64,000 nucleotides of DNA from Alphaproteobacteria bacterium (GTDB lineage Bacteria > Pseudomonadota > Alphaproteobacteria > UBA828): contig CBDCRW010000005.1 in the NCBI GenBank assembly GCA_965221125.1, positions 1 through 64,000 on the forward strand, in the 5' to 3' direction. The notes under the pieces were generated by a model. The model had not been told where the DNA came from. It made no database searches and was given only the letters and a program-made list of their open reading frames with translations. Shown here one piece after another: positions 1-64,000 of the stretch. The position numbers and the translations under genes are program-made. Each line of letters opens with the position of its first letter. The first letter of the stretch is position 1.

Positions 1-138
1 GCGCGGGCGACGGAGCGCAGGGAGAGCACGGTCCGCTGGCACATCAAGCACATCTTCAACAAGCACGGCTTCAATCGGCAATTGGAGCTGGTGCAACTGG
101 TGCTGTCCCTGGCCACCATTCCGGAGTCGGGGCGCTGA
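1..138 (+). CDS. LuxR-family HTH regulator, C-terminal end (partial)
   Basis: Frame 1 reads ARATERRESTVRWHIKHIFNKHGFNRQLELVQLVL*, resembling the LuxR/GerE C-terminal STVxxHxxxIxxK pattern. Confidence 0.65.
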   Translation, partial: ARATERRESTVRWHIKHIFNKHGFNRQLELVQLVLSLATIPESGR

Positions 139-642
139 AGCCGTCGAGGAAATGCCGGCAGGTGCCGGGCACTTCAGCCGTCAATTTTCGCTCGGCAGCG
201 GCGGCGGCATCCGCAGTTATTGATGGCCGCCGGCGGCAGAGTTTTCGGCCTTGTTCCGGACGCGGAATCGCGTTCGCGACCGCACAGTTTCCGCGCCGCA
301 TCGCCGCGGCCAGGCGCGCCACGTGCTCACGACCGGGCCGCTTGTCTCCCGCGCACGTGCGGACCCCGCCTATGGGGGCTTTACGCGCTCGGCACCACGA
401 CCTATGGTGGGAGACACAGGGCGAACACGCCAGGAAATCGATGGCAGCGGCCGGCCGTCGCCCTGATTGTTGCGCCTGTATCGAGAGCCAGGAGCCTGCC
501 CGGTGGGCCGACGATCCGCAGCGCGTCTACGCCTTCGGCACGCCGCCGTGAGCCGCGCAGTTTGCGACCGCCGGGCGGCGCGGCCGCGCAATCGCCCGGA
601 TACGGACGGCCCGCGCGGCGTCATCGGGCAAGGCCCCGGCGC

Positions 643-2277
643 ATGAACAGGCTTTACTACGGCGACTGCCTGGCGGTGATGGAGGAAATGCCGCCCGGCA
701 GCGTCGACCTGATCTACCTCGATCCGCCCTTCAACTCGAGCCGCGACTACAACGCGATCTACACGGACGAGACCGGCCGCCCCCTGCCGACGCAGATCGA
801 GGCGTTCTGCGACACCTGGATCCTCGACGAGGACCGCGAACGCGCGATCCGCCAGATGCCGATCCTCATGCGCGAAGCCGGCATCGACGACGAGGTCGCG
901 GAGTTCTGGCGCCTCTGGGTCAAGGCGCTGCGCAAGACGAACCCGCGCATGCTGGCCTATCTCTCCTACATGGTGCAGCGGCTGCTCCCCATGCGCGGGC
1001 TGCTGAAGGCGACCGGCTCCATCTACCTGCACTGCGACCCGACCGCCAGCCATTACATAAAGATCATGATGGACGCCATATTCGGGCACGAAAACTTCAG
1101 AAACGAGATTACGTGGCAGCGCACGGAAAGTCACAACACGGCCGATCGCTACGGAAATATTGCCGACATACTGTTGTATTACGCAAAGTCCAGCCAAGCC
1201 ATATGGAACCCGCAGTATCAGGACTACGGCGACGCGCAGTTGAGCCGCTTCCGCCACATGGACGGCGACGGCCGCCGCTACAAGCTGGAGAACCTCACGG
1301 CCCCGCGGCCGAACTCGAATTCCGGCAAGTTCAGCTGGCGGGGCACGCTGCCGGGGCCCACGCGCGGGTGGGGCTACAACGTCGAGCAACTGGAGGCATG
1401 GTGGCACGAGGGGCGCATCAGGACGAAAGCCGACGGCACGCCCCGGACCGACGGACTGAAGGTCTACCTGGACGAGACGCAGGGCAAACCGCTGCAGAAC
1501 ATATGGACCGACATTTCCCGAATCCCCAATACGTCGTCGGAGCGGATGGGCTACGCAACGCAAAAGCCCTTGGCGCTGCTGGAGCGCGTCATCATGGCGA
1601 GTTCGGAACCCGGAGATCTGGTCTTCGACCCGTTCTGCGGCTGCGCCACGACCATCGAAGCCGCGCACAGGCTGGGGCGGCGATGGATCGGCATCGACAT
1701 CGCGATCCACGCAATAAAGCGCGTCGCAAAGGTGCGCCTGCAGGAGCGACTTAGGCTGGTCGAAGGCAGCGATTTCGAGATCAAGGGCATGCCGCGCGAC
1801 ATGGAAGGCGCGCGCGATCTTTGGAAGCACGACAAGTACCACTTTCAGAAGTGGGCCGTCGAACAGGTGGACGGATTTGTCACCGCGCGAAAGAGCGGCG
1901 ACGGCGGCATAGACGGCCGCCTGTACTTCGCCATGCCGCAGGAAGATGCGTGGGAACGCGACCCGCTCCGTTCCATGGTGATCGAGGTGAAGGGCGGCAC
2001 TAATGTCGGCATCGATGTCGTCCGCAATTTGCGCGGCATTCTGGAGCGCGAGGACGCGGAAATGGCGGGGCTGATCGTGCTGGAAGAACCTGGTCACAAG
2101 AAGCGCGCGAGCTTCGGCCGCGAGCTGGCATTCGCCGGCGACTTGACGGTGCACGGGACGACATACCCCCGCATGCAGCTTCTCACGGTCTCGGAGATTC
2201 TGGCCGGCAAGCGCTTCACGACGCCGAGCGCGGTGGGGCGCGGCTCCCGGCAGCAACCGCTCGCCCTGGAGCGCTAA
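643..2277 (+). CDS. Amino-DNA methyltransferase (beta class) fused to a C-terminal Mrr-like PD-(D/E)XK domain
   Basis: MNRLYYGDCL start, DPPF catalytic motif, YATQKP, FDPFCG SAM motif; C-terminal DGGIDG...IEVKGG. Confidence 0.9.
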   Translation: MNRLYYGDCLAVMEEMPPGSVDLIYLDPPFNSSRDYNAIYTDETGRPLPTQIEAFCDTWILDEDRERAIRQMPILMREAGIDDEVAEFWRLWVKALRKTNPRMLAYLSYMVQRLLPMRGLLKATGSIYLHCDPTASHYIKIMMDAIFGHENFRNEITWQRTESHNTADRYGNIADILLYYAKSSQAIWNPQYQDYGDAQLSRFRHMDGDGRRYKLENLTAPRPNSNSGKFSWRGTLPGPTRGWGYNVEQLEAWWHEGRIRTKADGTPRTDGLKVYLDETQGKPLQNIWTDISRIPNTSSERMGYATQKPLALLERVIMASSEPGDLVFDPFCGCATTIEAAHRLGRRWIGIDIAIHAIKRVAKVRLQERLRLVEGSDFEIKGMPRDMEGARDLWKHDKYHFQKWAVEQVDGFVTARKSGDGGIDGRLYFAMPQEDAWERDPLRSMVIEVKGGTNVGIDVVRNLRGILEREDAEMAGLIVLEEPGHKKRASFGRELAFAGDLTVHGTTYPRMQLLTVSEILAGKRFTTPSAVGRGSRQQPLALER

Positions 2278-2700
2278 CCCGCAGGCTGAGCGCGCGGCGC
2301 AAACGATCTGCCGCGCGCCGGACCCCGATGCACGATGCGTCGCGTGGGCCGGAGGCGTCCCCATCCGCGAATCCCCCGGTCGCGTGGCGGATTCAAGCCT
2401 GAAAGCCGGCGTGTCACGGGAATATTTCCCCGTCGTCGTCGTTTGGCGGGGCATTTCTCCTTGACGGCCGGGCCTGTGAGCGATAGGGAACGAACCGTTT
2501 GGTCCATTCATGGGCGAGACGCAAGGCATCTGCATTGCGCGCACCGGCACCGCCCACCGTGCCCTGCGTGAGAGACGGACCCGCTTGGGCACCGTAACGG
2601 CGGTAGCCTGCCCGCTCTCTCGCCCGCGCCCCGCGCTCGCACCCCGGATCGAGGACGGCAAAGTGAGATACGGCAACGAACTTTTTTTGGGGTTTTTGCC

Positions 2701-2755
2701 GAGATAAGCCGAGACAAGCCGAGACAAGCCGAGACAAGGTGAGACAAGGTGAGAC
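2701..2755. repeat. 10-bp tandem repeat GAGACAAG(CC/GT), about 5.5 copies
   Basis: gagataagcc gagacaagcc gagacaagcc gagacaaggt gagacaaggt gagac read directly. Confidence 0.85.
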
Positions 2756-2960
2756 GGCACATCGCGGTCCACAGGCGCCCGGCCGCGCCACCGCGCTGCG
2801 CGCCTCTCCGTGCCTGTCGGCCGGACAGCGCCGCGCAGACCATGACCGTGGCGAGAAATGCGGGCCGGTCTCATGCCGCCATCCTGCCGCGAACTCCCCG
2901 CCCCGTTCACCGCACCATGGTCCGGGTGCCGGGAGGGAGGCACCGCCCTTTCCACTGGCG

Positions 2961-3006
2961 TCCCCCCTCCGCCCTTCAAGGGGGGAGGGGGCCAGGGGGA
3001 GGTGGG
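2961..3006. repeat. BoxC/REP-like palindromic repeat upstream of DUF559
   Basis: CCCCTCCGCCC-loop-GGGGGAGGGGG-CCAGGGGGAGGTGGG; near-identical copies at about 6950-6994, 30077-30120 (inverted) and 41466-41508. Confidence 0.75.
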
Positions 3007-3022
3007 TGGTAAAATCCAGCGC

Positions 3023-3460
3023 ATGGTCAAACCGAGGACGCACCGCGCCCGAGGCTTGCGCAAGGACGCCACGGCGGCCGAGCGTCTCCTGTGGCGGGCC
3101 TTGCGGGATGCGGCGCTCCCGGTGAGGATTCGCCGCCAGCACCCCATCGGGCGCTACATCGCGGACTTCGCCATTCCCGCGCGCAAGCTCGTCATCGAGA
3201 TCGACGGCGGCCAGCACGTCACCGCCGCGCGCCGGGATGCCGCCCGGACGGGCAACCTGGAGGCGCGGGGCTGGCGCGTTATCCGTTTCTGGAACAACGA
3301 CGTGACGGGCAACCTGGCCGGTGTGCTCGAGACCATCGTTGCTGAAATAGAAAGGAGATTATATACGAAGGTCACAATTCATCTCGTCTCGGACGAACGG
3401 CAATCGAAGATATCCTCGGGATTGACGCCCGGCCCCCTTTTGGTACACTCCCGGGCGTGA
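3023..3460 (+). CDS. DUF559 (Vsr-like) endonuclease; native C-terminus displaced by the IS1595 insertion
   Basis: ARGLRKDATAAERLLW, RRQHPIGRYIADF, IEIDGGQH, RFWNNDV; residues after IVAEIE are encoded by the IS left end. Confidence 0.85.
   Translation: MVKPRTHRARGLRKDATAAERLLWRALRDAALPVRIRRQHPIGRYIADFAIPARKLVIEIDGGQHVTAARRDAARTGNLEARGWRVIRFWNNDVTGNLAGVLETIVAEIERRLYTKVTIHLVSDERQSKISSGLTPGPLLVHSRA
3422..3449 (+). promoter_or_regulatory. Sigma70-like promoter in the IS left arm
   Basis: TTGACG-N16-TACACT with extended -10 TG; no convincing ORF downstream. Confidence 0.6.
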
Positions 3461-3560
3461 TCATTGGAGTGGGTGGCGACGTGCTCGTTGACCGGTCGAC
3501 GGGTTCCCTCGCCTTCGGAGGATCTCCCGTCCAACGCTGGTCCTCACCCTCCCCATCCCG
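3456..3560 (+). ncRNA. Candidate structured ncRNA
   Basis: Nested stems GGAG/CTCC, GACCGG/CTGGTC, GACGGG/CCCGTC, CCTC/GAGG directly after the promoter. Confidence 0.35.
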
Positions 3561-3580
3561 TTCGTAACCTAAGTAGATAA

Positions 3581-3656
3581 TGGAGACCCGAGCCGGATTC
3601 GAACCGGCGTAAACGCCATTTCCAGGGACGCGCCTAACCACTCGAGCCATCGGGTC
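3581..3656 (-). tRNA. Atypical tRNA-like gene: GGA anticodon on a short-variable-loop, tRNA-Cys-like body
   Basis: 76 nt: acceptor GACCCGA/TCGGGTC, U73, encoded CCA, T-arm GCCGG-TTCGAAT-CCGGC, D-loop AGTGGTTA, anticodon loop CTGGAAA; C31-U39 mismatch. Confidence 0.7.
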
Positions 3657-3717
3657 TCCATCTATTTATCGGCGTTGGCACCCTCCCCTAAGTATTTGTT
3701 TTAGAAGAAAGTTCGTC

Positions 3718-3760
3718 TTGACGCCCGTCTCCAGACGTGTTACACTTCGGTCACAATTCA
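3718..3760 (+). promoter_or_regulatory. Transposase promoter followed by an internal copy of the TIR motif
   Basis: TTGACG-N17-TACACT (3718-3746), then GGTCACAATTCA (3749-3760) identical to 3370-3381; GGAGG RBS at 3761. Confidence 0.7.
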
Positions 3761-3772
3761 GGAGGATCGGGG

Positions 3773-4753
3773 ATGGGCAAGAGTTCACCGGGCAAGGGCG
3801 ACCGCGAGGGCATCGGCCTCGTCACCCTGCTGCGGATGTTCCCCGACGACGAGGCAGCGCGGCGGTGGTTCGAGGAGCGGGTGTGGCCGGACGGCCCCCA
3901 CTGCCCCCACTGCGGCAGCCTCAACGTCCAGGCCGGCATCAAGCACAAGACGATGACGCACCGGTGCCGCGACTGCTCCAACCGCCCGATGTTCAGCCTG
4001 CGGACCGGCACCGTCATGCAGGGCTCGAAGCTCGGCTACCAGACCTGGGCCATCGCGGTCTACCTGCTGACGACGAGCCTCAAGGGCACCAGCAGCATGA
4101 AGCTGCATCGGGATCTTGAGATCACCCAAAAATCTGCTTGGCATCTGATGCATAGGCTCCGGAAATCGTTCGAGAACGACCCCGAGCCGTTCAAGGGTCC
4201 GGTGGAGGCGGACGAGACGTACATCGGCGGCAAGCGTAAGAATATGCACGCCAAGAAACGGCGGGAATTGAAGGGCCGGGGTGCCGTGGGTAAGACCGCC
4301 GTGGTCGGTGTTCGGGACCGTGACACCAAGCGCGTGAGCGCCGGGGTGGTGGAGGCGACCGATGGTCCCACGTTGCAGGGATTCGTGGCCGAGCGGGCCG
4401 CCGAGGGGACCACGGTCTATACCGACGAGGCGCGGGCGTACCAGGGCATGTCGTTCGCCCACGAGGCAGTTGCCCACAGCGTCGGGGAGTACGTCCGGGA
4501 CCAGGCTCACACCAACGGGATGGAGAGCTTCTGGTCGATGCTCAAGCGCGGGTACGTCGGCACCTACCACAAGCTCAGCCCGAAGCACCTCGACCGGTAC
4601 GTGACCGAGTTCGCGGGACGGCACAACGCCCGCGCCGCCGACACCCTCGATCAGATGACCGGCATCGTGACGGGAATGGTGGGGAAGCGGCTCCGGTACG
4701 CGGACCTGATCGCGGACAACGGACTGGAGTCGGGGGCGAAGCCGACTAAGTAG
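3773..4753 (+). CDS. IS1595-family DDE transposase
   Basis: Zn ribbon CPHCG...CRDC, EADETYIGG, VYTDE, HTNGMESFWS motifs. Confidence 0.95.
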   Translation: MGKSSPGKGDREGIGLVTLLRMFPDDEAARRWFEERVWPDGPHCPHCGSLNVQAGIKHKTMTHRCRDCSNRPMFSLRTGTVMQGSKLGYQTWAIAVYLLTTSLKGTSSMKLHRDLEITQKSAWHLMHRLRKSFENDPEPFKGPVEADETYIGGKRKNMHAKKRRELKGRGAVGKTAVVGVRDRDTKRVSAGVVEATDGPTLQGFVAERAAEGTTVYTDEARAYQGMSFAHEAVAHSVGEYVRDQAHTNGMESFWSMLKRGYVGTYHKLSPKHLDRYVTEFAGRHNARAADTLDQMTGIVTGMVGKRLRYADLIADNGLESGAKPTK

Positions 4754-4758
4754 GATTC

Positions 4759-4974
4759 ATGGAAGAGAACGCCTTTTATCCCAAGACCGTGGACAAGCCT
4801 AGTCCTGCTAATTATCCGACCGAACAAGATTTCGCGCTTGCTCACAGAGAGTGGTTTGAATGTACCGTGCTTCCTGAGCAACCTGATTGGTGTAATTGGT
4901 GTCAGTCTGTGACGATGGATATTTCAACCGGGAAATTTCATCACAAAGATGGGTGTCCAAACTCAAGAGATTAG
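4759..4974 (+). CDS. Small hypothetical passenger protein (CxxC...H..C)
   Basis: Starts 5 nt after the transposase stop; low GC; overlaps an opposite-strand ORF. Confidence 0.45.
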   Translation: MEENAFYPKTVDKPSPANYPTEQDFALAHREWFECTVLPEQPDWCNWCQSVTMDISTGKFHHKDGCPNSRD

Positions 4975-5077
4975 TCTTGACGTCGTCCTTGTGACTACCC
5001 CACTGGATCAGTAGGCGCGCCACAGCTTTGGTGAATACCTCGACCGACTTTACGTCATACGACTCCCGTTCACCCAT
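4808..5077 (-). CDS. Small hypothetical passenger protein
   Basis: AGGAGGAG RBS upstream and co-oriented with the two secreted-protein genes, but overlaps 4759-4974. Confidence 0.35.
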   Translation of the reverse strand: MGERESYDVKSVEVFTKAVARLLIQWGSHKDDVKTNLLSLDTHLCDEISRLKYPSSQTDTNYTNQVAQEARYIQTTLCEQARNLVRSDN

Positions 5078-5113
5078 GCCATCTCCTCCTGTTTTGATGG
5101 GTTGATCTGATAC

Positions 5114-5659
5114 TCACCGCAGCATCTGCTGCATCAGCCGCTGCAGGTTTACATGAGAGCGGTTGGTGCTGCCAGCGGGGCTCTCCCGCTGGTTCTTGTA
5201 CGCGACCCACCGTCCCGAGCGATTTTGGCAGGCGAAGGCGTAGTTGAGGCGGTAGTTCTTCGCCCCCGCGGGCCACGAGCGGTAGCGGTAGTTCCAGCAG
5301 TACCCTCCCCGGGGCGTTCGGTAGAATCCCCCCACGATGCCGTCGACCTCCCAGCGGTACGGACCGTCATGCACCACGACGGGGAAGGGGACCACGACCT
5401 TGCGCGGGTCGGTGCCGGGGCCTCCCCAGCCGACGAGGTGCTCCTTGAAGCCGGTCTCGCCATCCCGGCTGTACCCCAGGAATCGCATCTGGCGGGACCG
5501 GTGACTCTCGCCCTGCCGCTCGTGGACCGTCCGAGCGGACGCGCCGGAAACGGGGGCGGGGGTGAACTGTGCCCCGCCGGCGACCACCCGAAGGTCCGGG
5601 GTGCAGGCGGCAACGGAGACGACCCCTGCCAGTAGGGTTATCGCGACGAGCCCTCTCAT
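5114..5659 (-). CDS. Hypothetical lipoprotein (passenger)
   Basis: MRGLVAITLLAGVVSVAAC lipobox; 2-nt gap to the upstream gene. Confidence 0.65.
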   Translation of the reverse strand: MRGLVAITLLAGVVSVAACTPDLRVVAGGAQFTPAPVSGASARTVHERQGESHRSRQMRFLGYSRDGETGFKEHLVGWGGPGTDPRKVVVPFPVVVHDGPYRWEVDGIVGGFYRTPRGGYCWNYRYRSWPAGAKNYRLNYAFACQNRSGRWVAYKNQRESPAGSTNRSHVNLQRLMQQMLR

Positions 5660-5661
5660 GG

Positions 5662-6153
5662 CTAAAACGCGATCGTGCTCTTGGTCCCGGTGCAGTGCCG
5701 GGTGTAGAGAATCTCCAGCGCGCGGCGCAAACGGTCCGGGTCCAAGTTGTACATCGGCAGGGTGACCCGCTTGTGGCTCCCCATCGAGACCCCGGATATG
5801 ACGAGGCTGAGGTAGAGCAGATCGTTCTGCGGCTCGATGTCCGCCACGACATCGTCCCCGGCGAGAGTCATGACGAGGACCTGCCCGTTGTCGGGGAAGT
5901 AGCGGTACTCGATCTCGATGAACTCGGGGTCGACGTTATTCCAGTAGATTCGGACGTAGCCGCCCTTGCTGTCGTCCATGCCGGAGACGCACGCGCTCCG
6001 GTCGTAGATGCGGGCGGTGGCGACCCCGTTGGCCTCCCGGAGGGGGTCCCCCGTCGTCAGGTAGTTGGTAAGCTGCTGGAAGGCGTCTCCCTGCCCCGCC
6101 TCGGCCCCGGTTGCCACCATGACTGCGGCGAGCAGTATCATCGACCATCTCAT
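5662..6153 (-). CDS. Hypothetical secreted protein (passenger)
   Basis: MRWSMILLAAVMVATGAEA signal peptide with an AxA site. Confidence 0.65.
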   Translation of the reverse strand: MRWSMILLAAVMVATGAEAGQGDAFQQLTNYLTTGDPLREANGVATARIYDRSACVSGMDDSKGGYVRIYWNNVDPEFIEIEYRYFPDNGQVLVMTLAGDDVVADIEPQNDLLYLSLVISGVSMGSHKRVTLPMYNLDPDRLRRALEILYTRHCTGTKSTIAF

Positions 6154-6409
6154 CCCACACCCCACTCCGTCGCCCCGGTCCCGGCGGGCGCCGGGCCGTT
6201 GCAAGCAACACACGGGTTAGCGTGGGAAGCCCCGCCTATTCGTCCGGGACGAGGGAGCTACCCCCGACCCTGCACGGACTCTTGTATTCGAGCGGGCGAC
6301 CCGACTCAGCGGGTACCCGTGTCTTGCTTGCGGAAACGAGCGTAGGGGAGAGGACGCCGGACGGTCAACCCGACTTGACTACCGGGCGGACGGCGACCAT
6401 CAAGAGAAC

Positions 6410-6604
6410 GTGGATCAGGAACCCCGCGAGGACCCGAAACCCCCCTCCTGCCTCACGTGCCAGCACTGGTGGCCGCGGGCGGAGGGCGGGGGAACGTGCG
6501 GCAAGGTGATCGGGACCCAGAACGTCACCGAGGCGTACGACTGGTGCCGTGAGCACCAACCCCGGGGCCTGCGCGGGGTGGCCCACAAACAAACGACGTG
6601 GTAG
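6410..6604 (+). CDS. Small Cys-rich hypothetical protein
   Basis: CLTCQHW...TCG...DWCREH, a four-Cys metal-binding pattern. Confidence 0.5.
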   Translation: MDQEPREDPKPPSCLTCQHWWPRAEGGGTCGKVIGTQNVTEAYDWCREHQPRGLRGVAHKQTTW

Positions 6605-6617
6605 GAGCGAAACCGCC

Positions 6618-6779
6618 GTGAAGGACGAGTCGAAGCCTCCCGTCGTCCGAATCAAACCCTCCAGCTATCAGCCGCCCAAGGCCGAACTGGAAGAGGACGT
6701 ACGCATCGACGCCACCCCGGAGGAACTGGCGCGTGCGGTGCTGCGTCAGGTGAGAGTGGTCAAGGACCCGGAGGCGTGA
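6618..6779 (+). CDS. Small hypothetical protein at the IS right end
   Basis: AGGAG RBS, GTG start, YQPPKAELEEDVRIDATPEELARAVL; stops 6 nt before the TIR. Confidence 0.55.
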   Translation: MKDESKPPVVRIKPSSYQPPKAELEEDVRIDATPEELARAVLRQVRVVKDPEA

Positions 6780-6821
6780 CCGGGCAATTGTGATCTAGGT
6801 ATATAATCTCCAATAGAAAAG

Positions 6822-7083
6822 ACCCCCACCTCACCCCAACCCTCTCCGCCCCCAGGGGCGGAGAGGGAGTAGTCCCCGCCCTCTCAGCCTGCGTTCCCCC
6901 TCCGCCCTGCCGGATTGGACGGGAGTAGCCCCGCTTTTTCCGATGGCGTTCCCCCTCCGCCCTTCAGGGGGGAGGGGGCCAGGGGGAGGTGGGCGTTGGA
7001 CCCGGAGCGCACCCCGCCCGAGCGGGAAGGACAAGCGCCCCCTCCTCACCCCGGCCCTCTCCTCCCCGAGGGGAGGAGAGGGG
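6822..7083. repeat. Cluster of BoxC/REP-like palindromes
   Basis: CCTCACCCC-N-CCCTCTCC-loop-GGAGAGGG units at 6822-6868 and 7038-7083; opposite-orientation unit at about 6950-6994; partial unit near 6895. Confidence 0.8.
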
Positions 7084-7219
7084 AGCGCCCGGCGACAGGC
7101 GAGGCGTTTGCCAGCCTAGCGCCGGGCCGAAGGCCCGGACGGCGCGACCGCGCCGCGCGCGAAGCGCGTAGGCAAGCGAGCGGAGCGAGCGCCCGCCGTC
7201 GAGGGAAAAACGTTAAGGC

Positions 7220-7253
7220 AAAAAAAGAGGGTGGCGCGGTGTGCGCCACCCTT
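7220..7253 (-). terminator. Rho-independent terminator of the lipoprotein gene
   Basis: Minus strand AGGGTGGCGC-loop-GCGCCACCCT followed by a T7 tract. Confidence 0.8.
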
Positions 7254-7320
7254 GAAACGAAGCCTACTCTCGCAGCGCGGTCAGGCCCCCGTGGACGGGA
7301 GCCTGACCTGCTGGCTTGTC

Positions 7321-8802
7321 TTACTCCTCGTCGATCCTGGCGCCGAAGCCGCCGGCGACCGTGCCATTGGCGAAGTTGGCGTTGAACTCGCCAACTGCGG
7401 TGTGAGGCTGATTGTCAGCGTCGGCCGTGCCATGGAACGTACCGCTGTACGAGCCGTCGGCCCCGCCGCCCTTGGCGACGCCGGAGAAGGTGCCGGTGCC
7501 ATCAGCAATATTGTCGGTATCGCCACCATCCTCCAAGCTCACCGACCAGCCGGGTCCCTCGTCGTGGCCGGACAGGGCGAAGTTGTCGATGGTGCCGGAG
7601 ATCATGAACTGATCGTTAACGGCAACGTCAGGCCCACCGAAATTGGCCGTCAGCTCGGCATCCGCCGTGAAGTGGCCGGAGGTTGCCGACGCTTCGCTCC
7701 CGTCCGGGTTGATCACGCTGTGCACGTACACGCCCGCCGCGCCGCCCGAATAGGTTGCGGTGCCTACAACGGCGGCAACGCTCCCGCTCGCGGTAGTCGA
7801 AGAACCAGCGAAGGTCTCGACCTCGTTGTAGGTGGTTTCGCCGTCTTTGGTCGTCTTCTTCAGCCAGAAGCCGTAGTGCAGGTAGTCGTAGTCCGGCTGA
7901 TCGGAGGTGGCGCCCGCGTCGGGCGTGAACACCCAGCCGGCGCTCATTGCGGTGACCGCACCCATCGCATTGACCGTCACCGTGCAATCGGCGGTGCCGT
8001 TACAACGGTACGTTCCCATCGCGCCGTTGTAGGTGCCGGCCACTTCGGCAGCCTCGTCCATACCGGCGGTGGTTGTATCGTCGTCATCGAACGTCAGCTG
8101 GGTCGTCGCCCCCGCACCGGGAACAAACGAAGCCGAGGCGACCAGCATGTAGGTGGCAGCGTCTTGCGCAACCGTGAGCGCGGTAAAGTCGTTGGTCGCA
8201 GTGCCGTCGCCGTCGGCGTCCACGGCGTCGTCGAGATCACGCGCGTTCAGCGCCTGAGGCAGGGTGTCGGTGGCGTCAAGGTTGTTATCCCACATCGCGA
8301 ACGCCACTCCCGTGGGTGCCTCGATGTCGGTGCTCACCATCACCACTTCCACGACACCTTCGCCGTTGTCGCGCTCGTGCCGAGTGAGACCGTCACCGAG
8401 ATCCATCGTCTGAGCGAACTTGGGATCGTCGTCACCCGCCATCGCGGTATCGTCGATCGTGATCTTCGTACCGGAGCGGTCACGAGAGATCGCGAGCGAA
8501 TAAGTGTCGACCGCTGTGCCGTCGGCGGCGCTGCCGCCGAGACCAGCGTCATCGTTGATCGGGGTTTGATTCGGCCCTTGACTGGCCTCCGCTTCGATGG
8601 CGGCCCTCTTTGTGCCGGCCGCCTTGGTCGCCGCAGCGATCTCCTCGTCCGTGGGACCGGGATCGACCGGCTCGGTCGGCTCCACGGGCGGTTCCGTTTC
8701 GGCCGTGTCGTCGCTGCTGTGCAGGCAGCCGGACAGGACGACTGAGAGGGCGACGATCGAGCACGCCGCCAGCAAGCTGCGAGTCAGCTTCGTCTTCTTC
8801 AT
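7321..8802 (-). CDS. Surface lipoprotein with a TbpB-like C-terminal beta-barrel
   Basis: Lipobox LSGC; acidic, Thr/Gly-rich; ATYSGGAAG...FTADAELTANF...SGTIDNF...GEFNANF...AGGFGA pattern. Confidence 0.8.
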   Translation of the reverse strand: MKKTKLTRSLLAACSIVALSVVLSGCLHSSDDTAETEPPVEPTEPVDPGPTDEEIAAATKAAGTKRAAIEAEASQGPNQTPINDDAGLGGSAADGTAVDTYSLAISRDRSGTKITIDDTAMAGDDDPKFAQTMDLGDGLTRHERDNGEGVVEVVMVSTDIEAPTGVAFAMWDNNLDATDTLPQALNARDLDDAVDADGDGTATNDFTALTVAQDAATYMLVASASFVPGAGATTQLTFDDDDTTTAGMDEAAEVAGTYNGAMGTYRCNGTADCTVTVNAMGAVTAMSAGWVFTPDAGATSDQPDYDYLHYGFWLKKTTKDGETTYNEVETFAGSSTTASGSVAAVVGTATYSGGAAGVYVHSVINPDGSEASATSGHFTADAELTANFGGPDVAVNDQFMISGTIDNFALSGHDEGPGWSVSLEDGGDTDNIADGTGTFSGVAKGGGADGSYSGTFHGTADADNQPHTAVGEFNANFANGTVAGGFGARIDEE

Positions 8803-9078
8803 GGCTCCGAGGCTCTCCTCATTCTGAAGAGGCCTCGTGCGGGGCGTGTCGTACCTGAGAAGCAGATGCCGGTGTTTCGCGCTTGAACCCGGCGGATTGC
8901 GCGGACAAGCGCTAACGCATTCCAACCATGACTATTTTTGAACTCCTCCCCTGGCGCTCGTGCCTGCCTTGCCGGCAGGCATGCGCACGTGTGCGGTCGC
9001 GCGTGATTCCGATCCGTTCCGAAGTGATGACGGCCGCCTTGCGCTATGCGGGCCGGCCCACGCCGAGTGGTGACGGGA

Positions 9079-10284
9079 ATGCCGCGCCGTAGCACGCTTG
9101 CGCTCACGGGCCGCGCGGTGGACGCGCTCGCCGCCGCGGACCGCGACGTCATCTTCTGGGACCGCGAGCTCGCCGGCTTCGGCGTGCGCGTCTACCCCTC
9201 GGGCCGGAAGGTCTACGTCGTGCAAAGCCGCGCGGGCGGCGGCCCCCGCCGCGTCACCCTCGGCACCCACGGCGAGATCACCGCGACGCAGGCGAGGCTC
9301 CGCGCGGCCCAGGTCATCGACCGCATCAAGCGGGGCGAGGAGCCGGCCGTGCTGCCGCCCCAGGCCGGCACCACCGTCGCCGACCTCGCCGAGCGCTACC
9401 TGAGCGCCCACGTAGCCCAGAACTGCAACGCGCATACCGCCGGCATCTACCGGGGCTCGCTCGAGAACCACATCCTGCCCGCGCTCGGCATGATGCCGCT
9501 CGCCATGGTCGAGAGCGCCCACGTGGCCGCGCTCCACTACAACCTGCGCGAGACACCGCGCGCCGCCAACCGCGCGCTCTCGGTCCTCTCCAAGATGTTC
9601 ACGCTGGCCGCCGCCTGGGGCATGGTGGCCGACGGCGCCAACCCCTGCCGCGCCGTCCGCAAGTACAGGGAGAAGAAGCGCGAACGCTTCCTCAGCCGCG
9701 ACGAGTACCGGCGGCTGGGCCAGGCGCTCGCTGAGGCGGAGGCCGAGGCGGCGGCCAGCGCGGACGGCGCGGTCTCCCCCTACGCCATTGCGGCGCTGCG
9801 CCTGCTCATGCTCACCGGCTGCCGGCTGAACGAGATCCTCACGCTCCGCTGGGACGACGTGGACCGCACCGCCGGCGAGTTCCGCCTCCGCGACGGCAAG
9901 ACGGGTGCGCGCATGGTCCCGCTCACCCCCACGGCGGAGGCGGTGCTGGCAGGGATCGAGCGCGTGCCCGCCAACCCCTGGATCATCGCCGGCAAGCAGC
10001 CCGGCACGCATCTCACCACCATCACCGCGGAGTGGTATCGCCTCCGCGCCCGCGCCGGCCTCGACGACGTGCGCATCCACGACCTCCGCCACTCCTATGC
10101 CAGCCGCGCGCTCGCCGCCGGCGAGAGCCTGTCCATGATCGGCAAGCTGCTGGGCCACGCCGACATCCAGAGCACCGCCCGCTACGCCCACCTCGCGCGC
10201 GAGACCGAGCGCACCTCCGCCGACAGGGTCGGCGCCAGCATCGGCGCCGACATCGCACCCGGCAGGGACGACCCATCAATATGA
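9079..10284 (+). CDS. Tyrosine integrase with arm-binding domain, copy 1
   Basis: WDRELAGFGVRV N-terminal domain; TGCRLNE, KTG, HDLRH, LLGH, TARY. Confidence 0.92.
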   Translation: MPRRSTLALTGRAVDALAAADRDVIFWDRELAGFGVRVYPSGRKVYVVQSRAGGGPRRVTLGTHGEITATQARLRAAQVIDRIKRGEEPAVLPPQAGTTVADLAERYLSAHVAQNCNAHTAGIYRGSLENHILPALGMMPLAMVESAHVAALHYNLRETPRAANRALSVLSKMFTLAAAWGMVADGANPCRAVRKYREKKRERFLSRDEYRRLGQALAEAEAEAAASADGAVSPYAIAALRLLMLTGCRLNEILTLRWDDVDRTAGEFRLRDGKTGARMVPLTPTAEAVLAGIERVPANPWIIAGKQPGTHLTTITAEWYRLRARAGLDDVRIHDLRHSYASRALAAGESLSMIGKLLGHADIQSTARYAHLARETERTSADRVGASIGADIAPGRDDPSI

Positions 10285-11477
10285 GTGAACCGACGCACGG
10301 GACGATCACCGACGCGGTGGTGGGCGCGCTCGCGCCGGGCCGGGACCGGGTGCTGTGGGACCGCGCGCTCACCGGCTTCGGCGTCCGCGTCTATCCCTCC
10401 GGCGCACGGGTCTACGTCGTGCAGACCAGGGGACCCAAGGGCACCAGACGCACGACCGTCGGCCGCCACGGCGTCATCGGTGCGGGCGAGGCACGCAGGC
10501 GCGCATCCCTCATCATCGCCCGTGTGCACGCCGGCGAGGACATCGCCGACCGCCCCACCCCGAAGCCCGCCGGCCCCACCCTCGCCGCCCTCGCTGCGCG
10601 CTACCTGCGCGAGCACGTCGCGGTCCGCTGCAAGCCCAGCACCGCAGCCCAGTACAGGCTCGCCATCGAGCGCCATATCGTCCCCGCCCTCGGCACGCTC
10701 CCGGTCTCTGCCATCGCGCGCCGCGACGTCGCCGACCTGCAGCATTCCCTCCGCGACCGCCCGGCCATGGCCAACCTCGTCGTGGCGACGCTCTCGCGCA
10801 TGATCGACCAGGCCCAGGCCTGGGGCGTCGCCGCCGAAGGGGTCAACCCCTGCCGCGCGGCCCAGAAGTACAGGGTGGGCCGGCGCGAGCGCTTCCTCAC
10901 CGACGCCGAGTTCCGGCGCCTAGGCAGCGCGCTGGACGAGCTGGAGGCGACGGGGCGCGTCTCCCCCCATGCGGCGGCCGCGCTCCGCCTTCTCATGCTC
11001 ACCGGCTGCCGGCGGAACGAGATCCTGACGCTCCGCTGGGAGGACGTGCACTTGGGCGCCCGTGAGCTTCGCCTCGCCGACAGCAAGACCGGCCCGCGCA
11101 CGGTCTCGCTCTCGGCGGAAGCGGCGGAGGTCCTCGCCGCCATCCCCCGCGTTGCGGGCAACCCGTGGGTGATCCCCGGCGCGCGGGCGGGCCAGCGCTT
11201 GTCCAGCATCTTCGAGCCGTGGGCCCGCGTGCGCGCCCGCGCCGGCCTCGACGACGTGCGCATCCACGACCTGCGTCACTCTTATGCCTCACGCGCGCTG
11301 GCGCTGGGCGAGAGCCTGCCGGTGATCGCGAAGCTCCTCGGCCACGCGCAGATCCAGACGACCGCCCGCTACACCCACCTCACGCGCGACGCCGTCAGGG
11401 ACGCCGCAACGCGCGTCGCCGGCGACATCGCGCAGGACGTGCTCCCGACGAGCACCGCGCCCCAGGATACGCGCTAG
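10281..11477 (+). CDS. Tyrosine integrase with arm-binding domain, copy 2
   Basis: ATGA overlap with copy 1; TGCRRNE, KTG, HDLRH, LLGH, TARY. Confidence 0.92.
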   Translation: MSEPTHGTITDAVVGALAPGRDRVLWDRALTGFGVRVYPSGARVYVVQTRGPKGTRRTTVGRHGVIGAGEARRRASLIIARVHAGEDIADRPTPKPAGPTLAALAARYLREHVAVRCKPSTAAQYRLAIERHIVPALGTLPVSAIARRDVADLQHSLRDRPAMANLVVATLSRMIDQAQAWGVAAEGVNPCRAAQKYRVGRRERFLTDAEFRRLGSALDELEATGRVSPHAAAALRLLMLTGCRRNEILTLRWEDVHLGARELRLADSKTGPRTVSLSAEAAEVLAAIPRVAGNPWVIPGARAGQRLSSIFEPWARVRARAGLDDVRIHDLRHSYASRALALGESLPVIAKLLGHAQIQTTARYTHLTRDAVRDAATRVAGDIAQDVLPTSTAPQDTR

Positions 11478-11587
11478 CGCAGAGACGTAGCCCGCCGCCT
11501 GCGGCGAAGCGGCTGCGGCGGGGCGGAGGGGAGCCGGGGCCGCTGCCGTATCCTATGCTTGACGGCGCGGCAAATGGCGGCTAATGG

Positions 11588-11876
11588 TTCCGTAAGGTCG
11601 TCGGTTGCCCCGACCGTCTCAGGCAGGTTGTTATGCGACACGATGACTATGGACACTGCCGGAGTCGTCTTGATAAACTCGGCGCTGCAGTCCACAAACG
11701 AGGCCTCCCGATACGAGGCCTCTTCATTAACGTAAAGACGGGTTCGGAAAGCAAAGAGGCGCAGAAGTTCCACGCTAATCTGCGCGCGCCGGATCATCGC
11801 TGACGTTCGTGAAACTCCCGCTGGACGGGAGATTGGAGCGGGTCGGGACGCGGGCCTCGACGCCCTTCTCCCTTTT
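11588..11876 (+). ncRNA. Candidate multi-branched ncRNA, family unidentified
   Basis: TTGACG at 11559 with GCTAAT downstream, many nested stems, terminal GGGAGA/TCTCCC-TTTT. Confidence 0.5.
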
Positions 11877-12286
11877 ATGCGATGCGCCCCGTGCACGGTC
11901 TTTCGCCTTCCTCATTGGGTTGAAGATGTCCGGTATCTTCTCTTGTATCCGAAATTGATATCGCCTCTTGCACAGAACAAAAAATGCCTTTTCGCGAAAA
12001 ATACATACTGCTCTCGTATGGATGCGCGCGAGGTAAGGACATGGCGTCGCAAGAGTAAAGGAAGGGAGTCAGGCGCCGTTATCTTGGCTCGGAAACGAGT
12101 GCTGGCTCGCTATGCTTGGTGAATGCCACGGTCTGCACCGGCGGCATTGCAGGCCGGCAGAGAAGAAGCCGCTCGGACCAGCGGCGGAGGATGCCCGTGC
12201 CGTGCACGGAGTTCGCGTGAACCATGGGCGCGGCGAGAATTGCGGGCTAAGCTCCGCGTCGGCGTTGGCGGCAGGAGGATGCGCGG

Positions 12287-13324
12287 GTGAGAGCGACCGA
12301 TACGACGAACCTGAGCGGGCGCACGGCCCGCCCCCTCGGCGTGACCCGGCTCGGCTTCGGCGGCGCGCCACTCGGCAATCTCTACCGGGGGATCTCGGAG
12401 GAGGACGCGCAGGCCACGCTGGCCGCCGCCTTCGCCGCCGGCGTCAGGCTCTTCGACACCGCGCCGTTCTACGGTCTCGGGCGCTCCGAGGAACGCTTCG
12501 GCGTGGCCATTGGGAGGGCCGGGCGCGAGGGCATCGTGCTATCCACCAAGATCGGCCGGCTGCTCGTCGACGGGCCGACGGACGAGTCGACCGAGGGCCT
12601 CTTCATCGACGCGCCCGCGAAGCAGGTGGTGTTCGACTACACCTACGACGGCGTGATGCAGAGCCACGAGTCCAGCCTCGAGCGGCTCGGCGTGGACGCC
12701 ATCGACATCCTGCTGATCCACGACGTCGACGTGTGGACGCACGGCAGCCAGGCGGTGGCCGACGGGAAGGTCCGCGAGCTTTTCGATCGCGGCGGCTACC
12801 GCGCCCTGGACGAGCTGAAGGCGGCGGGCCGCATCGCCGCCATCGGCGCCGGCGTCAACGAGTGGGAGGCCTGCGAGGCGCTGCTGGGTCACGCCGATTT
12901 CGACTGCTTCCTGCTCGCCGGCCGCTACACGCTGATCGAGCAGGAGGCGCTGGGCTCGTTCCTGCCGACCTGCGTCGAGCGCGACGTCGGCATCATCCTG
13001 GGCGGGCCCTACAACTCCGGCATCCTGGCGACCGGCGCGGTGGACGGCGCGCGCTTCAACTACCAGCCCGCGCCGCCCCACATCATGGAGCGCGTGCGCC
13101 GGATCGAGAGCGTGTGCGAGGGCCACGGCGTGACGCTGGCGGCGGCGGCGCTGCAGTTCGTCCTCGCGCACCCCGCCGTCAAGAGCATCATCCCCGGCGC
13201 CATGGCGGAAGGCGAGGTGCGCCAGAACGTGGCGCTGCTGGAGGAGCCGATCCCGCCCGCGCTCTGGGCGGACCTGAAGGAGGCACGGCTGTTGCGCGAC
13301 GACGCGCCGGTGCCGGCGGGCTGA
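12287..13324 (+). CDS. Aldo/keto reductase
   Basis: LGFGGAPLGNLY, FDTAPFYG, LSTKIG, LLIHD. Confidence 0.9.
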   Translation: MRATDTTNLSGRTARPLGVTRLGFGGAPLGNLYRGISEEDAQATLAAAFAAGVRLFDTAPFYGLGRSEERFGVAIGRAGREGIVLSTKIGRLLVDGPTDESTEGLFIDAPAKQVVFDYTYDGVMQSHESSLERLGVDAIDILLIHDVDVWTHGSQAVADGKVRELFDRGGYRALDELKAAGRIAAIGAGVNEWEACEALLGHADFDCFLLAGRYTLIEQEALGSFLPTCVERDVGIILGGPYNSGILATGAVDGARFNYQPAPPHIMERVRRIESVCEGHGVTLAAAALQFVLAHPAVKSIIPGAMAEGEVRQNVALLEEPIPPALWADLKEARLLRDDAPVPAG

Positions 13325-13337
13325 GGCGCCTGCCGCA

Positions 13338-13667
13338 TCACGCCTCGTCCGGCGGCTGCATCCAGGCTGGAATGTCCCGCGCCCCGTGCAGGACGCGCCA
13401 AACGTCGATGTCCGCTTCCCTTTCCACGTAGAAGACCAGATAGGGAAACTTTCCGACTGACTTGAAGCGCAGTCCGGGCAAGTCCAGTTCATGCCCATGG
13501 CGGGGCGAGCCGCTCGCCGGCCGTTCGCCGATCTGACGGCAGGTGTCTTCCAGCGCGTCGACGAAGTCCAGCGCCGCCGCCGGCCCCGCCTCCGACAGGT
13601 AGTGCTCGATCGCCTCGTCGATATCGCGCCGCGCCCGCTCGCGAAGGACGACCGGCTTGCCGCTCAC
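13338..13667 (-). CDS. parE: ParE/RelE-family toxin
   Basis: RARRDIDEAIEHY...FPYLVFY...VWRVLHGARD; GTG start overlaps the antitoxin stop. Confidence 0.85.
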   Translation of the reverse strand: MSGKPVVLRERARRDIDEAIEHYLSEAGPAAALDFVDALEDTCRQIGERPASGSPRHGHELDLPGLRFKSVGKFPYLVFYVEREADIDVWRVLHGARDIPAWMQPPDEA

Positions 13668-13903
13668 CGACGGCCGGCGGCGCGGACGCGGCTGCGGAGC
13701 CCGTCGAAGTAGCCCGCATCGGCCGTGGCCGCCTGCGGCGACGCCGCCCCTTCGAGAAGGAGGCCGCGCAGGCGTTGCCGGTCCTGGTCCCTGCGGATCA
13801 GTTCGCGGACGTACTCGCTCGACGTGCTGTAGCCGCGCGCGCTGACCTGCTCCTCCACGAAGTCCTTGAGGGCCTCGGGCAGCGAAACGTTCATCGTGCT
13901 CAT
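13664..13903 (-). CDS. parD: ParD-like ribbon-helix-helix antitoxin
   Basis: MNVSLPEALKDFV...GYSTSSEYVRELIR. Confidence 0.88.
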   Translation of the reverse strand: MSTMNVSLPEALKDFVEEQVSARGYSTSSEYVRELIRRDQDRQRLRGLLLEGAASPQAATADAGYFDGLRSRVRAAGRR

Positions 13904-13947
13904 GGCGCGACGCTAACGTCGTTGGCAAAGATTGGCAACAACGGCGA

Positions 13948-15135
13948 TCACACCAGCTGGCGCTCGGCGAGGGAGCGCATCAGCGCCCGCGCGCCGAACA
14001 CCCAGGGCCAGCAATCGGGGGAGCGGCGCACGGTGTTCACCAGGCTCCCGAGCGCGGGCGCGGAGATGGTGACCACGTCGCCTTCCTTGTGGGTGAAGCC
14101 CTCGCCCGGCACGTCCCTGTCCTCCGTCGGCGCGAACAGCGTGCCGAGATAGAGCATGAAGCCGTCGGGATACTGGTGATGCGCGCCGCAGGTCTGCGCC
14201 ACGAGGTCTTCCGGGTCGCGGCTGATCTGCGCCATCGACGAGGTGCCGCCGAGCACGAAGCCGTCCCGCCCCTCGACCTTCAGCGTCAGTTCCGCGCGGC
14301 GGACATCGTCCAGCGTGTAGCTCTCGTCGAAGAGGCGGATGAAGGGGCCGATGGCGGCGGACGCGTTGTTGTCCTTGGCCTTGCTCAGCAGGAGCGCGGA
14401 GCGCCCCTCGAAATCGCGCAGGTTGACGTCGTTGCCGAGCGCCGCGCCCTTGATCCGCCCGTCGCTTGCCACGGCGAGGACGATCTCGGGCTCCGGGTTG
14501 TTCCAGTTGGACTCCGGATGCAGGCCGACCGGCGCCCCCCACCCCACCGCCGACATCGGCTGCGCCTTGGAGAACACCTCGGCGTAGGGGCCGATGCCGA
14601 CCTCGAGATACTGGGACCAGATGCCCTCGGCGATCAGCGCGGACTTGACCTGCGCGGCCTGCTCGGAGCCGGGCCGGACGTTGCCGAGGCGGTCGCCGAT
14701 CATTGCGCCGATGCGCGTGCGGATCGCCTGCACCCGCGAGGTATCGCCTTCGGCCCGCTCCTCGATCACCCGCTCCAGCATGGAGCCGGCGAAGGTGACG
14801 CCGCAGGCCTTGACCGCCTGAAGATCGTTGGGCGCGAGGAAGTGCCGTCGGTCCGGATCGGAGCCTGCTGCCAAGCTGTCGGCCTCCAGTTCTGCGAGCG
14901 TGCCGAGCCGGCGGCCGGCCTGCCCCTTCACGAAGGCGGCCGGATCCGGCCTCTCCAGCACGTCCGTCATGGTGGGCGCGGCGCGCGAGGTGATGTCGTG
15001 GACCGCATCGCCCCGGAGCGCCACCACCAGCGGCCCCTCGCCGGGCGCCCATACGCGGCCCACGAAACAGCCGGCGCTTCCGCTCAAGCCTGTCGTTTCC
15101 ACGTTCGCAGTCTCCTCGCTCTTCGCCGCCGCCAA
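13948..15135 (-). CDS. Fumarylacetoacetate hydrolase family protein
   Basis: KACGVTF, WNNPEPE, LGNDVNLRDFEGRSALLL; start uncertain. Confidence 0.88.
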   Translation of the reverse strand: MAAAKSEETANVETTGLSGSAGCFVGRVWAPGEGPLVVALRGDAVHDITSRAAPTMTDVLERPDPAAFVKGQAGRRLGTLAELEADSLAAGSDPDRRHFLAPNDLQAVKACGVTFAGSMLERVIEERAEGDTSRVQAIRTRIGAMIGDRLGNVRPGSEQAAQVKSALIAEGIWSQYLEVGIGPYAEVFSKAQPMSAVGWGAPVGLHPESNWNNPEPEIVLAVASDGRIKGAALGNDVNLRDFEGRSALLLSKAKDNNASAAIGPFIRLFDESYTLDDVRRAELTLKVEGRDGFVLGGTSSMAQISRDPEDLVAQTCGAHHQYPDGFMLYLGTLFAPTEDRDVPGEGFTHKEGDVVTISAPALGSLVNTVRRSPDCWPWVFGARALMRSLAERQLV

Positions 15136-15153
15136 GAACCGGAGCGGTGCCCC

Positions 15154-16143
15154 CTAAAACGCGGGGATCAGGCGCTCCTTGGGATACTCCGCGCCGACGA
15201 CGTGCTGGATCGTCACCGCGCGCACCATCTGGTAGGTGCGGATGCGGAACGCGGGATCGCACGACATGCGGATGTACATGTCCTTGCCGCTGATGCCGTA
15301 GTCGTCCCGCAGCCACTGCATCATATTGTCGCAGGCGTCGTAGACCGCGTGCTCCATCGGCAGGTTGATGCCGACCGCGACGAGGCTGTCCGGCTTCTCG
15401 ATCCGCACGCAAGGCGCGTGCTTGTTCTTGATCACCGTGGCGCTGAGCTCGATGGTCGCCCGGGTCTCGTCGGCGATGCCGGTGAACTCAGTATCCCCCT
15501 GCCCGCCGTGCATGTCGCCTACGTAGAGCAGGCCGCCGTCGTGGTAGGCGTTGAGGTAGATCGTGTGGCCCGCGCGCACGTCGCGGCAGTCGATGTTGCC
15601 GCCGAAGGGGCCCTGGCCCAGCAGCGAGGTGAAGACCTCGCGCTCCGGCGCGCACGCGAGCGTGCCGCAGAAGGGCATCAGGTCCCACGTGAGCTTGTCG
15701 GAATACTTGCCCGTGCCGTCCCGCGTGTGACCGCTCGGGCCGGGAAAATGCTCGATCACCTGCACGTGCGCCTCCGAGCACTCGGCCCAGCGCTTGGAAT
15801 CGCCCAGCGGGCCGATGCCCGGCAGGATGCCCGAGAAGCCGTAGCGCCAGGGGTCGATGGAGTGGATGCTGACCGCCAGCGTATCGCCGCGTTCGCAGCC
15901 CTCCACGTAGACCGGCCCCACCACGGGGTTGTACTTGGGCGGCCAGACGCTCTGCAGCGCCACCACGTGCTCGCCGGTGAAGTCGTGCACCTGCGGGTCG
16001 TCGCTGTCATCGGCGATGAGGCCGGAGAGCGCGTCGTCGGTCTCCAGCTGGAAGGCCTCGCCCTGCGCCACCCTGAGCACGGGCTCGTCCTCCCAGTCGA
16101 AGGCGTACTTGCTCGGAACCTCGCCCCGCTTGATCGTCTGCAT
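15154..16143 (-). CDS. Acetamidase/formamidase family protein
   Basis: NPVVGPVYVEG, GPFGGNID, GDMHGGQGDTE. Confidence 0.88.
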   Translation of the reverse strand: MQTIKRGEVPSKYAFDWEDEPVLRVAQGEAFQLETDDALSGLIADDSDDPQVHDFTGEHVVALQSVWPPKYNPVVGPVYVEGCERGDTLAVSIHSIDPWRYGFSGILPGIGPLGDSKRWAECSEAHVQVIEHFPGPSGHTRDGTGKYSDKLTWDLMPFCGTLACAPEREVFTSLLGQGPFGGNIDCRDVRAGHTIYLNAYHDGGLLYVGDMHGGQGDTEFTGIADETRATIELSATVIKNKHAPCVRIEKPDSLVAVGINLPMEHAVYDACDNMMQWLRDDYGISGKDMYIRMSCDPAFRIRTYQMVRAVTIQHVVGAEYPKERLIPAF

Positions 16144-16169
16144 CGTCGTCCCTCCCCTGGTTTGGCGCT

Positions 16170-16206
16170 CTCAGAGCGTTTCCGTCCTGGACGGAAACGC
16201 TCTGAG
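16170..16206. repeat. Perfect 18-bp-arm palindrome
   Basis: CTCAGAGCGTTTCCGTCC-T-GGACGGAAACGCTCTGAG. Confidence 0.85.
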
Positions 16207-16501
16207 CATTTGTTACTCACCGCCGCCGGCCGTCAGGCGCGGGCGCCCGCACGCGGACATGCGGCGGGCGCCGCTCCTCTGCCACGATAGCATAGGGTCA
16301 TACGGCGGAAATCCCGGCTGCGGCGCATGGCGCGCGTTCGCAGGCCGAGCCTCTATTGGACCCCGCAAGACTAATCCGGTCTAATCGCTGCCGGGTCCGC
16401 CGGCCAGGCTCGCCTGCTGCGCGCCGGCACGGCCGCGGCGGGAGCGGGCACGCACGTTCGCTGGCGGACGAGAGCCAGAGCAAGCAGAGGGAGACGTCAC
16501 G

Positions 16502-17581
16502 ATGAAGAGGCTTACGAGGAAGATCGGGTTGGCCGCGCTGTGCGGCGCGGTGGTCGCCACGGGCGGCATGACGCTGGACGCTGCGTCGTCCGAAGCGGGG
16601 ACGGAGCTGCGCGTGATGACCTGGGAGGGCTACACCGATCCCAGCGTGGTCGAGATCTTCACCGAGCAGACCGGATGCACGCTAGTGCCCACCTACATCG
16701 GCTCGAACGACGAGATCACCGCGAAGATGGCGGCGGGCGGCGGCGGCTACGACCTCATCTCGCCGGCCGTGGACAACGCCCAGCTGATGGCCGGCATGGG
16801 CGTTCTCGAGCCCCTCGACCCGGCCCGCCTCGAGCACTTCGACGAGATCTACGCCTCGTTCCGCGACCATCCGGGCGTGCAGTCGGACGGCAGCATCTGG
16901 TCGATGCCGATGGCCTGGGGCTCGATCCCGCTCATGTACCGCACCGACAAGTTCGAGACCCCGCCGACCTCGGCCGCCGTGCTGTTCGACCCGCAGTACG
17001 AGGGCAAGATCGGCATCCAGAACGTCAAGACCAGCATGTATCTCACCGCCCGGCTCATGTACGGCGCGGACTTCGACGTCTACGACATGACCGACGAGCA
17101 GTTGGACGCCATCAAGCAGAAGATGATCGAGCAGAAGCCGCTGGTGCGGAAGTACTGGTCGTCCGCCGGCGAGCTCATCGAGCTCTATGCCAACGGCGAG
17201 GTCTGGGTCTCCGAGACCTGGGGCGGTTACCAGGTGAGCCAGCTGCAGGAAATGGGGATTCCCGTCGCCGAGGTGCTGCCGGACGAGAAGGCCGACGGCT
17301 GGCAGGACGTCTGGAACATCGTGAAGGGCAGCGAGAACATCGACTGCGCCTACGACTGGATCAACTTCATCTCAGGGCCGGACGGCCAGTGCGGCATGGT
17401 CCGGGTCGCCGGCTACTCCGCCGCGAACCCGGTCGCCGTTGCCGACTGCCTGACCGACGAGGTGAAGCGCGACCTCCACCTCGACGACCTCGACTATGCG
17501 GAGGGGCTGGATTTCTGGAAGCTGCCGCCCCGCATCGGCAAGTACGTCGAGACCTGGAACGCGATACTGGCGGCCGAATAG
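16502..17581 (+). CDS. PotD/PotF-like ABC substrate-binding protein
   Basis: Signal peptide, TWEGY, GYDLISP, PMAWG, WQDVW. Confidence 0.85.
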   Translation: MKRLTRKIGLAALCGAVVATGGMTLDAASSEAGTELRVMTWEGYTDPSVVEIFTEQTGCTLVPTYIGSNDEITAKMAAGGGGYDLISPAVDNAQLMAGMGVLEPLDPARLEHFDEIYASFRDHPGVQSDGSIWSMPMAWGSIPLMYRTDKFETPPTSAAVLFDPQYEGKIGIQNVKTSMYLTARLMYGADFDVYDMTDEQLDAIKQKMIEQKPLVRKYWSSAGELIELYANGEVWVSETWGGYQVSQLQEMGIPVAEVLPDEKADGWQDVWNIVKGSENIDCAYDWINFISGPDGQCGMVRVAGYSAANPVAVADCLTDEVKRDLHLDDLDYAEGLDFWKLPPRIGKYVETWNAILAAE

Positions 17582-17675
17582 CTGTCCCTGTCGCTTAGGT
17601 CGGCAATCCTAGTGCGGAGCACCGTGTCGCTGGCGGAAGGTGGCACGGTGCTCCACGCATCTTGAGGGCCGGCCG

Positions 17676-18557
17676 ATGCCCTCCCTCGTCTCGCTGCCGG
17701 GGACGGCGCCTGCGGACGACGCTCTCGCGGTGCTCGCGCGCGACGGCTGCGTCATCCTCGAACGCCTCGCGGACGCGGCGATCATGGACGCCGTCGCCGC
17801 CGACCTCGCGCCCGATATCGCGCGCACGCCCACCGGCACCGGCGAGTTCGTGGGCCACAAGACCACGCGCACGCACACGGTCCTGGTCAACTCGCGCGCT
17901 GCGGGCACGCTTGCCCTCCATCCCGCGATCGCGACGCTCAACGACGCGGTGCTCGGCCCCTACTGCGCCCGCTACCAGCTCTCCTCGGCCGCCGCCATCG
18001 CCATCGGCCCCGGCGAGACCATGCAGGAGCTGCACCGGGACGATCTGGTCTACCCCCTCGCCCATCCCAGCGAGCGGCAGAGCGTGGTCACCGCCATCTG
18101 GGCGCTCACGGATTTCTCTGCCGCCAACGGGGCGACGCTGGTGGTTCCGGGCAGCCACCGCTGGGACGACGAGCGGAAGCCCGCGCTGGCAGACGCGGTG
18201 CCGGCCGAGATGCCGCGCGGCTCCGCCGTCTACATCCTGGGCTCCACCTATCACGCGGGCGGCGCCAACCGCGCGGGCGATACGCGCATCGGCCTGCTCT
18301 ACGGCTACTGCCTCGGCTGGCTGCGGCAGGAGCAGAACCAGTACCTTGCCGTGCCGCCGGAGATCGCGCGGACCTTGCCCGAGCCACTGCAGCGGCTCAT
18401 CGGCTACGCCGTGCACGAGCCCTTCCTCGGCTGGCACGACCTGCAGGACCCGATCGAGCTGCTGCGCGGCTACGAGGACCAGAGCGCCGGCGCGCGCGAC
18501 CTGATCCCGGACGGGCAGGCGGCGGCGATCCAGGGCGAGCGGGTCAAGCGGTCTTGA
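17676..18557 (+). CDS. PhyH-family Fe(II)/2OG dioxygenase
   Basis: LHRDD, NGATLVVPGSH, YHAGGAN, GWLRQEQNQYL. Confidence 0.88.
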   Translation: MPSLVSLPGTAPADDALAVLARDGCVILERLADAAIMDAVAADLAPDIARTPTGTGEFVGHKTTRTHTVLVNSRAAGTLALHPAIATLNDAVLGPYCARYQLSSAAAIAIGPGETMQELHRDDLVYPLAHPSERQSVVTAIWALTDFSAANGATLVVPGSHRWDDERKPALADAVPAEMPRGSAVYILGSTYHAGGANRAGDTRIGLLYGYCLGWLRQEQNQYLAVPPEIARTLPEPLQRLIGYAVHEPFLGWHDLQDPIELLRGYEDQSAGARDLIPDGQAAAIQGERVKRS

Positions 18558-18596
18558 ATTTGGCTTGACATTGTATATGATGTGATATTACATAAA

Positions 18597-19013
18597 ATGC
18601 GATATGTGGTGGATACCAACGTCGTGGTCGCCGGCCTGCGCAGCCCGAGCGGCGCCTCCGCAGCGCTGCTCGACCGGGCCCTGAGCGAAAGGTTCACGCT
18701 CTTGCTCTCGGTGGCCTTGGCGTTGGAGTACGAGGCGGTCTGCCGCGAGCCTGTGCATCGGATCGCGTCCGGATTGAGCGAAGAGGAGGTATCGACCATC
18801 GTCTCGGCGCTTTGTGCGGTGTGCGAGCCGGTTGATCCGCGCTACCTGTGGCGCCCGCAGCTTCGCGACCCCGCCGACGAGATGGTGTTCGAGACCGCCG
18901 TGAACGGCCAAGCCGACGCTCTGGTGACGTTCAACCGGCGGGATTTCGGCGACGCCCCGGCGCGCTTCGGCATCGCGCTGCAAACGCCAGGGCAAGCCTT
19001 GAGGAGCGTGTGA
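18597..19013 (+). CDS. PIN-domain toxin
   Basis: VVDTNVVV...LEYE...DPADEMV...LVTFN; TTGACA at 18565. Confidence 0.88.
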   Translation: MRYVVDTNVVVAGLRSPSGASAALLDRALSERFTLLLSVALALEYEAVCREPVHRIASGLSEEEVSTIVSALCAVCEPVDPRYLWRPQLRDPADEMVFETAVNGQADALVTFNRRDFGDAPARFGIALQTPGQALRSV

Positions 19014-19267
19014 TGGCGAAGAAGGAAACCAGCACCTACCCGCTGCGGCTTCCCAAGTCCCTGAAGGAGGCCGCCGCGCACATCGCCAGGGAAGATGGCA
19101 CCAGCTTCAACCAGTTCGTCGCGACCGCAGTCGCCGAGAAGGTATCCGCCATGAAAACCGCAGAGTTCTTCGCCGCCCGCAAGGCCGACGCCGATATCGA
19201 GGCGGCCCGCCGCCTGCTGCGCCGCGACGGCGGCCAGCCGCCCGAGCCCGAGGATCGGCTGTCTTAA
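19013..19267 (+). CDS. Ribbon-helix-helix (HicB-like) antitoxin
   Basis: YPLRLPKSL...SFNQFVATAVAEK; TGATG coupling. Confidence 0.82.
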   Translation: MAKKETSTYPLRLPKSLKEAAAHIAREDGTSFNQFVATAVAEKVSAMKTAEFFAARKADADIEAARRLLRRDGGQPPEPEDRLS

Positions 19268-19286
19268 CCACCGCGGGAGCGGACGA

Positions 19287-20150
19287 CTACCGCTCCCGCC
19301 CTTTCTCCCGCGGCTGGATCAGGATCACGGTCGAGACCACGATCAGGATGATCGAGACCCCGATGATCACCGTGCCGATGGCGTTGATCTCGGGCGTGAT
19401 CCCGCGGCGGATAGCGGACCAGATGTACATCGGCAGCGTGTTGTCGCGCCCGGTGAGGAAGAAGGTCACGGGGATCTCGTCGAAGGAGAGGGTGAAGACC
19501 AGCAGCGACGAGCCGATGATCGAGGTGCGGATGTTGGGCAGCGTGACCTTCCAGAACGTGCGCAGCGGGGTCGCGCCGAGATCGGCCGAGGCCTCGATGA
19601 TGCGCCGGTCGAAGCGTTCCAGCCTGGCGTAGACGCTGGTGATCACGATGGCGGCGAACGCGGTGCCGTGGCCGATGATCACGGTGGTGAGGCTCAGCTC
19701 CACGCCGAGCTGCGAGAAGAAGCTCAGCATCGAGACGCCCGTGATGATGCCCGGCAGCGTGATCGGCAGGATCACGAGGCGGCGGAACACGGTCTTGCCG
19801 GGGAAGTCGTAGCGGCCGAGCGCGAGCGCGGTCGGGATGCCGATGGCGAGGCAGATGGCGAGCGCGCACACCGCCACGATCAGGCTGTTCCCCACCGCCG
19901 CCAGCAGCTGCGGGTTGGAGAAGGCCTTCGCGTACCACTCCAGCGTCCATTCGCCGAAGGGCAGCCGCATGACCTTGTTGTCGTTGAAGCTGAAGATCAT
20001 CAGCGTCGCGATGGGCGCGTACAGGAACGCCAGCACGCAGCCGGTGACGAAGGCGAGAGCCCGGTAGCTGAGGTCGCGCTCGGAGCGCGGGCGCCGCCTG
20101 CGCCGCTCCAGGGGCGCGCCCCGCCGCAAGTCTCCGTCGAGGGCCGCCAC
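19287..20150 (-). CDS. PotC-like ABC permease
   Basis: FLYAP, EASADLGA, SFDE, TLP motifs. Confidence 0.88.
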   Translation of the reverse strand: MAALDGDLRRGAPLERRRRRPRSERDLSYRALAFVTGCVLAFLYAPIATLMIFSFNDNKVMRLPFGEWTLEWYAKAFSNPQLLAAVGNSLIVAVCALAICLAIGIPTALALGRYDFPGKTVFRRLVILPITLPGIITGVSMLSFFSQLGVELSLTTVIIGHGTAFAAIVITSVYARLERFDRRIIEASADLGATPLRTFWKVTLPNIRTSIIGSSLLVFTLSFDEIPVTFFLTGRDNTLPMYIWSAIRRGITPEINAIGTVIIGVSIILIVVSTVILIQPREKGRER

Positions 20151-20153
20151 GGC

Positions 20154-21023
20154 TTAGCCGAGGTCCAGCCGACCGGCGCGCTCGAAGCGGTCCGACGCCG
20201 TGATCACGGCCAGCACGATGAACAGCATGATCATGGAGAGCGCCGAGCCGAACGGCCAGTCCATCGCCTGGCCGAACTGCGTCGAGATCACGTTGGAGAT
20301 CATGTTGGAATAGGGCCCGCCTACGAGCCGGGGCGAGATGAAGTCGCCGAACGAGAAGCAGAAGGTGAAGGTGAACCCCACCAGCAACCCCGGCACGGAG
20401 AGCGGCAGCGTGATGCGCAGGAAGGTGCCGAGCCTGCCGACGCCCAAGTCCTTCGAGCCCTCGATCAGGCTGCGCGGGATCTTCTCCAGCGTCGCGTAGA
20501 GCGGCATCACCATGAAGGGCGTGAAGATGTATGCCATGGTGATGACCATGGCGAACTGGTTGTAGAGGAGCACCTCGATCGGCTCGTCCACCACGCCGAT
20601 CCAGATCAGGAAGGTGTTGAGGATCCCCTCGGTGCCCAGCACGATCTTCCAGGTGTAGACGCGCAGCAGGTAGGAGACCCAGAGCGGGACGATCGTCGCC
20701 ACGTAGATGATCGTCCTGAGCCGGTGCGAGCGCACCTTGAACACCAGGAAGTAGGTCAGCGGGTAGGCCAGTGCGACCGTGACGATGGACACGAAGACCG
20801 AGATCTTCAGGCTCCGCAGAAGGATCGTGACGTACTGCGATTCGGCGAAAACCTTCAGGTAGTTGGCGACCTGGAAGTCGGGAACGTGGAAGGGAAACTG
20901 GGTCCGGTAGAAGCTGATCATCAGCATGATCACGTAGGGCACCAGCAGGACCACCACCCACCAGATGACGGGCGCCGAGACCAGCGCGGCGAATTCGAGC
21001 CGGCGACGCCGGGCGTGCCTCAT
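20154..21023 (-). CDS. PotB-like ABC permease
   Basis: PLWVSYLLR, EGSKDLG, DWPFGSALS. Confidence 0.88.
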   Translation of the reverse strand: MRHARRRRLEFAALVSAPVIWWVVVLLVPYVIMLMISFYRTQFPFHVPDFQVANYLKVFAESQYVTILLRSLKISVFVSIVTVALAYPLTYFLVFKVRSHRLRTIIYVATIVPLWVSYLLRVYTWKIVLGTEGILNTFLIWIGVVDEPIEVLLYNQFAMVITMAYIFTPFMVMPLYATLEKIPRSLIEGSKDLGVGRLGTFLRITLPLSVPGLLVGFTFTFCFSFGDFISPRLVGGPYSNMISNVISTQFGQAMDWPFGSALSMIMLFIVLAVITASDRFERAGRLDLG

Positions 21024-22150
21024 GCGGGGGGATCCGCCGCCGCGCCGCCGCCGTCGGAGCCAGCGAAGAGGATCACGCTCGCCGGGTCGAAGCCGAGGGA
21101 GACCGTGCCGCCCACCGGCGGCAGCGCCATCTGCTGGAGCCCGGTCTCGAGCTGGCGGTGGACGACGAGCAGCCGCTCCGCGCCGATGTCGATGGCGAGC
21201 CGGACCGAATCGCCGTGGAAGAAGACGTCGCGGAGCCGGCCGGAGAGGCTGTTGAACGCGGCAGGCAGGGCGCGGCCTTCGCCGAGCGTCACCTTCTCGG
21301 GCCGGATCGAGAGCGTGACGCGGGCGCCCACCGCAGGCGCGGCTCCCTGGAGCGTGACGCGGATGTCGGCCTCCCCGCAGCGCACCTGCGCGGTGCCGTC
21401 GGTCACGCCGGCCACGATGCCCGCCACCATGTTCGACGTGCCCAGAAAATTCGCGACGTAGGGCGTCTCGGGCCGGTCGTAGAGGTCGGTCGGCGCGCCC
21501 GCCTGCACGATGCGGCCCGCGTCCATCACCACGATCCGGTCGGACATCACCAGCGCTTCCGTCTGGTCGTGGGTGACCATCATGAAGGTAAGGCCGATCT
21601 GGTCGTGCAGGCGCTTCAGCTCCACCTGCATGGATTCCCGGAGCTTGGCGTCGAGCGCCGACATCGGCTCGTCGAGCAGCAGGATCTTGGGCCGCCGGAT
21701 GAGCGCGCGGGCCAGCGCCACGCGCTGCTTCTGGCCGATGGAAAGCTCCGCCGGCCTGCGGTCGGCCTTGTCCAGCAGCTCGATGGTGCGCAGCGCGTCG
21801 TCCACCTCGCGCGCCGCCTCGCGCTTCTTCATGCCCGCGATGGAGAGGCCGTAGCCGATGTTCTGGGCCACCGTGAGGTGCGGGAAGAGCGCGAAGTCCT
21901 GGAACATCATGTTGACCGGCCGCCGGTAGGGCGGGAGGTCCGTCACGTCGCGGCCGTCGAGCACGATGCGGCCCGAGTCCGGGTACTCGAAGCCGCCCAC
22001 CATGCGGAGCGTGGTCGTCTTGCCGCAGCCGGACGGCCCGAGAATGGTCAGGAACTCGCCCTCCTCCACCGCGAGCGTCACGTCGTCCACGGCGCGCACG
22101 CCGCCCCGGAACGTCTTCGTGACATTCTGAATTTCGAGGATGGCGGCCAT
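21020..22150 (-). CDS. PotA-like ABC ATPase
   Basis: GPSGCGKT, FQDFALFPH, LLLDEP, VTHDQ; signature variant LSIGQ. Confidence 0.9.
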   Translation of the reverse strand: MAAILEIQNVTKTFRGGVRAVDDVTLAVEEGEFLTILGPSGCGKTTTLRMVGGFEYPDSGRIVLDGRDVTDLPPYRRPVNMMFQDFALFPHLTVAQNIGYGLSIAGMKKREAAREVDDALRTIELLDKADRRPAELSIGQKQRVALARALIRRPKILLLDEPMSALDAKLRESMQVELKRLHDQIGLTFMMVTHDQTEALVMSDRIVVMDAGRIVQAGAPTDLYDRPETPYVANFLGTSNMVAGIVAGVTDGTAQVRCGEADIRVTLQGAAPAVGARVTLSIRPEKVTLGEGRALPAAFNSLSGRLRDVFFHGDSVRLAIDIGAERLLVVHRQLETGLQQMALPPVGGTVSLGFDPASVILFAGSDGGGAAADPPA

Positions 22151-22282
22151 GGCGGGACGTGCCTTGTGGTGGGCAGGCGGAGCATACGCCAGATCGGCTG
22201 CGGCCTGAATTCGGGCTGCCGTTTACGGGTGGGATGGCGCCCTCTACACTCCCGCGAAACCGAGCCGGCAGAGGGAGGCACC

Positions 22283-23086
22283 GTGGCTGGCCGCTGGAAC
22301 GACGGCCGCAGATTCGAGGGCCGCGTCGCCATCGTGACGGGCGCGAGCGGGGCGCTGGGCGGCGCCTGCGCGCGTGCGCTCGGCCGCGAGGGCGCGAGCG
22401 TGGCGCTCGCCTATCGCAGCGGCGCGGACGCGGCGAGCGCAGCCGTTGACGAGATCGCGGCCGCCGGCGGCACGGCCCACGCTGCGCACCTCGACATCAC
22501 CGACGAGGACTCGATCCAGGCCTTCGTGGGCAGCGCGGTGACGCGCTACGGCGGTGTGGACGTGCTCATCAACGCAGCGGGCCGGATCGACGCGGCCGAC
22601 GCCGTCCGCTTCGCCGACACCGACGCGCAAGCCTGGGACGCGCTTTTCGCGGTCGACGTGAAGGGCACGTTCCTCATGTGCCGCGCCGTCGTGCCGCACA
22701 TGGAGGCGCGCGGCGGCGGCGCCATCGTCAACTTCGCGGGCTCGTTCGGCAACGGCGTGAACCAGGAGAACATGGTGAACTCCGTCGCCGTCTCCTACTG
22801 CGCGGCGAAGGGCGCCGTGCGCGGCTTCACCGCCTCCCTCGCGCGCGACCTCGCGCCAAACATCCGGGTCAACGCCGTCTCGCCCGGGCCGATCGAGGCG
22901 AATTGGGATGCCGACTGGGGGATTCCGGCCGAGCACGTGGACGAAGCCGTCAACATGACCCACCTGAAGCGCATGGGCGTGCCGCAGGAGATCGCGGAGA
23001 CGGTGCTCTTCCTCGCTTCCGACGGCGCCGGCTACATCACCGGCCAGATGGTGCTCGCCGACGGCGGCTGGACGCTGGCGGGCTAG
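22283..23086 (+). CDS. SDR oxidoreductase
   Basis: TGASGALG, INAAG, YCAAK, NAVSPG; GGAGG RBS. Confidence 0.9.
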   Translation: MAGRWNDGRRFEGRVAIVTGASGALGGACARALGREGASVALAYRSGADAASAAVDEIAAAGGTAHAAHLDITDEDSIQAFVGSAVTRYGGVDVLINAAGRIDAADAVRFADTDAQAWDALFAVDVKGTFLMCRAVVPHMEARGGGAIVNFAGSFGNGVNQENMVNSVAVSYCAAKGAVRGFTASLARDLAPNIRVNAVSPGPIEANWDADWGIPAEHVDEAVNMTHLKRMGVPQEIAETVLFLASDGAGYITGQMVLADGGWTLAG

Positions 23087-23098
23087 GGAGCGAGGGGC

Positions 23099-24868
23099 AT
23101 GTCACTCGAAGCGATCGACCTTGCCGCGCTGATCCCCGCCGACCTGCCCGACGGCCGCGAGGCGGTGGCCGAAGGCCGGGCGCTCGGCCCCACCATCGAG
23201 CGCGCGACCTCGCTCTACTGCACGGAGAAGGGCGTGGGCTCGGAGCGCGAGTGGCGCGAGAAGGCGCGGGCGCAAGGAATCCCCTGCACCTGCATGAACA
23301 TCGGCCTCGCCACCTGGGACGACACCCGCGAGGCCATGGGCCTCATCTACGAGGACGCGCTCTCGCGCGGCGTGCGCCCGCCGGACCGCTTCAACCTGCT
23401 CGCCGAGCGGCGCATGGGGCTGCCGAAGGAGCTTCGCGCCCAGGCCCCGCAGGAGACCGGGCCGGTGCTCTGGACCGACGAGCACTGGTGGGAGATGACG
23501 CAGACGGTGCCGATCCAGCCGGAGGCCGCCGACAACATGATCGGGGGTCCCGGATCGGTCGACAACGTGGTGAACGCGCTCCAGGTCGGCATCACCTGCA
23601 TCGGCGTGCTGAGCCAGTATTCATGGCGCTGGCCCTACTGGGACGACGAGACCGCGCAGCTCATGGCCGTGCTCAAGGCCGGCGGCGTGCTCGCGTCGCT
23701 GCGGGGCGAGGGGGTCGTGTTCGATTCCTATCTGGAGGACGGCTACCCCGGCGTCTTCCACGACTACGCGAGCTACATCGGCTGGGCGATGCTGGAGCGC
23801 TATGTCGCGGAAGACCTCATCGGCGCCGCCTATTCGCCCTCCTGGGGCGGGCTCACGCAGAACCCGATCATCAAGTCGGCGGTGACGCTGGCGCTCGACG
23901 CCGTGAACCCGGACCGCGTGCCGACCTCGTTCATCCAGGGCGACACCATCGGGTATTCGCGCGATTTCGACGGCAACATGGCCGTGCTCGTGAACGACCT
24001 GATGATGATGAAGATGACGGACCTGCGTTACCGCCTGGGCGGCGCGCCGATCGCCGTGCCGGTGACGGAGGTCGAGCGCATCCCCACCTGGCAGGAGGTG
24101 GCGACGGTCCAGACCGTGAGCCGCAAGTGCGAGGATTACCTGCCGATGATGGAGCCCTACGTGAACTGGGGCAAGATCGAGGCCTTGCGCGACGAGCTGG
24201 TGGCGGGCGGCAGGCGCTTCTTCGGCAACGCGCTGGATGCGATGGGCGAGATGGGCGTCGACGTGGCCGATCCCGCGCCGGTCCTGCTCCTGCTCAAGCG
24301 GCTCGGGCCGGAGACCTGCGAGACGCTGTTCGGCGCGGGCGCGCGCGACGACTCCTACCTGCGCGGCCGCAAGCCGATCCTCGAGACCGATCTGGTGCGC
24401 GAGACCATGAAGCAGCGCGAGACCCTGCTCGCCGGCCTGGCCGAGCGCGGCCCGGCGGAGGGCTTGAAGGCGAAGAACGTCGTGGTCGCGTCCACCGACG
24501 TGCACGAGTTCGCGAAGTTCCTGCTCACGTCCACCCTCGACGCCGCGGGCAGCAACGTCATCGACTGCGGCATCAACCGCGACCCCGAGGACATCGTGAA
24601 GGTCGCGGTGGAGACCGCCGCCGACGCCGTCGTCATCACCACCCACAACGGCGTCGCGCGTACCTACGGCACCAAGCTGATGGGCGAGATGCGGGACGCG
24701 CGGCTGGATGCGCCGGTCTTCATGGGCGGCGTGCTGAACGAGGACATCGAAGGCTCCGACGTGCCGGTGGACGTGCGCCACGACCTCGGCAACCTCGGCA
24801 TTCTGACGCCTGCCTCGATCGACGACCTGCTGGCCACGATGGAAGCCGAGTGCGGCGCGAAGCCGTGA
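23099..24868 (+). CDS. Cobalamin-dependent enzyme (large N-terminal domain plus C-terminal B12-binding domain)
   Basis: DVHEFA (DxHxxG-like), ITTHNG, FMGG; adjacent to a GlmL-type gene. Confidence 0.75.
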   Translation: MSLEAIDLAALIPADLPDGREAVAEGRALGPTIERATSLYCTEKGVGSEREWREKARAQGIPCTCMNIGLATWDDTREAMGLIYEDALSRGVRPPDRFNLLAERRMGLPKELRAQAPQETGPVLWTDEHWWEMTQTVPIQPEAADNMIGGPGSVDNVVNALQVGITCIGVLSQYSWRWPYWDDETAQLMAVLKAGGVLASLRGEGVVFDSYLEDGYPGVFHDYASYIGWAMLERYVAEDLIGAAYSPSWGGLTQNPIIKSAVTLALDAVNPDRVPTSFIQGDTIGYSRDFDGNMAVLVNDLMMMKMTDLRYRLGGAPIAVPVTEVERIPTWQEVATVQTVSRKCEDYLPMMEPYVNWGKIEALRDELVAGGRRFFGNALDAMGEMGVDVADPAPVLLLLKRLGPETCETLFGAGARDDSYLRGRKPILETDLVRETMKQRETLLAGLAERGPAEGLKAKNVVVASTDVHEFAKFLLTSTLDAAGSNVIDCGINRDPEDIVKVAVETAADAVVITTHNGVARTYGTKLMGEMRDARLDAPVFMGGVLNEDIEGSDVPVDVRHDLGNLGILTPASIDDLLATMEAECGAKP

Positions 24869-26250
24869 ATGCGATCGCGCTCGTCGATTTCGGAAGCACA
24901 TTCACAAAGCTGACGATCACCGAAGCCGGGACGGGGCGCCTTCTCGCCACGGCGCGGGCGCCGACGACCGCGGAGACGGACGTGATGGAGGGCTACCGGG
25001 CGGCGCTGGAGAGCGCGCTCGCGCAAGCGCCCGGCAATCCGAAGATCGTCCGCCGGCTTGCGGCATCGAGCGCGGGCGGGGGCCTGCGGGTGGCCGCCAT
25101 CGGCCTCGTGCCGGAGTACACCGAGGCCGCGGCGCGGCAGGCGGCGCTCAACGCCGGCGCGCGCATCGTGCTTCGGCTTTCCGGCCGGCTGGATCAGCGA
25201 GCCGTGGCCGCGCTGGAAGAGGCGCAGCCGGAGATTGTGCTGTTCTCCGGCGGGACCGACGGCGGGCAGCGCGAGCAGGTGCTGGAAAACGCCGAGGCGG
25301 TCCGCGCCGCGCGGATCGAGAGCCGCATCGTCGTCGCGTGCAACCGCGATGTCGCTTCCGCCGTCGCCGGCATGGTGGCGCCGGCCGAGCGCGTCACGAC
25401 CGTCGCCAACGTGCTGCCGGCCATCGGCCGCCTCGACATCGAGCCGGCGCGTGCCGCGATCCACGACGCGTTCATCCGCCACGTCATCCGCGGCAAGGGT
25501 TTGAGCGGGGCGCAGGAGTTCCACGAGGCCGTCGTCATGCCGACGCCCGAGGCGGTGCTGCGGGCGACGCGCCTGCTGGCTGTCGGCGCCGACGGGGCGG
25601 CGCGCAAGGACGTCGTGGTGGTCGACCTCGGCGGGGCCACCACCGACGTTCACGCCGCCGTCGCGCCGAAGCCCGCGCCGGTCGGCATCCGCACGGCGGG
25701 CCTGCCGGCGCTCCCGCTCAGGCGCACCGTGGAGGGCGATCTCGGCATGCGCTGGAGCGCGCCGGGCGTGCTCGACGCGGACGGCGACTGGCTGGAGGCG
25801 GAGGGCCGCGCCGCCGGGACAACCGCCCACGCGCTTCGGCAGGCCTGCGCCCGGCGCCAGCGCGCGCCGGACTACCTGCCCGAGACTCCCGGCGAGGAGC
25901 GGATCGACCGCGCGCTCGCCACCGCCTGCGTGACCCACGCGCTCCGGCGCCACTGCGGCACGCTCAGCACCGTCTACGTCCCCGGCCAGGGGGCGGATTT
26001 CGAGCAGCGCGGCGCAGACCTTCGCGACGTGCCGCTCGTGATCGGCACCGGCGGCATGCTCGGCCGGCACGCGGCGGGCGAAGCCGTGCTGCGCGCCGCG
26101 CTGGAGCGCCGCTCCCAGGGCTCGCTCACGCCGCGCGCGCCCGCGCTTGCCCTCGACCGGGCTTACGTGCTCGCGGCCGCGGGCTTGCTGTCGACCGTGG
26201 ACGAGAGCGCCGCGCGCGCCCTGCTCGCGGATCAGAGGCTGGCGGGCTAG
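24865..26250 (+). CDS. Glutamate mutase L (GlmL)-like reactivating factor
   Basis: DFGSTFTK, SSAGGGL, GGTDGG, MPTP, DLGGATTDVH, RTVEGDLGMR. Confidence 0.88.
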   Translation: MNAIALVDFGSTFTKLTITEAGTGRLLATARAPTTAETDVMEGYRAALESALAQAPGNPKIVRRLAASSAGGGLRVAAIGLVPEYTEAAARQAALNAGARIVLRLSGRLDQRAVAALEEAQPEIVLFSGGTDGGQREQVLENAEAVRAARIESRIVVACNRDVASAVAGMVAPAERVTTVANVLPAIGRLDIEPARAAIHDAFIRHVIRGKGLSGAQEFHEAVVMPTPEAVLRATRLLAVGADGAARKDVVVVDLGGATTDVHAAVAPKPAPVGIRTAGLPALPLRRTVEGDLGMRWSAPGVLDADGDWLEAEGRAAGTTAHALRQACARRQRAPDYLPETPGEERIDRALATACVTHALRRHCGTLSTVYVPGQGADFEQRGADLRDVPLVIGTGGMLGRHAAGEAVLRAALERRSQGSLTPRAPALALDRAYVLAAAGLLSTVDESAARALLADQRLAG

Positions 26251-26411
26251 GGTTCCGCAGGCCCATCACAACGGGAGGTCCGGGCGGAAATGGCGGAACG
26301 GCACCGGTTAAGTGTTGTTAACGTCATGGACGACGAGTTGACGGCCGTTCCCCCGGACTGGCACCATCGGCGTCGATTCTCGAACGCTGCATCCTGTTAC
26401 GAGGACACAGG

Positions 26412-27269
26412 ATGTTTGACGAACGAACGACAGTGGCTTCCAAGTCCGCCGAGCGGGCTGCGGCTGAATCCGCACTAGCGGCAAGCCCGAACGGGCCCGA
26501 GCTGCCGGACATGTCCGGCAGCTACGACCGCTATATCTCCTCGGGCCTCTACGACCGGCGCTACCCGCGCCCGAACCGGCGCACGCTGCGGATAATGAAG
26601 CGGCACTTGCCCGCTGGCGGGCGCTTCCTCGATGTCGGCGCCGGCACGGGGCGCTACACCCTGCCTCTCCTGCAAGTGGACGGGACGAGCGGCCTGGCCC
26701 TCGACATCTGCCCCGTCGCCCGCAAGACCCTGGGGGAGCGTTTCGGCGAGTACGTGCGTGGCGGGCGGCTGGTCGTGCGGGGAGAGGACGCGGACGAGCT
26801 GGCCGCGGACCATCCGCAGGCCTTCGACCTGGCGCTGCTGGCCTTCGGCGTCCTGGCGCACGTGGCGGGACGCGCGGAGCGCCTGCGCCTGCTGCGGGCC
26901 ATCCGCGCCATGCTGAAGCCGGACGGCACCCTGATCCTCAGCGTGCCGAACGCGAAGCGGCGGTTTCTGGCGGAGCAGCGGGCGGCCGCCCCCCTGGTGC
27001 AGGGCGGCAAGCTCGAGCCCGGCGACGTCCTCTACAAGCGCAGCCACGACGAGGGCGAGATCCGCATGTTCTATCACCTCTACACGCTTGCGGAGGTGAA
27101 GCGGGATCTCTCAGGCGTGGGCTTCCGCGTCGCCTGCGTCGGGGCCGAGAGCCTCTTGTCCGAGAGGGCCGTGGTCAGCGACCCCCTCGTCGGCTGGCTC
27201 GATGCGCTGGCCTGCCGGCTCGCGCCGGCCTCCCTCGGCTACGACTTGTTGGCCGTCGCCAAGCCATAA
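26412..27269 (+). CDS. Class I SAM-dependent methyltransferase
   Basis: FLDVGAGTGRY, LKPDG; start may be 26511. Confidence 0.82.
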   Translation: MFDERTTVASKSAERAAAESALAASPNGPELPDMSGSYDRYISSGLYDRRYPRPNRRTLRIMKRHLPAGGRFLDVGAGTGRYTLPLLQVDGTSGLALDICPVARKTLGERFGEYVRGGRLVVRGEDADELAADHPQAFDLALLAFGVLAHVAGRAERLRLLRAIRAMLKPDGTLILSVPNAKRRFLAEQRAAAPLVQGGKLEPGDVLYKRSHDEGEIRMFYHLYTLAEVKRDLSGVGFRVACVGAESLLSERAVVSDPLVGWLDALACRLAPASLGYDLLAVAKP

Positions 27270-27543
27270 GACCGGATTATCTAACGCCTAAGAAAACGGT
27301 ATTGGCGTTTATGCCCTGACGGCATCATTTCTTACCGTATCGGGCACGGCCCCGGGACGTGACCGATCGGTTTCCACCGGCCAGCGCCATGCCCTGGTGC
27401 CACGGGAAATCGAGCAACCCCGTCGCGGCCCCCCGTGACGGAACAACGGCCGGGCCGGGGCGGGTACGGATCCCTCCCTGTCCGTCGCGCCCGCCCCTTC
27501 GCCGCCGGCGCCGGCTCCCACCGGCGTCGGCGGCCTCTCCGTC

Positions 27544-29040
<1,497 letters not shown>

Positions 29041-29447
29041 TGGATTTCCTCCATTGCGGCCTTTAGGCCGCACACTCCATTGCGGCGTCAATGCCGCAGC
29101 CTGCGAGACCTCGCGCGACGGCGCGGCCAGGGCGCCGCTGTGGCACCCAGCCGCTCAACGCGGGCCAATCGAATGACGCAGGAATTCGCTCCTTCACCGG
29201 CGGGGTGGCCGCGAGGCGGCCGGCGAAAAAACCCGCCGTCGGACCCGTAGCGGCACGCGCGCGTCACGCGGCGTCCCCGGTCCGCGCCCCTCCTACCCCC
29301 GGCGAGGGCCAGCGTCAATCGCCATCTGCCGGAATCGGATGATACGTGCGTTGCCCTCAGCGTATGTGACGCGGATGTGTCAGCGGGATTGCGACTTGTG
29401 CGGAAGCGCCGATGGCGTAGTATCGCGGCGCACGGGGCACCACATAT

Positions 29448-29522
29448 GCGGGCGTAGCTCAGGGGTAGAGCACAACCTTGCCAAGGTTGGGGTCGTGGGT
29501 TCGAATCCCATCGCCCGCTCCA
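29448..29522 (+). tRNA. tRNA-Gly(GCC)
   Basis: GCGGGCG/CGCCCGC acceptor, CAACC-TTGCCAA-GGTTG anticodon arm, TTCGAAT, TCCA end. Confidence 0.97.
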
Positions 29523-29605
29523 GTGCCCGGCCGGCGACCGGCGGCAGGGGCGGCAGAATCGAGCCGCCATGCGCCGCGCGCCCTCCACAGACCGGGGAGA
29601 CTGCC

Positions 29606-30013
29606 GTGGCCGCGCTCGTCACCCACCGTGGCGGCTGCCATTGCGGCGCGGTACGCTTCGCCTGCGAGGCGCCGGCCGAGATCGAGGTGCAGGACTGCAA
29701 CTGCTCGATCTGCCGGAAGAGCGGCTACCGCCATCTGGTGGTGCCGAAGCAGCGTTTCACCCTGCTCGCGGGCGCCGATGCGCTCACCAGCTACCGCTTC
29801 GGCACCGGCGTTGCCGAGCATCTCTTCTGCGCGGTCTGCGGCGTGAAATCGTTCTACTCGCCGCGCTCGGCGCCGGACTGCTACAGCGTCAACGCGCTCT
29901 GCCTCGACCCCGGCACCGTGACGGGCGAGACGGTGATCGCGCTGGACGGGGCTGGCTGGGCGCTCGACGACCCGGGCCCCGTGCCGCCGAGGCAGCCTGA
30001 AGCCGAGAGCTGA
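29606..30013 (+). CDS. GFA/CENP-V family protein
   Basis: GGCHCG, CNCSIC, FCAVCG. Confidence 0.88.
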   Translation: MAALVTHRGGCHCGAVRFACEAPAEIEVQDCNCSICRKSGYRHLVVPKQRFTLLAGADALTSYRFGTGVAEHLFCAVCGVKSFYSPRSAPDCYSVNALCLDPGTVTGETVIALDGAGWALDDPGPVPPRQPEAES

Positions 30014-30076
30014 GCGGCAAGCGGATCGTCGCTAACACGATGTCCCGCCTTACGAGATCGCTGCGGTCCGAGTGTT

Positions 30077-30190
30077 CCCACCTCCCCCTGTCCCCCTCCC
30101 CCCAATGGGCGGAGGGGGGACGCTGACGCCGATGGCGGAGTCTCCCTCTCCTCCCCGCCGGGGAGGAGAGGGCCGGGGTGAGGTGGGGGG
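30077..30190. repeat. Paired BoxC-like palindromes
   Basis: Two head-to-head units; similar in inverted orientation to 41396-41510. Confidence 0.8.
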
Positions 30191-30267
30191 TTGTTTTCTG
30201 GCCGCGCGGCATGTGAAGCCACGACTCTACGGCAACCGCGAACGATTCCACCCTGTCAGGTAGCGCG

Positions 30268-30963
30268 CTAAACCGTCATGTGCCTGCGGACGATGTCGTC
30301 GGTCAGCGCGTCGATCGCGCCGCTGGCGGCGATCTCACCCCGCTCGATGATGCAGAAGTGCTGGGAGGCCGCCCGCGCGAACTTCACGTTCTGCTCGACG
30401 AGCACGATCGTCAGGCCGACCTGCTTGTTGAGCCGCTGAATCGTGTCCTCGATCTGCTCGACGATGTTGGGCTGGATGCCCTCCGTCGGCTCGTCCATCA
30501 GCAGGATGCGGGGCTCGGAGGCCAGCGCGCGGGCGATCGCGAGCTGCTGCTGCTGGCCGCCCGAGAGCAGACCCGCCCTGCGGCCGAGGTTGTCGCGCAG
30601 GTAGGGGAACATGTCCCTGACCAGCTCGGGCACGAGCCGCCTGCCGTCGCCGCGCGCGTAGCAGCCCATCAGGATGTTGTCGCGAATGGAAAAATCGGGA
30701 ATGAGCTCGCGCCCCTGCGGCACGTAGCCGATGCCGGCGCGGGCGCGCAGGTACGTGGGCCTTGCGGTGATGTCCTCGCCATCGAGGGTGATGGTGCCGC
30801 GCGTACGAACCTCCAGCCCGAGGATGCTCTTCAGCAGCGTCGTCTTGCCGACGCCGTTCCGCCCCAGGATGCTGACGATCTCGCCGCCATGGACCGAGAG
30901 GTCTATGTCGCGCAGGACGTGGCTCGCGCCGTAGAAGGAGTTGACCTGCAGCAGCTCAAGCAT
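30268..30963 (-). CDS. urtE: Urea/amide ABC ATPase
   Basis: GRNGVGKT, YVPQGRE, DEPTEGIQPNI. Confidence 0.88.
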   Translation of the reverse strand: MLELLQVNSFYGASHVLRDIDLSVHGGEIVSILGRNGVGKTTLLKSILGLEVRTRGTITLDGEDITARPTYLRARAGIGYVPQGRELIPDFSIRDNILMGCYARGDGRRLVPELVRDMFPYLRDNLGRRAGLLSGGQQQQLAIARALASEPRILLMDEPTEGIQPNIVEQIEDTIQRLNKQVGLTIVLVEQNVKFARAASQHFCIIERGEIAASGAIDALTDDIVRRHMTV

Positions 30964-31711
30964 GGGTGATGCCGCCGCTGCCCAGATAGGCGTCGATCAC
31001 CGCCTGGTCGTTCTCGATCTGCTCGACCGTCCCCTCGGCGAGCTTCTTCCCGAGGTGCATGACGGTAATGACCTCGCAGATGGAGCGCACGAAGGTCATG
31101 TCATGCTCGACGACGATGATGGAGTGCTCGCCCCTCAGGCCGTTGATGATCTCGGAGGTCTTTTCCGTCTCCGAGGCCGTCATGCCCGCCGTCGGCTCAT
31201 CCAGCAGGACGAGCTTCGGGTCCTGCATCAGGACCATGCCGAGCTCCAGCCACTGCGTCTGCCCGTGAGAAAGATTCCCGGCGAGGTTGGCGCTCTCTTC
31301 GCTCAGGCTCGCCAGCTCCAGGGCGCGCTCGATCCGCTGATCCATCCGGCGCGGCTTCGCGCTGACCGTGAGGTTGCGCCACACCGAGAGACTCCGCGTG
31401 TACGCCACCTCGAGGTTCTCGCGGACCGTCAGGTCCTTGAACACGCTCGGCACCTGGAACTTCCGGCCGATCCCCCGGCGCGCGATCTTGTGCTCCTGCC
31501 GGTTGGTGATGTTGTCGCCGAGGAAGGTCACCTTGCCGCCGGTCGACTTGGTGCGGCCGGTGATGAGGTCCATGAGCGTCGTCTTGCCCGCGCCGTTGGC
31601 CCCGATGAGGACCCGCAGCTCGCCTTCCTCGACGGCCATGTCGAAGCCGTCCACCGCGCGGAAGCCGCGGAAGTTCACCTCCAGGTTCTCGATCTCCAGG
31701 ATCGCCGTCAT
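30956..31711 (-). CDS. urtD: Urea/amide ABC ATPase
   Basis: GANGAGKT, GIGRKFQ, LSHGQTQWLE. Confidence 0.9.
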   Translation of the reverse strand: MTAILEIENLEVNFRGFRAVDGFDMAVEEGELRVLIGANGAGKTTLMDLITGRTKSTGGKVTFLGDNITNRQEHKIARRGIGRKFQVPSVFKDLTVRENLEVAYTRSLSVWRNLTVSAKPRRMDQRIERALELASLSEESANLAGNLSHGQTQWLELGMVLMQDPKLVLLDEPTAGMTASETEKTSEIINGLRGEHSIIVVEHDMTFVRSICEVITVMHLGKKLAEGTVEQIENDQAVIDAYLGSGGITHA

Positions 31712-31729
31712 GCCGAGCCTTGCTCCGAC

Positions 31730-32860
31730 CTACCTGACACGGCGCTCGCCGGCCTTCTTGTGGAGCCAGTCCAGCCCCCAGTCGGCGCCTTGCTGGATGA
31801 AGCCCGCGAGCCCGCGCGGCATCACGAGCACGACGAACAGGAAGATCGCGCCGATGATGAGCTGCCACGCCTCCACCAGCGTCTCCGTCTCGCTCACCGT
31901 GGCCTCGACCACGTTCAGCAGGATCGCGCCGAGGCAGGCGCCGAGCAGCGACCAGCGCCCGCCGACGGCCGCCCACACCACCATCGAGATGCTGAAGCCG
32001 ATGTTCATGAAGGTGGGCGAGGCGAACTCCGCTGCGACCACGTAGAGCATGCCCGCGAGGCCTGCGATCGCCGCCGAGACGCAGAAGAAGAACACCTTGT
32101 AGATGGCGACGTCATAGCCGAGGTAGCGCACGCGCTCCTCGTTGTCGCGGATGGCCTGCAGGATCACGCCCACCTTGGTGTTGACCAGCCAGCGGGAGCC
32201 GATCAGCACCAGGCAGGTGATGACCGCGATGAGGTAGTAGGTCTCCACCAGGTAGGGATCGAACTCCAGGCCGCCCACCGTGAACCAGCCGAGATCGGTC
32301 AGCCCATTGAAGCCGTTGATGAGCGGCTGCGCGTCGATCACCAGCAGCCGCACCAGCAGGCAGAGTGCCAGCGTGAGGATCGCGACATAGACGCCCGCGA
32401 TGCGCGCGCGGAACATCGCGTAGCCCAGCACGAGGGCGATAAGGGTGGGCATGACGAGCCCCATGGCCACGCCGAACCACTGCTCCTTGAAGGGAATCCA
32501 CAGGAACGAGCCCTGGTTGATGCAGCAGAGGTCGATGGGCGCGCCGGGCTCCGACGTCCACAGCATGAAGTCGGGAACCGGCTCGTCCGCCGATCCCTGC
32601 TGCAGGCTCGTCGGGCTGGCGAGCTTCAGCGACATCGCCAGCATGTAGGCGCCGAAGCCGAAGAAGAGCCCCTGGCCCAGATTGAGGATGCCCGCGTAGC
32701 CCCACGACATGCTGATGGCGATGCCGAGCATGCCAAACACCAGGTACTTGGAGATCCGGTTGAGCCAGAAGACGTCCATGAAGAACGGCAGAAGCATCAC
32801 GACGACGATGAACAGCCCGTATGCGGCGAGCTGCAGGTTGGTCCGGGTGAGCAGCTGCAT
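31730..32860 (-). CDS. urtC: Urea/amide ABC permease
   Basis: WGYAGILNLGQG, PDFMLW, WAAVGGR. Confidence 0.88.
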   Translation of the reverse strand: MQLLTRTNLQLAAYGLFIVVVMLLPFFMDVFWLNRISKYLVFGMLGIAISMSWGYAGILNLGQGLFFGFGAYMLAMSLKLASPTSLQQGSADEPVPDFMLWTSEPGAPIDLCCINQGSFLWIPFKEQWFGVAMGLVMPTLIALVLGYAMFRARIAGVYVAILTLALCLLVRLLVIDAQPLINGFNGLTDLGWFTVGGLEFDPYLVETYYLIAVITCLVLIGSRWLVNTKVGVILQAIRDNEERVRYLGYDVAIYKVFFFCVSAAIAGLAGMLYVVAAEFASPTFMNIGFSISMVVWAAVGGRWSLLGACLGAILLNVVEATVSETETLVEAWQLIIGAIFLFVVLVMPRGLAGFIQQGADWGLDWLHKKAGERRVR

Positions 32861-32862
32861 CG

Positions 32863-33756
32863 TCAGCGGCCCCGGCGGGAGAACAGGCCCTGGGGCCGCA
32901 GGATGATGACGACGATGATGACGCCGAACACGATCGCCCGCGCCAGCACGTCATTCAGCAGGCTCGCGACCCAGCCCTGCACCTCGCCCAGGATCACGGC
33001 CGAGCCGAGGGTGCCGAAGAGGCTGCCGACGCCGCCCATGACGACGACCAGGAAGCCGTCGATCACGAACGGGGTCCCCATGGTGGGCGAGACCGTCTTG
33101 AAGCCGGCCAGCATCACGCCGGCGGCGCCGGCCAGCCCGGAGCCGTAGGCGAAGGTCCACGCGTTGATCTTCTTGTCGTCGATGCCGCAGCAGGACGCGA
33201 TGCCGCGATTGCGCGAGACCGCGCGCAGCTGCATGCCGAAGGAGGTATGGAAGATCAGCCACCAGGTCAGGATGAACAGCCCGATGGTGAGCACGATGAT
33301 GAAGGTGCGGTAGGGCTGCACCACGAAGTCGCCGACCAGGAAGGTCTCGCGGAAGAACGAGGGAACCGGGACGTTCTGCAGGCCGGGGCCGAGCCCGTCG
33401 ATGTGGAGCCCAGCGAACGCGGCGCCGAACTCGAGCCGGATGGCCTGCTGGATGATGATCGCGAGACCCCACGTCGCGAGCAGGGTATCCAGCAGGCGGC
33501 CGTACAATCGTCGCACGATGAAGCGCTCGATGGCGTAGCCGAACGCGCCGGTGACGACGAAGGCGACGGGAATGGTGGCGAGAAAATGCAGGCCGAAATG
33601 GGTCTGGCAGAGAACGGTGACATAGGCGCCGATCATGACGAGCTCGCCATGCGCCATGTTTATGACACCCATGGTGCCGTAGGTGATGGCGAGGCCGAGG
33701 GCGACCAGCAGCAGAATGGACGAAAGACTCAGTCCAATGAAAATTACGTCGGCCAT
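32863..33756 (-). CDS. urtB: Urea/amide ABC permease
   Basis: GVINMAHGE, LDTLLATWG. Confidence 0.88.
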   Translation of the reverse strand: MADVIFIGLSLSSILLLVALGLAITYGTMGVINMAHGELVMIGAYVTVLCQTHFGLHFLATIPVAFVVTGAFGYAIERFIVRRLYGRLLDTLLATWGLAIIIQQAIRLEFGAAFAGLHIDGLGPGLQNVPVPSFFRETFLVGDFVVQPYRTFIIVLTIGLFILTWWLIFHTSFGMQLRAVSRNRGIASCCGIDDKKINAWTFAYGSGLAGAAGVMLAGFKTVSPTMGTPFVIDGFLVVVMGGVGSLFGTLGSAVILGEVQGWVASLLNDVLARAIVFGVIIVVIILRPQGLFSRRGR

Positions 33757-33807
33757 TCCATGTGAGCCGTTGTGAGCCGTTCAGGTTCCGACGATGCGTG
33801 ACTCCAG

Positions 33808-33852
33808 GCTGACGGGGGCCGGCGCCGAAACGCCGGCTCCCTAGCCGTCAGC
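33808..33852. terminator. Long stem-loop between urtA and urtB
   Basis: GCTGACGG-GGGCCGGCG...CGCCGGCTCC...CCGTCAGC; no U-tract, so possibly mRNA-stabilising. Confidence 0.5.
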
Positions 33853-33854
33853 GG

Positions 33855-35129
33855 CTACGTCTTGAGCTTGCTGGAATCCAGGCCCGCCTGCGTGCAGAAC
33901 AGATTGTCGGGCGCTTCGCCGTAGGCCGAGTACGGCAGCGGCATCAGCGGCTCCGCGTACTCGTCGACGATCTCGGCCTGGCCGTCGGAGCCCCACACGC
34001 CGATGCGCGGCGTCAGCCAGCAGTGCAGGTTCTCGGGCTCGATCCGCACGCGCCCTTCCGGCGCATCTACCTCTTGCCCCTTGGAGGCTTCGCGGACCGA
34101 GAGAGGATCGACCTCGCCCGCCGTCTCCACCGACTGCGCCCACAGGAACACCTGGAAGTAGGCGCATTCCATGGCGTGGTAGGTGACGGTATCGCCGCCC
34201 ATCGTGCTCTTCACGTCTTCCACGAACTTCTCGTTCGCCGCGTTGCTCACCGACTGGAAATAGGGGAACGACGTGACGCTGCCGGCGGCGTAATCCGCCC
34301 CCATCGCCTGCACCTCGATCTCCGAGCAGACGGTGGCGAAGATCGGGAACTTGTCGTAGCTCAGCCCCTGGTTGATGAACTCGCGGCGGAAGGCGACGAT
34401 CGAATCGCCCACGACGTTGGAGTAGACGCAGTCGCACTCGCCGTTCTCCCACATGGTCTTCATCTTGTTGACCATGGAGCCCCACTCGGTGTGGCCGAGC
34501 TCGAGGTACTCGTCGGCGACCCAGGAGCCGCCTTCCCTCTCGACCAGGATCTTGCAGACCTTGGCCATCTCGCGCGGGTAGATGTAGTTGGAGCCGACGA
34601 TGAAGAACTTGTTGTAGCCCTGCTTGGTGATCCAGGGCACGAAGTTCTCCTGCTGCTGGTTGGGCACGGCGCCCGTGTAGATCACGTTCTTCGAGCACTC
34701 GAAGCCTTCGTAGAAGGTCGGATACCAGTAGAGATTCTTGCGCTTCTCGAACACCGGCAGCGCTGCCTTGCGGCTCGCGGACGTGTACGAGCCGAAGACC
34801 GACGGCACCCGGTCGCGCACGACGAGCTTGTTGGCCTTCTCGTTGAAGGTGCGCGGATCGGAAGCCGGATCCTCGATGATCGGCACCACCTTCTTGCCGA
34901 GCACGCCACCGTTCGCGTTGATCTGGTCGATGGCCATCTCGGTAACCTTGCTCAACTGCTTCTCGACGATGGCCGTCGTACCCGTCAGCGAATAGAGGAC
35001 GCCGACCTCGATCTCGTCGTCGTCGGCCCAGGCGAACTGGTAGTCCTTGACCCAGACATGCGGGAACGTCGTCAGCCCGGCGGCACCGAGCGCGATACCG
35101 GATTTCTTCAAGAAGTCACGACGTCTCAT
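33855..35129 (-). CDS. urtA: Urea/amide ABC substrate-binding protein with Tat signal
   Basis: RRRDFLK, EDPASD, YTSASRK, YEGFECS, GAVPNQQ. Confidence 0.88.
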   Translation of the reverse strand: MRRRDFLKKSGIALGAAGLTTFPHVWVKDYQFAWADDDEIEVGVLYSLTGTTAIVEKQLSKVTEMAIDQINANGGVLGKKVVPIIEDPASDPRTFNEKANKLVVRDRVPSVFGSYTSASRKAALPVFEKRKNLYWYPTFYEGFECSKNVIYTGAVPNQQQENFVPWITKQGYNKFFIVGSNYIYPREMAKVCKILVEREGGSWVADEYLELGHTEWGSMVNKMKTMWENGECDCVYSNVVGDSIVAFRREFINQGLSYDKFPIFATVCSEIEVQAMGADYAAGSVTSFPYFQSVSNAANEKFVEDVKSTMGGDTVTYHAMECAYFQVFLWAQSVETAGEVDPLSVREASKGQEVDAPEGRVRIEPENLHCWLTPRIGVWGSDGQAEIVDEYAEPLMPLPYSAYGEAPDNLFCTQAGLDSSKLKT

Positions 35130-35463
35130 AGCTCACTCCTCCCTGTTCCTTGTGCAAGCACAAAGGGCGATCTGCGGTTGTCGCTTGTGTGATTTACGGC
35201 TGGCAGTTGGCCGGTATTCGGGCCGGCCGAAAGGGCGGGATGGACAAGCAGACTCGAACGGAAACCGTCCACCTCATTCTCCCTGGCGGTCTGCACCGAC
35301 CTGCCGCTTTCGCCCTCGATCCCGAGCCGGGATACGGGGCGTCTTGTGGCCTGCCGCCTGGACGCGTCGGAAGTATGGTATGGGTGCCCCTACCCACCGT
35401 CAAGGAGCGCAGCCCGGCGCGTAGCGGGCTGTGGCGGCTGGTCCGAACCTTGAGAGTACGGCC

Positions 35464-36411
35464 TTACGCGCGGCCGCGCCGCGCCTCGATCGCGTCCCAG
35501 ACCAGGGCTTCGAGGCAGGTGCCGTCGAGCCGGTCGATCTCCTGGATGCCGGTGGGCGAGGTGACGTTGATCTCGGTGAGATAGCCGCCGATCACGTCGA
35601 TGCCGGTGAAGATCAGGCCGCGTTCTCGGAGCGCGGGCCCGATGGCATCGCAGATCTCGCGGTCGCGCGCGCTCAGCGCCGATTTGTCCGGCCGGGCGCC
35701 CACGTGCATGTTGGCACGCGCCTCGCCGGCGGCCGGCACGCGGTTCACCGCGCCGACCGGCTCGCCCTCCACCAAGATGATGCGCTTGTCACCGGCGCGC
35801 ACCGCCGGCAGATAGGCCTGGGCGATGATCGGCTCGCGCGATGAGGCGGCGAACATCTCCAGCAGCGCGTTGAGGTTCTCGTCTCCGGGCCCGACGTGGA
35901 ACACGCCCGCGCCGCCGTTGCCGAAGAGGGGTTTCAGGATGATGTCGCCGTGCTCTGCGCGGAAGTCGACGATCATGTCGCGCTCGGCGGTGATCAGCGT
36001 CGGCGGCATCAGCTCCGGAAACCGGGTGACGAAGAGTTTTTCTGGCGCGTTGCGCACATGGACGGGGTCGTTGACCACGAGCGTCGCGGGGTGGATGTGC
36101 TCCAGGATGTGGGTGGCCGTGATGTAGGCCATGTCGAAGGGCGGGTCCTGGCGCATCAGGACGACGTCCATGGCGGCGAGGTCGACAGTCTGCGGAGCCC
36201 CGAGGGTGAAGTGATCGCCGGCCTTGCGCCGCACCTCCAGCGGCCGCACGGTGGCCACCGGGCCGGCCGCCGCCAGCGAGAGCCGCTCTGGCAGATAATG
36301 GTGCAGCCGATGGCCCCTGGCCTGCGCCTCCAGCGCGAGCACGAAGGTGCTGTCGGCCTCGATGTCGATGGCGTCGATCGGGTCCATCTGGATAGCCACG
36401 GCGAGGCTCAT
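35464..36411 (-). CDS. gshB: Glutathione synthetase
   Basis: [23 protein letters not shown]. Confidence 0.96.
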
Positions 36412-36437
36412 GTCACGGACCCTTCACGCGCCAGCGC

Positions 36438-37265
36438 TCAATGCAGCTTGGTGGTGAGCGACGCGAGCGCGGCCTCGACCCGCGGGCGCGCGGAGTCGGG
36501 CAGCGGGCAGGCCAGGCTTTTCTCCAGCGCCTCGACCGCGCCCTTGATGGTGCCGAGCCGCGCGCGCACCGCGCCTAGCTCGTGCCAGAGGCCGCCGGCG
36601 TCGGGCGCGATCAGCAGCATGCGCTCCAGGATCGCCGCGGCGCGGGCGCTGTCGCTCGCCTGCAGCGCGCGCGACTTGATGTTGTTCTGGAGCCTGAGGA
36701 GGATCGAGCGGTTGCCGACCGGCGCGTAGTGGCCGGGCTCCAGCTCCGCATCGACGCCCTGGAATTGCTTGAGCAGGCCCCGCAGGTGGCCCGCTTCCAG
36801 CATCTGCCCCCGGTGGAAGGGATCGACGATCACGCGGCGATCGCCTTCCTCCAGGCGCACCAGGAAGTGGCCGGGGAAGGCCAGCCCGTCCACCGCCCAG
36901 CCCTGCGCGCGGGCGGCGTGGATGTAGAGGATGCCGAGGCTGACCGGCAGGCCCGCCCTGCGGTCGATGACCTGCAGCAGGTTCGCGTTCTCGGGTGCGT
37001 CGTAGCTCTCCGCATCGCCGGCATAGCCGTGCGCGTCGAAGAGGACGGCGTTCACGTGACGGCGGCGGCGCTCCAGCGGCTCGCCTGCGCGCGCCAGCGC
37101 CGCCACGTCCTCGCCGAGCCGCTCCACGTGATCGCGGTAGCCTGCGAGGGAAGCGTTCGGCGTGTCGAGCGCGCCGAGCAGCAGCGCCGCATCGGCCAGG
37201 TCGATCTCGTCGTCCGCGAGGCTGCCGACAGCGCGGAGCGCACGCTCGATCGTCTCACTGGGCAT
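36438..37265 (-). CDS. SirB1/transglutaminase-like protein with TPR
   Basis: RAGLPVSLGILY, FPGHFLVR, VDPF. Confidence 0.85.
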   Translation of the reverse strand: MPSETIERALRAVGSLADDEIDLADAALLLGALDTPNASLAGYRDHVERLGEDVAALARAGEPLERRRRHVNAVLFDAHGYAGDAESYDAPENANLLQVIDRRAGLPVSLGILYIHAARAQGWAVDGLAFPGHFLVRLEEGDRRVIVDPFHRGQMLEAGHLRGLLKQFQGVDAELEPGHYAPVGNRSILLRLQNNIKSRALQASDSARAAAILERMLLIAPDAGGLWHELGAVRARLGTIKGAVEALEKSLACPLPDSARPRVEAALASLTTKLH

Positions 37266-37956
37266 TGAGGGTGTGCCGGGCGGCGGGGGGCGGCGGCGCC
37301 GGCCGGCGCGGGTCGTCCTTCATCATCACGTGGCTCACGACCTGCTTCACGCCGTCGACGCTGCGGGCGTGCGCCCTCACCTTCTCCAGCTCTTCCTCGT
37401 CCTGCGCGATCCCCAGGATATAGACCGTGCCGTTGACGGTCTCGATGTCGTAGTTGACCGACAGGACATCGAGATCGAAGAGCAGCCTGGCGTCGAGCCT
37501 CAGCGAAATCCACCTGTCCCGCGCGTAGTCGAGAATCCCGCCCTCCGCGGTCACCTGCATCTCGTTGATGACCTCGCGAATGCCGGTGGCTTGGCGCGCG
37601 ATCCAGCTCGCGCGCTCCCGGTCCTCCTGGGTGGGCACGCTGCCCTTGAGCAGGACGCGGCCCTCGACCACGCTTATCGACACGTCGTTGTAAAGGTCGA
37701 CGTCGTCCTGGAAGAAGAGGTGGTTGAGCTCCGCCTGGATCGACAGGTCCTCGAACGCGTCGCCGACCGTGCGCTCCTCGGCTATCGCGAGGCTTGTCGT
37801 GGCGGCGGCGCCGACGACGAACTCCGCACAGCCGGTGAAGGACAGGGGCGCGGCGAGCACCAGGGCGAGGGCGGCCGCCCACGGCGCGCGGCGCCGGAGG
37901 CAGGGGCGGTGTCCGCCCGGTGGGCATATGCGTTCGATCGCCGCAGCCGCGATCAA
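37255..37956 (-). CDS. Dual-BON lipoprotein, copy 2
   Basis: FTGC lipobox, EGRVLLKGSV, NGTVYILG; start uncertain. Confidence 0.85.
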   Translation of the reverse strand: MIAAAAIERICPPGGHRPCLRRRAPWAAALALVLAAPLSFTGCAEFVVGAAATTSLAIAEERTVGDAFEDLSIQAELNHLFFQDDVDLYNDVSISVVEGRVLLKGSVPTQEDRERASWIARQATGIREVINEMQVTAEGGILDYARDRWISLRLDARLLFDLDVLSVNYDIETVNGTVYILGIAQDEEELEKVRAHARSVDGVKQVVSHVMMKDDPRRPAPPPPAARHTLNAQ

Positions 37957-38552
37957 GGCGTCACCGGGCGGCGCGGGTCGTCCTTCACCACGACGTGGCT
38001 CACGACCTGCTTCACATCCTCGATGCCGCGGGCGTGCTCGATCACCCGCACGAGCTCCGCCTCGTCCTGCGCGATGCCCAGGAGGTAGACCGTGCCGTTG
38101 ACGGTCTCGACGCTGTAGTTGACGGAGAGGACGTCGCCGTCAATGAGGAGCCGGCCCTTGAGCTGCGCCGAGATCCAGCTGTCCCGCGCGTAGTCCAGGA
38201 GTCCGCCCTCGTCGGTCACCTGAAGCTCGTTGATGACCTCGCGCACGCCGGCGGCCTGCCACGCGAGCCTGAGCGCCTCGACGCGGTCTTCGGGCGTGGG
38301 CACGCTTCCCTTGATCAGGACGCGGCCCTCGAACACGCTGAAGGACACGTTCTGGTAGAGGTCTATGTCCTTCTGGAAGAAGAGGTGGTTGAGCTCGGCG
38401 CGAATGGTCAGGTCGTCGACCGCAGCGCCGACGGATCGTTCCTCGGCGATGGCGATGCCGGTCGTCGCGGCAGTGCCGACGATGATCTCGGCGCATCCGG
38501 AGAGCGCGAGAGAGCCGGCCGCCAGGGCCAGGAGCGCAGCAATTGCCCCCAT
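37953..38552 (-). CDS. Dual-BON lipoprotein, copy 1
   Basis: LSGC lipobox, EGRVLIKGSV, NGTVYLLG. Confidence 0.85.
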   Translation of the reverse strand: MGAIAALLALAAGSLALSGCAEIIVGTAATTGIAIAEERSVGAAVDDLTIRAELNHLFFQKDIDLYQNVSFSVFEGRVLIKGSVPTPEDRVEALRLAWQAAGVREVINELQVTDEGGLLDYARDSWISAQLKGRLLIDGDVLSVNYSVETVNGTVYLLGIAQDEAELVRVIEHARGIEDVKQVVSHVVVKDDPRRPVTP

Positions 38553-38581
38553 CCGCCGGCTCGGGCGCCGAACCGATCGCG

Positions 38582-38974
38582 TCAGATCACGGCCCCGCTT
38601 CGCTCGGGGCGCCACGCATCCGGCAAGTGGCACGGCCATCGCCAGGGGGTCACCACCATCAAATCGAATCGGAACGAAAGCTTGCGCCAATTCGGGTGGC
38701 GCGACAAGAAAACGGTGGCCGCATTCTCGATACGCCGGCGCTGATGGGCGGAAATCGCCTCGAGAACGCCTCGGCGGTCGTTGCGATGCTTCACTTCGAT
38801 GAAGGCGATCAGCCCGCCGCGCTTCGCCACGATGTCGATCTCGCCGGCCGGCGTTGCATAGCGCCGCGCCAGGATGCGCCAGCCGGCGAGCCGGAGCCGC
38901 AGCGTACACAGACGCTCCGCCGCCTTGCCCCGCTCATGGGCGGCACGCCGCGCGGTCAGGGATCGCCCGCGCAT
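38582..38974 (-). CDS. yraN: YraN (UPF0102) family protein
   Basis: GKAAE, GEIDIVA, FIEVK, RFD; start uncertain. Confidence 0.88.
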   Translation of the reverse strand: MRGRSLTARRAAHERGKAAERLCTLRLRLAGWRILARRYATPAGEIDIVAKRGGLIAFIEVKHRNDRRGVLEAISAHQRRRIENAATVFLSRHPNWRKLSFRFDLMVVTPWRWPCHLPDAWRPERSGAVI

Positions 38975-39903
38975 CCCTTCCGCGCCCCTGAGCGGGAGAG
39001 AGCGAGCGCGCGGGCATAGAGCTCGCGGCGGGGCCGTCCGGTCTCCGCGCTGAGCGCCGCCGCCGCATCGCGCACGGAGCCAGTCGCGAGCAGGCTGCCG
39101 AGCCGGTCGTCGATCTCCGCGTCGGAGAGCGCGGGCCGCGCCGCGTCCCCCTGGCCCCCCACGACGACGACGACTTCGCCCTTGGGCGGGCCGGCCTCGC
39201 CGTAGTGGGCCGCCAGCCGGTCGAGCGGTCCGCGCCGCATCTCCTCGTGCAGCTTGGTCAGCTCGCGCGCCACCGCAGCCCGGCGCGGGCCCAGCGCTTC
39301 CGCCATGTCCGCCAGCGATGCGGCCAGCCGGCGGGGCGATTCGAAGAAGACCAGCGTGGCATCGAGCGATCTAAGCGCGGTGAGCGCCTCCTGCCGCGCC
39401 TTGGCGCGGGCCGGGAGGAAGCCGCCGAAGTAGAAGCGATCGGTCGGCAGGCCGGAGAGGACGAGAGCCAGCAACAGCGCGCTCGGGCCGGGGCAGCCGC
39501 TCACGTGAACGCCGGCATCGAGCGCGGCACGGACCAGCTTGTAGCCGGGGTCGGAGATCAGCGGCGTGCCCGCGTCGGCGACCAGCGCCACCGCGCCGCC
39601 TTCCGCCAGCATGCGGATCAGCGTCGGGCGGACCCGCGCGGCATTGTGCTCGTGGTAGGAGACGAGGCGGGCCGCGATGCCGTGGCGCGCGAGGAGGCGC
39701 CCAGTGCGGCGGGTATCCTCGCAGGCGATGCGGTCGACCGACGCGAGCACCGAAAGCGCCCGCCGCGAAATGTCCTCCAGGTTGCCGATGGGCGTCGCCA
39801 CCAGCCAGAGGCCCGCTTCGGCGCCCGGCTGCGGTTTACTCGCGGGCGCGTCGTCCCTACTCTGTCCCGCGCCTGCCGGCGTCGCAGGAGCTTCCTCGGG
39901 CAT
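38956..39903 (-). CDS. rsmI: 16S rRNA C1402 2'-O-methyltransferase
   Basis: VATPIGNLEDIS, CEDTR, DAGTPLISDPG, RELTKLHEE. Confidence 0.95.
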   Translation of the reverse strand: MPEEAPATPAGAGQSRDDAPASKPQPGAEAGLWLVATPIGNLEDISRRALSVLASVDRIACEDTRRTGRLLARHGIAARLVSYHEHNAARVRPTLIRMLAEGGAVALVADAGTPLISDPGYKLVRAALDAGVHVSGCPGPSALLLALVLSGLPTDRFYFGGFLPARAKARQEALTALRSLDATLVFFESPRRLAASLADMAEALGPRRAAVARELTKLHEEMRRGPLDRLAAHYGEAGPPKGEVVVVVGGQGDAARPALSDAEIDDRLGSLLATGSVRDAAAALSAETGRPRRELYARALALSRSGARKGCAGDP

Positions 39904-41320
39904 GGATCGATCTCGCACCCTCTCCGCAGCCGGCCGGTGCCGGCGGATCGGACCGGCAGGCGCCGCCCTGCTGCTGATCCTGCTCGCCGGCGCCTGCGCC
40001 GCGCCGAGCGTAGCGCCGCCGCAGCCAGAGGACCAGCCGCCGCCGCCGCCTGAGACCGAGGCGCCCGAGCCGGAGGCCGAGGACGAGGCGCTCGTCGCCC
40101 CCCCTGCCGACGACGTGGCCGCGCCCGAGCCGGCCGAGGACGAACCGGCCGCTGTGCCCGAGGCGACGCCGGCCGTCGCCAGGGTGGGCCTGCTGCTGCC
40201 GCTGACCGGCCGCTACGCGGCGGAGGGCGAGACCCTGCTACGCGCCGCGCAGCTCGCGCTCTTCGACACCGCCGACGAGCACTTCCTCCTGCTACCGCGC
40301 GATACGGAAGGCACGGCGACGGGCGCGGAAAGAGCCGCGCTCGCGCTGCTGGAAGAGGGCGTCGACCTGATCCTGGGCCCGCTGTTCTCCGAGGGCGTGA
40401 GCGCCGTCGCCGGCCACGCCCGGATGCGGAACGTCACGGTCGTGGCCTTCTCGACCGACCGGGCGGCGGCGAGCGCGGGGGTCTACCTGCTGGGCCACAC
40501 GCCGCGCGCCCAGATCAGGCGGGTCTTCGCCCACGCGGCGGCCAAGGGCCATCGGGAGATCGCTCTTCTCGTGCCGGACACGCGCTACGGCGCGGCGGTT
40601 CTGGTCGAGGCCTGGGCGGCGGCGGAGGCTTCCGGCCTCTCGCCCACGCGGGTCCGCACCTACGCGCCGGACGCGTCCGACGCGGCCGAGGTGGTGCGCG
40701 CGCTCGCCGAGTACGACAGGCGGGCGCAGGCGCTCAAGGACGAGAGAGCCGCGCTCGCGCGCCAGAACGATGCCGCCGCGCGCCAGCGCCTGGGGCGGCT
40801 CGCGACGCTGGACACCCTGGGCGCGCTGCCCTTCGATGCCCTGCTGCTGGCCGACGGCGGCGCCCGGCTGCGGCAGGTCGCGCCGCTGCTGCCCTACTAC
40901 GACATCGACCCCGCGAAGATTCGCCTGCTCGGGACGGGCCTGTGGGAGGACCCGGTCACGCTCGGCGAGCCGGCGCTTGCGGGGGGCTGGTTCGCCGGCC
41001 CCGACCCGGCGGCGCGGCGGCACTTCGAGACCCGCTACCGCAGGCTCTTCGGCGAGGCGCCGGGCGCCATCGCCACGGTCGCCTACGACGCGACCGCGCT
41101 GGCGGCTGCGCTGGCGCGCGCCGGTGCCGCGTTCGAGCCCGAGGCCATCGGCAATCGCGGGGGCTTCCTCGGCGCCGACGGGCTGTTCCGCTTCGACGAG
41201 GAGGGGATCGCGGAACGCGGCCTCGCGATCTTCGAGGTGGCGAGCGGCGGCGGGACCTCCATCGTGAGCCCCGCGCCATCGCGCTTCGACACAGGTGAGC
41301 CTGCCCCGGACGACGGTTAG
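39902..41320 (+). CDS. Penicillin-binding protein activator (LpoA-like) lipoprotein
   Basis: LAGAC lipobox, VGLLLPLTG, ILGPLF, GLFRF; divergent from rsmI. Confidence 0.82.
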   Translation: MDRSRTLSAAGRCRRIGPAGAALLLILLAGACAAPSVAPPQPEDQPPPPPETEAPEPEAEDEALVAPPADDVAAPEPAEDEPAAVPEATPAVARVGLLLPLTGRYAAEGETLLRAAQLALFDTADEHFLLLPRDTEGTATGAERAALALLEEGVDLILGPLFSEGVSAVAGHARMRNVTVVAFSTDRAAASAGVYLLGHTPRAQIRRVFAHAAAKGHREIALLVPDTRYGAAVLVEAWAAAEASGLSPTRVRTYAPDASDAAEVVRALAEYDRRAQALKDERAALARQNDAAARQRLGRLATLDTLGALPFDALLLADGGARLRQVAPLLPYYDIDPAKIRLLGTGLWEDPVTLGEPALAGGWFAGPDPAARRHFETRYRRLFGEAPGAIATVAYDATALAAALARAGAAFEPEAIGNRGGFLGADGLFRFDEEGIAERGLAIFEVASGGGTSIVSPAPSRFDTGEPAPDDG

Positions 41321-41552
41321 AGCACGATCCGGCCGGATAGAATCCGTACCTGGTCGTCACACGTTCGCGTACTCGCTTGCTGGGTGCCCGGAAAACCCCC
41401 TCCTCACCCCGACCCTCTCCTCCCCCGAGGGGAGGAGAGGGAGAAAAGGCCGACGCGGCCAGCGTTCCCCCTCCGCCCATTGGGGGGAGGGGGACAGGGG
41501 GAGGTGGGAACGTTCGGGCCGTCGTGACCCGCTCAGGTCGAAAATCGCTCTA
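41318..41552. repeat. MITE-like element enclosing paired BoxC-like palindromes
   Basis: Ends TAGAGC.../...GCTCTA; internal units at 41396-41510. Confidence 0.55.
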
Positions 41553-41596
41553 CAGCGTGTCCGCTTTCGGCGGGCGGCGGTCACGCCTCGCCGCTG

Positions 41597-42361
<765 letters not shown>

Positions 42362-42370
42362 GGTGCCTCC

Positions 42371-43483
42371 CTAGCGTTGCTCGGTGTCCAGGCGCTTCTC
42401 GAGATTGAGCGAGTAGCGCGACATGCTGAAGCAGATCACGAAGAAGAACAGCGCCGCCAGCAGGAAGGTCTCGTAGTCGACCTTGCCGAGCCAGTCCGGG
42501 TTGGTCTGCAGCAGGCGCGCCTGGCCGAGGATGTCGAACAGGCCAATGATGATGACCAGCGTGGTGTCCTTGAAGAGGCCGATGAAGGTGTTGACGATGC
42601 CGGGGATCGAGATCTTGAGCGCCTGCGGCAGGATGATGAGCCGCATCGACTGCCAGTAGCCGAGCCCCATGGCCTGGCCGGCCTCGTACTGCCCGTTGGG
42701 GATCGCCTGCAGCCCGCCGCGGATCACCTCGGCCATGTAGGCGGACGCGAACACCGTGATGATGATCATCACCCGGATCAGCTGATCCAGCGTGACCTGG
42801 GGCGGCAGGAAGAGCGGCAGCAGGATGATTGCGACGAAGAGCAGCGTGATCAGCGGCACGCCCCGGATGAACTCGATGAACCCCACCGAGAACCAGCGGA
42901 CGATGGGCATGCGCGAGCGCCGCCCCAGCGCGAGGACGATGCCGATGGGCAGCGAGAGCACGATGCCGACGAGCCCGGCGATGAGGTTGAGCATGAAGCC
43001 GCCGAACTGGTCGGTGCGGACGACGTCGAGGCCGAGGCCGCCGACCAGCAGGAACCCGGCGATCACGGGGTACGCGAGCGAGAACCAGCGCCCGTAGCGG
43101 GCGTAGGGCAGCTTGTCGAACAGCATGTAGGCGAGGGCCGGCACCAGCAGGGCGATGCAGACGTTCACGCGCCAGTAGGCATCGGCCGGGTAGAAGCCGT
43201 AGAAGAACTGGGTGATGCGCTGGTCGAGCCAGGCCCAGCACGCGCCTTCGCTGGGGCAGTCCTTGCCGATCTCCCCGGTGAGCGTGGCGTCGATGAAGGC
43301 CCACTCGATCAGGCCCGGGATGACCAGCGCGAGCACGGCGACCGATGCCACCGTGAGCGCCGCGCTCAGCCAGTTGGAGAAGAGGTTGGCGCGCAGCCAG
43401 CCGATGACGCCCGTGCTGGTGAGCGGCGCGGGCCGCTCCGCCAGCATCTCCGCCCGGCTGCGATGGAAGGCGTGCTTCGTCAT
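42371..43483 (-). CDS. aapM: Amino acid ABC permease
   Basis: GACWA, RGVPLIT, IGLFKDTTLV. Confidence 0.9.
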   Translation of the reverse strand: MTKHAFHRSRAEMLAERPAPLTSTGVIGWLRANLFSNWLSAALTVASVAVLALVIPGLIEWAFIDATLTGEIGKDCPSEGACWAWLDQRITQFFYGFYPADAYWRVNVCIALLVPALAYMLFDKLPYARYGRWFSLAYPVIAGFLLVGGLGLDVVRTDQFGGFMLNLIAGLVGIVLSLPIGIVLALGRRSRMPIVRWFSVGFIEFIRGVPLITLLFVAIILLPLFLPPQVTLDQLIRVMIIITVFASAYMAEVIRGGLQAIPNGQYEAGQAMGLGYWQSMRLIILPQALKISIPGIVNTFIGLFKDTTLVIIIGLFDILGQARLLQTNPDWLGKVDYETFLLAALFFFVICFSMSRYSLNLEKRLDTEQR

Positions 43484-44667
43484 CGTTCAACCAGCGCGAT
43501 GCGCTTGTTGTACCAGTTCATGAACGCGGACGTGAGCAGGCTCAGCACCAGGTAGAACGCCATGTAGAGGGAGATCACCTCGAGCGCCTGGCCGCTCTGG
43601 TTGAGGATGGTGTCGCCGATCGAGACGATGTCCTGGTAGCCGATGGCGACGGCAAGCGAGGAGTTCTTGGTCAGGTTGAGGTACTGGCTGGTCATCGGCG
43701 GAATGATCACGCGCAGCGCCTGCGGCAGGATGATCTTGCGCATGGTCAGCCCGCGCCGCAGCCCGAGCGCGCCGGCCGCCTCGGTCTGCCCCTTGGAGAC
43801 CGAGAGAATGCCGGCGCGCACGATCTCGGAGATGAAGGCGCCGGTGTAGGTGGAGAGCGCGAGCCAGAGCGCCACCAGCTCCGGCGTGATGTTGAAGCCG
43901 CCCTTCAGGTTGAAGCGCTTCTTCTCCGGGATGTCGAAGTCGAGCGGCTGGCCGACGGCGAAATAGACGACCACGGGGATGCCGACGATCAGCCCGAGCC
44001 CGACCCAGCCCACGGGGAAGGTGCGGCCCGTCTCGTCCTGGCGCCTCTTCGCCCAGCGGCGCACCAGGAAGGTCGCGACCGCGCCCACCAGGATCATCGC
44101 CAGCACGATGGCCGAGCCGTCCTCGAAGATGGGCGAGGGCAGGAACACGCCGCGGTTGTTGAGAAACGCCGCATCGCCGAGCGAGATGCTGTCCTTCACC
44201 TTGGGCAGCGCCAGCATGATCAGCCACCAGAAGATGATCTGCAGCAGGACCGGGACGTTGCGGGTGAACTCGACCCAGGTGGCCACGATGCGGCTGATCA
44301 GGTAGTTGTTCGACAGCCTGAGGACGCCCGTGACGAAGCCGATGGCCGTCGCGGCGAAGATGCCCATCACCGCGACGAGGACGGTGTTGAGCGCGCCGAC
44401 GACGAAGGCCTGCCCGTAGGTCGAGGTGGATGCGTAGTCGACGAGGCGCTGGTTGATGTCGAAGTTGGCGGTATCGAAGAGGAAGCCGTAGCCGGACGAG
44501 AGGCCGGCCTCGCGCAGGTTGGTGATCGTGTTGAGGACGACGAAGACGGCGATCCCCGCCAGCCCGACCACGATGAGAATCTGGAAGATGACGCCGCGGG
44601 CGCGCTCGTCGGTCCAGGCGCGGCTTATGTCGAAGCCGCGGCCACCTGGGGGCGCTCTCTTGCTCAC
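43480..44667 (-). CDS. aapQ: Amino acid ABC permease
   Basis: RNVPVLLQI, QYLNLTKNSSLA. Confidence 0.9.
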   Translation of the reverse strand: MSKRAPPGGRGFDISRAWTDERARGVIFQILIVVGLAGIAVFVVLNTITNLREAGLSSGYGFLFDTANFDINQRLVDYASTSTYGQAFVVGALNTVLVAVMGIFAATAIGFVTGVLRLSNNYLISRIVATWVEFTRNVPVLLQIIFWWLIMLALPKVKDSISLGDAAFLNNRGVFLPSPIFEDGSAIVLAMILVGAVATFLVRRWAKRRQDETGRTFPVGWVGLGLIVGIPVVVYFAVGQPLDFDIPEKKRFNLKGGFNITPELVALWLALSTYTGAFISEIVRAGILSVSKGQTEAAGALGLRRGLTMRKIILPQALRVIIPPMTSQYLNLTKNSSLAVAIGYQDIVSIGDTILNQSGQALEVISLYMAFYLVLSLLTSAFMNWYNKRIALVER

Positions 44668-44740
44668 GGTGGCGCCGCCCTCCTCAGGTTATCGAGGCAG
44701 TATCTCTCGTCTCAAATAAGCGCTGTCCGGCAATAAATCG

Positions 44741-44770
44741 CCGTCCCGCCCGGCCGTGCGGGCGGGACGG
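44741..44770. terminator. Stem-loop downstream of aapJ
   Basis: CCGTCCCGCCCG...CGGGCGGGACGG. Confidence 0.5.
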
Positions 44771-44783
44771 CGTCGCGTCGAAC

Positions 44784-45815
44784 TTAACGGAACGGAGGCG
44801 AGTAGAGGATGCCGCCGTCGGTGTACAGCGCGTTCAGGCCACGGCCCAGGCCGAGCGGGCTGTCGGGGCCGATATAGCGGTCGAAGATCTCCGCGTAGTT
44901 GCCTTCCGCGGCAATCGCGCGGACCGCCCACTGCGCATCGAGGCCCAGCATCTCACCCAGCGAGCCTTCCGTGCCCAGCATCCGGTTGATCTCCGGATGA
45001 TCGCCTGCGGCAGCGGCCATCTCGTTCACGTTCCCCTGGGTCACGCCGAGCTCCTCGGCCGTGATCAGCGCGTTGAGCGTCCAGCGCGCGATATCCGCCC
45101 ACTGGTCGTCGCCCTGGCGCACCAGCGGCCCGAGCGGCTCCTTCGAGACGATCTCGGGGAACACCATGTGCGCGCTCGGATCCTCGAAGGTGGTCTTCGT
45201 CGCGGCGAGACCGGAGGCGTCCGTGGTGTAGACGTCGCAACGCTCCGCCTCGTAGGCCGCGCGGGCCTCGGCGTTGGTCTCGATCGGCACCGGCTCGTAG
45301 GTGATGCCGTTGACGCGGAAGAAGTCCGCGAGGTTGAGCTCGGTGGTGGTGCCGGTCTGGATGCAGACCGAGGCGCCGTCGAGCTCGGTGGCGCTGCTGA
45401 TGCCCAAGGCCGTGCGTCCGATGAAGCCCTGGCCGTCATAGTAGTTGACGCCGACGAAGGTGAAGCCGAGGTCGACGTCGCGCGAGAAGGTCCACGTGGT
45501 GTTGCGCGAAAGCACGTCGATCTCGCCCGAGGCCAGCGCCGGGAAGCGCGTCTTGCCGGTCAGGTTGACGAAGGAGATCGCGTTGGCATCGCCGAGGACG
45601 GCAGCCGCCAGCGCCCGGCAATAGGCCACGTCGAAGCCGGTCCAGTTGCCCGCGTCGTCAGTGTAGGCGAAGCCCGGCAGGCCGGTGTTGATGCCGCACT
45701 TGAGCGTGCCTGCGGCCTTCACGTCGTCGAGTGTCGCTGCCTGGCCGGGAACCGCGCCCGCCGCCACCAGCGCACCGGCCACCGCAATGGCGCCGGCGAT
45801 TTTCTTGAAGCTCAT
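44784..45815 (-). CDS. aapJ: General L-amino acid-binding protein
   Basis: SRNTTWTFSRD, YYDGQGF, SKEPLGP, YSPPFR. Confidence 0.93.
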   Translation of the reverse strand: MSFKKIAGAIAVAGALVAAGAVPGQAATLDDVKAAGTLKCGINTGLPGFAYTDDAGNWTGFDVAYCRALAAAVLGDANAISFVNLTGKTRFPALASGEIDVLSRNTTWTFSRDVDLGFTFVGVNYYDGQGFIGRTALGISSATELDGASVCIQTGTTTELNLADFFRVNGITYEPVPIETNAEARAAYEAERCDVYTTDASGLAATKTTFEDPSAHMVFPEIVSKEPLGPLVRQGDDQWADIARWTLNALITAEELGVTQGNVNEMAAAAGDHPEINRMLGTEGSLGEMLGLDAQWAVRAIAAEGNYAEIFDRYIGPDSPLGLGRGLNALYTDGGILYSPPFR

Positions 45816-45967
45816 TCCCGTCCTCCAGTTCCAGTTTCTCCGCACGCCCGCTGCAGATGGCCTGCCGCGACGCGAGGGGGCGGCCATTATAGCCCGCCAC
45901 CTCGGCGCACGTAGTCCGCAGTCTAGGAAACGGGACTAGGACTAAGCAAGCCCCGCATCGTCGGGGC

Positions 45968-48057
45968 CAGGAACATTTTTTAGTCATGGCTGAGAGGGCG
46001 GGATGACCGAGAGCGGGCAGGCTTGGGCCGATGAAGGTCCTGGCCGAGCTTGGCTGGGCGGCTGCATGGGGTCCGCGGGGGCCGGTAGGGCTCGGTTTTC
46101 GGGCTCGCCGGGCAAAGCGATCCCGCCGCGCCGTTCGACGGCGCGTCCCGTCGCGCTCTGCGACGCGGTTACGCCCGCAGGATCATGCAGCGGGCGCGAT
46201 CAGGATCGCGTCGAGAGCCTCCTGGGCGCGGGCGGCATAATGCCGGTTGGCCTCGGGCAGGAAGCGGAAGCGCCCGTCGCAGCGCACGATGGCGATGGCC
46301 GCGTTGGTCAGGCAGGAGAGATTGCGCGGCAGGTGGCGCACGTACGCCCGGCAGCGGTCTTCGTCATAGGTGAAGTCGCGCACGTAGTGCAGCCGGTTCT
46401 CGATGTGCCAGTGATTGCGGACCAGAGCCAGAAGCTCCTCGGGCCCGGCGCGGTCTGCGCCGAGCGAGGTCAGGCTCCAGGTCACCTCGACGCTGCGCTC
46501 GCCGGTCTTGAGGATCTCGCGCTCGCGTTCGATGCGCATCGCCTGGCGGCGTCCGTGAAGGTTGGCGTAGCCGTCCCATTCGGCAGCGGAGAGGTCGACG
46601 ACGGCGCAGCGGCGGCGCTCGATGCGGCCATGGCCCTTGTCGACGGTTTCGTGCCAGGGCGCGTCGGAGAAGTCGATCGCCTTGAGGTCTTCGAGGATGG
46701 TCTCCTGATTGTCCTTCACCGCGGTGACCACGTAGTCGGCGCGACGCCCGAGCAGGCAGCGCGCGGTCTCGTGCTGGGCGTGCATCGCATCGAGGGTGAC
46801 GGTCCGGCCTGCGAGGTCGAGACTGCTGGAGAGTTCGCGCACGGCGGGGATCTCGTTGCTCTTTCTATCGACCTCGACCTGTCCCAGGACCATGCCGGTC
46901 TTGTGCACCAGCGCCGCGACCATCATGCGCCGCCCGTCTTCGGTCTGCTTCGAGGCGCCGCGCAGGTCCTTTCCGTCCATGGCGACCGGGGCGTGCGCGC
47001 CGTCGTGCTGGCCGGTCCACCGGCCGATGGCGTTGTCCAGCGTCTCCGGCGGCAGGGCGGCGAGGATGTTGTGGAAGGTGGTGATCGCGGGCGCGGTGTA
47101 GCGCTTCTTCGAAGGGCTCCAGAACGCGCCGACCGCCTCGAGCTGCTCCTGCGAGAGCAGGGCGGCGAACTGGGCGAAGGCTGTCGAGCCCCGGTAGCCG
47201 GCAAGGCGGGCGGCGACGGCAACCGCCAGCACGGTCTTCAAGGGATAGCGCTTGCCCCGGGCATGGCGGCACTCGGGCACCTCGCCCAGGCACTCGAACA
47301 GGCTGCGCAGCCGGGGCGCCGTCATCGGCTCGCTGTGTTGCTCGGCGTTCCAGTTCGCCGGGATCTCGGCCCGGCTCAGCGCTTCGGCGGCGCCATCGCT
47401 AAGTTCGAACACGAAGACCTCCTTGGGCTGGCCGTGGTGGCGCCAGCGCGGAGCAGCTCCGGGGTCACGGGCAAAGCCGCGCGTCATCCCCAGCGAGCGC
47501 CAGTTCGACGCGCGGTAGCAGGTGCCGGCGAAGCGCGCGGGATCGACGAAGGTCTCGGCCAGGAGCGCCGGGTATCCATGCACCGCCTGGGTGTCCGCAG
47601 ACAGCCGCCGCAGGCTCAGCCCCAGAACCCGCGAGGCCAGGTTGGGAACCCGCTCAGGCGTCAGGATCACGAAGCGCGAGTTGTTCGCGATCAGATGCAG
47701 GCGCCGGAACTGCTGCTCCGCCGACCAGCCGATCCAGCGGTCGCGCGCGGCCAGCTTGAACGCGCCCGGCTGCCAGCCGATCAGGGCGAGCCAGGTCTCG
47801 CCATGCACCGCGACATGGCGCAGCCCCTTGCCGACGACGCCGTGGAATCGCAGGTAGTGGTGCTCCTCCACCAGCCGGTCCCAGCGCCGGTGCTCCCGCG
47901 CGCCCCAGGTCGGGCGCACCGTGACCGCACGCAGATCAATGGACGAATCCAGGCCCGGCAACGTCGCCATGGCCGCTACACTGCCACAGCGAAAACGAAA
48001 TGACCAGCGCCGCGATCACCTCACGCCGCTCGCCGGGCGGACAAAAAACGAGCCCTG
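45968..48057 (-). mobile_element. ISAs1-family element
   Basis: 10-bp TSD TCGTCGGGGC at 45958-45967 and 48058-48067; imperfect CAGG....TTTTT.GTC termini. Confidence 0.88.
46183..47970 (-). CDS. ISAs1 transposase with an N-terminal DUF4338-like domain
   Basis: N-terminal HHYL, RDRWIGW, NNSRF, ETFVD, CYRASNW; C-terminal DGK, KSNEIP, DAMH, HWHIENRLH. Confidence 0.9.
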   Translation of the reverse strand: MATLPGLDSSIDLRAVTVRPTWGAREHRRWDRLVEEHHYLRFHGVVGKGLRHVAVHGETWLALIGWQPGAFKLAARDRWIGWSAEQQFRRLHLIANNSRFVILTPERVPNLASRVLGLSLRRLSADTQAVHGYPALLAETFVDPARFAGTCYRASNWRSLGMTRGFARDPGAAPRWRHHGQPKEVFVFELSDGAAEALSRAEIPANWNAEQHSEPMTAPRLRSLFECLGEVPECRHARGKRYPLKTVLAVAVAARLAGYRGSTAFAQFAALLSQEQLEAVGAFWSPSKKRYTAPAITTFHNILAALPPETLDNAIGRWTGQHDGAHAPVAMDGKDLRGASKQTEDGRRMMVAALVHKTGMVLGQVEVDRKSNEIPAVRELSSSLDLAGRTVTLDAMHAQHETARCLLGRRADYVVTAVKDNQETILEDLKAIDFSDAPWHETVDKGHGRIERRRCAVVDLSAAEWDGYANLHGRRQAMRIEREREILKTGERSVEVTWSLTSLGADRAGPEELLALVRNHWHIENRLHYVRDFTYDEDRCRAYVRHLPRNLSCLTNAAIAIVRCDGRFRFLPEANRHYAARAQEALDAILIAPAA

Positions 48058-48283
48058 TCGTCGGGGCGCCATGCAGACGAAAACTTTGGATATGCCGAAA
48101 CGGCACGACTGGGAACGAATTTCGGCGTGGGTCTGCGACGCACGATTGCCGCCCCCGGCATGCCGCCCTTGAGGCCGGGCGGGCGGGACGGGATGATGTC
48201 GGCGCCGGGATGCCGGGCACCTCCCTGGCCCCTCGGGGCCGGGGGACGAGGGCGGGGGCAATCGTGACCGATGCAGCGCAATC

Positions 48284-49252
48284 ATGGGCGAGCCCGTCAG
48301 CCGCGGCCTGGCGGCGACACGGGCGGCGCAGGTGACGCGCGCGGCCTCTTCGCCCGGCGAGTCCCTGCCGCGCCGGGGCTTCGTCCTGCTGGCGGCGCTG
48401 ACGCTGCTCTGGGGCGTCAACTGGCCGATGCTCAAGCTCGCCCTCTCCGAGCTTCCCGTGCTGACCTTCCGCGGGCTCTGCCTCTTCTGCGCTGGCCTCA
48501 TCATCATCGCGTTGCACCGGGCGCTCGGCCGCTCGCTCCGCGTGCCGCGCCACCAGTGGTGGCCGCTGCTGGTCTCGGGCTTCTTCAACATCACGGTCTG
48601 GCATCTCGCGACCGGCTTCGGGCTGCTCTACACGACCTCGGGCCGGGGCGCGATCATCGCCTACACGATGCCGATCTGGACCGTGCCGGTGGGCTACGCG
48701 GTGCTCGGCGAGCGCCCCGGCTGGCGCCGCCTCAGCGCGCTGGCGCTGGGCTCGGCCGGCCTCGGCGTGCTGATCGCGAGCGACGCCCATGCCCTCGGCG
48801 CCGCACCGCTCGGGCCGCTGCTGGTGCTCACGGGCGCCGTCGGCTGGGCCTGCGGCACGGTCGCGCTCAAGCGCGTCGACTGGCAGGTCTCCATGTGGGT
48901 GCTGGTCGGCTGGCAGTGCCTGATCTGCGGCGTGCCGATCTTCGTGGCAGCCGCCGTGGTGGACGCGGACGCGCTGGCGTTCCCGTCGCTCTGGCCGCTG
49001 GTCTCGGTGATCTACAACATCCTCGCGCCGTTCGTGATCTGCTACTACCTCTACTATGAGATCGTGCGGCTGTTCCCGACCGGCGTCGCCACGGTCGGCA
49101 CCCTCGGCATCCCGATGATCGGGCTGTTCAGCGGCGCGCTGATCCTGAACGAGCCGCTCGGCTGGACCGAGTTCACGGCCCTGGGCCTCGTCATCGCGGC
49201 GCTCGCGGTGCCGGTGGTGACCCGGCCGGAGAGTTTTCGGCGCGGCGGATGA
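48284..49252 (+). CDS. DMT/EamA transporter
   Basis: LWGVNWP, about 10 hydrophobic segments. Confidence 0.85.
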   Translation: MGEPVSRGLAATRAAQVTRAASSPGESLPRRGFVLLAALTLLWGVNWPMLKLALSELPVLTFRGLCLFCAGLIIIALHRALGRSLRVPRHQWWPLLVSGFFNITVWHLATGFGLLYTTSGRGAIIAYTMPIWTVPVGYAVLGERPGWRRLSALALGSAGLGVLIASDAHALGAAPLGPLLVLTGAVGWACGTVALKRVDWQVSMWVLVGWQCLICGVPIFVAAAVVDADALAFPSLWPLVSVIYNILAPFVICYYLYYEIVRLFPTGVATVGTLGIPMIGLFSGALILNEPLGWTEFTALGLVIAALAVPVVTRPESFRRGG

Positions 49253-50232
49253 ACGACAGGGCCTCAAGCTGCTGGGTGCTCACCGAAGGCATCGCCGGCA
49301 CCGAGAACCAGTGCCTCGGGCTCGCCGAGGCGATGGGCGAGACGCCAGAGATCAAGCGCGCCGCCCCCGCCGCGCCGTGGCGGCACCTGCCGCCGGCGTG
49401 GCTGGCGCCGCCGCTCCACGCATTGCGCGCCGGCAGCGATGCGCTGCAACCGCCCTGGCCGTCGCTCCTGATCGCCAGCGGGCGCAAGGCGGTGGGCCTC
49501 GCGCTCCGGCTGCGGCGCGTGGCCGGCTGCTTCACCGTCTGCGTCCAGAATCCGCGCGCAGCGCCCGAGCGCTTCGACCTGGTGGTGGCCCCGCGCCACG
49601 ACGGGCTGAGCGGCGCCAACGTGGTCGAGACCCGGACCGCCCTGCACCGCGTCACGCCCGCCCGCCTCGCCGCCGCAGGAAAACAGTTCGCACCGGACCT
49701 GGAGAGCCTGCCCCGGCCGCTGGTGGCGGTGCTGGTGGGCGGCGCGAGCCGGCGGCACCGCTTCGCGCCGTCGGACGGCGCGGCGCTCGGCCGGGCGCTG
49801 GCGGCGATGGCGGCGGATGCCGGCGCGGGGCTCGCCGTCACGGCATCGCGGCGAACGGCGGCGGCGAGCATGGCGGCGCTCACCGACGCGCTCGGCGAGA
49901 CGCCCGCGCGCATCTGGCGCGGCGACGGCGAGAACCCCTATTTCGGCTATCTGGCGCTGGCCGATGCGATCGTCGTCACCGGCGATTCCGTCAGCATGAC
50001 CTCGGAGGCCTGCGCCACCGGCAAGCCCGTCCATGTCGCGCCCATGCGGGGGCGCTCGTCGAAGCGGATCGACCGCTTCTTCCACGGGCTTGCGGAGGAC
50101 GGGCTGGTCACGCCGTTCACGGGCCGGATCGAGGACTGGGCGCCGCGCCCGCCGCTCGACGAGACCGCGCGGGCGGCGGCGATCGTGCGCGAGCGGTACG
50201 AGGAATGGGTAGCCTCTCGTCCCGCCCCTTGA
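49249..50232 (+). CDS. ELM1-family protein
   Basis: GTENQCLGLAE, FDLVVAPRHD, TASRRT, TGDSVSMTSEA. Confidence 0.88.
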   Translation: MNDRASSCWVLTEGIAGTENQCLGLAEAMGETPEIKRAAPAAPWRHLPPAWLAPPLHALRAGSDALQPPWPSLLIASGRKAVGLALRLRRVAGCFTVCVQNPRAAPERFDLVVAPRHDGLSGANVVETRTALHRVTPARLAAAGKQFAPDLESLPRPLVAVLVGGASRRHRFAPSDGAALGRALAAMAADAGAGLAVTASRRTAAASMAALTDALGETPARIWRGDGENPYFGYLALADAIVVTGDSVSMTSEACATGKPVHVAPMRGRSSKRIDRFFHGLAEDGLVTPFTGRIEDWAPRPPLDETARAAAIVRERYEEWVASRPAP

Positions 50233-50564
50233 ACCGGCGACGCGCCCGCCCCTAACCCGCACCATGGTGCTTTGTCAGAAGGTTATTCAATACACCAGAT
50301 TGGGCCGAGAATGTGTGCCAATTAGGTGCGGTATATCAGCGTATTAGGGAATATCGACGAATGCTCTGTCGCGTTGGCCCAAGATTCCAGGCACCACATA
50401 GGCGCAACCAGATTTCGCATTCCTGCGTACACGATTCGCCTATTCAATAGGACTTTTGCCACCGACTTTCCGAATATCGAAATTACAGCCGGCGCCAACT
50501 TCGCTCTCGTCATCAGCATTGAGGGATGTAAGCAACGCGAGCGGGGCCGCATCACACGCCCGCG

Positions 50565-51305
50565 TCAACCGTTTCTTGCCTCCCGATGCCGGTGAGCCCT
50601 GGGATCGAAGTTGTAGGCGTGCGACCACATGCCACGCTTAGCTTCACGCGCCTCTCGCTCGACGAGTCTGTAGCGGTCATCATAGGCAGCGATCGCATGT
50701 CCTTCCCGCACCAGCCATTCACCTATGTCCATGCCTTTGTAGGTTACGGCGCCGAGCAGGCGGCCGAACTTGTCCGTACCCTCGACGGAGACGCGGACGT
50801 GTCTGCCACCGATTTCCCGAATGAGCGCGCTCTTCACGCGCTTCCCGTGGTTGAACCAGTAGCCGTCCCGATGCTTGGCCATCTGATCCCATTCGGGCGC
50901 GTCCAGCCCGGCGAGGCGCACTTCCTGCCTCGCCACCCGTATTCCGTCGCCGTCGGTCACATAAGCCTTGCCTGTGATCGTATGGGGGGGGCTCTCGACC
51001 CGGTGAGCCGGGTGGAGCTGTGTGACGGATGACTTACGGGAGGCCGCGCGCCCTCGTCCGGTTCTTGTCGAATAACCCTTGTCCCGAAGCCGGCGAGGAC
51101 GCTTTCTGAAGGCGACTTCGCGCAAGATGACGATGGTGACGACGAGCGCAATCAACCACCACCAACTCGCGACCAATCTGAAGACCGGTTCCAACAGTGC
51201 ATCCGCCAAGCCAATCCTGTCCAACTGGGTTTCCTCCGATCTTGGTGTGCCCGCCTGCGGAGTGGCCAATGTATCCATTCGCATCGCGGTCCGCCACGGC
51301 AGCAT
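50565..51305 (-). CDS. Thermonuclease (SNase) family protein with N-terminal transmembrane segment
   Basis: DGDGI, VRLAGLDAPE, DKFGR, AREAKRGMW; start uncertain. Confidence 0.85.
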   Translation of the reverse strand: MLPWRTAMRMDTLATPQAGTPRSEETQLDRIGLADALLEPVFRLVASWWWLIALVVTIVILREVAFRKRPRRLRDKGYSTRTGRGRAASRKSSVTQLHPAHRVESPPHTITGKAYVTDGDGIRVARQEVRLAGLDAPEWDQMAKHRDGYWFNHGKRVKSALIREIGGRHVRVSVEGTDKFGRLLGAVTYKGMDIGEWLVREGHAIAAYDDRYRLVEREAREAKRGMWSHAYNFDPRAHRHREARNG

Positions 51306-51744
51306 CAGTCGAAAGCGTTCTATCGGGCACCGCCTGCATCGTGTGGATGTCTGACCTTGGATCTCATCGCCTTAGGGATTTTTCACGGCGCCTTGTTGCG
51401 GCGGCCCGCAAGGCGTCGTCGTCGAGGCGGGCACAAATTGTGGTCGTGGTGAGCCGCTCTTGGTCCTAGCGATCTTCAAACGGTGGCGAGGCCAAGTCGT
51501 TCGTGGTTCCTTGCGGGCTTGCGCTCGCTGCGCCATCGCCTCGTCGATGACTCCCCGGGCGGATGTCCTTGCCATCTTGCCCGCTTCCGGCAGTTCCCCA
51601 TCCCGGCGGCCCTCCCTAACCCACTTCGCCCCGGTGCCCACACATCCAGTAGAGGGCGAGGCCGGCCGTGACGGGCGGCGGGGCGGGCGGCCTGGCGCGA
51701 GGATGCGCCTGCCGCTCGCGACCGCGAACCGGGGAGAGCAGACG

Positions 51745-52065
51745 ATGAGCACGGCGAGAACCATCCAACGCGCAGCCAGCACCTACCTGGTGCACTTCTT
51801 CGGCGGCGGCCTCCAGGAGCAGGGCCGCTACGTGGTCGAGAGATACGAGACGGCGGCCTCGGGCGAGATCCGCCCGGTCGCTGCCGACAAGCAGAGCGCG
51901 GGGCGGCGAAGGCGGCGCACGACCCTGTCGTGCCGCGCCGTCCGTCGGCTTCGACCGGTCCCCAACGAGATCATAGTCGCCACCAATGTCAGCCGCGACG
52001 CGGGCATGCAGCTGTTCGGGTACACCGCCGCCGGCATCGCGCTGCGCGGCAAGTGGCGCTGCTGA
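51745..52065 (+). CDS. Hypothetical protein
   Basis: GGGGAG RBS plus ATG; GC3-biased codons. Confidence 0.5.
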   Translation: MSTARTIQRAASTYLVHFFGGGLQEQGRYVVERYETAASGEIRPVAADKQSAGRRRRRTTLSCRAVRRLRPVPNEIIVATNVSRDAGMQLFGYTAAGIALRGKWRC

Positions 52066-52137
52066 CGGGCGGCCTGGCCGGGGGCGTCGCCGGCCGCCCT
52101 CCCGGCCTTCGTCTACACCCACGTCTTCGAGGTTGCC

Positions 52138-52935
52138 ATGCTCGACAGCGACGAGAGCCCGCAGGAGCGCCAGCGTCGGCGCCATGCCGAACGACTCGCC
52201 CGTGGCATCTGCACCAGGTGCGGAGCGTTCCCGCCCGAGCCTGGCCTCAAGCTGTGCCGGCGCTGTGGAGAGAAGCGGCGGGCTTCCGAGAAGGTCCGCC
52301 GCGCCAGGGCCCGGGCGAAAGGCATGATCTACGCCGGCCGCGATCCGGAGACGACGCGCCGCGCCGCCCGCGCCGCGGACAAGCGGCGGCGGAAGGAATG
52401 GAGGGACGCAGGCCTTTGCACGGCCTGCGGGCGCTGCCGGCCCGCCGATGGCCGTTTCATCTGCGAGCCGTGCCGCGAGGAGCAGCGCGCGATCGAGCGC
52501 GAGCGATACGCTGCTCGCCGTTCTGCCGGGCGATGCGTGCGCTGCGGGAAACCCGCGTTCAACGGCTCGTCCCGCTGCGGCCGGTGCACCGTGCTCGAGG
52601 CGGGGCGCACGTCGCCCGAACGCAGGAAGGCAGCCAGCAGGAAGCGCTACGCCAGACGCAAGGTGCAGGGGATCTGTGTGGATTGCTCGATCCCCGTTTC
52701 CGGCACCGCGCGTTGCCCGGACTGCGCCCGGCGATCCAACTCACGCGCCCCTGAGCCTTACCGCCTGCCCGTGCCGTTCCCCGAGTACACCGTGGTCAGG
52801 CTCGACACCGGCGACGTCATCGAGAGCGTCGAGACCGAAGCCGAGGTCGCCGCCTGCCTCGTCTTCGCCAAGCTCCGCCCCGACCAGGTGGAGATACGCG
52901 CCAATGTCCCGCTGATGGCGATCGGCGCGGAGTGA
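52138..52935 (+). CDS. Basic protein with eight CxxC motifs
   Basis: Four repeats of G.CxxC-x(7-10)-CxxC separated by Arg-rich helices. Confidence 0.75.
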   Translation: MLDSDESPQERQRRRHAERLARGICTRCGAFPPEPGLKLCRRCGEKRRASEKVRRARARAKGMIYAGRDPETTRRAARAADKRRRKEWRDAGLCTACGRCRPADGRFICEPCREEQRAIERERYAARRSAGRCVRCGKPAFNGSSRCGRCTVLEAGRTSPERRKAASRKRYARRKVQGICVDCSIPVSGTARCPDCARRSNSRAPEPYRLPVPFPEYTVVRLDTGDVIESVETEAEVAACLVFAKLRPDQVEIRANVPLMAIGAE

Positions 52936-53122
52936 CCCGCAGCTCCCCGCGAGGAATTGCGGGTGGGCGCGCCGGATCGGGGCAGCTTGAACCGCCCTTT
53001 TTCGCACCGAAGGTGCCGAGGGCATCCCGACCGAGGAAGAATTCATGCCGGCCAGCGGCCTTGACGCCGGGCCGGACAATTCGGCGATATACTTGCAGCA
53101 TGCGATCCTGAGGGTCAGACCC

Positions 53123-53368
53123 ATGCGCACCGTCTCCCTGATGGCCGCCAACGCGGACTTCTCGAAGCTCGTCCGCGAGGTCGAGCGCGGCCAGGGCTTC
53201 CTGATCACCCGCCACGGCCGGCCCGTGGCCAGGCTCGTTCCCCACGGCGCCGACAAAGCCGACGACCCCAGGTGGGAGGCGGCCCACCGGCGCATGATGG
53301 CGCGGCTTAAGCAGGGAGCGTCCCTGGGCGGTCTCGGGGTCGAGCGCGTCGCGCTCCATGATCGATAG
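53123..53368 (+). CDS. Phd/YefM antitoxin
   Basis: ANADFSKLVREVERG...ITRHGRPVARLVP. Confidence 0.85.
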   Translation: MRTVSLMAANADFSKLVREVERGQGFLITRHGRPVARLVPHGADKADDPRWEAAHRRMMARLKQGASLGGLGVERVALHDR

Positions 53369-53440
53369 ATCGGCTTCTCCCTCGACACCGACATTCCGGT
53401 CCGTGCGGCCGATCGGGATGGCGGCGAAGCGAAGCCAACG
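53358..53440 (+). pseudogene. VapC/PIN N-terminal remnant
   Basis: FSLDTDIPVRAADRDGGE resembles a PIN start; out of frame with the ATG at 53358 and truncated. Confidence 0.45.
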
Positions 53441-53455
53441 ACACGGGAGGACAGG

Positions 53456-53680
53456 ATGACCGACAAGCTGATCGACCGGAACCCCGATATCCTCGGCGGG
53501 ACACCCGTGTTCGCGGGCACCAGGGTTCCCGTACGCATCCTGATGGAACACCTCGAAGCCGGCGACCGGCTGGATGATTTCCTGGCGGACTACCCGACGG
53601 TGTCGCGGCGCCAGGCGGTCGCGCTGCTCGATCGCGCGACGACGATGCTGGTGACGGGCGGCGATGAAGCTGCTGCTTGA
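53456..53680 (+). CDS. DUF433 antitoxin
   Basis: PDILGGTPVFAGTRVPV...DFLADYP. Confidence 0.88.
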   Translation: MTDKLIDRNPDILGGTPVFAGTRVPVRILMEHLEAGDRLDDFLADYPTVSRRQAVALLDRATTMLVTGGDEAAA

Positions 53681-53990
53681 CGAATCGGTGCCGAAGCGGC
53701 TCGCCGCGTCCTTCCCCGCATCATTCACGCTGCGCACGGTCCAGGAGATGGGCTGGTCCGGCACCGGAAACGGCGTGTTGCTGTCACTGGCCGCGCGCGA
53801 GCGCTTCGATGCGATGATCACCGTCGATCGCGGCATCGAGCATCAGCAGAACCTCGAAGCGCTCCCGATCCCCGTCGTCATCGTGCTGGCCGCGCGAAAT
53901 CGTCTTGCGGAATTGCAGCCCCTGGTTCCGGCAGTGGTGGATGTGCTCTCGGGACGTCTGCAAAGACGCATCTATCGCGTTCTTGGGTGA
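53664..53990 (+). CDS. DUF5615-type PIN-like toxin
   Basis: MKLLLDESVP, MGWSGTGNG, ITVDRGIEHQQN. Confidence 0.82.
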   Translation: MKLLLDESVPKRLAASFPASFTLRTVQEMGWSGTGNGVLLSLAARERFDAMITVDRGIEHQQNLEALPIPVVIVLAARNRLAELQPLVPAVVDVLSGRLQRRIYRVLG

Positions 53991-54014
53991 GATCGCATCA
54001 CTTTCGATTATCGC

Positions 54015-54382
54015 CACATCCTGCCGGCCTTCGGCGCGTTGCCGCTTTCTGCGGTGACGCGCGAGCAGGTCGCGGCATTGCACTACGAGCCTCGCGACAG
54101 GCCGGTGCTGGCGAACCATGTTGTCGAGGTCCTGTCGCGCCTGTTCGCCATGGCCGAGTACTGGGGCCTTGCGCCCGAGGGCGGCAACCCGTGCCGGTTC
54201 GTGAAGCCTCACCGGGTGCACCGGCGGGAGCGCTTCCTGACGGAGGATGAGTTCACCCGCCTTGGCCGAGTTCTCGCCGAGGCGGAGACGGACGGCCCGA
54301 CGATGCCGAGCACGGTGGCAGCGATCAGGCTATTGATGCTGACCGGGTGCCGGCGCAACGAGATCCTGGAGCTTCAATGGGA
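54015..54382 (+). pseudogene. Internal fragment of a tyrosine integrase related to 9079-11477
   Basis: HILPAFG...NPCR...RERFLT...LLMLTGCRRNEIL; lacks the N-terminal domain and HxxR/Y. Confidence 0.85.
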
Positions 54383-54471
54383 CGGCGCCCGGCCTTCGCG
54401 CCGCTGAGCGGCGGTACTGGCGCTGCCGGGGCGGCAGCAGCAGGGGCAAGAGGGGAGGCCTGTCCGCCCCG

Positions 54472-55143
54472 TCAGTTCGACCCGCAGCAGCGCTCGTAGG
54501 TCCGCCCCGAGCCGCAGTGACAGGGCGCGCCGCCAACCGCCTCGAAGGCGCCGCGCGCGGCGGCCATCCCCAGTTCGCCCCCGAATCCTTTGGATAGCGC
54601 CCACGCAGCGAGCGCCCGAACGCAGTCCGGGATCAGATCGGACGCGGACCGGCGGATCTCTTCGACCGCGTCCTCCGCCAGGTCCGAGACACCCTCGTCG
54701 ATGTCGTTCATCGTCTCGATCATGGCGAGCGAAACCATGGCCTCCTCGTCGCCGCTCGCCCCGATCTGCAGCCATGCCTCGGGCCGCAGGCCCTTCGCCT
54801 GCCGGAAGCCCCAGACCCAGGGCTCCCAGAGCAGCGCGCCCGTACCCGGATCGAAGCCAAGGACCACCCGGTATCCCTGCGGATCGATGGCGAGGTCCTC
54901 GGCCACCCGCCGGTAGTGGTCCGTGACCGCAAGCGTTGCGTCCACCGACTCTTCGACATCCTCCGACGCCCTGTCGCCGCCCCATACCAGCGGCAGCCAC
55001 TCCGTCGGCCCGACCCACTCGGGACAAAGCACGAGCCCGGCGACGAAGCCGTCCAGCTCGACCACCGTCATCGCCTCCCGCTCTTCCCCCAGCCGGTCCA
55101 GCAGGTCGGTCAGGAATGCGATCTCTTCTCCCGTGTGTCTCAT
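54472..55143 (-). CDS. YecA/UPF0149 family protein with SEC-C motif
   Basis: ELDGFVAG, EWLPLVWG, WVWGF, PCHCGSGRTYERCCG. Confidence 0.85.
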   Translation of the reverse strand: MRHTGEEIAFLTDLLDRLGEEREAMTVVELDGFVAGLVLCPEWVGPTEWLPLVWGGDRASEDVEESVDATLAVTDHYRRVAEDLAIDPQGYRVVLGFDPGTGALLWEPWVWGFRQAKGLRPEAWLQIGASGDEEAMVSLAMIETMNDIDEGVSDLAEDAVEEIRRSASDLIPDCVRALAAWALSKGFGGELGMAAARGAFEAVGGAPCHCGSGRTYERCCGSN

Positions 55144-55316
55144 GGCGCGGGGATATGACGCCCGCCGCGCGGCGAGGTCAACGGCGGAGGGCGAGCCGGC
55201 GCCGCCCTGCCGGCCGGAGCGGCGTGTTCCGGGATTCGGGCGTGCCGAAGGCTGCCACGATCCCGTGCGGCCTTGGCTCTGCCGCCCGGCGGCGTAGTAT
55301 CCGCCCACCCTGCCAC

Positions 55317-55460
55317 AGCATTGGAGTATCGAGACATGGCGGCACGCTCTATCCGCAAGCCAGCCGCGCTCAAGGAAGCGATGACCAAGCATTGGAGTAT
55401 CGAGACATGGCGGCACGCTCTATCCGCAAGCCAGCCGCGCTCAAGGAAGCGATGACCAAG
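55317..55460. repeat. 71-bp perfect tandem duplication
   Basis: 55317-55387 equals 55388-55458; ends at the IS110 junction. Confidence 0.92.
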
Positions 55461-55609
55461 ATGCCGTAATGGGGCTCGGCGCCAATCGGCACCATCGGAG
55501 CCTGTCCCGATGACGACGAATCGGGTGTCGTTGCCCTTGCACGCTCAGCGTGCTCACGGGGTCTTGCCGGAAGGCGCGCCCCAATCCTTCGAGAGGAAAG
55601 GGCAACGAC

Positions 55610-56653
55610 ATGGCTGTCTATATCGGGCTGGATGTATCGCTGGCAAGCACGACAATCTGCGTGATCGGCGACAAGGGCAAGATCGTGACCGAGGCTCAGG
55701 TCGCCAGCACGCCTGACGCGTTGGTTGCGTTCATGGGCAAGCTGGAGCACGAGATCGCCGTGATCGGTCTTGAGGCCGGTCCCCTGTCCCACTGGTTGCA
55801 CAAGGGGCTGACCGACGCCGGCTTCGAGGCCGTCCTTATGGAGACCCGGCGGGTGAAGGCGGCGCTGAAGGCGATGCCGATCAAGACGGATCGCCGGGAT
55901 GCCGAGGGCATCGCACGGCTCTTGCAGATGGGCTGGTTCAGGCCGGTGCACTGCAAGTCGGTATCGTCGCAGGAGATGCGCGCACTGCTGACCTCGCGCA
56001 GGTCCGTGAAGGGCGCGCTCACCGATATGGAACTCTCGCTGCGCGGCGTGTTGCGCAACTTTTGCCTGAAGCTGGGCCAGGTCTCGAAGGGCCGCTGGGA
56101 GGCCCGCGTCCGGGAGTTGATCGCAGGCAACGCGATGCTGGAGGCCGCCGCCGAACCGATCCTGCGCGCGCGGGTGGCTCTGCGCCGCGAGCTGGCCGGC
56201 CTGGAGAAGCTGGTCCGCGATCTGGCCAGGGAGGATCCGGTATGCCGGCTGCTGATGACCATGCCCGGCGTAGGCGCGGTCGTGGCCCTGACCTTCAAAT
56301 CGGCGATTGACGATCCCGGGCGGTTCCGGAGATCGAAGGATGTCGGCCCCTGGGTGGGACTGACGCCGGGCCGGGACCAATCCGGCGAGCGAGATATTGT
56401 CGGCGGCATCACGAAGTGCGGCGACGCAGGTCTGCGTACCGCGCTCTATCAGGCCGCCACGGTGATGCTGAACGGCACCGCCGGGCCGAACTGGCTGAAG
56501 GCCTGGGCGCTTCGTCTGGCGAAGCTCCGTGGCAAGAAGCGTGCGACCGTCGCCCTGGCCCGGCGCATCGGCGTGGTACTTCACCGGATGTGGCGGGACG
56601 GCACCGAGTTCCGCTTCACGCGCGAGGAGGCGATGGCGCTCCAGACGGCATAG
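55610..56653 (+). CDS. IS110 DEDD recombinase
   Basis: YIGLDVS, GLEAG, KTDRRDA, MPGVG, GLTP..DQSG, ALARR. Confidence 0.95.
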   Translation: MAVYIGLDVSLASTTICVIGDKGKIVTEAQVASTPDALVAFMGKLEHEIAVIGLEAGPLSHWLHKGLTDAGFEAVLMETRRVKAALKAMPIKTDRRDAEGIARLLQMGWFRPVHCKSVSSQEMRALLTSRRSVKGALTDMELSLRGVLRNFCLKLGQVSKGRWEARVRELIAGNAMLEAAAEPILRARVALRRELAGLEKLVRDLAREDPVCRLLMTMPGVGAVVALTFKSAIDDPGRFRRSKDVGPWVGLTPGRDQSGERDIVGGITKCGDAGLRTALYQAATVMLNGTAGPNWLKAWALRLAKLRGKKRATVALARRIGVVLHRMWRDGTEFRFTREEAMALQTA

Positions 56654-56699
56654 GCGCGGCTGCATCCCACCGGCAATCGGAAGCGAGAGGAGGAAAGAG

Positions 56700-56960
56700 C
56701 CGCGCCTGAAGGTGGCGATCCACCGGTGTCCCCTCGCCGGGACGCGGTTCCCGTTGATGCACGCGCTGCGTCTTGTCGGCCGAACCGTTTCATCGCGTTC
56801 GAGCACGCGACCAAGATCGGCACTCGGGAATCGTTTGGACCAGGCATGACGTTGGCAGCCGCTGCGCTGACCACGGACGGAAGCGAGAGCCTGGCGACGG
56901 ACACATCCGGGAATCCCGCTTCCTTCTTTGCCGCGCAGACGAGTCAGTTAGCCGCTCCCG
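56700..56960 (+). ncRNA. Putative bridge/seek RNA (ends approximate)
   Basis: Segments CTGCGTCTTG and GACCAAGA match the target; GGCAT and ACGGAAG match the donor junction; each pair flanks a hairpin. Confidence 0.7.
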
Positions 56961-57142
56961 CCATGGCAATCCGCTATGTTGACCGCGCCTGTGATTCGAT
57001 TTGCAACAGGCTACGGTGCTTCATGTGCGAGCCACCGTGCCAGGCCGGAAGATCGTGAAGATCGGTGTTTGACATCAACCGCCCCATTACGGAAGACGCA
57101 GTTGGTGGCTTCCCTTTCTAAGGGGAAGTTAGGTAGAAATGT

Positions 57143-57182
57143 AAAGCTCGCAGGGGTAACACCTTGCGGGCTTTCATTTTTT
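57143..57182 (+). terminator. Terminator at the left edge of the three-integrase element
   Basis: AAAGCTCGCAGGG-loop-CCTTGCGGGCTTT-CATTTTTT. Confidence 0.7.
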
Positions 57183-57257
57183 GTTGAATTTCATGATTGA
57201 CACGTTTGGAGTCGCAATTCTAGGTAAGCCGGAACAAGGCAAGAGCGTAAACTTTCG

Positions 57258-58502
57258 ATGCCCGAGAGCGTCCGCAGAATCAGACTTCCCGGCGGCGAGA
57301 CGCTCCCCGCCCTGGTCGAGCCCGGCTCGGCCCCCGCGCCCGAGCCGATACGGTATGCGGTCTCCATTCTCAGAAACGCCGGCCGCGCCGAGAACACGAT
57401 CGAGGCGCACATGCGCGCGATCGCGGCGGCCCGGGTGTGGGCGCACTCGAACGGGCTCTCCCTCGAAGCACGCATGGCCACGGGCGCCGGTCTGGAGCTG
57501 CGGGAGGTCGAGAGTCTTTCCCATGCGCTGAAGACCGCCCGGGTTCCGGATCGGACCGAGCGTCCCCACCAAGCCAATGTCCTGCCGCTTTCCAGATCGG
57601 GCAAGGAGCTTCATCGGCACCTTCCCCACGACTGCGATGAGATGCTGGACCCCCAGACCGGAGCCAACCGTGTGCGGTCCGTCGCTGCCTATCTCGACTG
57701 GCTTGCAAGCCACAGCCGTGCCGCCGGATCGCAGCAGCTCCTTCGCGACACCGTCAAGGCTCTGACCGCCCGGGCGAAGGTGGGCGCGCGTCAACCGTCC
57801 GAGCCCAGGAAGGGCCTGTCGCCGGAACAGCGCGACCGGCTGTTCGCCGTCATCGATCCGTCCTCGCCGGAAAACCCGTTCCGGAGCGAGGCGGTTCGCT
57901 ATCGCAACCTTGCCGTTGTTGCCTGCCTTGACGAGACCGGCATGCGCAGGGGCGAGCTTTGCGGCCTGAAGATCCCGGACATCGACTTCAGGAAACTGAC
58001 GATCTCGATCCATCGGCGCCCTCCGGACCCCCGGGACCCTCGTCGGCAGAAGCCGAAGACCAAGTCCGGCGCACGGCCCGTGCCGATCAGGCCGGAGCTG
58101 GCGGACATCCTCTTCGCCTACCTGTCGGATTGGCGCCGGACCGAACCCGGCGCCCGGATGCACGCCTATGTCTTCGTGTCCCATGCAGGAATCAGGCCGG
58201 GAGCGCCGTTGACCCCGAGAAGCGTGGGCAACGTCTTCGCTGCGCTCGAAAGCGTTCTCGGCTTCCGTCTCCATCCTCACCTGTTGCGCCACACCTGGAA
58301 CGACAGGTTCTCGGCCGCGATCGACGGCAGGGCGGAGCGTGGCGATCGCACCCCCGAGGCGAGCGAGGAGCGCATCCGCAACTTCCTGATGGGATGGAGT
58401 CCGGATTCGAAGATGGCGGCGGTCTACACGCACCGTCACGTCGAACGGGCGGCCGAGGCCGCCCTGAGAGGCATGCACCAGGGATTGTTCGAGGGTGAGT
58501 AG
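57258..58502 (+). CDS. Tyrosine recombinase A
   Basis: TGMRRGE, KTK, HLLRH, LMGW, AVYT. Confidence 0.9.
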   Translation: MPESVRRIRLPGGETLPALVEPGSAPAPEPIRYAVSILRNAGRAENTIEAHMRAIAAARVWAHSNGLSLEARMATGAGLELREVESLSHALKTARVPDRTERPHQANVLPLSRSGKELHRHLPHDCDEMLDPQTGANRVRSVAAYLDWLASHSRAAGSQQLLRDTVKALTARAKVGARQPSEPRKGLSPEQRDRLFAVIDPSSPENPFRSEAVRYRNLAVVACLDETGMRRGELCGLKIPDIDFRKLTISIHRRPPDPRDPRRQKPKTKSGARPVPIRPELADILFAYLSDWRRTEPGARMHAYVFVSHAGIRPGAPLTPRSVGNVFAALESVLGFRLHPHLLRHTWNDRFSAAIDGRAERGDRTPEASEERIRNFLMGWSPDSKMAAVYTHRHVERAAEAALRGMHQGLFEGE

Positions 58503-59982
58503 TCCGGGCGGATTGCAGCCTGCCGGCGCTCCGCGAGAGCGCGGCATCCATGCGGGATTCGATTCCGGCGGCGACGTCTGGAAGATCGTGCTGGAGAAGG
58601 GCGTGACCCGCATCTCCTTCAAGCCGATACGAGATCATTGGGGCGCCGGGCACGCCGACAACGTCAAGCAGGCTGCCCTTGCCTACATGGAAGATCGCTC
58701 CCCCGACACCGTGTTGGGGGGCGTCCAGGCCCTCGCAAGAATGGCGCGGGATGTCCCGGTCGGCGCCACCATCTCTGCGGCGGCTCTCATGGACTACCGG
58801 TCGCTGCTCGCTCGCGAGCAACTGCACTATCTGGGCCACGTCGCGGCGTTCCTGAAGTTCTGGGTCGCACGCGGCTACGCCGGGGTCGACCGCGACGTGC
58901 TGCAGTTCTTCAGCAGCATCAAGATACCCGGGAACGTCAAGGGCGCCGCCGTCCGCACGCACCACCCCACGAAGGGTCCCTTCACCGATGTGGAGTTGCA
59001 GAGCATCACCCTTGCGGCACGCGAGGCGTATGGCGAGGGCCGCGTGAGCAGGCAGGACTTCGGCATTCTTCTCACGCTGACCGCAACGGGGGCCCGGCCC
59101 GGCCAGCTGTCGATGCTGACTTGTGGCGATCTGGTTCCGCCTGCACCGGGATCGGCCGCATCTCGCCTCCTGGTGCCGTCTCTCAAGAAGAGGACGCCGA
59201 AGCGCCTCACGCGCGAGCGGGTCATCCCTGGCGAGCTTGCCGTTCTGCTTAGGGAACTCGTCGAGGAGCGATCCCGCGACGAGCGCTTCCGGGGCATTCC
59301 GGTCGACCGGCGTCCGATCTTTGCCGTCGAGGCGACCGCCTTCGCATCGCTCGCGGAGGCACACATCGGCAGGGGCGGTGCCGGCCGCGCTCTGAGGCGC
59401 ATCCAGAGCGCGCTCGGCCTTCGGTCGGCGCGCACTGCCGCTCCGATCAACCTGGCGCCCCGGCGGTTCCGGAGCACTCTCGGGACGCGTGCTGCCGATG
59501 TGGGTCACCCTCCTGTTCTGATCGCTCACCTTCTCGATCACACCGACCTCCAGCACGTCGGCGTGTATGTGGAGTCGCGCGGCTCGATCCAGGACCGCAT
59601 GGACGCCGCCCTTCATGGCCGGGCGGAGCCGCTGGCCGGGCTGTTCAGGGGCACGATCGTTGCGGGCGAGGTCGAATCCGGCGCCGGGGAAGCGCCGTCG
59701 CGTCGCGTTGCGTCCGCCGCCGGCGGAGGCGTGGGAACCTGCGCGGGCCCGCGCAGCTGTGTCCGTCTGGCGCCGCTTGCATGCTACACCTGCGCCGCGT
59801 TCCGTCCCTGGCGTGACGCGCCTCACGAGGATCTGCTGCAGTCCCTGGTCGAGGAGCGCAGGACGCTTCTCGCGGACGGGATCTCCCCGCAGGTGGCCGC
59901 CGCCAACGACGCAACCATCATGGCCGTCGCGGAGGTCGCCGATCGTTGCCGCGCGATGCGGACGGGGGTGGCTCATGGCTGA
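58495..59982 (+). CDS. Tyrosine recombinase B with C-terminal Cys cluster
   Basis: TGARPGQ, RRFRSTLG, LLDH, GVY, ACYTC. Confidence 0.87.
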   Translation: MSSPGGLQPAGAPRERGIHAGFDSGGDVWKIVLEKGVTRISFKPIRDHWGAGHADNVKQAALAYMEDRSPDTVLGGVQALARMARDVPVGATISAAALMDYRSLLAREQLHYLGHVAAFLKFWVARGYAGVDRDVLQFFSSIKIPGNVKGAAVRTHHPTKGPFTDVELQSITLAAREAYGEGRVSRQDFGILLTLTATGARPGQLSMLTCGDLVPPAPGSAASRLLVPSLKKRTPKRLTRERVIPGELAVLLRELVEERSRDERFRGIPVDRRPIFAVEATAFASLAEAHIGRGGAGRALRRIQSALGLRSARTAAPINLAPRRFRSTLGTRAADVGHPPVLIAHLLDHTDLQHVGVYVESRGSIQDRMDAALHGRAEPLAGLFRGTIVAGEVESGAGEAPSRRVASAAGGGVGTCAGPRSCVRLAPLACYTCAAFRPWRDAPHEDLLQSLVEERRTLLADGISPQVAAANDATIMAVAEVADRCRAMRTGVAHG

Positions 59983-62029
59983 GCTCGCGCTCTTCCGGCC
60001 GGCGGAGGCGCTCGATGCCGAAGCGAGGCTCGCCGAGTTCATCCGTCATGCGCGCGACGACCTCACGGTGTTCGGCGCCGAGCTCGACTGGGACGCGCCG
60101 AGATGGGAGCTGCGCGGAGTTGCCACTGTGTCGGGCCGCAGCAAGAGCGTGCTTCGCCTCAACTGGGGTCATCCCCTGAAGAAAGCGCCAAGGTCGATCG
60201 AGCACTACGCGCCGTTCGGCGCCCGCAACGCCGACTTCTTCAAGGCGTACCTGCGCTACAGGTATGGTCTTGCCCCACAGATGGCCCCTCAGCTGATGCT
60301 CTCGGCGATGCGGCATCTCGACAAGACTCTCGCCGAAGCTGGCAAATCGATTGCCGACGCGCGGCCCGACGACTTCAACGCCGCCGCCGCGGCCTCTCGC
60401 TCTGCTTACAGCCGCCACACTGCGTATCGCGTCGGCCTGCAGCTTCAAGCGATCGCCGGCTTTCTCGACCATCACGGCCTCGTCGCGCGGCCTCTCGTCT
60501 GGACCTGCCCCATCAGGCGGCCGACGAGCTTCGATCGCATCGGCGTCGAACGCGAGCGGGCTCGGGCCCGGAAACTTCCCTCGGAACGCGCGCTTGCCGC
60601 GCTCGGAGAGGCATACCGCCGCGCCGAGCATCCAATGGACGTGATTGCCGCTTCCGCATACGCCCTTCTCCTGGTGACGCACAGCCGCATCTCCGAGCTG
60701 CACCGGCTCGACGCCTACGATTGCGAAGTGGAGGCCGTCGAGAGCGGCAAGGACCGCTACGGCCTGCGCTGGTATCCGTCGAAGGGCGGCGAGCCCGAGA
60801 CGCGCTGGATCCCGAGCGCGTTCGTGCCGCTGGCGAGGGACGCGCTGAAGCGCATTCGAGACGTCACCGAGCCCGCCCGCGCGCTTGCGCGCAGGTACAT
60901 GGCCGGCGAGGACATCCTCCCGGGCGACGCCCCGGACGATCCTCTCGCCCGCGAGGGCTACATCAGCATGAGGAGTCTCGGAACGGCCGCCGATCCGAGG
61001 ACCGTGCTTGTCGCGCTGCGCAGAAACGGATTCGATGTTCGCGCGGACCACGCAACACAGCTGGGCGTCAAGCTCGCAATGAACGCCAAGCTTTATCTCC
61101 GCGCGCCGATCGAAGAAGGCTTTCGGGCGGAGCTCCCGCAAGGCTTCCCGCTGGCCGATCCCAGATCCGGCCTCGGATACGACCGCGCGCTGCTCGTACG
61201 CACCGCTGACATGGCCCGGCAATCGTGCACTCTCTTCTGGCGCCTTTCCTGCGTCTCGACCAGCGAGATCAAGAACACCATGAACGGGAGAGACTGCACG
61301 AGCGATCAAAAGGCTGGATTGTTCGGCCGTCTCGGGCTGGTGGACGACGATGGCGAGACCGTCCGCATCACGCCTCACCAGCTGCGCCACTACATGACCA
61401 CGCTGGCGAACGAGGGGAACCTGTCGCAGCTCGACATCGCGAGATGGGCGGGCCGCAAGGACATCCGGCACAACGCGTACTACGACCACGAAACCGCCGA
61501 TTCCCTCGTCTCCAAGGCGCGCTCTCTCGGCGGGGACATCTTCGGCAGCCCGATGACGGCAACCCCTCAGCGGCCGGTGACCCCGCGGCAGCTGATCGAG
61601 GGCAGTCTCGCCGGGGTGCATCTGACGCGTTACGGCGCCTGCCTGCACGACTTTGCGGCGTCGCCCTGCCCGATGTACCGGGACTGCCTGAACTGCGTCG
61701 AGCACGCCTGCGTCAAGGGAGACGAGCGCGCCGAGCGCGCCCTGCGCGACCGCCTAGCCGTCATCCAGAAAGCTGTCGCGTCCGCGGAAGAGGCCGCAGC
61801 TATCGGCGAAGGCAACTCGGAGATCTGGCTCTCCCGCAAGAGGACCGAGCTTGCGCGCCTGCGCGAGCTCGTCGCCCTGATCGACGACGCGGCGATCGCG
61901 CCGGGCGCCGTCCTGAGGCTCGACGGCGCGGCACGCTATGCGATCGGCGGCGACGGGGCCGGTTCGGCGAAAGCCCTGCCCGGCCCCGGCCCGGCTCCCG
62001 ATTCCTTACCCCGGCTACGGAAACCGTGA
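59975..62029 (+). CDS. Large tyrosine recombinase C with C-terminal Cys cluster
   Basis: SRISE, PSKG, HQLRH, WAGRK, YYDH, GACLHDF..SPCP...CLNC. Confidence 0.87.
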   Translation: MAELALFRPAEALDAEARLAEFIRHARDDLTVFGAELDWDAPRWELRGVATVSGRSKSVLRLNWGHPLKKAPRSIEHYAPFGARNADFFKAYLRYRYGLAPQMAPQLMLSAMRHLDKTLAEAGKSIADARPDDFNAAAAASRSAYSRHTAYRVGLQLQAIAGFLDHHGLVARPLVWTCPIRRPTSFDRIGVERERARARKLPSERALAALGEAYRRAEHPMDVIAASAYALLLVTHSRISELHRLDAYDCEVEAVESGKDRYGLRWYPSKGGEPETRWIPSAFVPLARDALKRIRDVTEPARALARRYMAGEDILPGDAPDDPLAREGYISMRSLGTAADPRTVLVALRRNGFDVRADHATQLGVKLAMNAKLYLRAPIEEGFRAELPQGFPLADPRSGLGYDRALLVRTADMARQSCTLFWRLSCVSTSEIKNTMNGRDCTSDQKAGLFGRLGLVDDDGETVRITPHQLRHYMTTLANEGNLSQLDIARWAGRKDIRHNAYYDHETADSLVSKARSLGGDIFGSPMTATPQRPVTPRQLIEGSLAGVHLTRYGACLHDFAASPCPMYRDCLNCVEHACVKGDERAERALRDRLAVIQKAVASAEEAAAIGEGNSEIWLSRKRTELARLRELVALIDDAAIAPGAVLRLDGAARYAIGGDGAGSAKALPGPGPAPDSLPRLRKP

Positions 62030-62030
62030 C

Positions 62031-62450
62031 ATGGCCCGGCACCTCACCGAGACCAACGTCGAAACGCTCGCCAGGACCATCGGCACGCTCGAGGTGGCCA
62101 CGTGGGGCGCGGTCGTGAGGCTGGCGCGGCGACGGCTCGGCCACGCCTACTCGCGCCAGGCGCTGTCCAGGCATGAACGGATAAGGACGGCGCTCGCGGC
62201 CCGCAGGGAGCAACTCAGGGGCAGCGGGGCGGGGCGGCGGCCGAGACCGAAGACCGACACCGAAGCGGCCCTCCTCGAGCGCATCGATTCCCTGGAAGCG
62301 GACCTCTGCCGGCTTCGCGCCGAGAACGAGGCGATGATGACCCGGTTCGCCGTCTGGGCCTACAACACGCACGTTCTCGGCATTCCCGACCATCGGCTGG
62401 ACGCTCCGCTTCAGCCGGTCGATCGAGAATATAGCGAGCATGACGCATGA
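62031..62450 (+). CDS. GinD/TnpC-like HTH plus coiled-coil protein
   Basis: TW...YSRQAL followed by a heptad coiled coil; 1 nt after recombinase C. Confidence 0.7.
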   Translation: MARHLTETNVETLARTIGTLEVATWGAVVRLARRRLGHAYSRQALSRHERIRTALAARREQLRGSGAGRRPRPKTDTEAALLERIDSLEADLCRLRAENEAMMTRFAVWAYNTHVLGIPDHRLDAPLQPVDREYSEHDA

Positions 62451-62986
62451 GCAGGGGCAGCGGCGCGGAACGCGGCCGGCAGGCGGTGCTGCGCCTGCGC
62501 GAAGAGATCGACGCGCGCGAGGCGGCCGGCGAGACCTTGCCCATGAACGGCCGGGCTCTCCATCTGGCGAAGATCTGCCAGCTGGTCGGGGTTGGCCGGT
62601 CGACGGTGACGCAGAACCCGTCCTTCCGCGCCATGCTCAAGGACTACGCCGGCCGGAAGGGCGTGGCCTTCTCCGCCAGAGGATCGCCGCCCTCCGTGCA
62701 CGACCGCCAGACCACGGGAGCTGTCGAGGCGCCGGGCGACGCCGGCGGGGAGGCCATGGTGCCGGCCTCCCGCCTGCGCGAGGAACAGCGGCGCAGCGCG
62801 GCCGCCGAGCGCCGCGTCAGCGAGCTGGTCGCCAGGAACGCGGCGCTCATCGCCCGCCTGAGGCGCTATGAGGCTACCGATCAAGCGCTGATCGCCGCCG
62901 GTCGCCGCTACAGGCCCAGGCCGCCGGAGAAAGAGAACTCCGGCCCCGGACAGAGCCGCCTTCAGCTCGACGAGACGTCCGAATGA
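62447..62986 (+). CDS. HTH plus coiled-coil hypothetical protein
   Basis: LAKICQLVGVGRSTVTQNP; ATGA coupling at both ends. Confidence 0.65.
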   Translation: MSRGSGAERGRQAVLRLREEIDAREAAGETLPMNGRALHLAKICQLVGVGRSTVTQNPSFRAMLKDYAGRKGVAFSARGSPPSVHDRQTTGAVEAPGDAGGEAMVPASRLREEQRRSAAAERRVSELVARNAALIARLRRYEATDQALIAAGRRYRPRPPEKENSGPGQSRLQLDETSE

Positions 62987-64000
62987 GCCGGCCGGGCGCA
63001 GCCGCCCGTGCCGCCGTCGAGGCCCCGATGCCGCGAAGGCCCGGCGCGCTCGCGGCGTACCTTGCCGAGGACCGGGACTTCCGCGGCATCGGCCCCGCGA
63101 AGGCCGCTGCCCTGGCAGCCGCATTCGGCGACGGCCTGCGTAACGCGCTCGACCGGAAACATCCCGAGGTCACCGCCATCCTCGGCGAGGAAACCGCCAC
63201 CAACGCGTTCGCGGCCTACGAGTTGAAGAGCCCCGAGATCGAGCTTCTCGACTGGCTGGAAAGCCGGGGGGTCGCCCCCGCTGTCGGGACGCGTACCGCG
63301 ATCAGGATCGCCCGCTGCTGGGGCCATGACGGCATCGACGCCCTGAAGGACAATCCCTACCTCCTCGCGAGCTTCCTGCCCTGGCCTGCAACCGACAGGG
63401 TCTGCCGCGCTCTCGGCGTCGCGCCCGACGATCCCCGCCGCGCCGTCGCCGCCGTCGAGGCCACCCTCTACCGCCGCCTCGACCGGAACCATACATGGAC
63501 GTCCCGCGCCTCGGCAGAGGCCGGGGCCGCGAAGCTGCTCACCGGCGTAGCGGCTCCGGACGGCAGCCCTGCCGGACCCTGGGCGGTCGAGAGCGCCGTC
63601 GAAGCCGGCGGCGCCGAGCCCTTCGAGGACGGCGTTCAGCCCATGGGCGCGGCCGCCATGGAGGCCTTCCTTGCCGAAGAGCTCGCACGCTTCGCCGCCG
63701 AAGTTCCGGCGTCCGACCTGGCCTTGCCAGCTGTTGCCGGCGAGGAGATCGGGCACGCCGTTGACGAGTATGAACGCCGCCGGCCGCACCGCCTCACGGG
63801 CCCGCAGAAAGCCGCCATCGCGGGCGCCTTCCGGCACCGGCTGTCGGTGCTGGGCGGCTATGCCGGCTCCGGCAAGACCACGTCCCTGCGCGGCATCTGC
63901 GAGCTGGCGGAACGCTTCGGCCGCGACACCGTGCTCATCGCGCTCTCGGGCCGCGCGGCGCAGCGCATGGCCCAATCGGCGGGGCGCCCCGCGATGACGA
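62983..64000 (+). CDS. RecD2-like helicase, N-terminal part
   Basis: Open to the window end (absent from the ORF track): FRGIGPAKA helix-hairpin-helix, NPYLL, GYAGSGKTT, ALSGRAAQRM. Confidence 0.87.
   Translation, partial: MSRPGAAARAAVEAPMPRRPGALAAYLAEDRDFRGIGPAKAAALAAAFGDGLRNALDRKHPEVTAILGEETATNAFAAYELKSPEIELLDWLESRGVAPAVGTRTAIRIARCWGHDGIDALKDNPYLLASFLPWPATDRVCRALGVAPDDPRRAVAAVEATLYRRLDRNHTWTSRASAEAGAAKLLTGVAAPDGSPAGPWAVESAVEAGGAEPFEDGVQPMGAAAMEAFLAEELARFAAEVPASDLALPAVAGEEIGHAVDEYERRRPHRLTGPQKAAIAGAFRHRLSVLGGYAGSGKTTSLRGICELAERFGRDTVLIALSGRAAQRMAQSAGRPAMT

What the first reader, a model, noticed from the sequence alone, without database searches (positions are those of the whole stretch)
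3580..3661. Transposon-borne tRNA-like gene with conflicting identity and a self-sealing CCA end
Seen: a full 76-nt cloverleaf with encoded CCA inside the IS, divergent from the transposase. The anticodon is GGA (Ser), but the variable loop is only 5 nt and the discriminator is U73. Known: SerRS needs the long variable arm, while U73 with anticodon GCA defines tRNA-Cys, one base from GGA. Also seen: the 5' leader TGGA pairs with the 3' TCCA, giving a perfect 12-bp IR (ATGGAGACCCGA/TCGGGTCTCCAT), so both strands carry an acceptor-like stem ending in TCCA. Inference: a recoding tRNA (Cys at UCY codons), a decoy for anticodon nucleases such as PIN toxins, a processing signal for a neighbouring RNA, or a decaying tRNA-Cys. 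This is the best candidate for an undescribed system in the window.
Basis: partly seen in the sequence, partly recalled or inferred. Interest (0 to 1): 0.85.

Follow-up and report, generated by a model that had tools for sequence, protein, structure and literature searches.

The report
Odd tRNA-like gene carried by transposon
A jumping gene in a sponge-associated bacterium carries a well-preserved but rule-breaking copy of a cysteine transfer RNA, and its sister elements carry other odd transfer-RNA look-alikes in the same place, which suggests an undescribed use of tRNA-shaped RNAs by mobile DNA.

Summary
A 76-nt cloverleaf lies on the minus strand at 3581-3656. It has anticodon GGA, a 5-nt variable loop, U73-CCA, and a perfect 12-bp inverted repeat that seals the acceptor end. 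It is inside a transposon: window 3354-6811 is a 3,458-bp IS1595-family element with 24-28-bp terminal inverted repeats and a perfect 8-bp target duplication (AATAGAAA). Two metagenome contig sets show the empty site.

The gene descends from tRNA-Cys and is not decaying. Two homologues (G019, G004) and a 93% variant in a sponge metagenome keep the cloverleaf through compensatory changes: 74 of 80 pair cells are standard, and 12 of 27 pairs changed on both sides. GGA is kept in G019 and the variant. G004 has an 8-nt loop instead.

Four of 49 genomes of the order hold this transposon subfamily. In the same slot between the left end and the transposase, three carry tRNA-like genes (Cys-like, Arg-like with GAC, Ser/Sec-like with GCG). 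One carries small ORFs. All five tRNA-likes have 5-6 or more extra leader:trailer base pairs.

Function is unproven and no RNA data exist. My best reading is a selected, tRNA-shaped cargo RNA that is not an ordinary decoder.

The parts
3346..3353 (.). Left copy of the 8-bp target-site duplication AATAGAAA
   Evidence: The uninterrupted site (…AATAGAAA followed by the letters of window 6820-6849) is seen as the loose end after 3353 in contigs of runs X6 and X7.
3354..3381 (+). Left terminal inverted repeat (IRL) of the IS1595-family transposon, GGAGATTATATAC…GGTCACAATTCA
   Evidence: The same tip is present at both ends of the three sister transposons and in the short relative L138.
3422..3449 (+). 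Inward sigma-70-like promoter P1 (TTGACG-16-TACACT). Its transcript would run antisense through the tRNA-like gene towards the transposase.
   Evidence: 2 sites found against 0.2 expected. Equivalent IRL-proximal inward promoter-like sites occur in G004 and G003. This is a consensus match only.
3562..3581 (+). IR-like repeat abutting the 3' end of the tRNA-like gene. It includes the first CCTAAGTA (3568-3575).
   Evidence: the only other match in the 64-kb window to the IRR pattern at up to 3 mismatches (0.00 expected). It is conserved in G019.
3581..3656 (-). tRNA-Cys-derived tRNA-like gene: anticodon loop CUGGAAA, 5-nt variable loop, U73-CCA
   Evidence: Homologues and covariation.
3580..3591 (.). 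Arm 1 of the perfect 12-bp inverted repeat (the 3' acceptor strand plus UCCAU on the tRNA strand)
   Evidence: I13. Extension helix counted.
3650..3661 (.). Arm 2 of the 12-bp inverted repeat (leader AUGGA plus the 5' acceptor strand on the tRNA strand)
   Evidence: I13.
3662..3670 (-). Invariant GATAAATAG directly 5' of the cargo. It is either a -10-like element for the cargo or, read on the + strand (CUAUUUAUC), a U-rich tract after the big hairpin.
   Evidence: Invariant in 4 of 4 transposons. GATAAAT is also kept in G019. It ends 6-7 nt before tRNA position 1. Function is inferred.
3687..3694 (+). Second CCTAAGTA. This is where the conserved backbone (promoter P2 plus transposase) begins.
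   Evidence: CCTAAGTA occurs only twice in the window (0.10 expected). Contigs of X5, X7 and X9 match rightwards from 3683/3687 and differ leftwards. Matches of G014 and G003 start at 3686.
3718..3746 (+). Promoter-like site P2 (TTGACG-17-TACACT) directly upstream of the transposase gene
   Evidence: Conserved in the four transposons.
3773..4753 (+). IS1595-family transposase (326 aa; Zn ribbon plus DDE domain)
   Evidence: Pfam PF12762 at 1.7e-40 and PF12760 at 1.2e-09. NCBIfam NF033547 at 183 bits.
4759..6779 (.). Passenger region: ORFs 4759-4974(+), 5114-5659(-, lipoprotein-like N-terminus), 5662-6213(-, signal-peptide-like), 6549-6779(+). None matches a known family.
   Evidence: Parts are shared with the sister transposons; the IRR-proximal ~150 nt is shared in all three.
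6788..6811 (-). Right terminal inverted repeat (IRR)
   Evidence: It coincides with the end of the 100% repeat shared with contig C7.
6812..6819 (.). Right copy of the target-site duplication AATAGAAA

Best explanation
The feature is a structurally intact, selectively maintained tRNA-shaped RNA gene that descends from tRNA-Cys. It is carried as cargo in a dedicated slot of a 3,458-bp IS1595-family transposon, between the left inverted repeat and the transposase promoter, and it points away from the transposase. Sister transposons fill the same slot with other irregular tRNA-like genes or with small ORFs. All the tRNA-like cargoes share a helix in which 5-6 or more leader bases pair with the discriminator and the following bases, so the DNA encodes a closed acceptor end.

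Shown here: the anatomy, the mobility (inverted repeats, target duplications, empty site), the descent from tRNA-Cys, the conservation with compensatory changes, and the recurrence of the slot.

Inferred: the gene is transcribed from the invariant AT-rich element GATAAATAG directly 5' of it. The product is a tRNA mimic rather than a standard Ser or Cys decoder, because of its identity conflict, the 31:39 mismatch or enlarged loops, and the sealed end.

My committed guess at function, which I hold at only about one in three: a stable RNA lying antisense to transcripts that enter from the left end or from P1. Together with its mirror hairpin on the + strand, it would damp read-in expression of the transposase.
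For: Mobility: IRL, IRR and a perfect TSD. The empty site is seen in contigs of X6 and X7. Three sister elements also have inverted repeats and perfect 8-bp TSDs.

Descent: the best match among the genome's tRNAs is tRNA-Cys, 59 of 76 identical, with an identical T arm and U73.

Selection on RNA structure: across G000, G019 and G004, 74 of 80 pair cells are standard, and 12 of 27 pairs changed on both sides. In the X6 variant all 3 changes inside the tRNA body lie in stems: A7>G with U66>C, and C65>U giving G.U. The neighbouring spacer carries 6 changes in 11 nt. G.U pairs occur on the tRNA-sense strand: U12.G23 and U29.G41 here, and G49.U65 in G019 and X6.

Recurrent slot: the backbone leader is in 4 of 49 genomes of the order. 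The cargo is tRNA-like in 3 of those 4.

Sealed helix: 6, 5, 6 and 5 bp by script, and 6 or more by eye for the second tRNA-like gene of G004. The 44 other CCA-ending tRNA calls of this genome show 0-3 bp.

Architecture: inward promoter-like sites near the IRL in 3 of 3 tRNA-bearing elements.

Non-canonical features: Rfam 38.9 bits against 60.9 for the genome's own tRNA-Cys. The loops, counted with the unpaired bases next to them, are 9, 9 and 8 nt: CCUGGAAAU, UCUGGAAAU, CCGGCAAU.
Against: No RNA data exist. No listed run is RNA, so expression, RNA ends and processing are unknown.

The promoter scan finds no sigma-70-type promoter on the minus strand in front of the gene. If GATAAAT is the -10 element, transcription would start at about -3 to +1, and the outer pairs of the sealed helix would not be in the RNA.

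The antisense/insulator idea does not explain why tRNA-specific T and D loops are kept, nor why one sister element carries small ORFs in the slot.

In this copy the loop can be read as a canonical 7-nt CUGGAAA with U33 and A37, identical to the loop of the genome's real tRNA-Ser(GGA), and CCA is encoded. A decoding role is therefore not excluded.

Only three full homologues and one contig variant support the covariation, and they are related to one another. The cloverleaf with extension is 6 kcal/mol less stable than the predicted MFE fold of this copy.
Confidence: 0.45

Rival explanations
1. It is a working tRNA. After RNase P cleavage, or a start at +1, and 3' trimming, it exposes U73-CCA. 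It is charged (by CysRS through U73, by GlyRS, or by another enzyme) and reads UCC/UCU. The transposon then delivers a mistranslating or recoding tRNA, possibly acting as a harmful 'addiction' cargo held in check by the antisense P1 transcript.
For: T loop, D loop GG, G15:C48, U33 and A37 are all canonical, and CCA is encoded here. The loop is identical to that of the genome's tRNA-Ser(GGA). GGA is kept in G019 and X6. The AT-rich element sits at a distance that would start transcription near +1. There is precedent for hybrid-identity tRNAs in bacteria (PMC11415595 passages; PMC5389517 passages).
Against: By established tRNA-Cys identity rules (recalled; U73 and GCA named in PMC5389517), C35>G should strongly reduce charging by CysRS. 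No dedicated CysRS was found: the second CysRS of G000 and G019 is full length, sits next to a CobW-like GTPase, and also occurs in G018 (and partially in G006), which lack the gene. G004's homologue has an 8-nt loop, and G019's best-paired fold gives a 9-nt loop. CCA is not encoded in G019, in G003 or in the second G004 gene. The Zn-ribbon cysteines of the transposase use ordinary TGC codons.
Confidence: 0.2
2. The selected object is the + strand. The mirror of the tRNA forms a large hairpin closed by the 12-13-bp GC-rich stem and followed at once by CUAUUUAUC. This would act as a terminator or insulator against transcription entering the transposon from outside or from P1. On this reading the tRNA ancestry is only raw material.
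For: The + strand folds at -41.1 kcal/mol with z = -5.2. The closing helix is Watson-Crick in nearly all cells. The U-rich tract abuts the helix base within 1-2 nt in 4 of 4. Inward promoter-like sites lie upstream in 3 of 3 elements.
Against: The internal stems hold several G.U pairs that become C.A mismatches on the + strand. Only two sense-strand mismatches (C13.A22 here, A1.C72 in G004) would become wobble pairs there. The T-loop and D-loop sequences would not need to be kept. G014 keeps GATAAATAG without any hairpin. The terminator scan finds nothing, although its loop limit of 3-8 nt cannot see such a structure.
Confidence: 0.15
3. It is a decoy or sponge for enzymes that act on tRNAs, such as anticodon nucleases, 3'-end-modifying toxins, or contact-dependent tRNase toxins of competitors. 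It would present a Ser(GGA)-type loop on a body with a protected end.
For: The loop is identical to that of the real tRNA-Ser(GGA). The sealed 3' end would resist enzymes that act on the 3' end. Irregular tRNAs near toxin-antitoxin loci have been reported (PMC5389517, section 16).
Against: No toxin, PIN or HEPN gene was detected in the transposon or beside it. The passenger ORFs match no family in Pfam, NCBIfam or PADLOC. The loops of the sister cargoes (CCGGCAAU, UUGACUA, UUGCGAA) do not point to one target.
Confidence: 0.1
4. It is a functionless hitch-hiker: a captured tRNA-Cys copy that drifts, with the palindrome and flanks left over from nested insertions of IS ends.
For: The Rfam score is low (38.9 bits). 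The flanks contain IR-like repeats. G019's copy sits without a transposase next to a variable tRNA-Thr locus. The cloverleaf is not the MFE fold.
Against: Twelve pair positions changed on both sides while 74 of 80 cells stay paired. The loops are conserved while the spacers diverge. The sealed helix recurs in unrelated tRNA bodies with different sequences.
Confidence: 0.1

Closest known systems
Irregular and 'allo' tRNAs associated with transposable elements and toxin-antitoxin loci (Mukai et al. 2017, NAR; PMC5389517: passages and section 16 read; supplements not seen)
   Same: Both are extra tRNA-like genes with anticodons that conflict with their identity elements. Both are found beside mobile or TA genes, and their authors suspected that some are not used in translation. 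A U73 plus Cys-like identity also occurs in their selC* tRNA-Cys.
   Different: Those tRNAs have 8/4 or 9/3 acceptor/T branches and mostly long variable arms. This one is 7/5 with a short variable loop. No IS1595 cargo slot, no leader:trailer sealing helix and no GGA anticodon appear in the passages I read. Their supplementary figures, which I could not open, may hold closer cases.
Canonical bacterial tRNA-Cys(GCA)
   Same: U73-CCA and G1:C72. The T arm is identical to the genome's own tRNA-Cys. The D arm has a non-Watson-Crick 13:22 pair and the variable loop is short.
   Different: The anticodon is GGA, not GCA. There is an extra base in the D loop, a 31:39 mismatch and an A2:U71 pair. The Rfam score is 22 bits lower. 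The gene lies in a transposon and the genome has a normal tRNA-Cys elsewhere.
Anticodon-mismatched mistranslating tRNAs such as tRNAProX with ProRSx of Streptomyces (PMC10404621: term search only; review PMC11415595: passages)
   Same: A tRNA body of one identity is joined to the anticodon of another amino acid, and it is kept in more than one species.
   Different: Those come with a dedicated synthetase and are shown to mistranslate. Here no dedicated synthetase was found, nothing is shown about charging, and the gene is cargo of an IS.
IS1595-family insertion sequences with passenger genes (family description recalled from ISfinder, not from a call)
   Same: DDE_Tnp_IS1595 transposase with an N-terminal Zn ribbon, terminal inverted repeats starting GG, an 8-bp target duplication, and extra genes inside the element.
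   Different: I found no report of tRNA-like passenger genes in IS1595 elements in three literature searches. Among more distant relatives, 0 of 11 class-level loci hold a tRNA. One of 20 loci scanned with Rfam does: L167, whose tRNA lies outside this slot.
Cis-antisense control of transposase, as with IS10 RNA-OUT (recalled; PMC5006887 seen in a search listing only)
   Same: A small, stable, structured RNA is encoded opposite the 5' leader of transposase transcripts inside the left end of the element.
   Different: RNA-OUT overlaps the ribosome-binding site and is a simple stem-loop. Here the overlap is with an upstream leader, a second promoter (P2) lies downstream of it, and the RNA is tRNA-shaped. 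No function has been tested.

Membership tests
tRNA (Rfam RF00005 / cloverleaf) | Covariance-model score above the gathering threshold; four-arm cloverleaf with a canonical T loop and D-loop GG | tested here: met
   38.9 bits against a threshold of 29. ARAGORN cloverleaf. The score is 22 bits below the genome's tRNA-Cys.
Bacterial tRNA-Ser | Long variable arm (type II) and G73 | tested here: not met
   The variable loop is 5 nt and the discriminator is U. The genome's real tRNA-Ser(GGA) is 88 nt with a long arm and G73.
Bacterial tRNA-Cys | Discriminator U73 | tested here: met
   U73 here, in G019 and in the first G004 gene.
Bacterial tRNA-Cys | Anticodon GCA | tested here: not met
   GGA here and in G019. 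The first G004 gene has an 8-nt loop CCGGCAAU.
Bacterial tRNA-Cys | Aminoacylation by CysRS | not testable with these tools
   Two full-length CysRS genes exist in G000 and G019, but the second is not specific to carriers of this gene.
allo-tRNA / selC* tRNA-Cys (Mukai 2017) | 8/4 or 9/3 acceptor/T-stem branch | tested here: not met
   The mature-type fold here is 7/5. The extra pairs involve leader and trailer bases, not a shortened T stem.
IS1595-family transposon | DDE_Tnp_IS1595 transposase with Zn ribbon | tested here: met
   PF12762 at 1.7e-40, PF12760 at 1.2e-09; NF033547 at 183 bits.
IS1595-family transposon | Terminal inverted repeats and an 8-bp target-site duplication enclosing the tRNA-like gene | tested here: met
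   IRL 3354-3381, IRR 6788-6811, AATAGAAA on both sides. Empty site in X6 and X7. Three sister elements have perfect 8-bp TSDs.
Expressed small RNA / cis-antisense regulator | A detectable transcript with defined ends; an effect on the target | not testable with these tools
   No RNA run is listed for this stretch. Promoter-like sites are consensus matches only.
Integron attC-like folded recombination site (considered) | Imperfect palindrome with R''/R' core sites (RYYYAAC / GTTRRRY); sequence otherwise free | tested here: not met
   The sequence shows no such cores. tRNA-specific loops are conserved, which an attC site would not need. The core motifs are recalled, not taken from a call.

The most novel reading that the evidence does not exclude
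A subfamily of IS1595 transposons has a cassette-like slot behind its left end. It uses the slot to carry 'sealed' tRNA mimics of several ancestries (Cys-, Arg- and Ser/Sec-like) with reassigned or enlarged anticodon loops. These would be a new class of transposon-encoded tRNA-shaped RNAs that act for the element. They could control its transposase, or they could be promoter-positioned, RNase-P-independent tRNAs that recode host codons (here Cys or another residue at UCY).
Probability: 0.25. Interest if true: 0.8.

Novelty: new variant of a known kind. Interest (0 to 1): 0.62.

Why it matters
Extra tRNAs with conflicting identity are known, but their biology is mostly open. This case offers a defined, mobile genetic context with clear boundaries and natural variants. 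The same slot holds different tRNA bodies, each with a sealed end. One sister element carries ORFs instead, and a stranded copy exists without a transposase.

That makes three questions directly testable. Are such RNAs made? Are they charged? Do they serve the element or the host?

If they are tRNA mimics that regulate transposition, this would be a new way for insertion sequences to use RNA. If they decode, it would be a case of a transposon spreading codon reassignment or mistranslation.

Tried and rejected
1. Dedicated synthetase. PF01406 finds two full CysRS genes in G000 and G019. The second copy is also in G018 and partly in G006, which lack the tRNA-like gene: 4 of 21 genomes of the genus have a second copy, 2 of 21 have the gene. 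The second copy lies next to a CobW-like GTPase. I take it to be a probable metal-sparing paralogue, which is my inference, and dropped the lead.

2. First reading of the IS boundary. Contigs of X5, X7 and X9 break at 3683/3687, and I first took that to be the IS end, which would put the tRNA outside. The IRs, the TSD and the empty site overturned this. Position 3687 is where the conserved backbone meets the variable cargo.

3. A crude inverted-repeat script and the repeat finder did not find the transposon ends.

4. Pattern scan of genome contigs for a GGA loop plus T loop. It gave 87 stretches, of which 80 were listed and scanned. ARAGORN found 4 GGA tRNAs: one is the G019 copy, and three look like tRNA-Phe with GAA>GGA and are unrelated.

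5. Metagenome scan for GGAGAC…T loop…GTCTCC. It gave 15 stretches. Seven are tRNA-Cys genes in large tRNA arrays, in another register. Eight (five distinct) are irregular tRNA-likes in the same register. The pattern forced the shared ends and their contexts are heterogeneous, so I do not count them as family members.

6. Passenger ORFs match no family in Pfam, NCBIfam or PADLOC.

7. The Rfam match to 'Plastid-ycf2' on the + strand (25.8 bits against a threshold of 65.7) and the 'ffh sRNA' match (20.9 against 35) are below threshold.

8. The 'tRNA-Sec' label of the G003 cargo is not diagnostic. Ordinary tRNA-Ser genes of these genomes score 47-54 bits with that model.

9. No inverted-repeat partner was found for the second IS1595 copy beside the AGG tRNA on C7.

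10. Expression: no RNA holder is listed for window 3300-3900. All four runs laid were contig sets.

11. Plasmid collection: the transposase has only relatives below 60% identity there.

12. Literature: three searches for tRNA-like cargo or targets of IS1595 or transposons and two for hybrid tRNAs gave no report of this arrangement.

Full report
OBSERVATION

ARAGORN finds two tRNAs in the window. One lies on the minus strand at 3581-3656 and is called tRNA-Ser, anticodon GGA, 76 nt. Rfam's tRNA model matches 3584-3656(-) at 38.9 bits against a gathering score of 29.

Read on the minus strand the gene has:
- a 7-bp acceptor stem (GACCCGA / UCGGGUC);
- a 3-bp D stem with a C13.A22 mismatch and one extra D-loop base;
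- an anticodon stem with a C31.U39 mismatch;
- loop CUGGAAA;
- a 5-nt variable loop and T loop UUCGAAU;
- U73 and an encoded CCA.

The leader pairs with U73-CCA and beyond for 6 bp. In the 44 other ARAGORN calls of this genome that end in CCA the figure is 0-3 bp. The script did not evaluate 10 calls without CCA.

The genome (7 contigs, 4.58 Mb, 69% G+C, 92% complete, 5.8% contamination) has a canonical 88-nt tRNA-Ser(GGA) and a tRNA-Cys(GCA) elsewhere. This gene is therefore an extra copy.

DESCENT

Among the genome's ARAGORN calls, the most similar is its own tRNA-Cys: 59 of 76 identical, with an identical T arm, U73-CCA and the same kind of non-Watson-Crick 13:22 pair. The own tRNA-Cys and tRNA-Ser(GGA) score 60.9 bits with Rfam against 38.9 for this gene. 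It is tRNA-Cys-derived but diverged.

IT IS INSIDE A TRANSPOSON

The neighbouring ORF 3773-4753 is an IS1595-family transposase. Comparing its leader with a short relative (L138) showed the family's left end, GGGGATTATATAC…GTCACAATT. The window has that sequence at 3354-3381 and its inverted copy at 6788-6811. The two ends are flanked by a perfect 8-bp duplication, AATAGAAA.

Contigs from two sponge-metagenome runs (X6, X7) match 3300-3353. They then continue with the letters found in the window at 6820-6849. That is the empty site.

The element is therefore 3,458 bp. Its order is:
- IRL;
- an inward promoter-like site P1 (3422-3449);
- the tRNA-like gene on the opposite strand;
- promoter-like site P2 and the transposase;
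- about 2 kb of passenger ORFs without family matches;
- IRR.

Window 1-6811 is 100% identical to C7:82394-89204. That copy has the same left flank but a different right flank and no matching duplication. It may reflect recombination, strain mixture or an assembly join, so I do not count it as independent.

HOMOLOGUES AND SELECTION

Only G000 and G019 of the 21 genomes of the genus hold a GGA copy. In G019 the homology covers only about 125 bp (window 3551-3674) at 71% identity, while the flanking housekeeping DNA is 89% identical. No transposase is nearby, and the copy lies in a variable spacer next to tRNA-Thr(GGU).

A search with the transposon's DNA across the 49 genomes of the order gave three close relatives: G014, G004 and G003, at 76-78%. 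The conserved backbone leader is present in exactly these three and G000, that is 4 of 49. All three are complete elements with the same inverted-repeat tips and perfect 8-bp duplications: 4,995, 4,271 and 3,982 bp.

In the same slot:
- G004 carries a Cys-like homologue with an 8-nt loop CCGGCAAU, plus a second tRNA-like gene with an Arg-like body and loop UUGACUA (GAC).
- G003 carries a type-II tRNA-like gene with a long D stem and loop UUGCGAA (GCG). Rfam's tRNA-Sec model is its best match at 56 bits, but ordinary tRNA-Ser genes score 47-54 with that model.
- G014 carries small ORFs instead.

For the three Cys-like genes I laid the helices on each sequence with a script. Of 27 pair positions, 74 of 80 cells are standard pairs and 12 positions changed on both sides. 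The 13:22 position is non-standard in all three. The other three non-standard cells are single: G.G at 4:69 and the outermost extension pair in G019, and A.C at 1:72 in G004.

A 178-nt contig of run X6 covers 3541-3717 with 12 differences. Three of them lie in the tRNA body: A7>G with U66>C, which is compensatory, and C65>U, which gives G.U. None lies in the anticodon loop. Six lie in the 11-nt spacer 3672-3682. The stems hold several G.U pairs on the tRNA-sense strand.

This pattern rejects both decay and a private GGA mutation. The sample is small and the sequences are related to one another.

THE SEALED END IS A SHARED HALLMARK

The leader:trailer extension is 6 bp here, 5 in G019, 6 in the first G004 gene and 5 in G003. 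By eye it is at least 6 in the second G004 gene, because my script index was off by one there. The sequences differ (GGA/UCC, CGGC/GCCG, GGUCGC/GCGACC), and positions -4:76 and -5:77 covary. CCA itself is not conserved: it reads CCG in G019 and G003, and CGA in the second G004 gene.

An invariant GATAAATAG precedes the cargo in 4 of 4 transposons; G019 keeps GATAAAT, followed by GG. GATAAAT ends 6-7 nt before tRNA position 1.

Two readings remain open:
(a) It is a -10-like element for the cargo. Transcription would then start at about -3 to +1, and the outer pairs of the helix would not be in the RNA.
(b) Read on the + strand it is a U-rich tract directly after a very stable hairpin (-41.1 kcal/mol, z = -5.2), which would make a terminator-like insulator against inward transcription.

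Inward promoter-like sites near the IRL exist in 3 of 3 tRNA-bearing elements.

THE SLOT BOUNDARY

CCTAAGTA occurs only twice in the window (0.10 expected) and flanks the unit on both sides. The right-hand copy, at 3687, is where contigs of X5, X7 and X9 and the matches of G014 and G003 begin to agree with the window. To its left they differ.

By eye, the X7 flank equals the 5' end of the G003-type cargo (20 of 20 nt). The sequence 3' of the tRNA-like gene resembles the IS inverted repeat. A motif AYTTAG follows every cargo unit. I read these as traces of IS-end-mediated capture, which is an inference.

WHAT IT DOES

Nothing is shown about expression. No RNA run is listed.

Features that speak against an ordinary decoder:
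- the identity conflict (a U73 Cys-type body with GGA);
- the 31:39 mismatch, or the 8-9-nt loops in the homologues;
- the sealed end;
- the low model score;
- the absence of a dedicated synthetase.

Features that speak for a decoder:
- canonical T and D loops, U33 and A37;
- CCA encoded here;
- a loop identical to that of the real tRNA-Ser(GGA).

I commit to 'a selected, tRNA-shaped cargo RNA that is not a standard decoder' at a confidence of 0.45. Within that I hold only about one-in-three odds that its role is to damp read-in or P1 transcription into the transposase. The rivals, with their tests, are a working mistranslating tRNA, a + strand insulator, a decoy for tRNA-targeting enzymes, and a functionless hitch-hiker.

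COMPARISON WITH WHAT IS KNOWN

The nearest described things are the irregular and allo-tRNAs of Mukai et al. (PMC5389517; passages and section 16 read). Some of those lie near transposon or toxin-antitoxin genes and failed to decode. They have 8/4 or 9/3 branches, which this gene does not.

IS1595 elements with passenger genes are known; I recall this from ISfinder, not from a call. I found no report of tRNA-like passengers in three searches. In more distant relatives, 0 of 11 class-level loci hold a tRNA. One of 20 loci scanned with Rfam does, and its tRNA lies outside this slot.

I rate the finding a new variant of a known kind.

Noticed in passing
G000:C7:563753-563843 (locus L003 2164-2254, L150): A second identity-conflicting tRNA in the same genome. 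It has a tRNA-Ser-type body (long variable arm, G73-CCA) with anticodon AGG (Pro codon CCU) and C at position 37. Rfam scores it 50.7 bits. It has a good promoter-like site by eye and lies about 140 nt from the 3' end of another IS1595-family transposase. It has no sealed end (2 bp).
   Followed up: partly
G000:C3:534997-535084 (L151): A type-II tRNA with a 6-nt anticodon loop (CUCGAA). ARAGORN labels it 'tRNA-?(Arg|Ser)(cg)'. Rfam scores it 40.7 bits.
   Followed up: no
L167 1165-1252(-) (G020): An 88-nt tRNA with a long variable arm and G73 (Ser-like) but anticodon GUU (Asn). It sits directly after a terminator-like hairpin and about 210 nt downstream of an IS1595-family transposase.
   Followed up: no
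G000:C5:241420-242313 and C6:261117-262010 (L133, L134): Two full-length CysRS genes. The extra one lies next to a CobW/COG0523-like GTPase and is also present in G019 and G018, and partly in G006.
   Followed up: partly
window 1-6811 and G000:C7:82394-89204: A 6,811-bp stretch (methylase, DUF559 gene, whole transposon) is 100% identical on two contigs and ends exactly at the IRR. The C7 copy has no matching target duplication on the right. This points to recombination between copies, strain mixture or an assembly join.
   Followed up: partly
window 220-2277(+) and 2858-3460(+): An N6/N4 DNA methylase with a weak Mrr-like C-terminal match, and a DUF559 endonuclease-like gene. The transposon inserted at the 3' end of the DUF559 gene and replaced the end of its reading frame.
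   Followed up: no
window 9046-11477: Two overlapping P4-type tyrosine integrase ORFs (Arm-DNA-bind_3 plus Phage_integrase). They have 75-86% paralogous stretches at C7:71-78 kb. The first ~12 kb of the window look like an island.
   Followed up: no
window 45959-48074, 55424-57112, 57110-64000: Three multi-copy repeats of about 2.1 kb, 1.65 kb and 6.9 kb. Each has several 98-100% identical copies (most 99.8-100%) on other contigs, so the genome is rich in mobile elements.
   Followed up: no
L118, L121, L122, L124, L126, L127, L128 (metagenome contigs): Dense arrays of up to 39 tRNA genes in about 13 kb. One tRNA-Cys in each array is flanked by a further 7-10-bp inverted repeat beyond the acceptor stem.
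   Followed up: no
L119 3294-3370(-) (metagenome contig): A tRNA-Cys-like gene with the same GGA/UCC sealed end and an 8-nt loop CCGGCAAA, like the first G004 gene. It lies between an RmuC gene and a Cas_GSU0053 gene.
   Followed up: partly
L175 7506-7999 (G014 transposon cargo slot): Where the sister elements carry tRNA-likes, this one has a 40-45-aa hydrophobic ORF on the cargo strand and a 117-aa membrane-like ORF on the other strand. Both are of unknown function.
   Followed up: no
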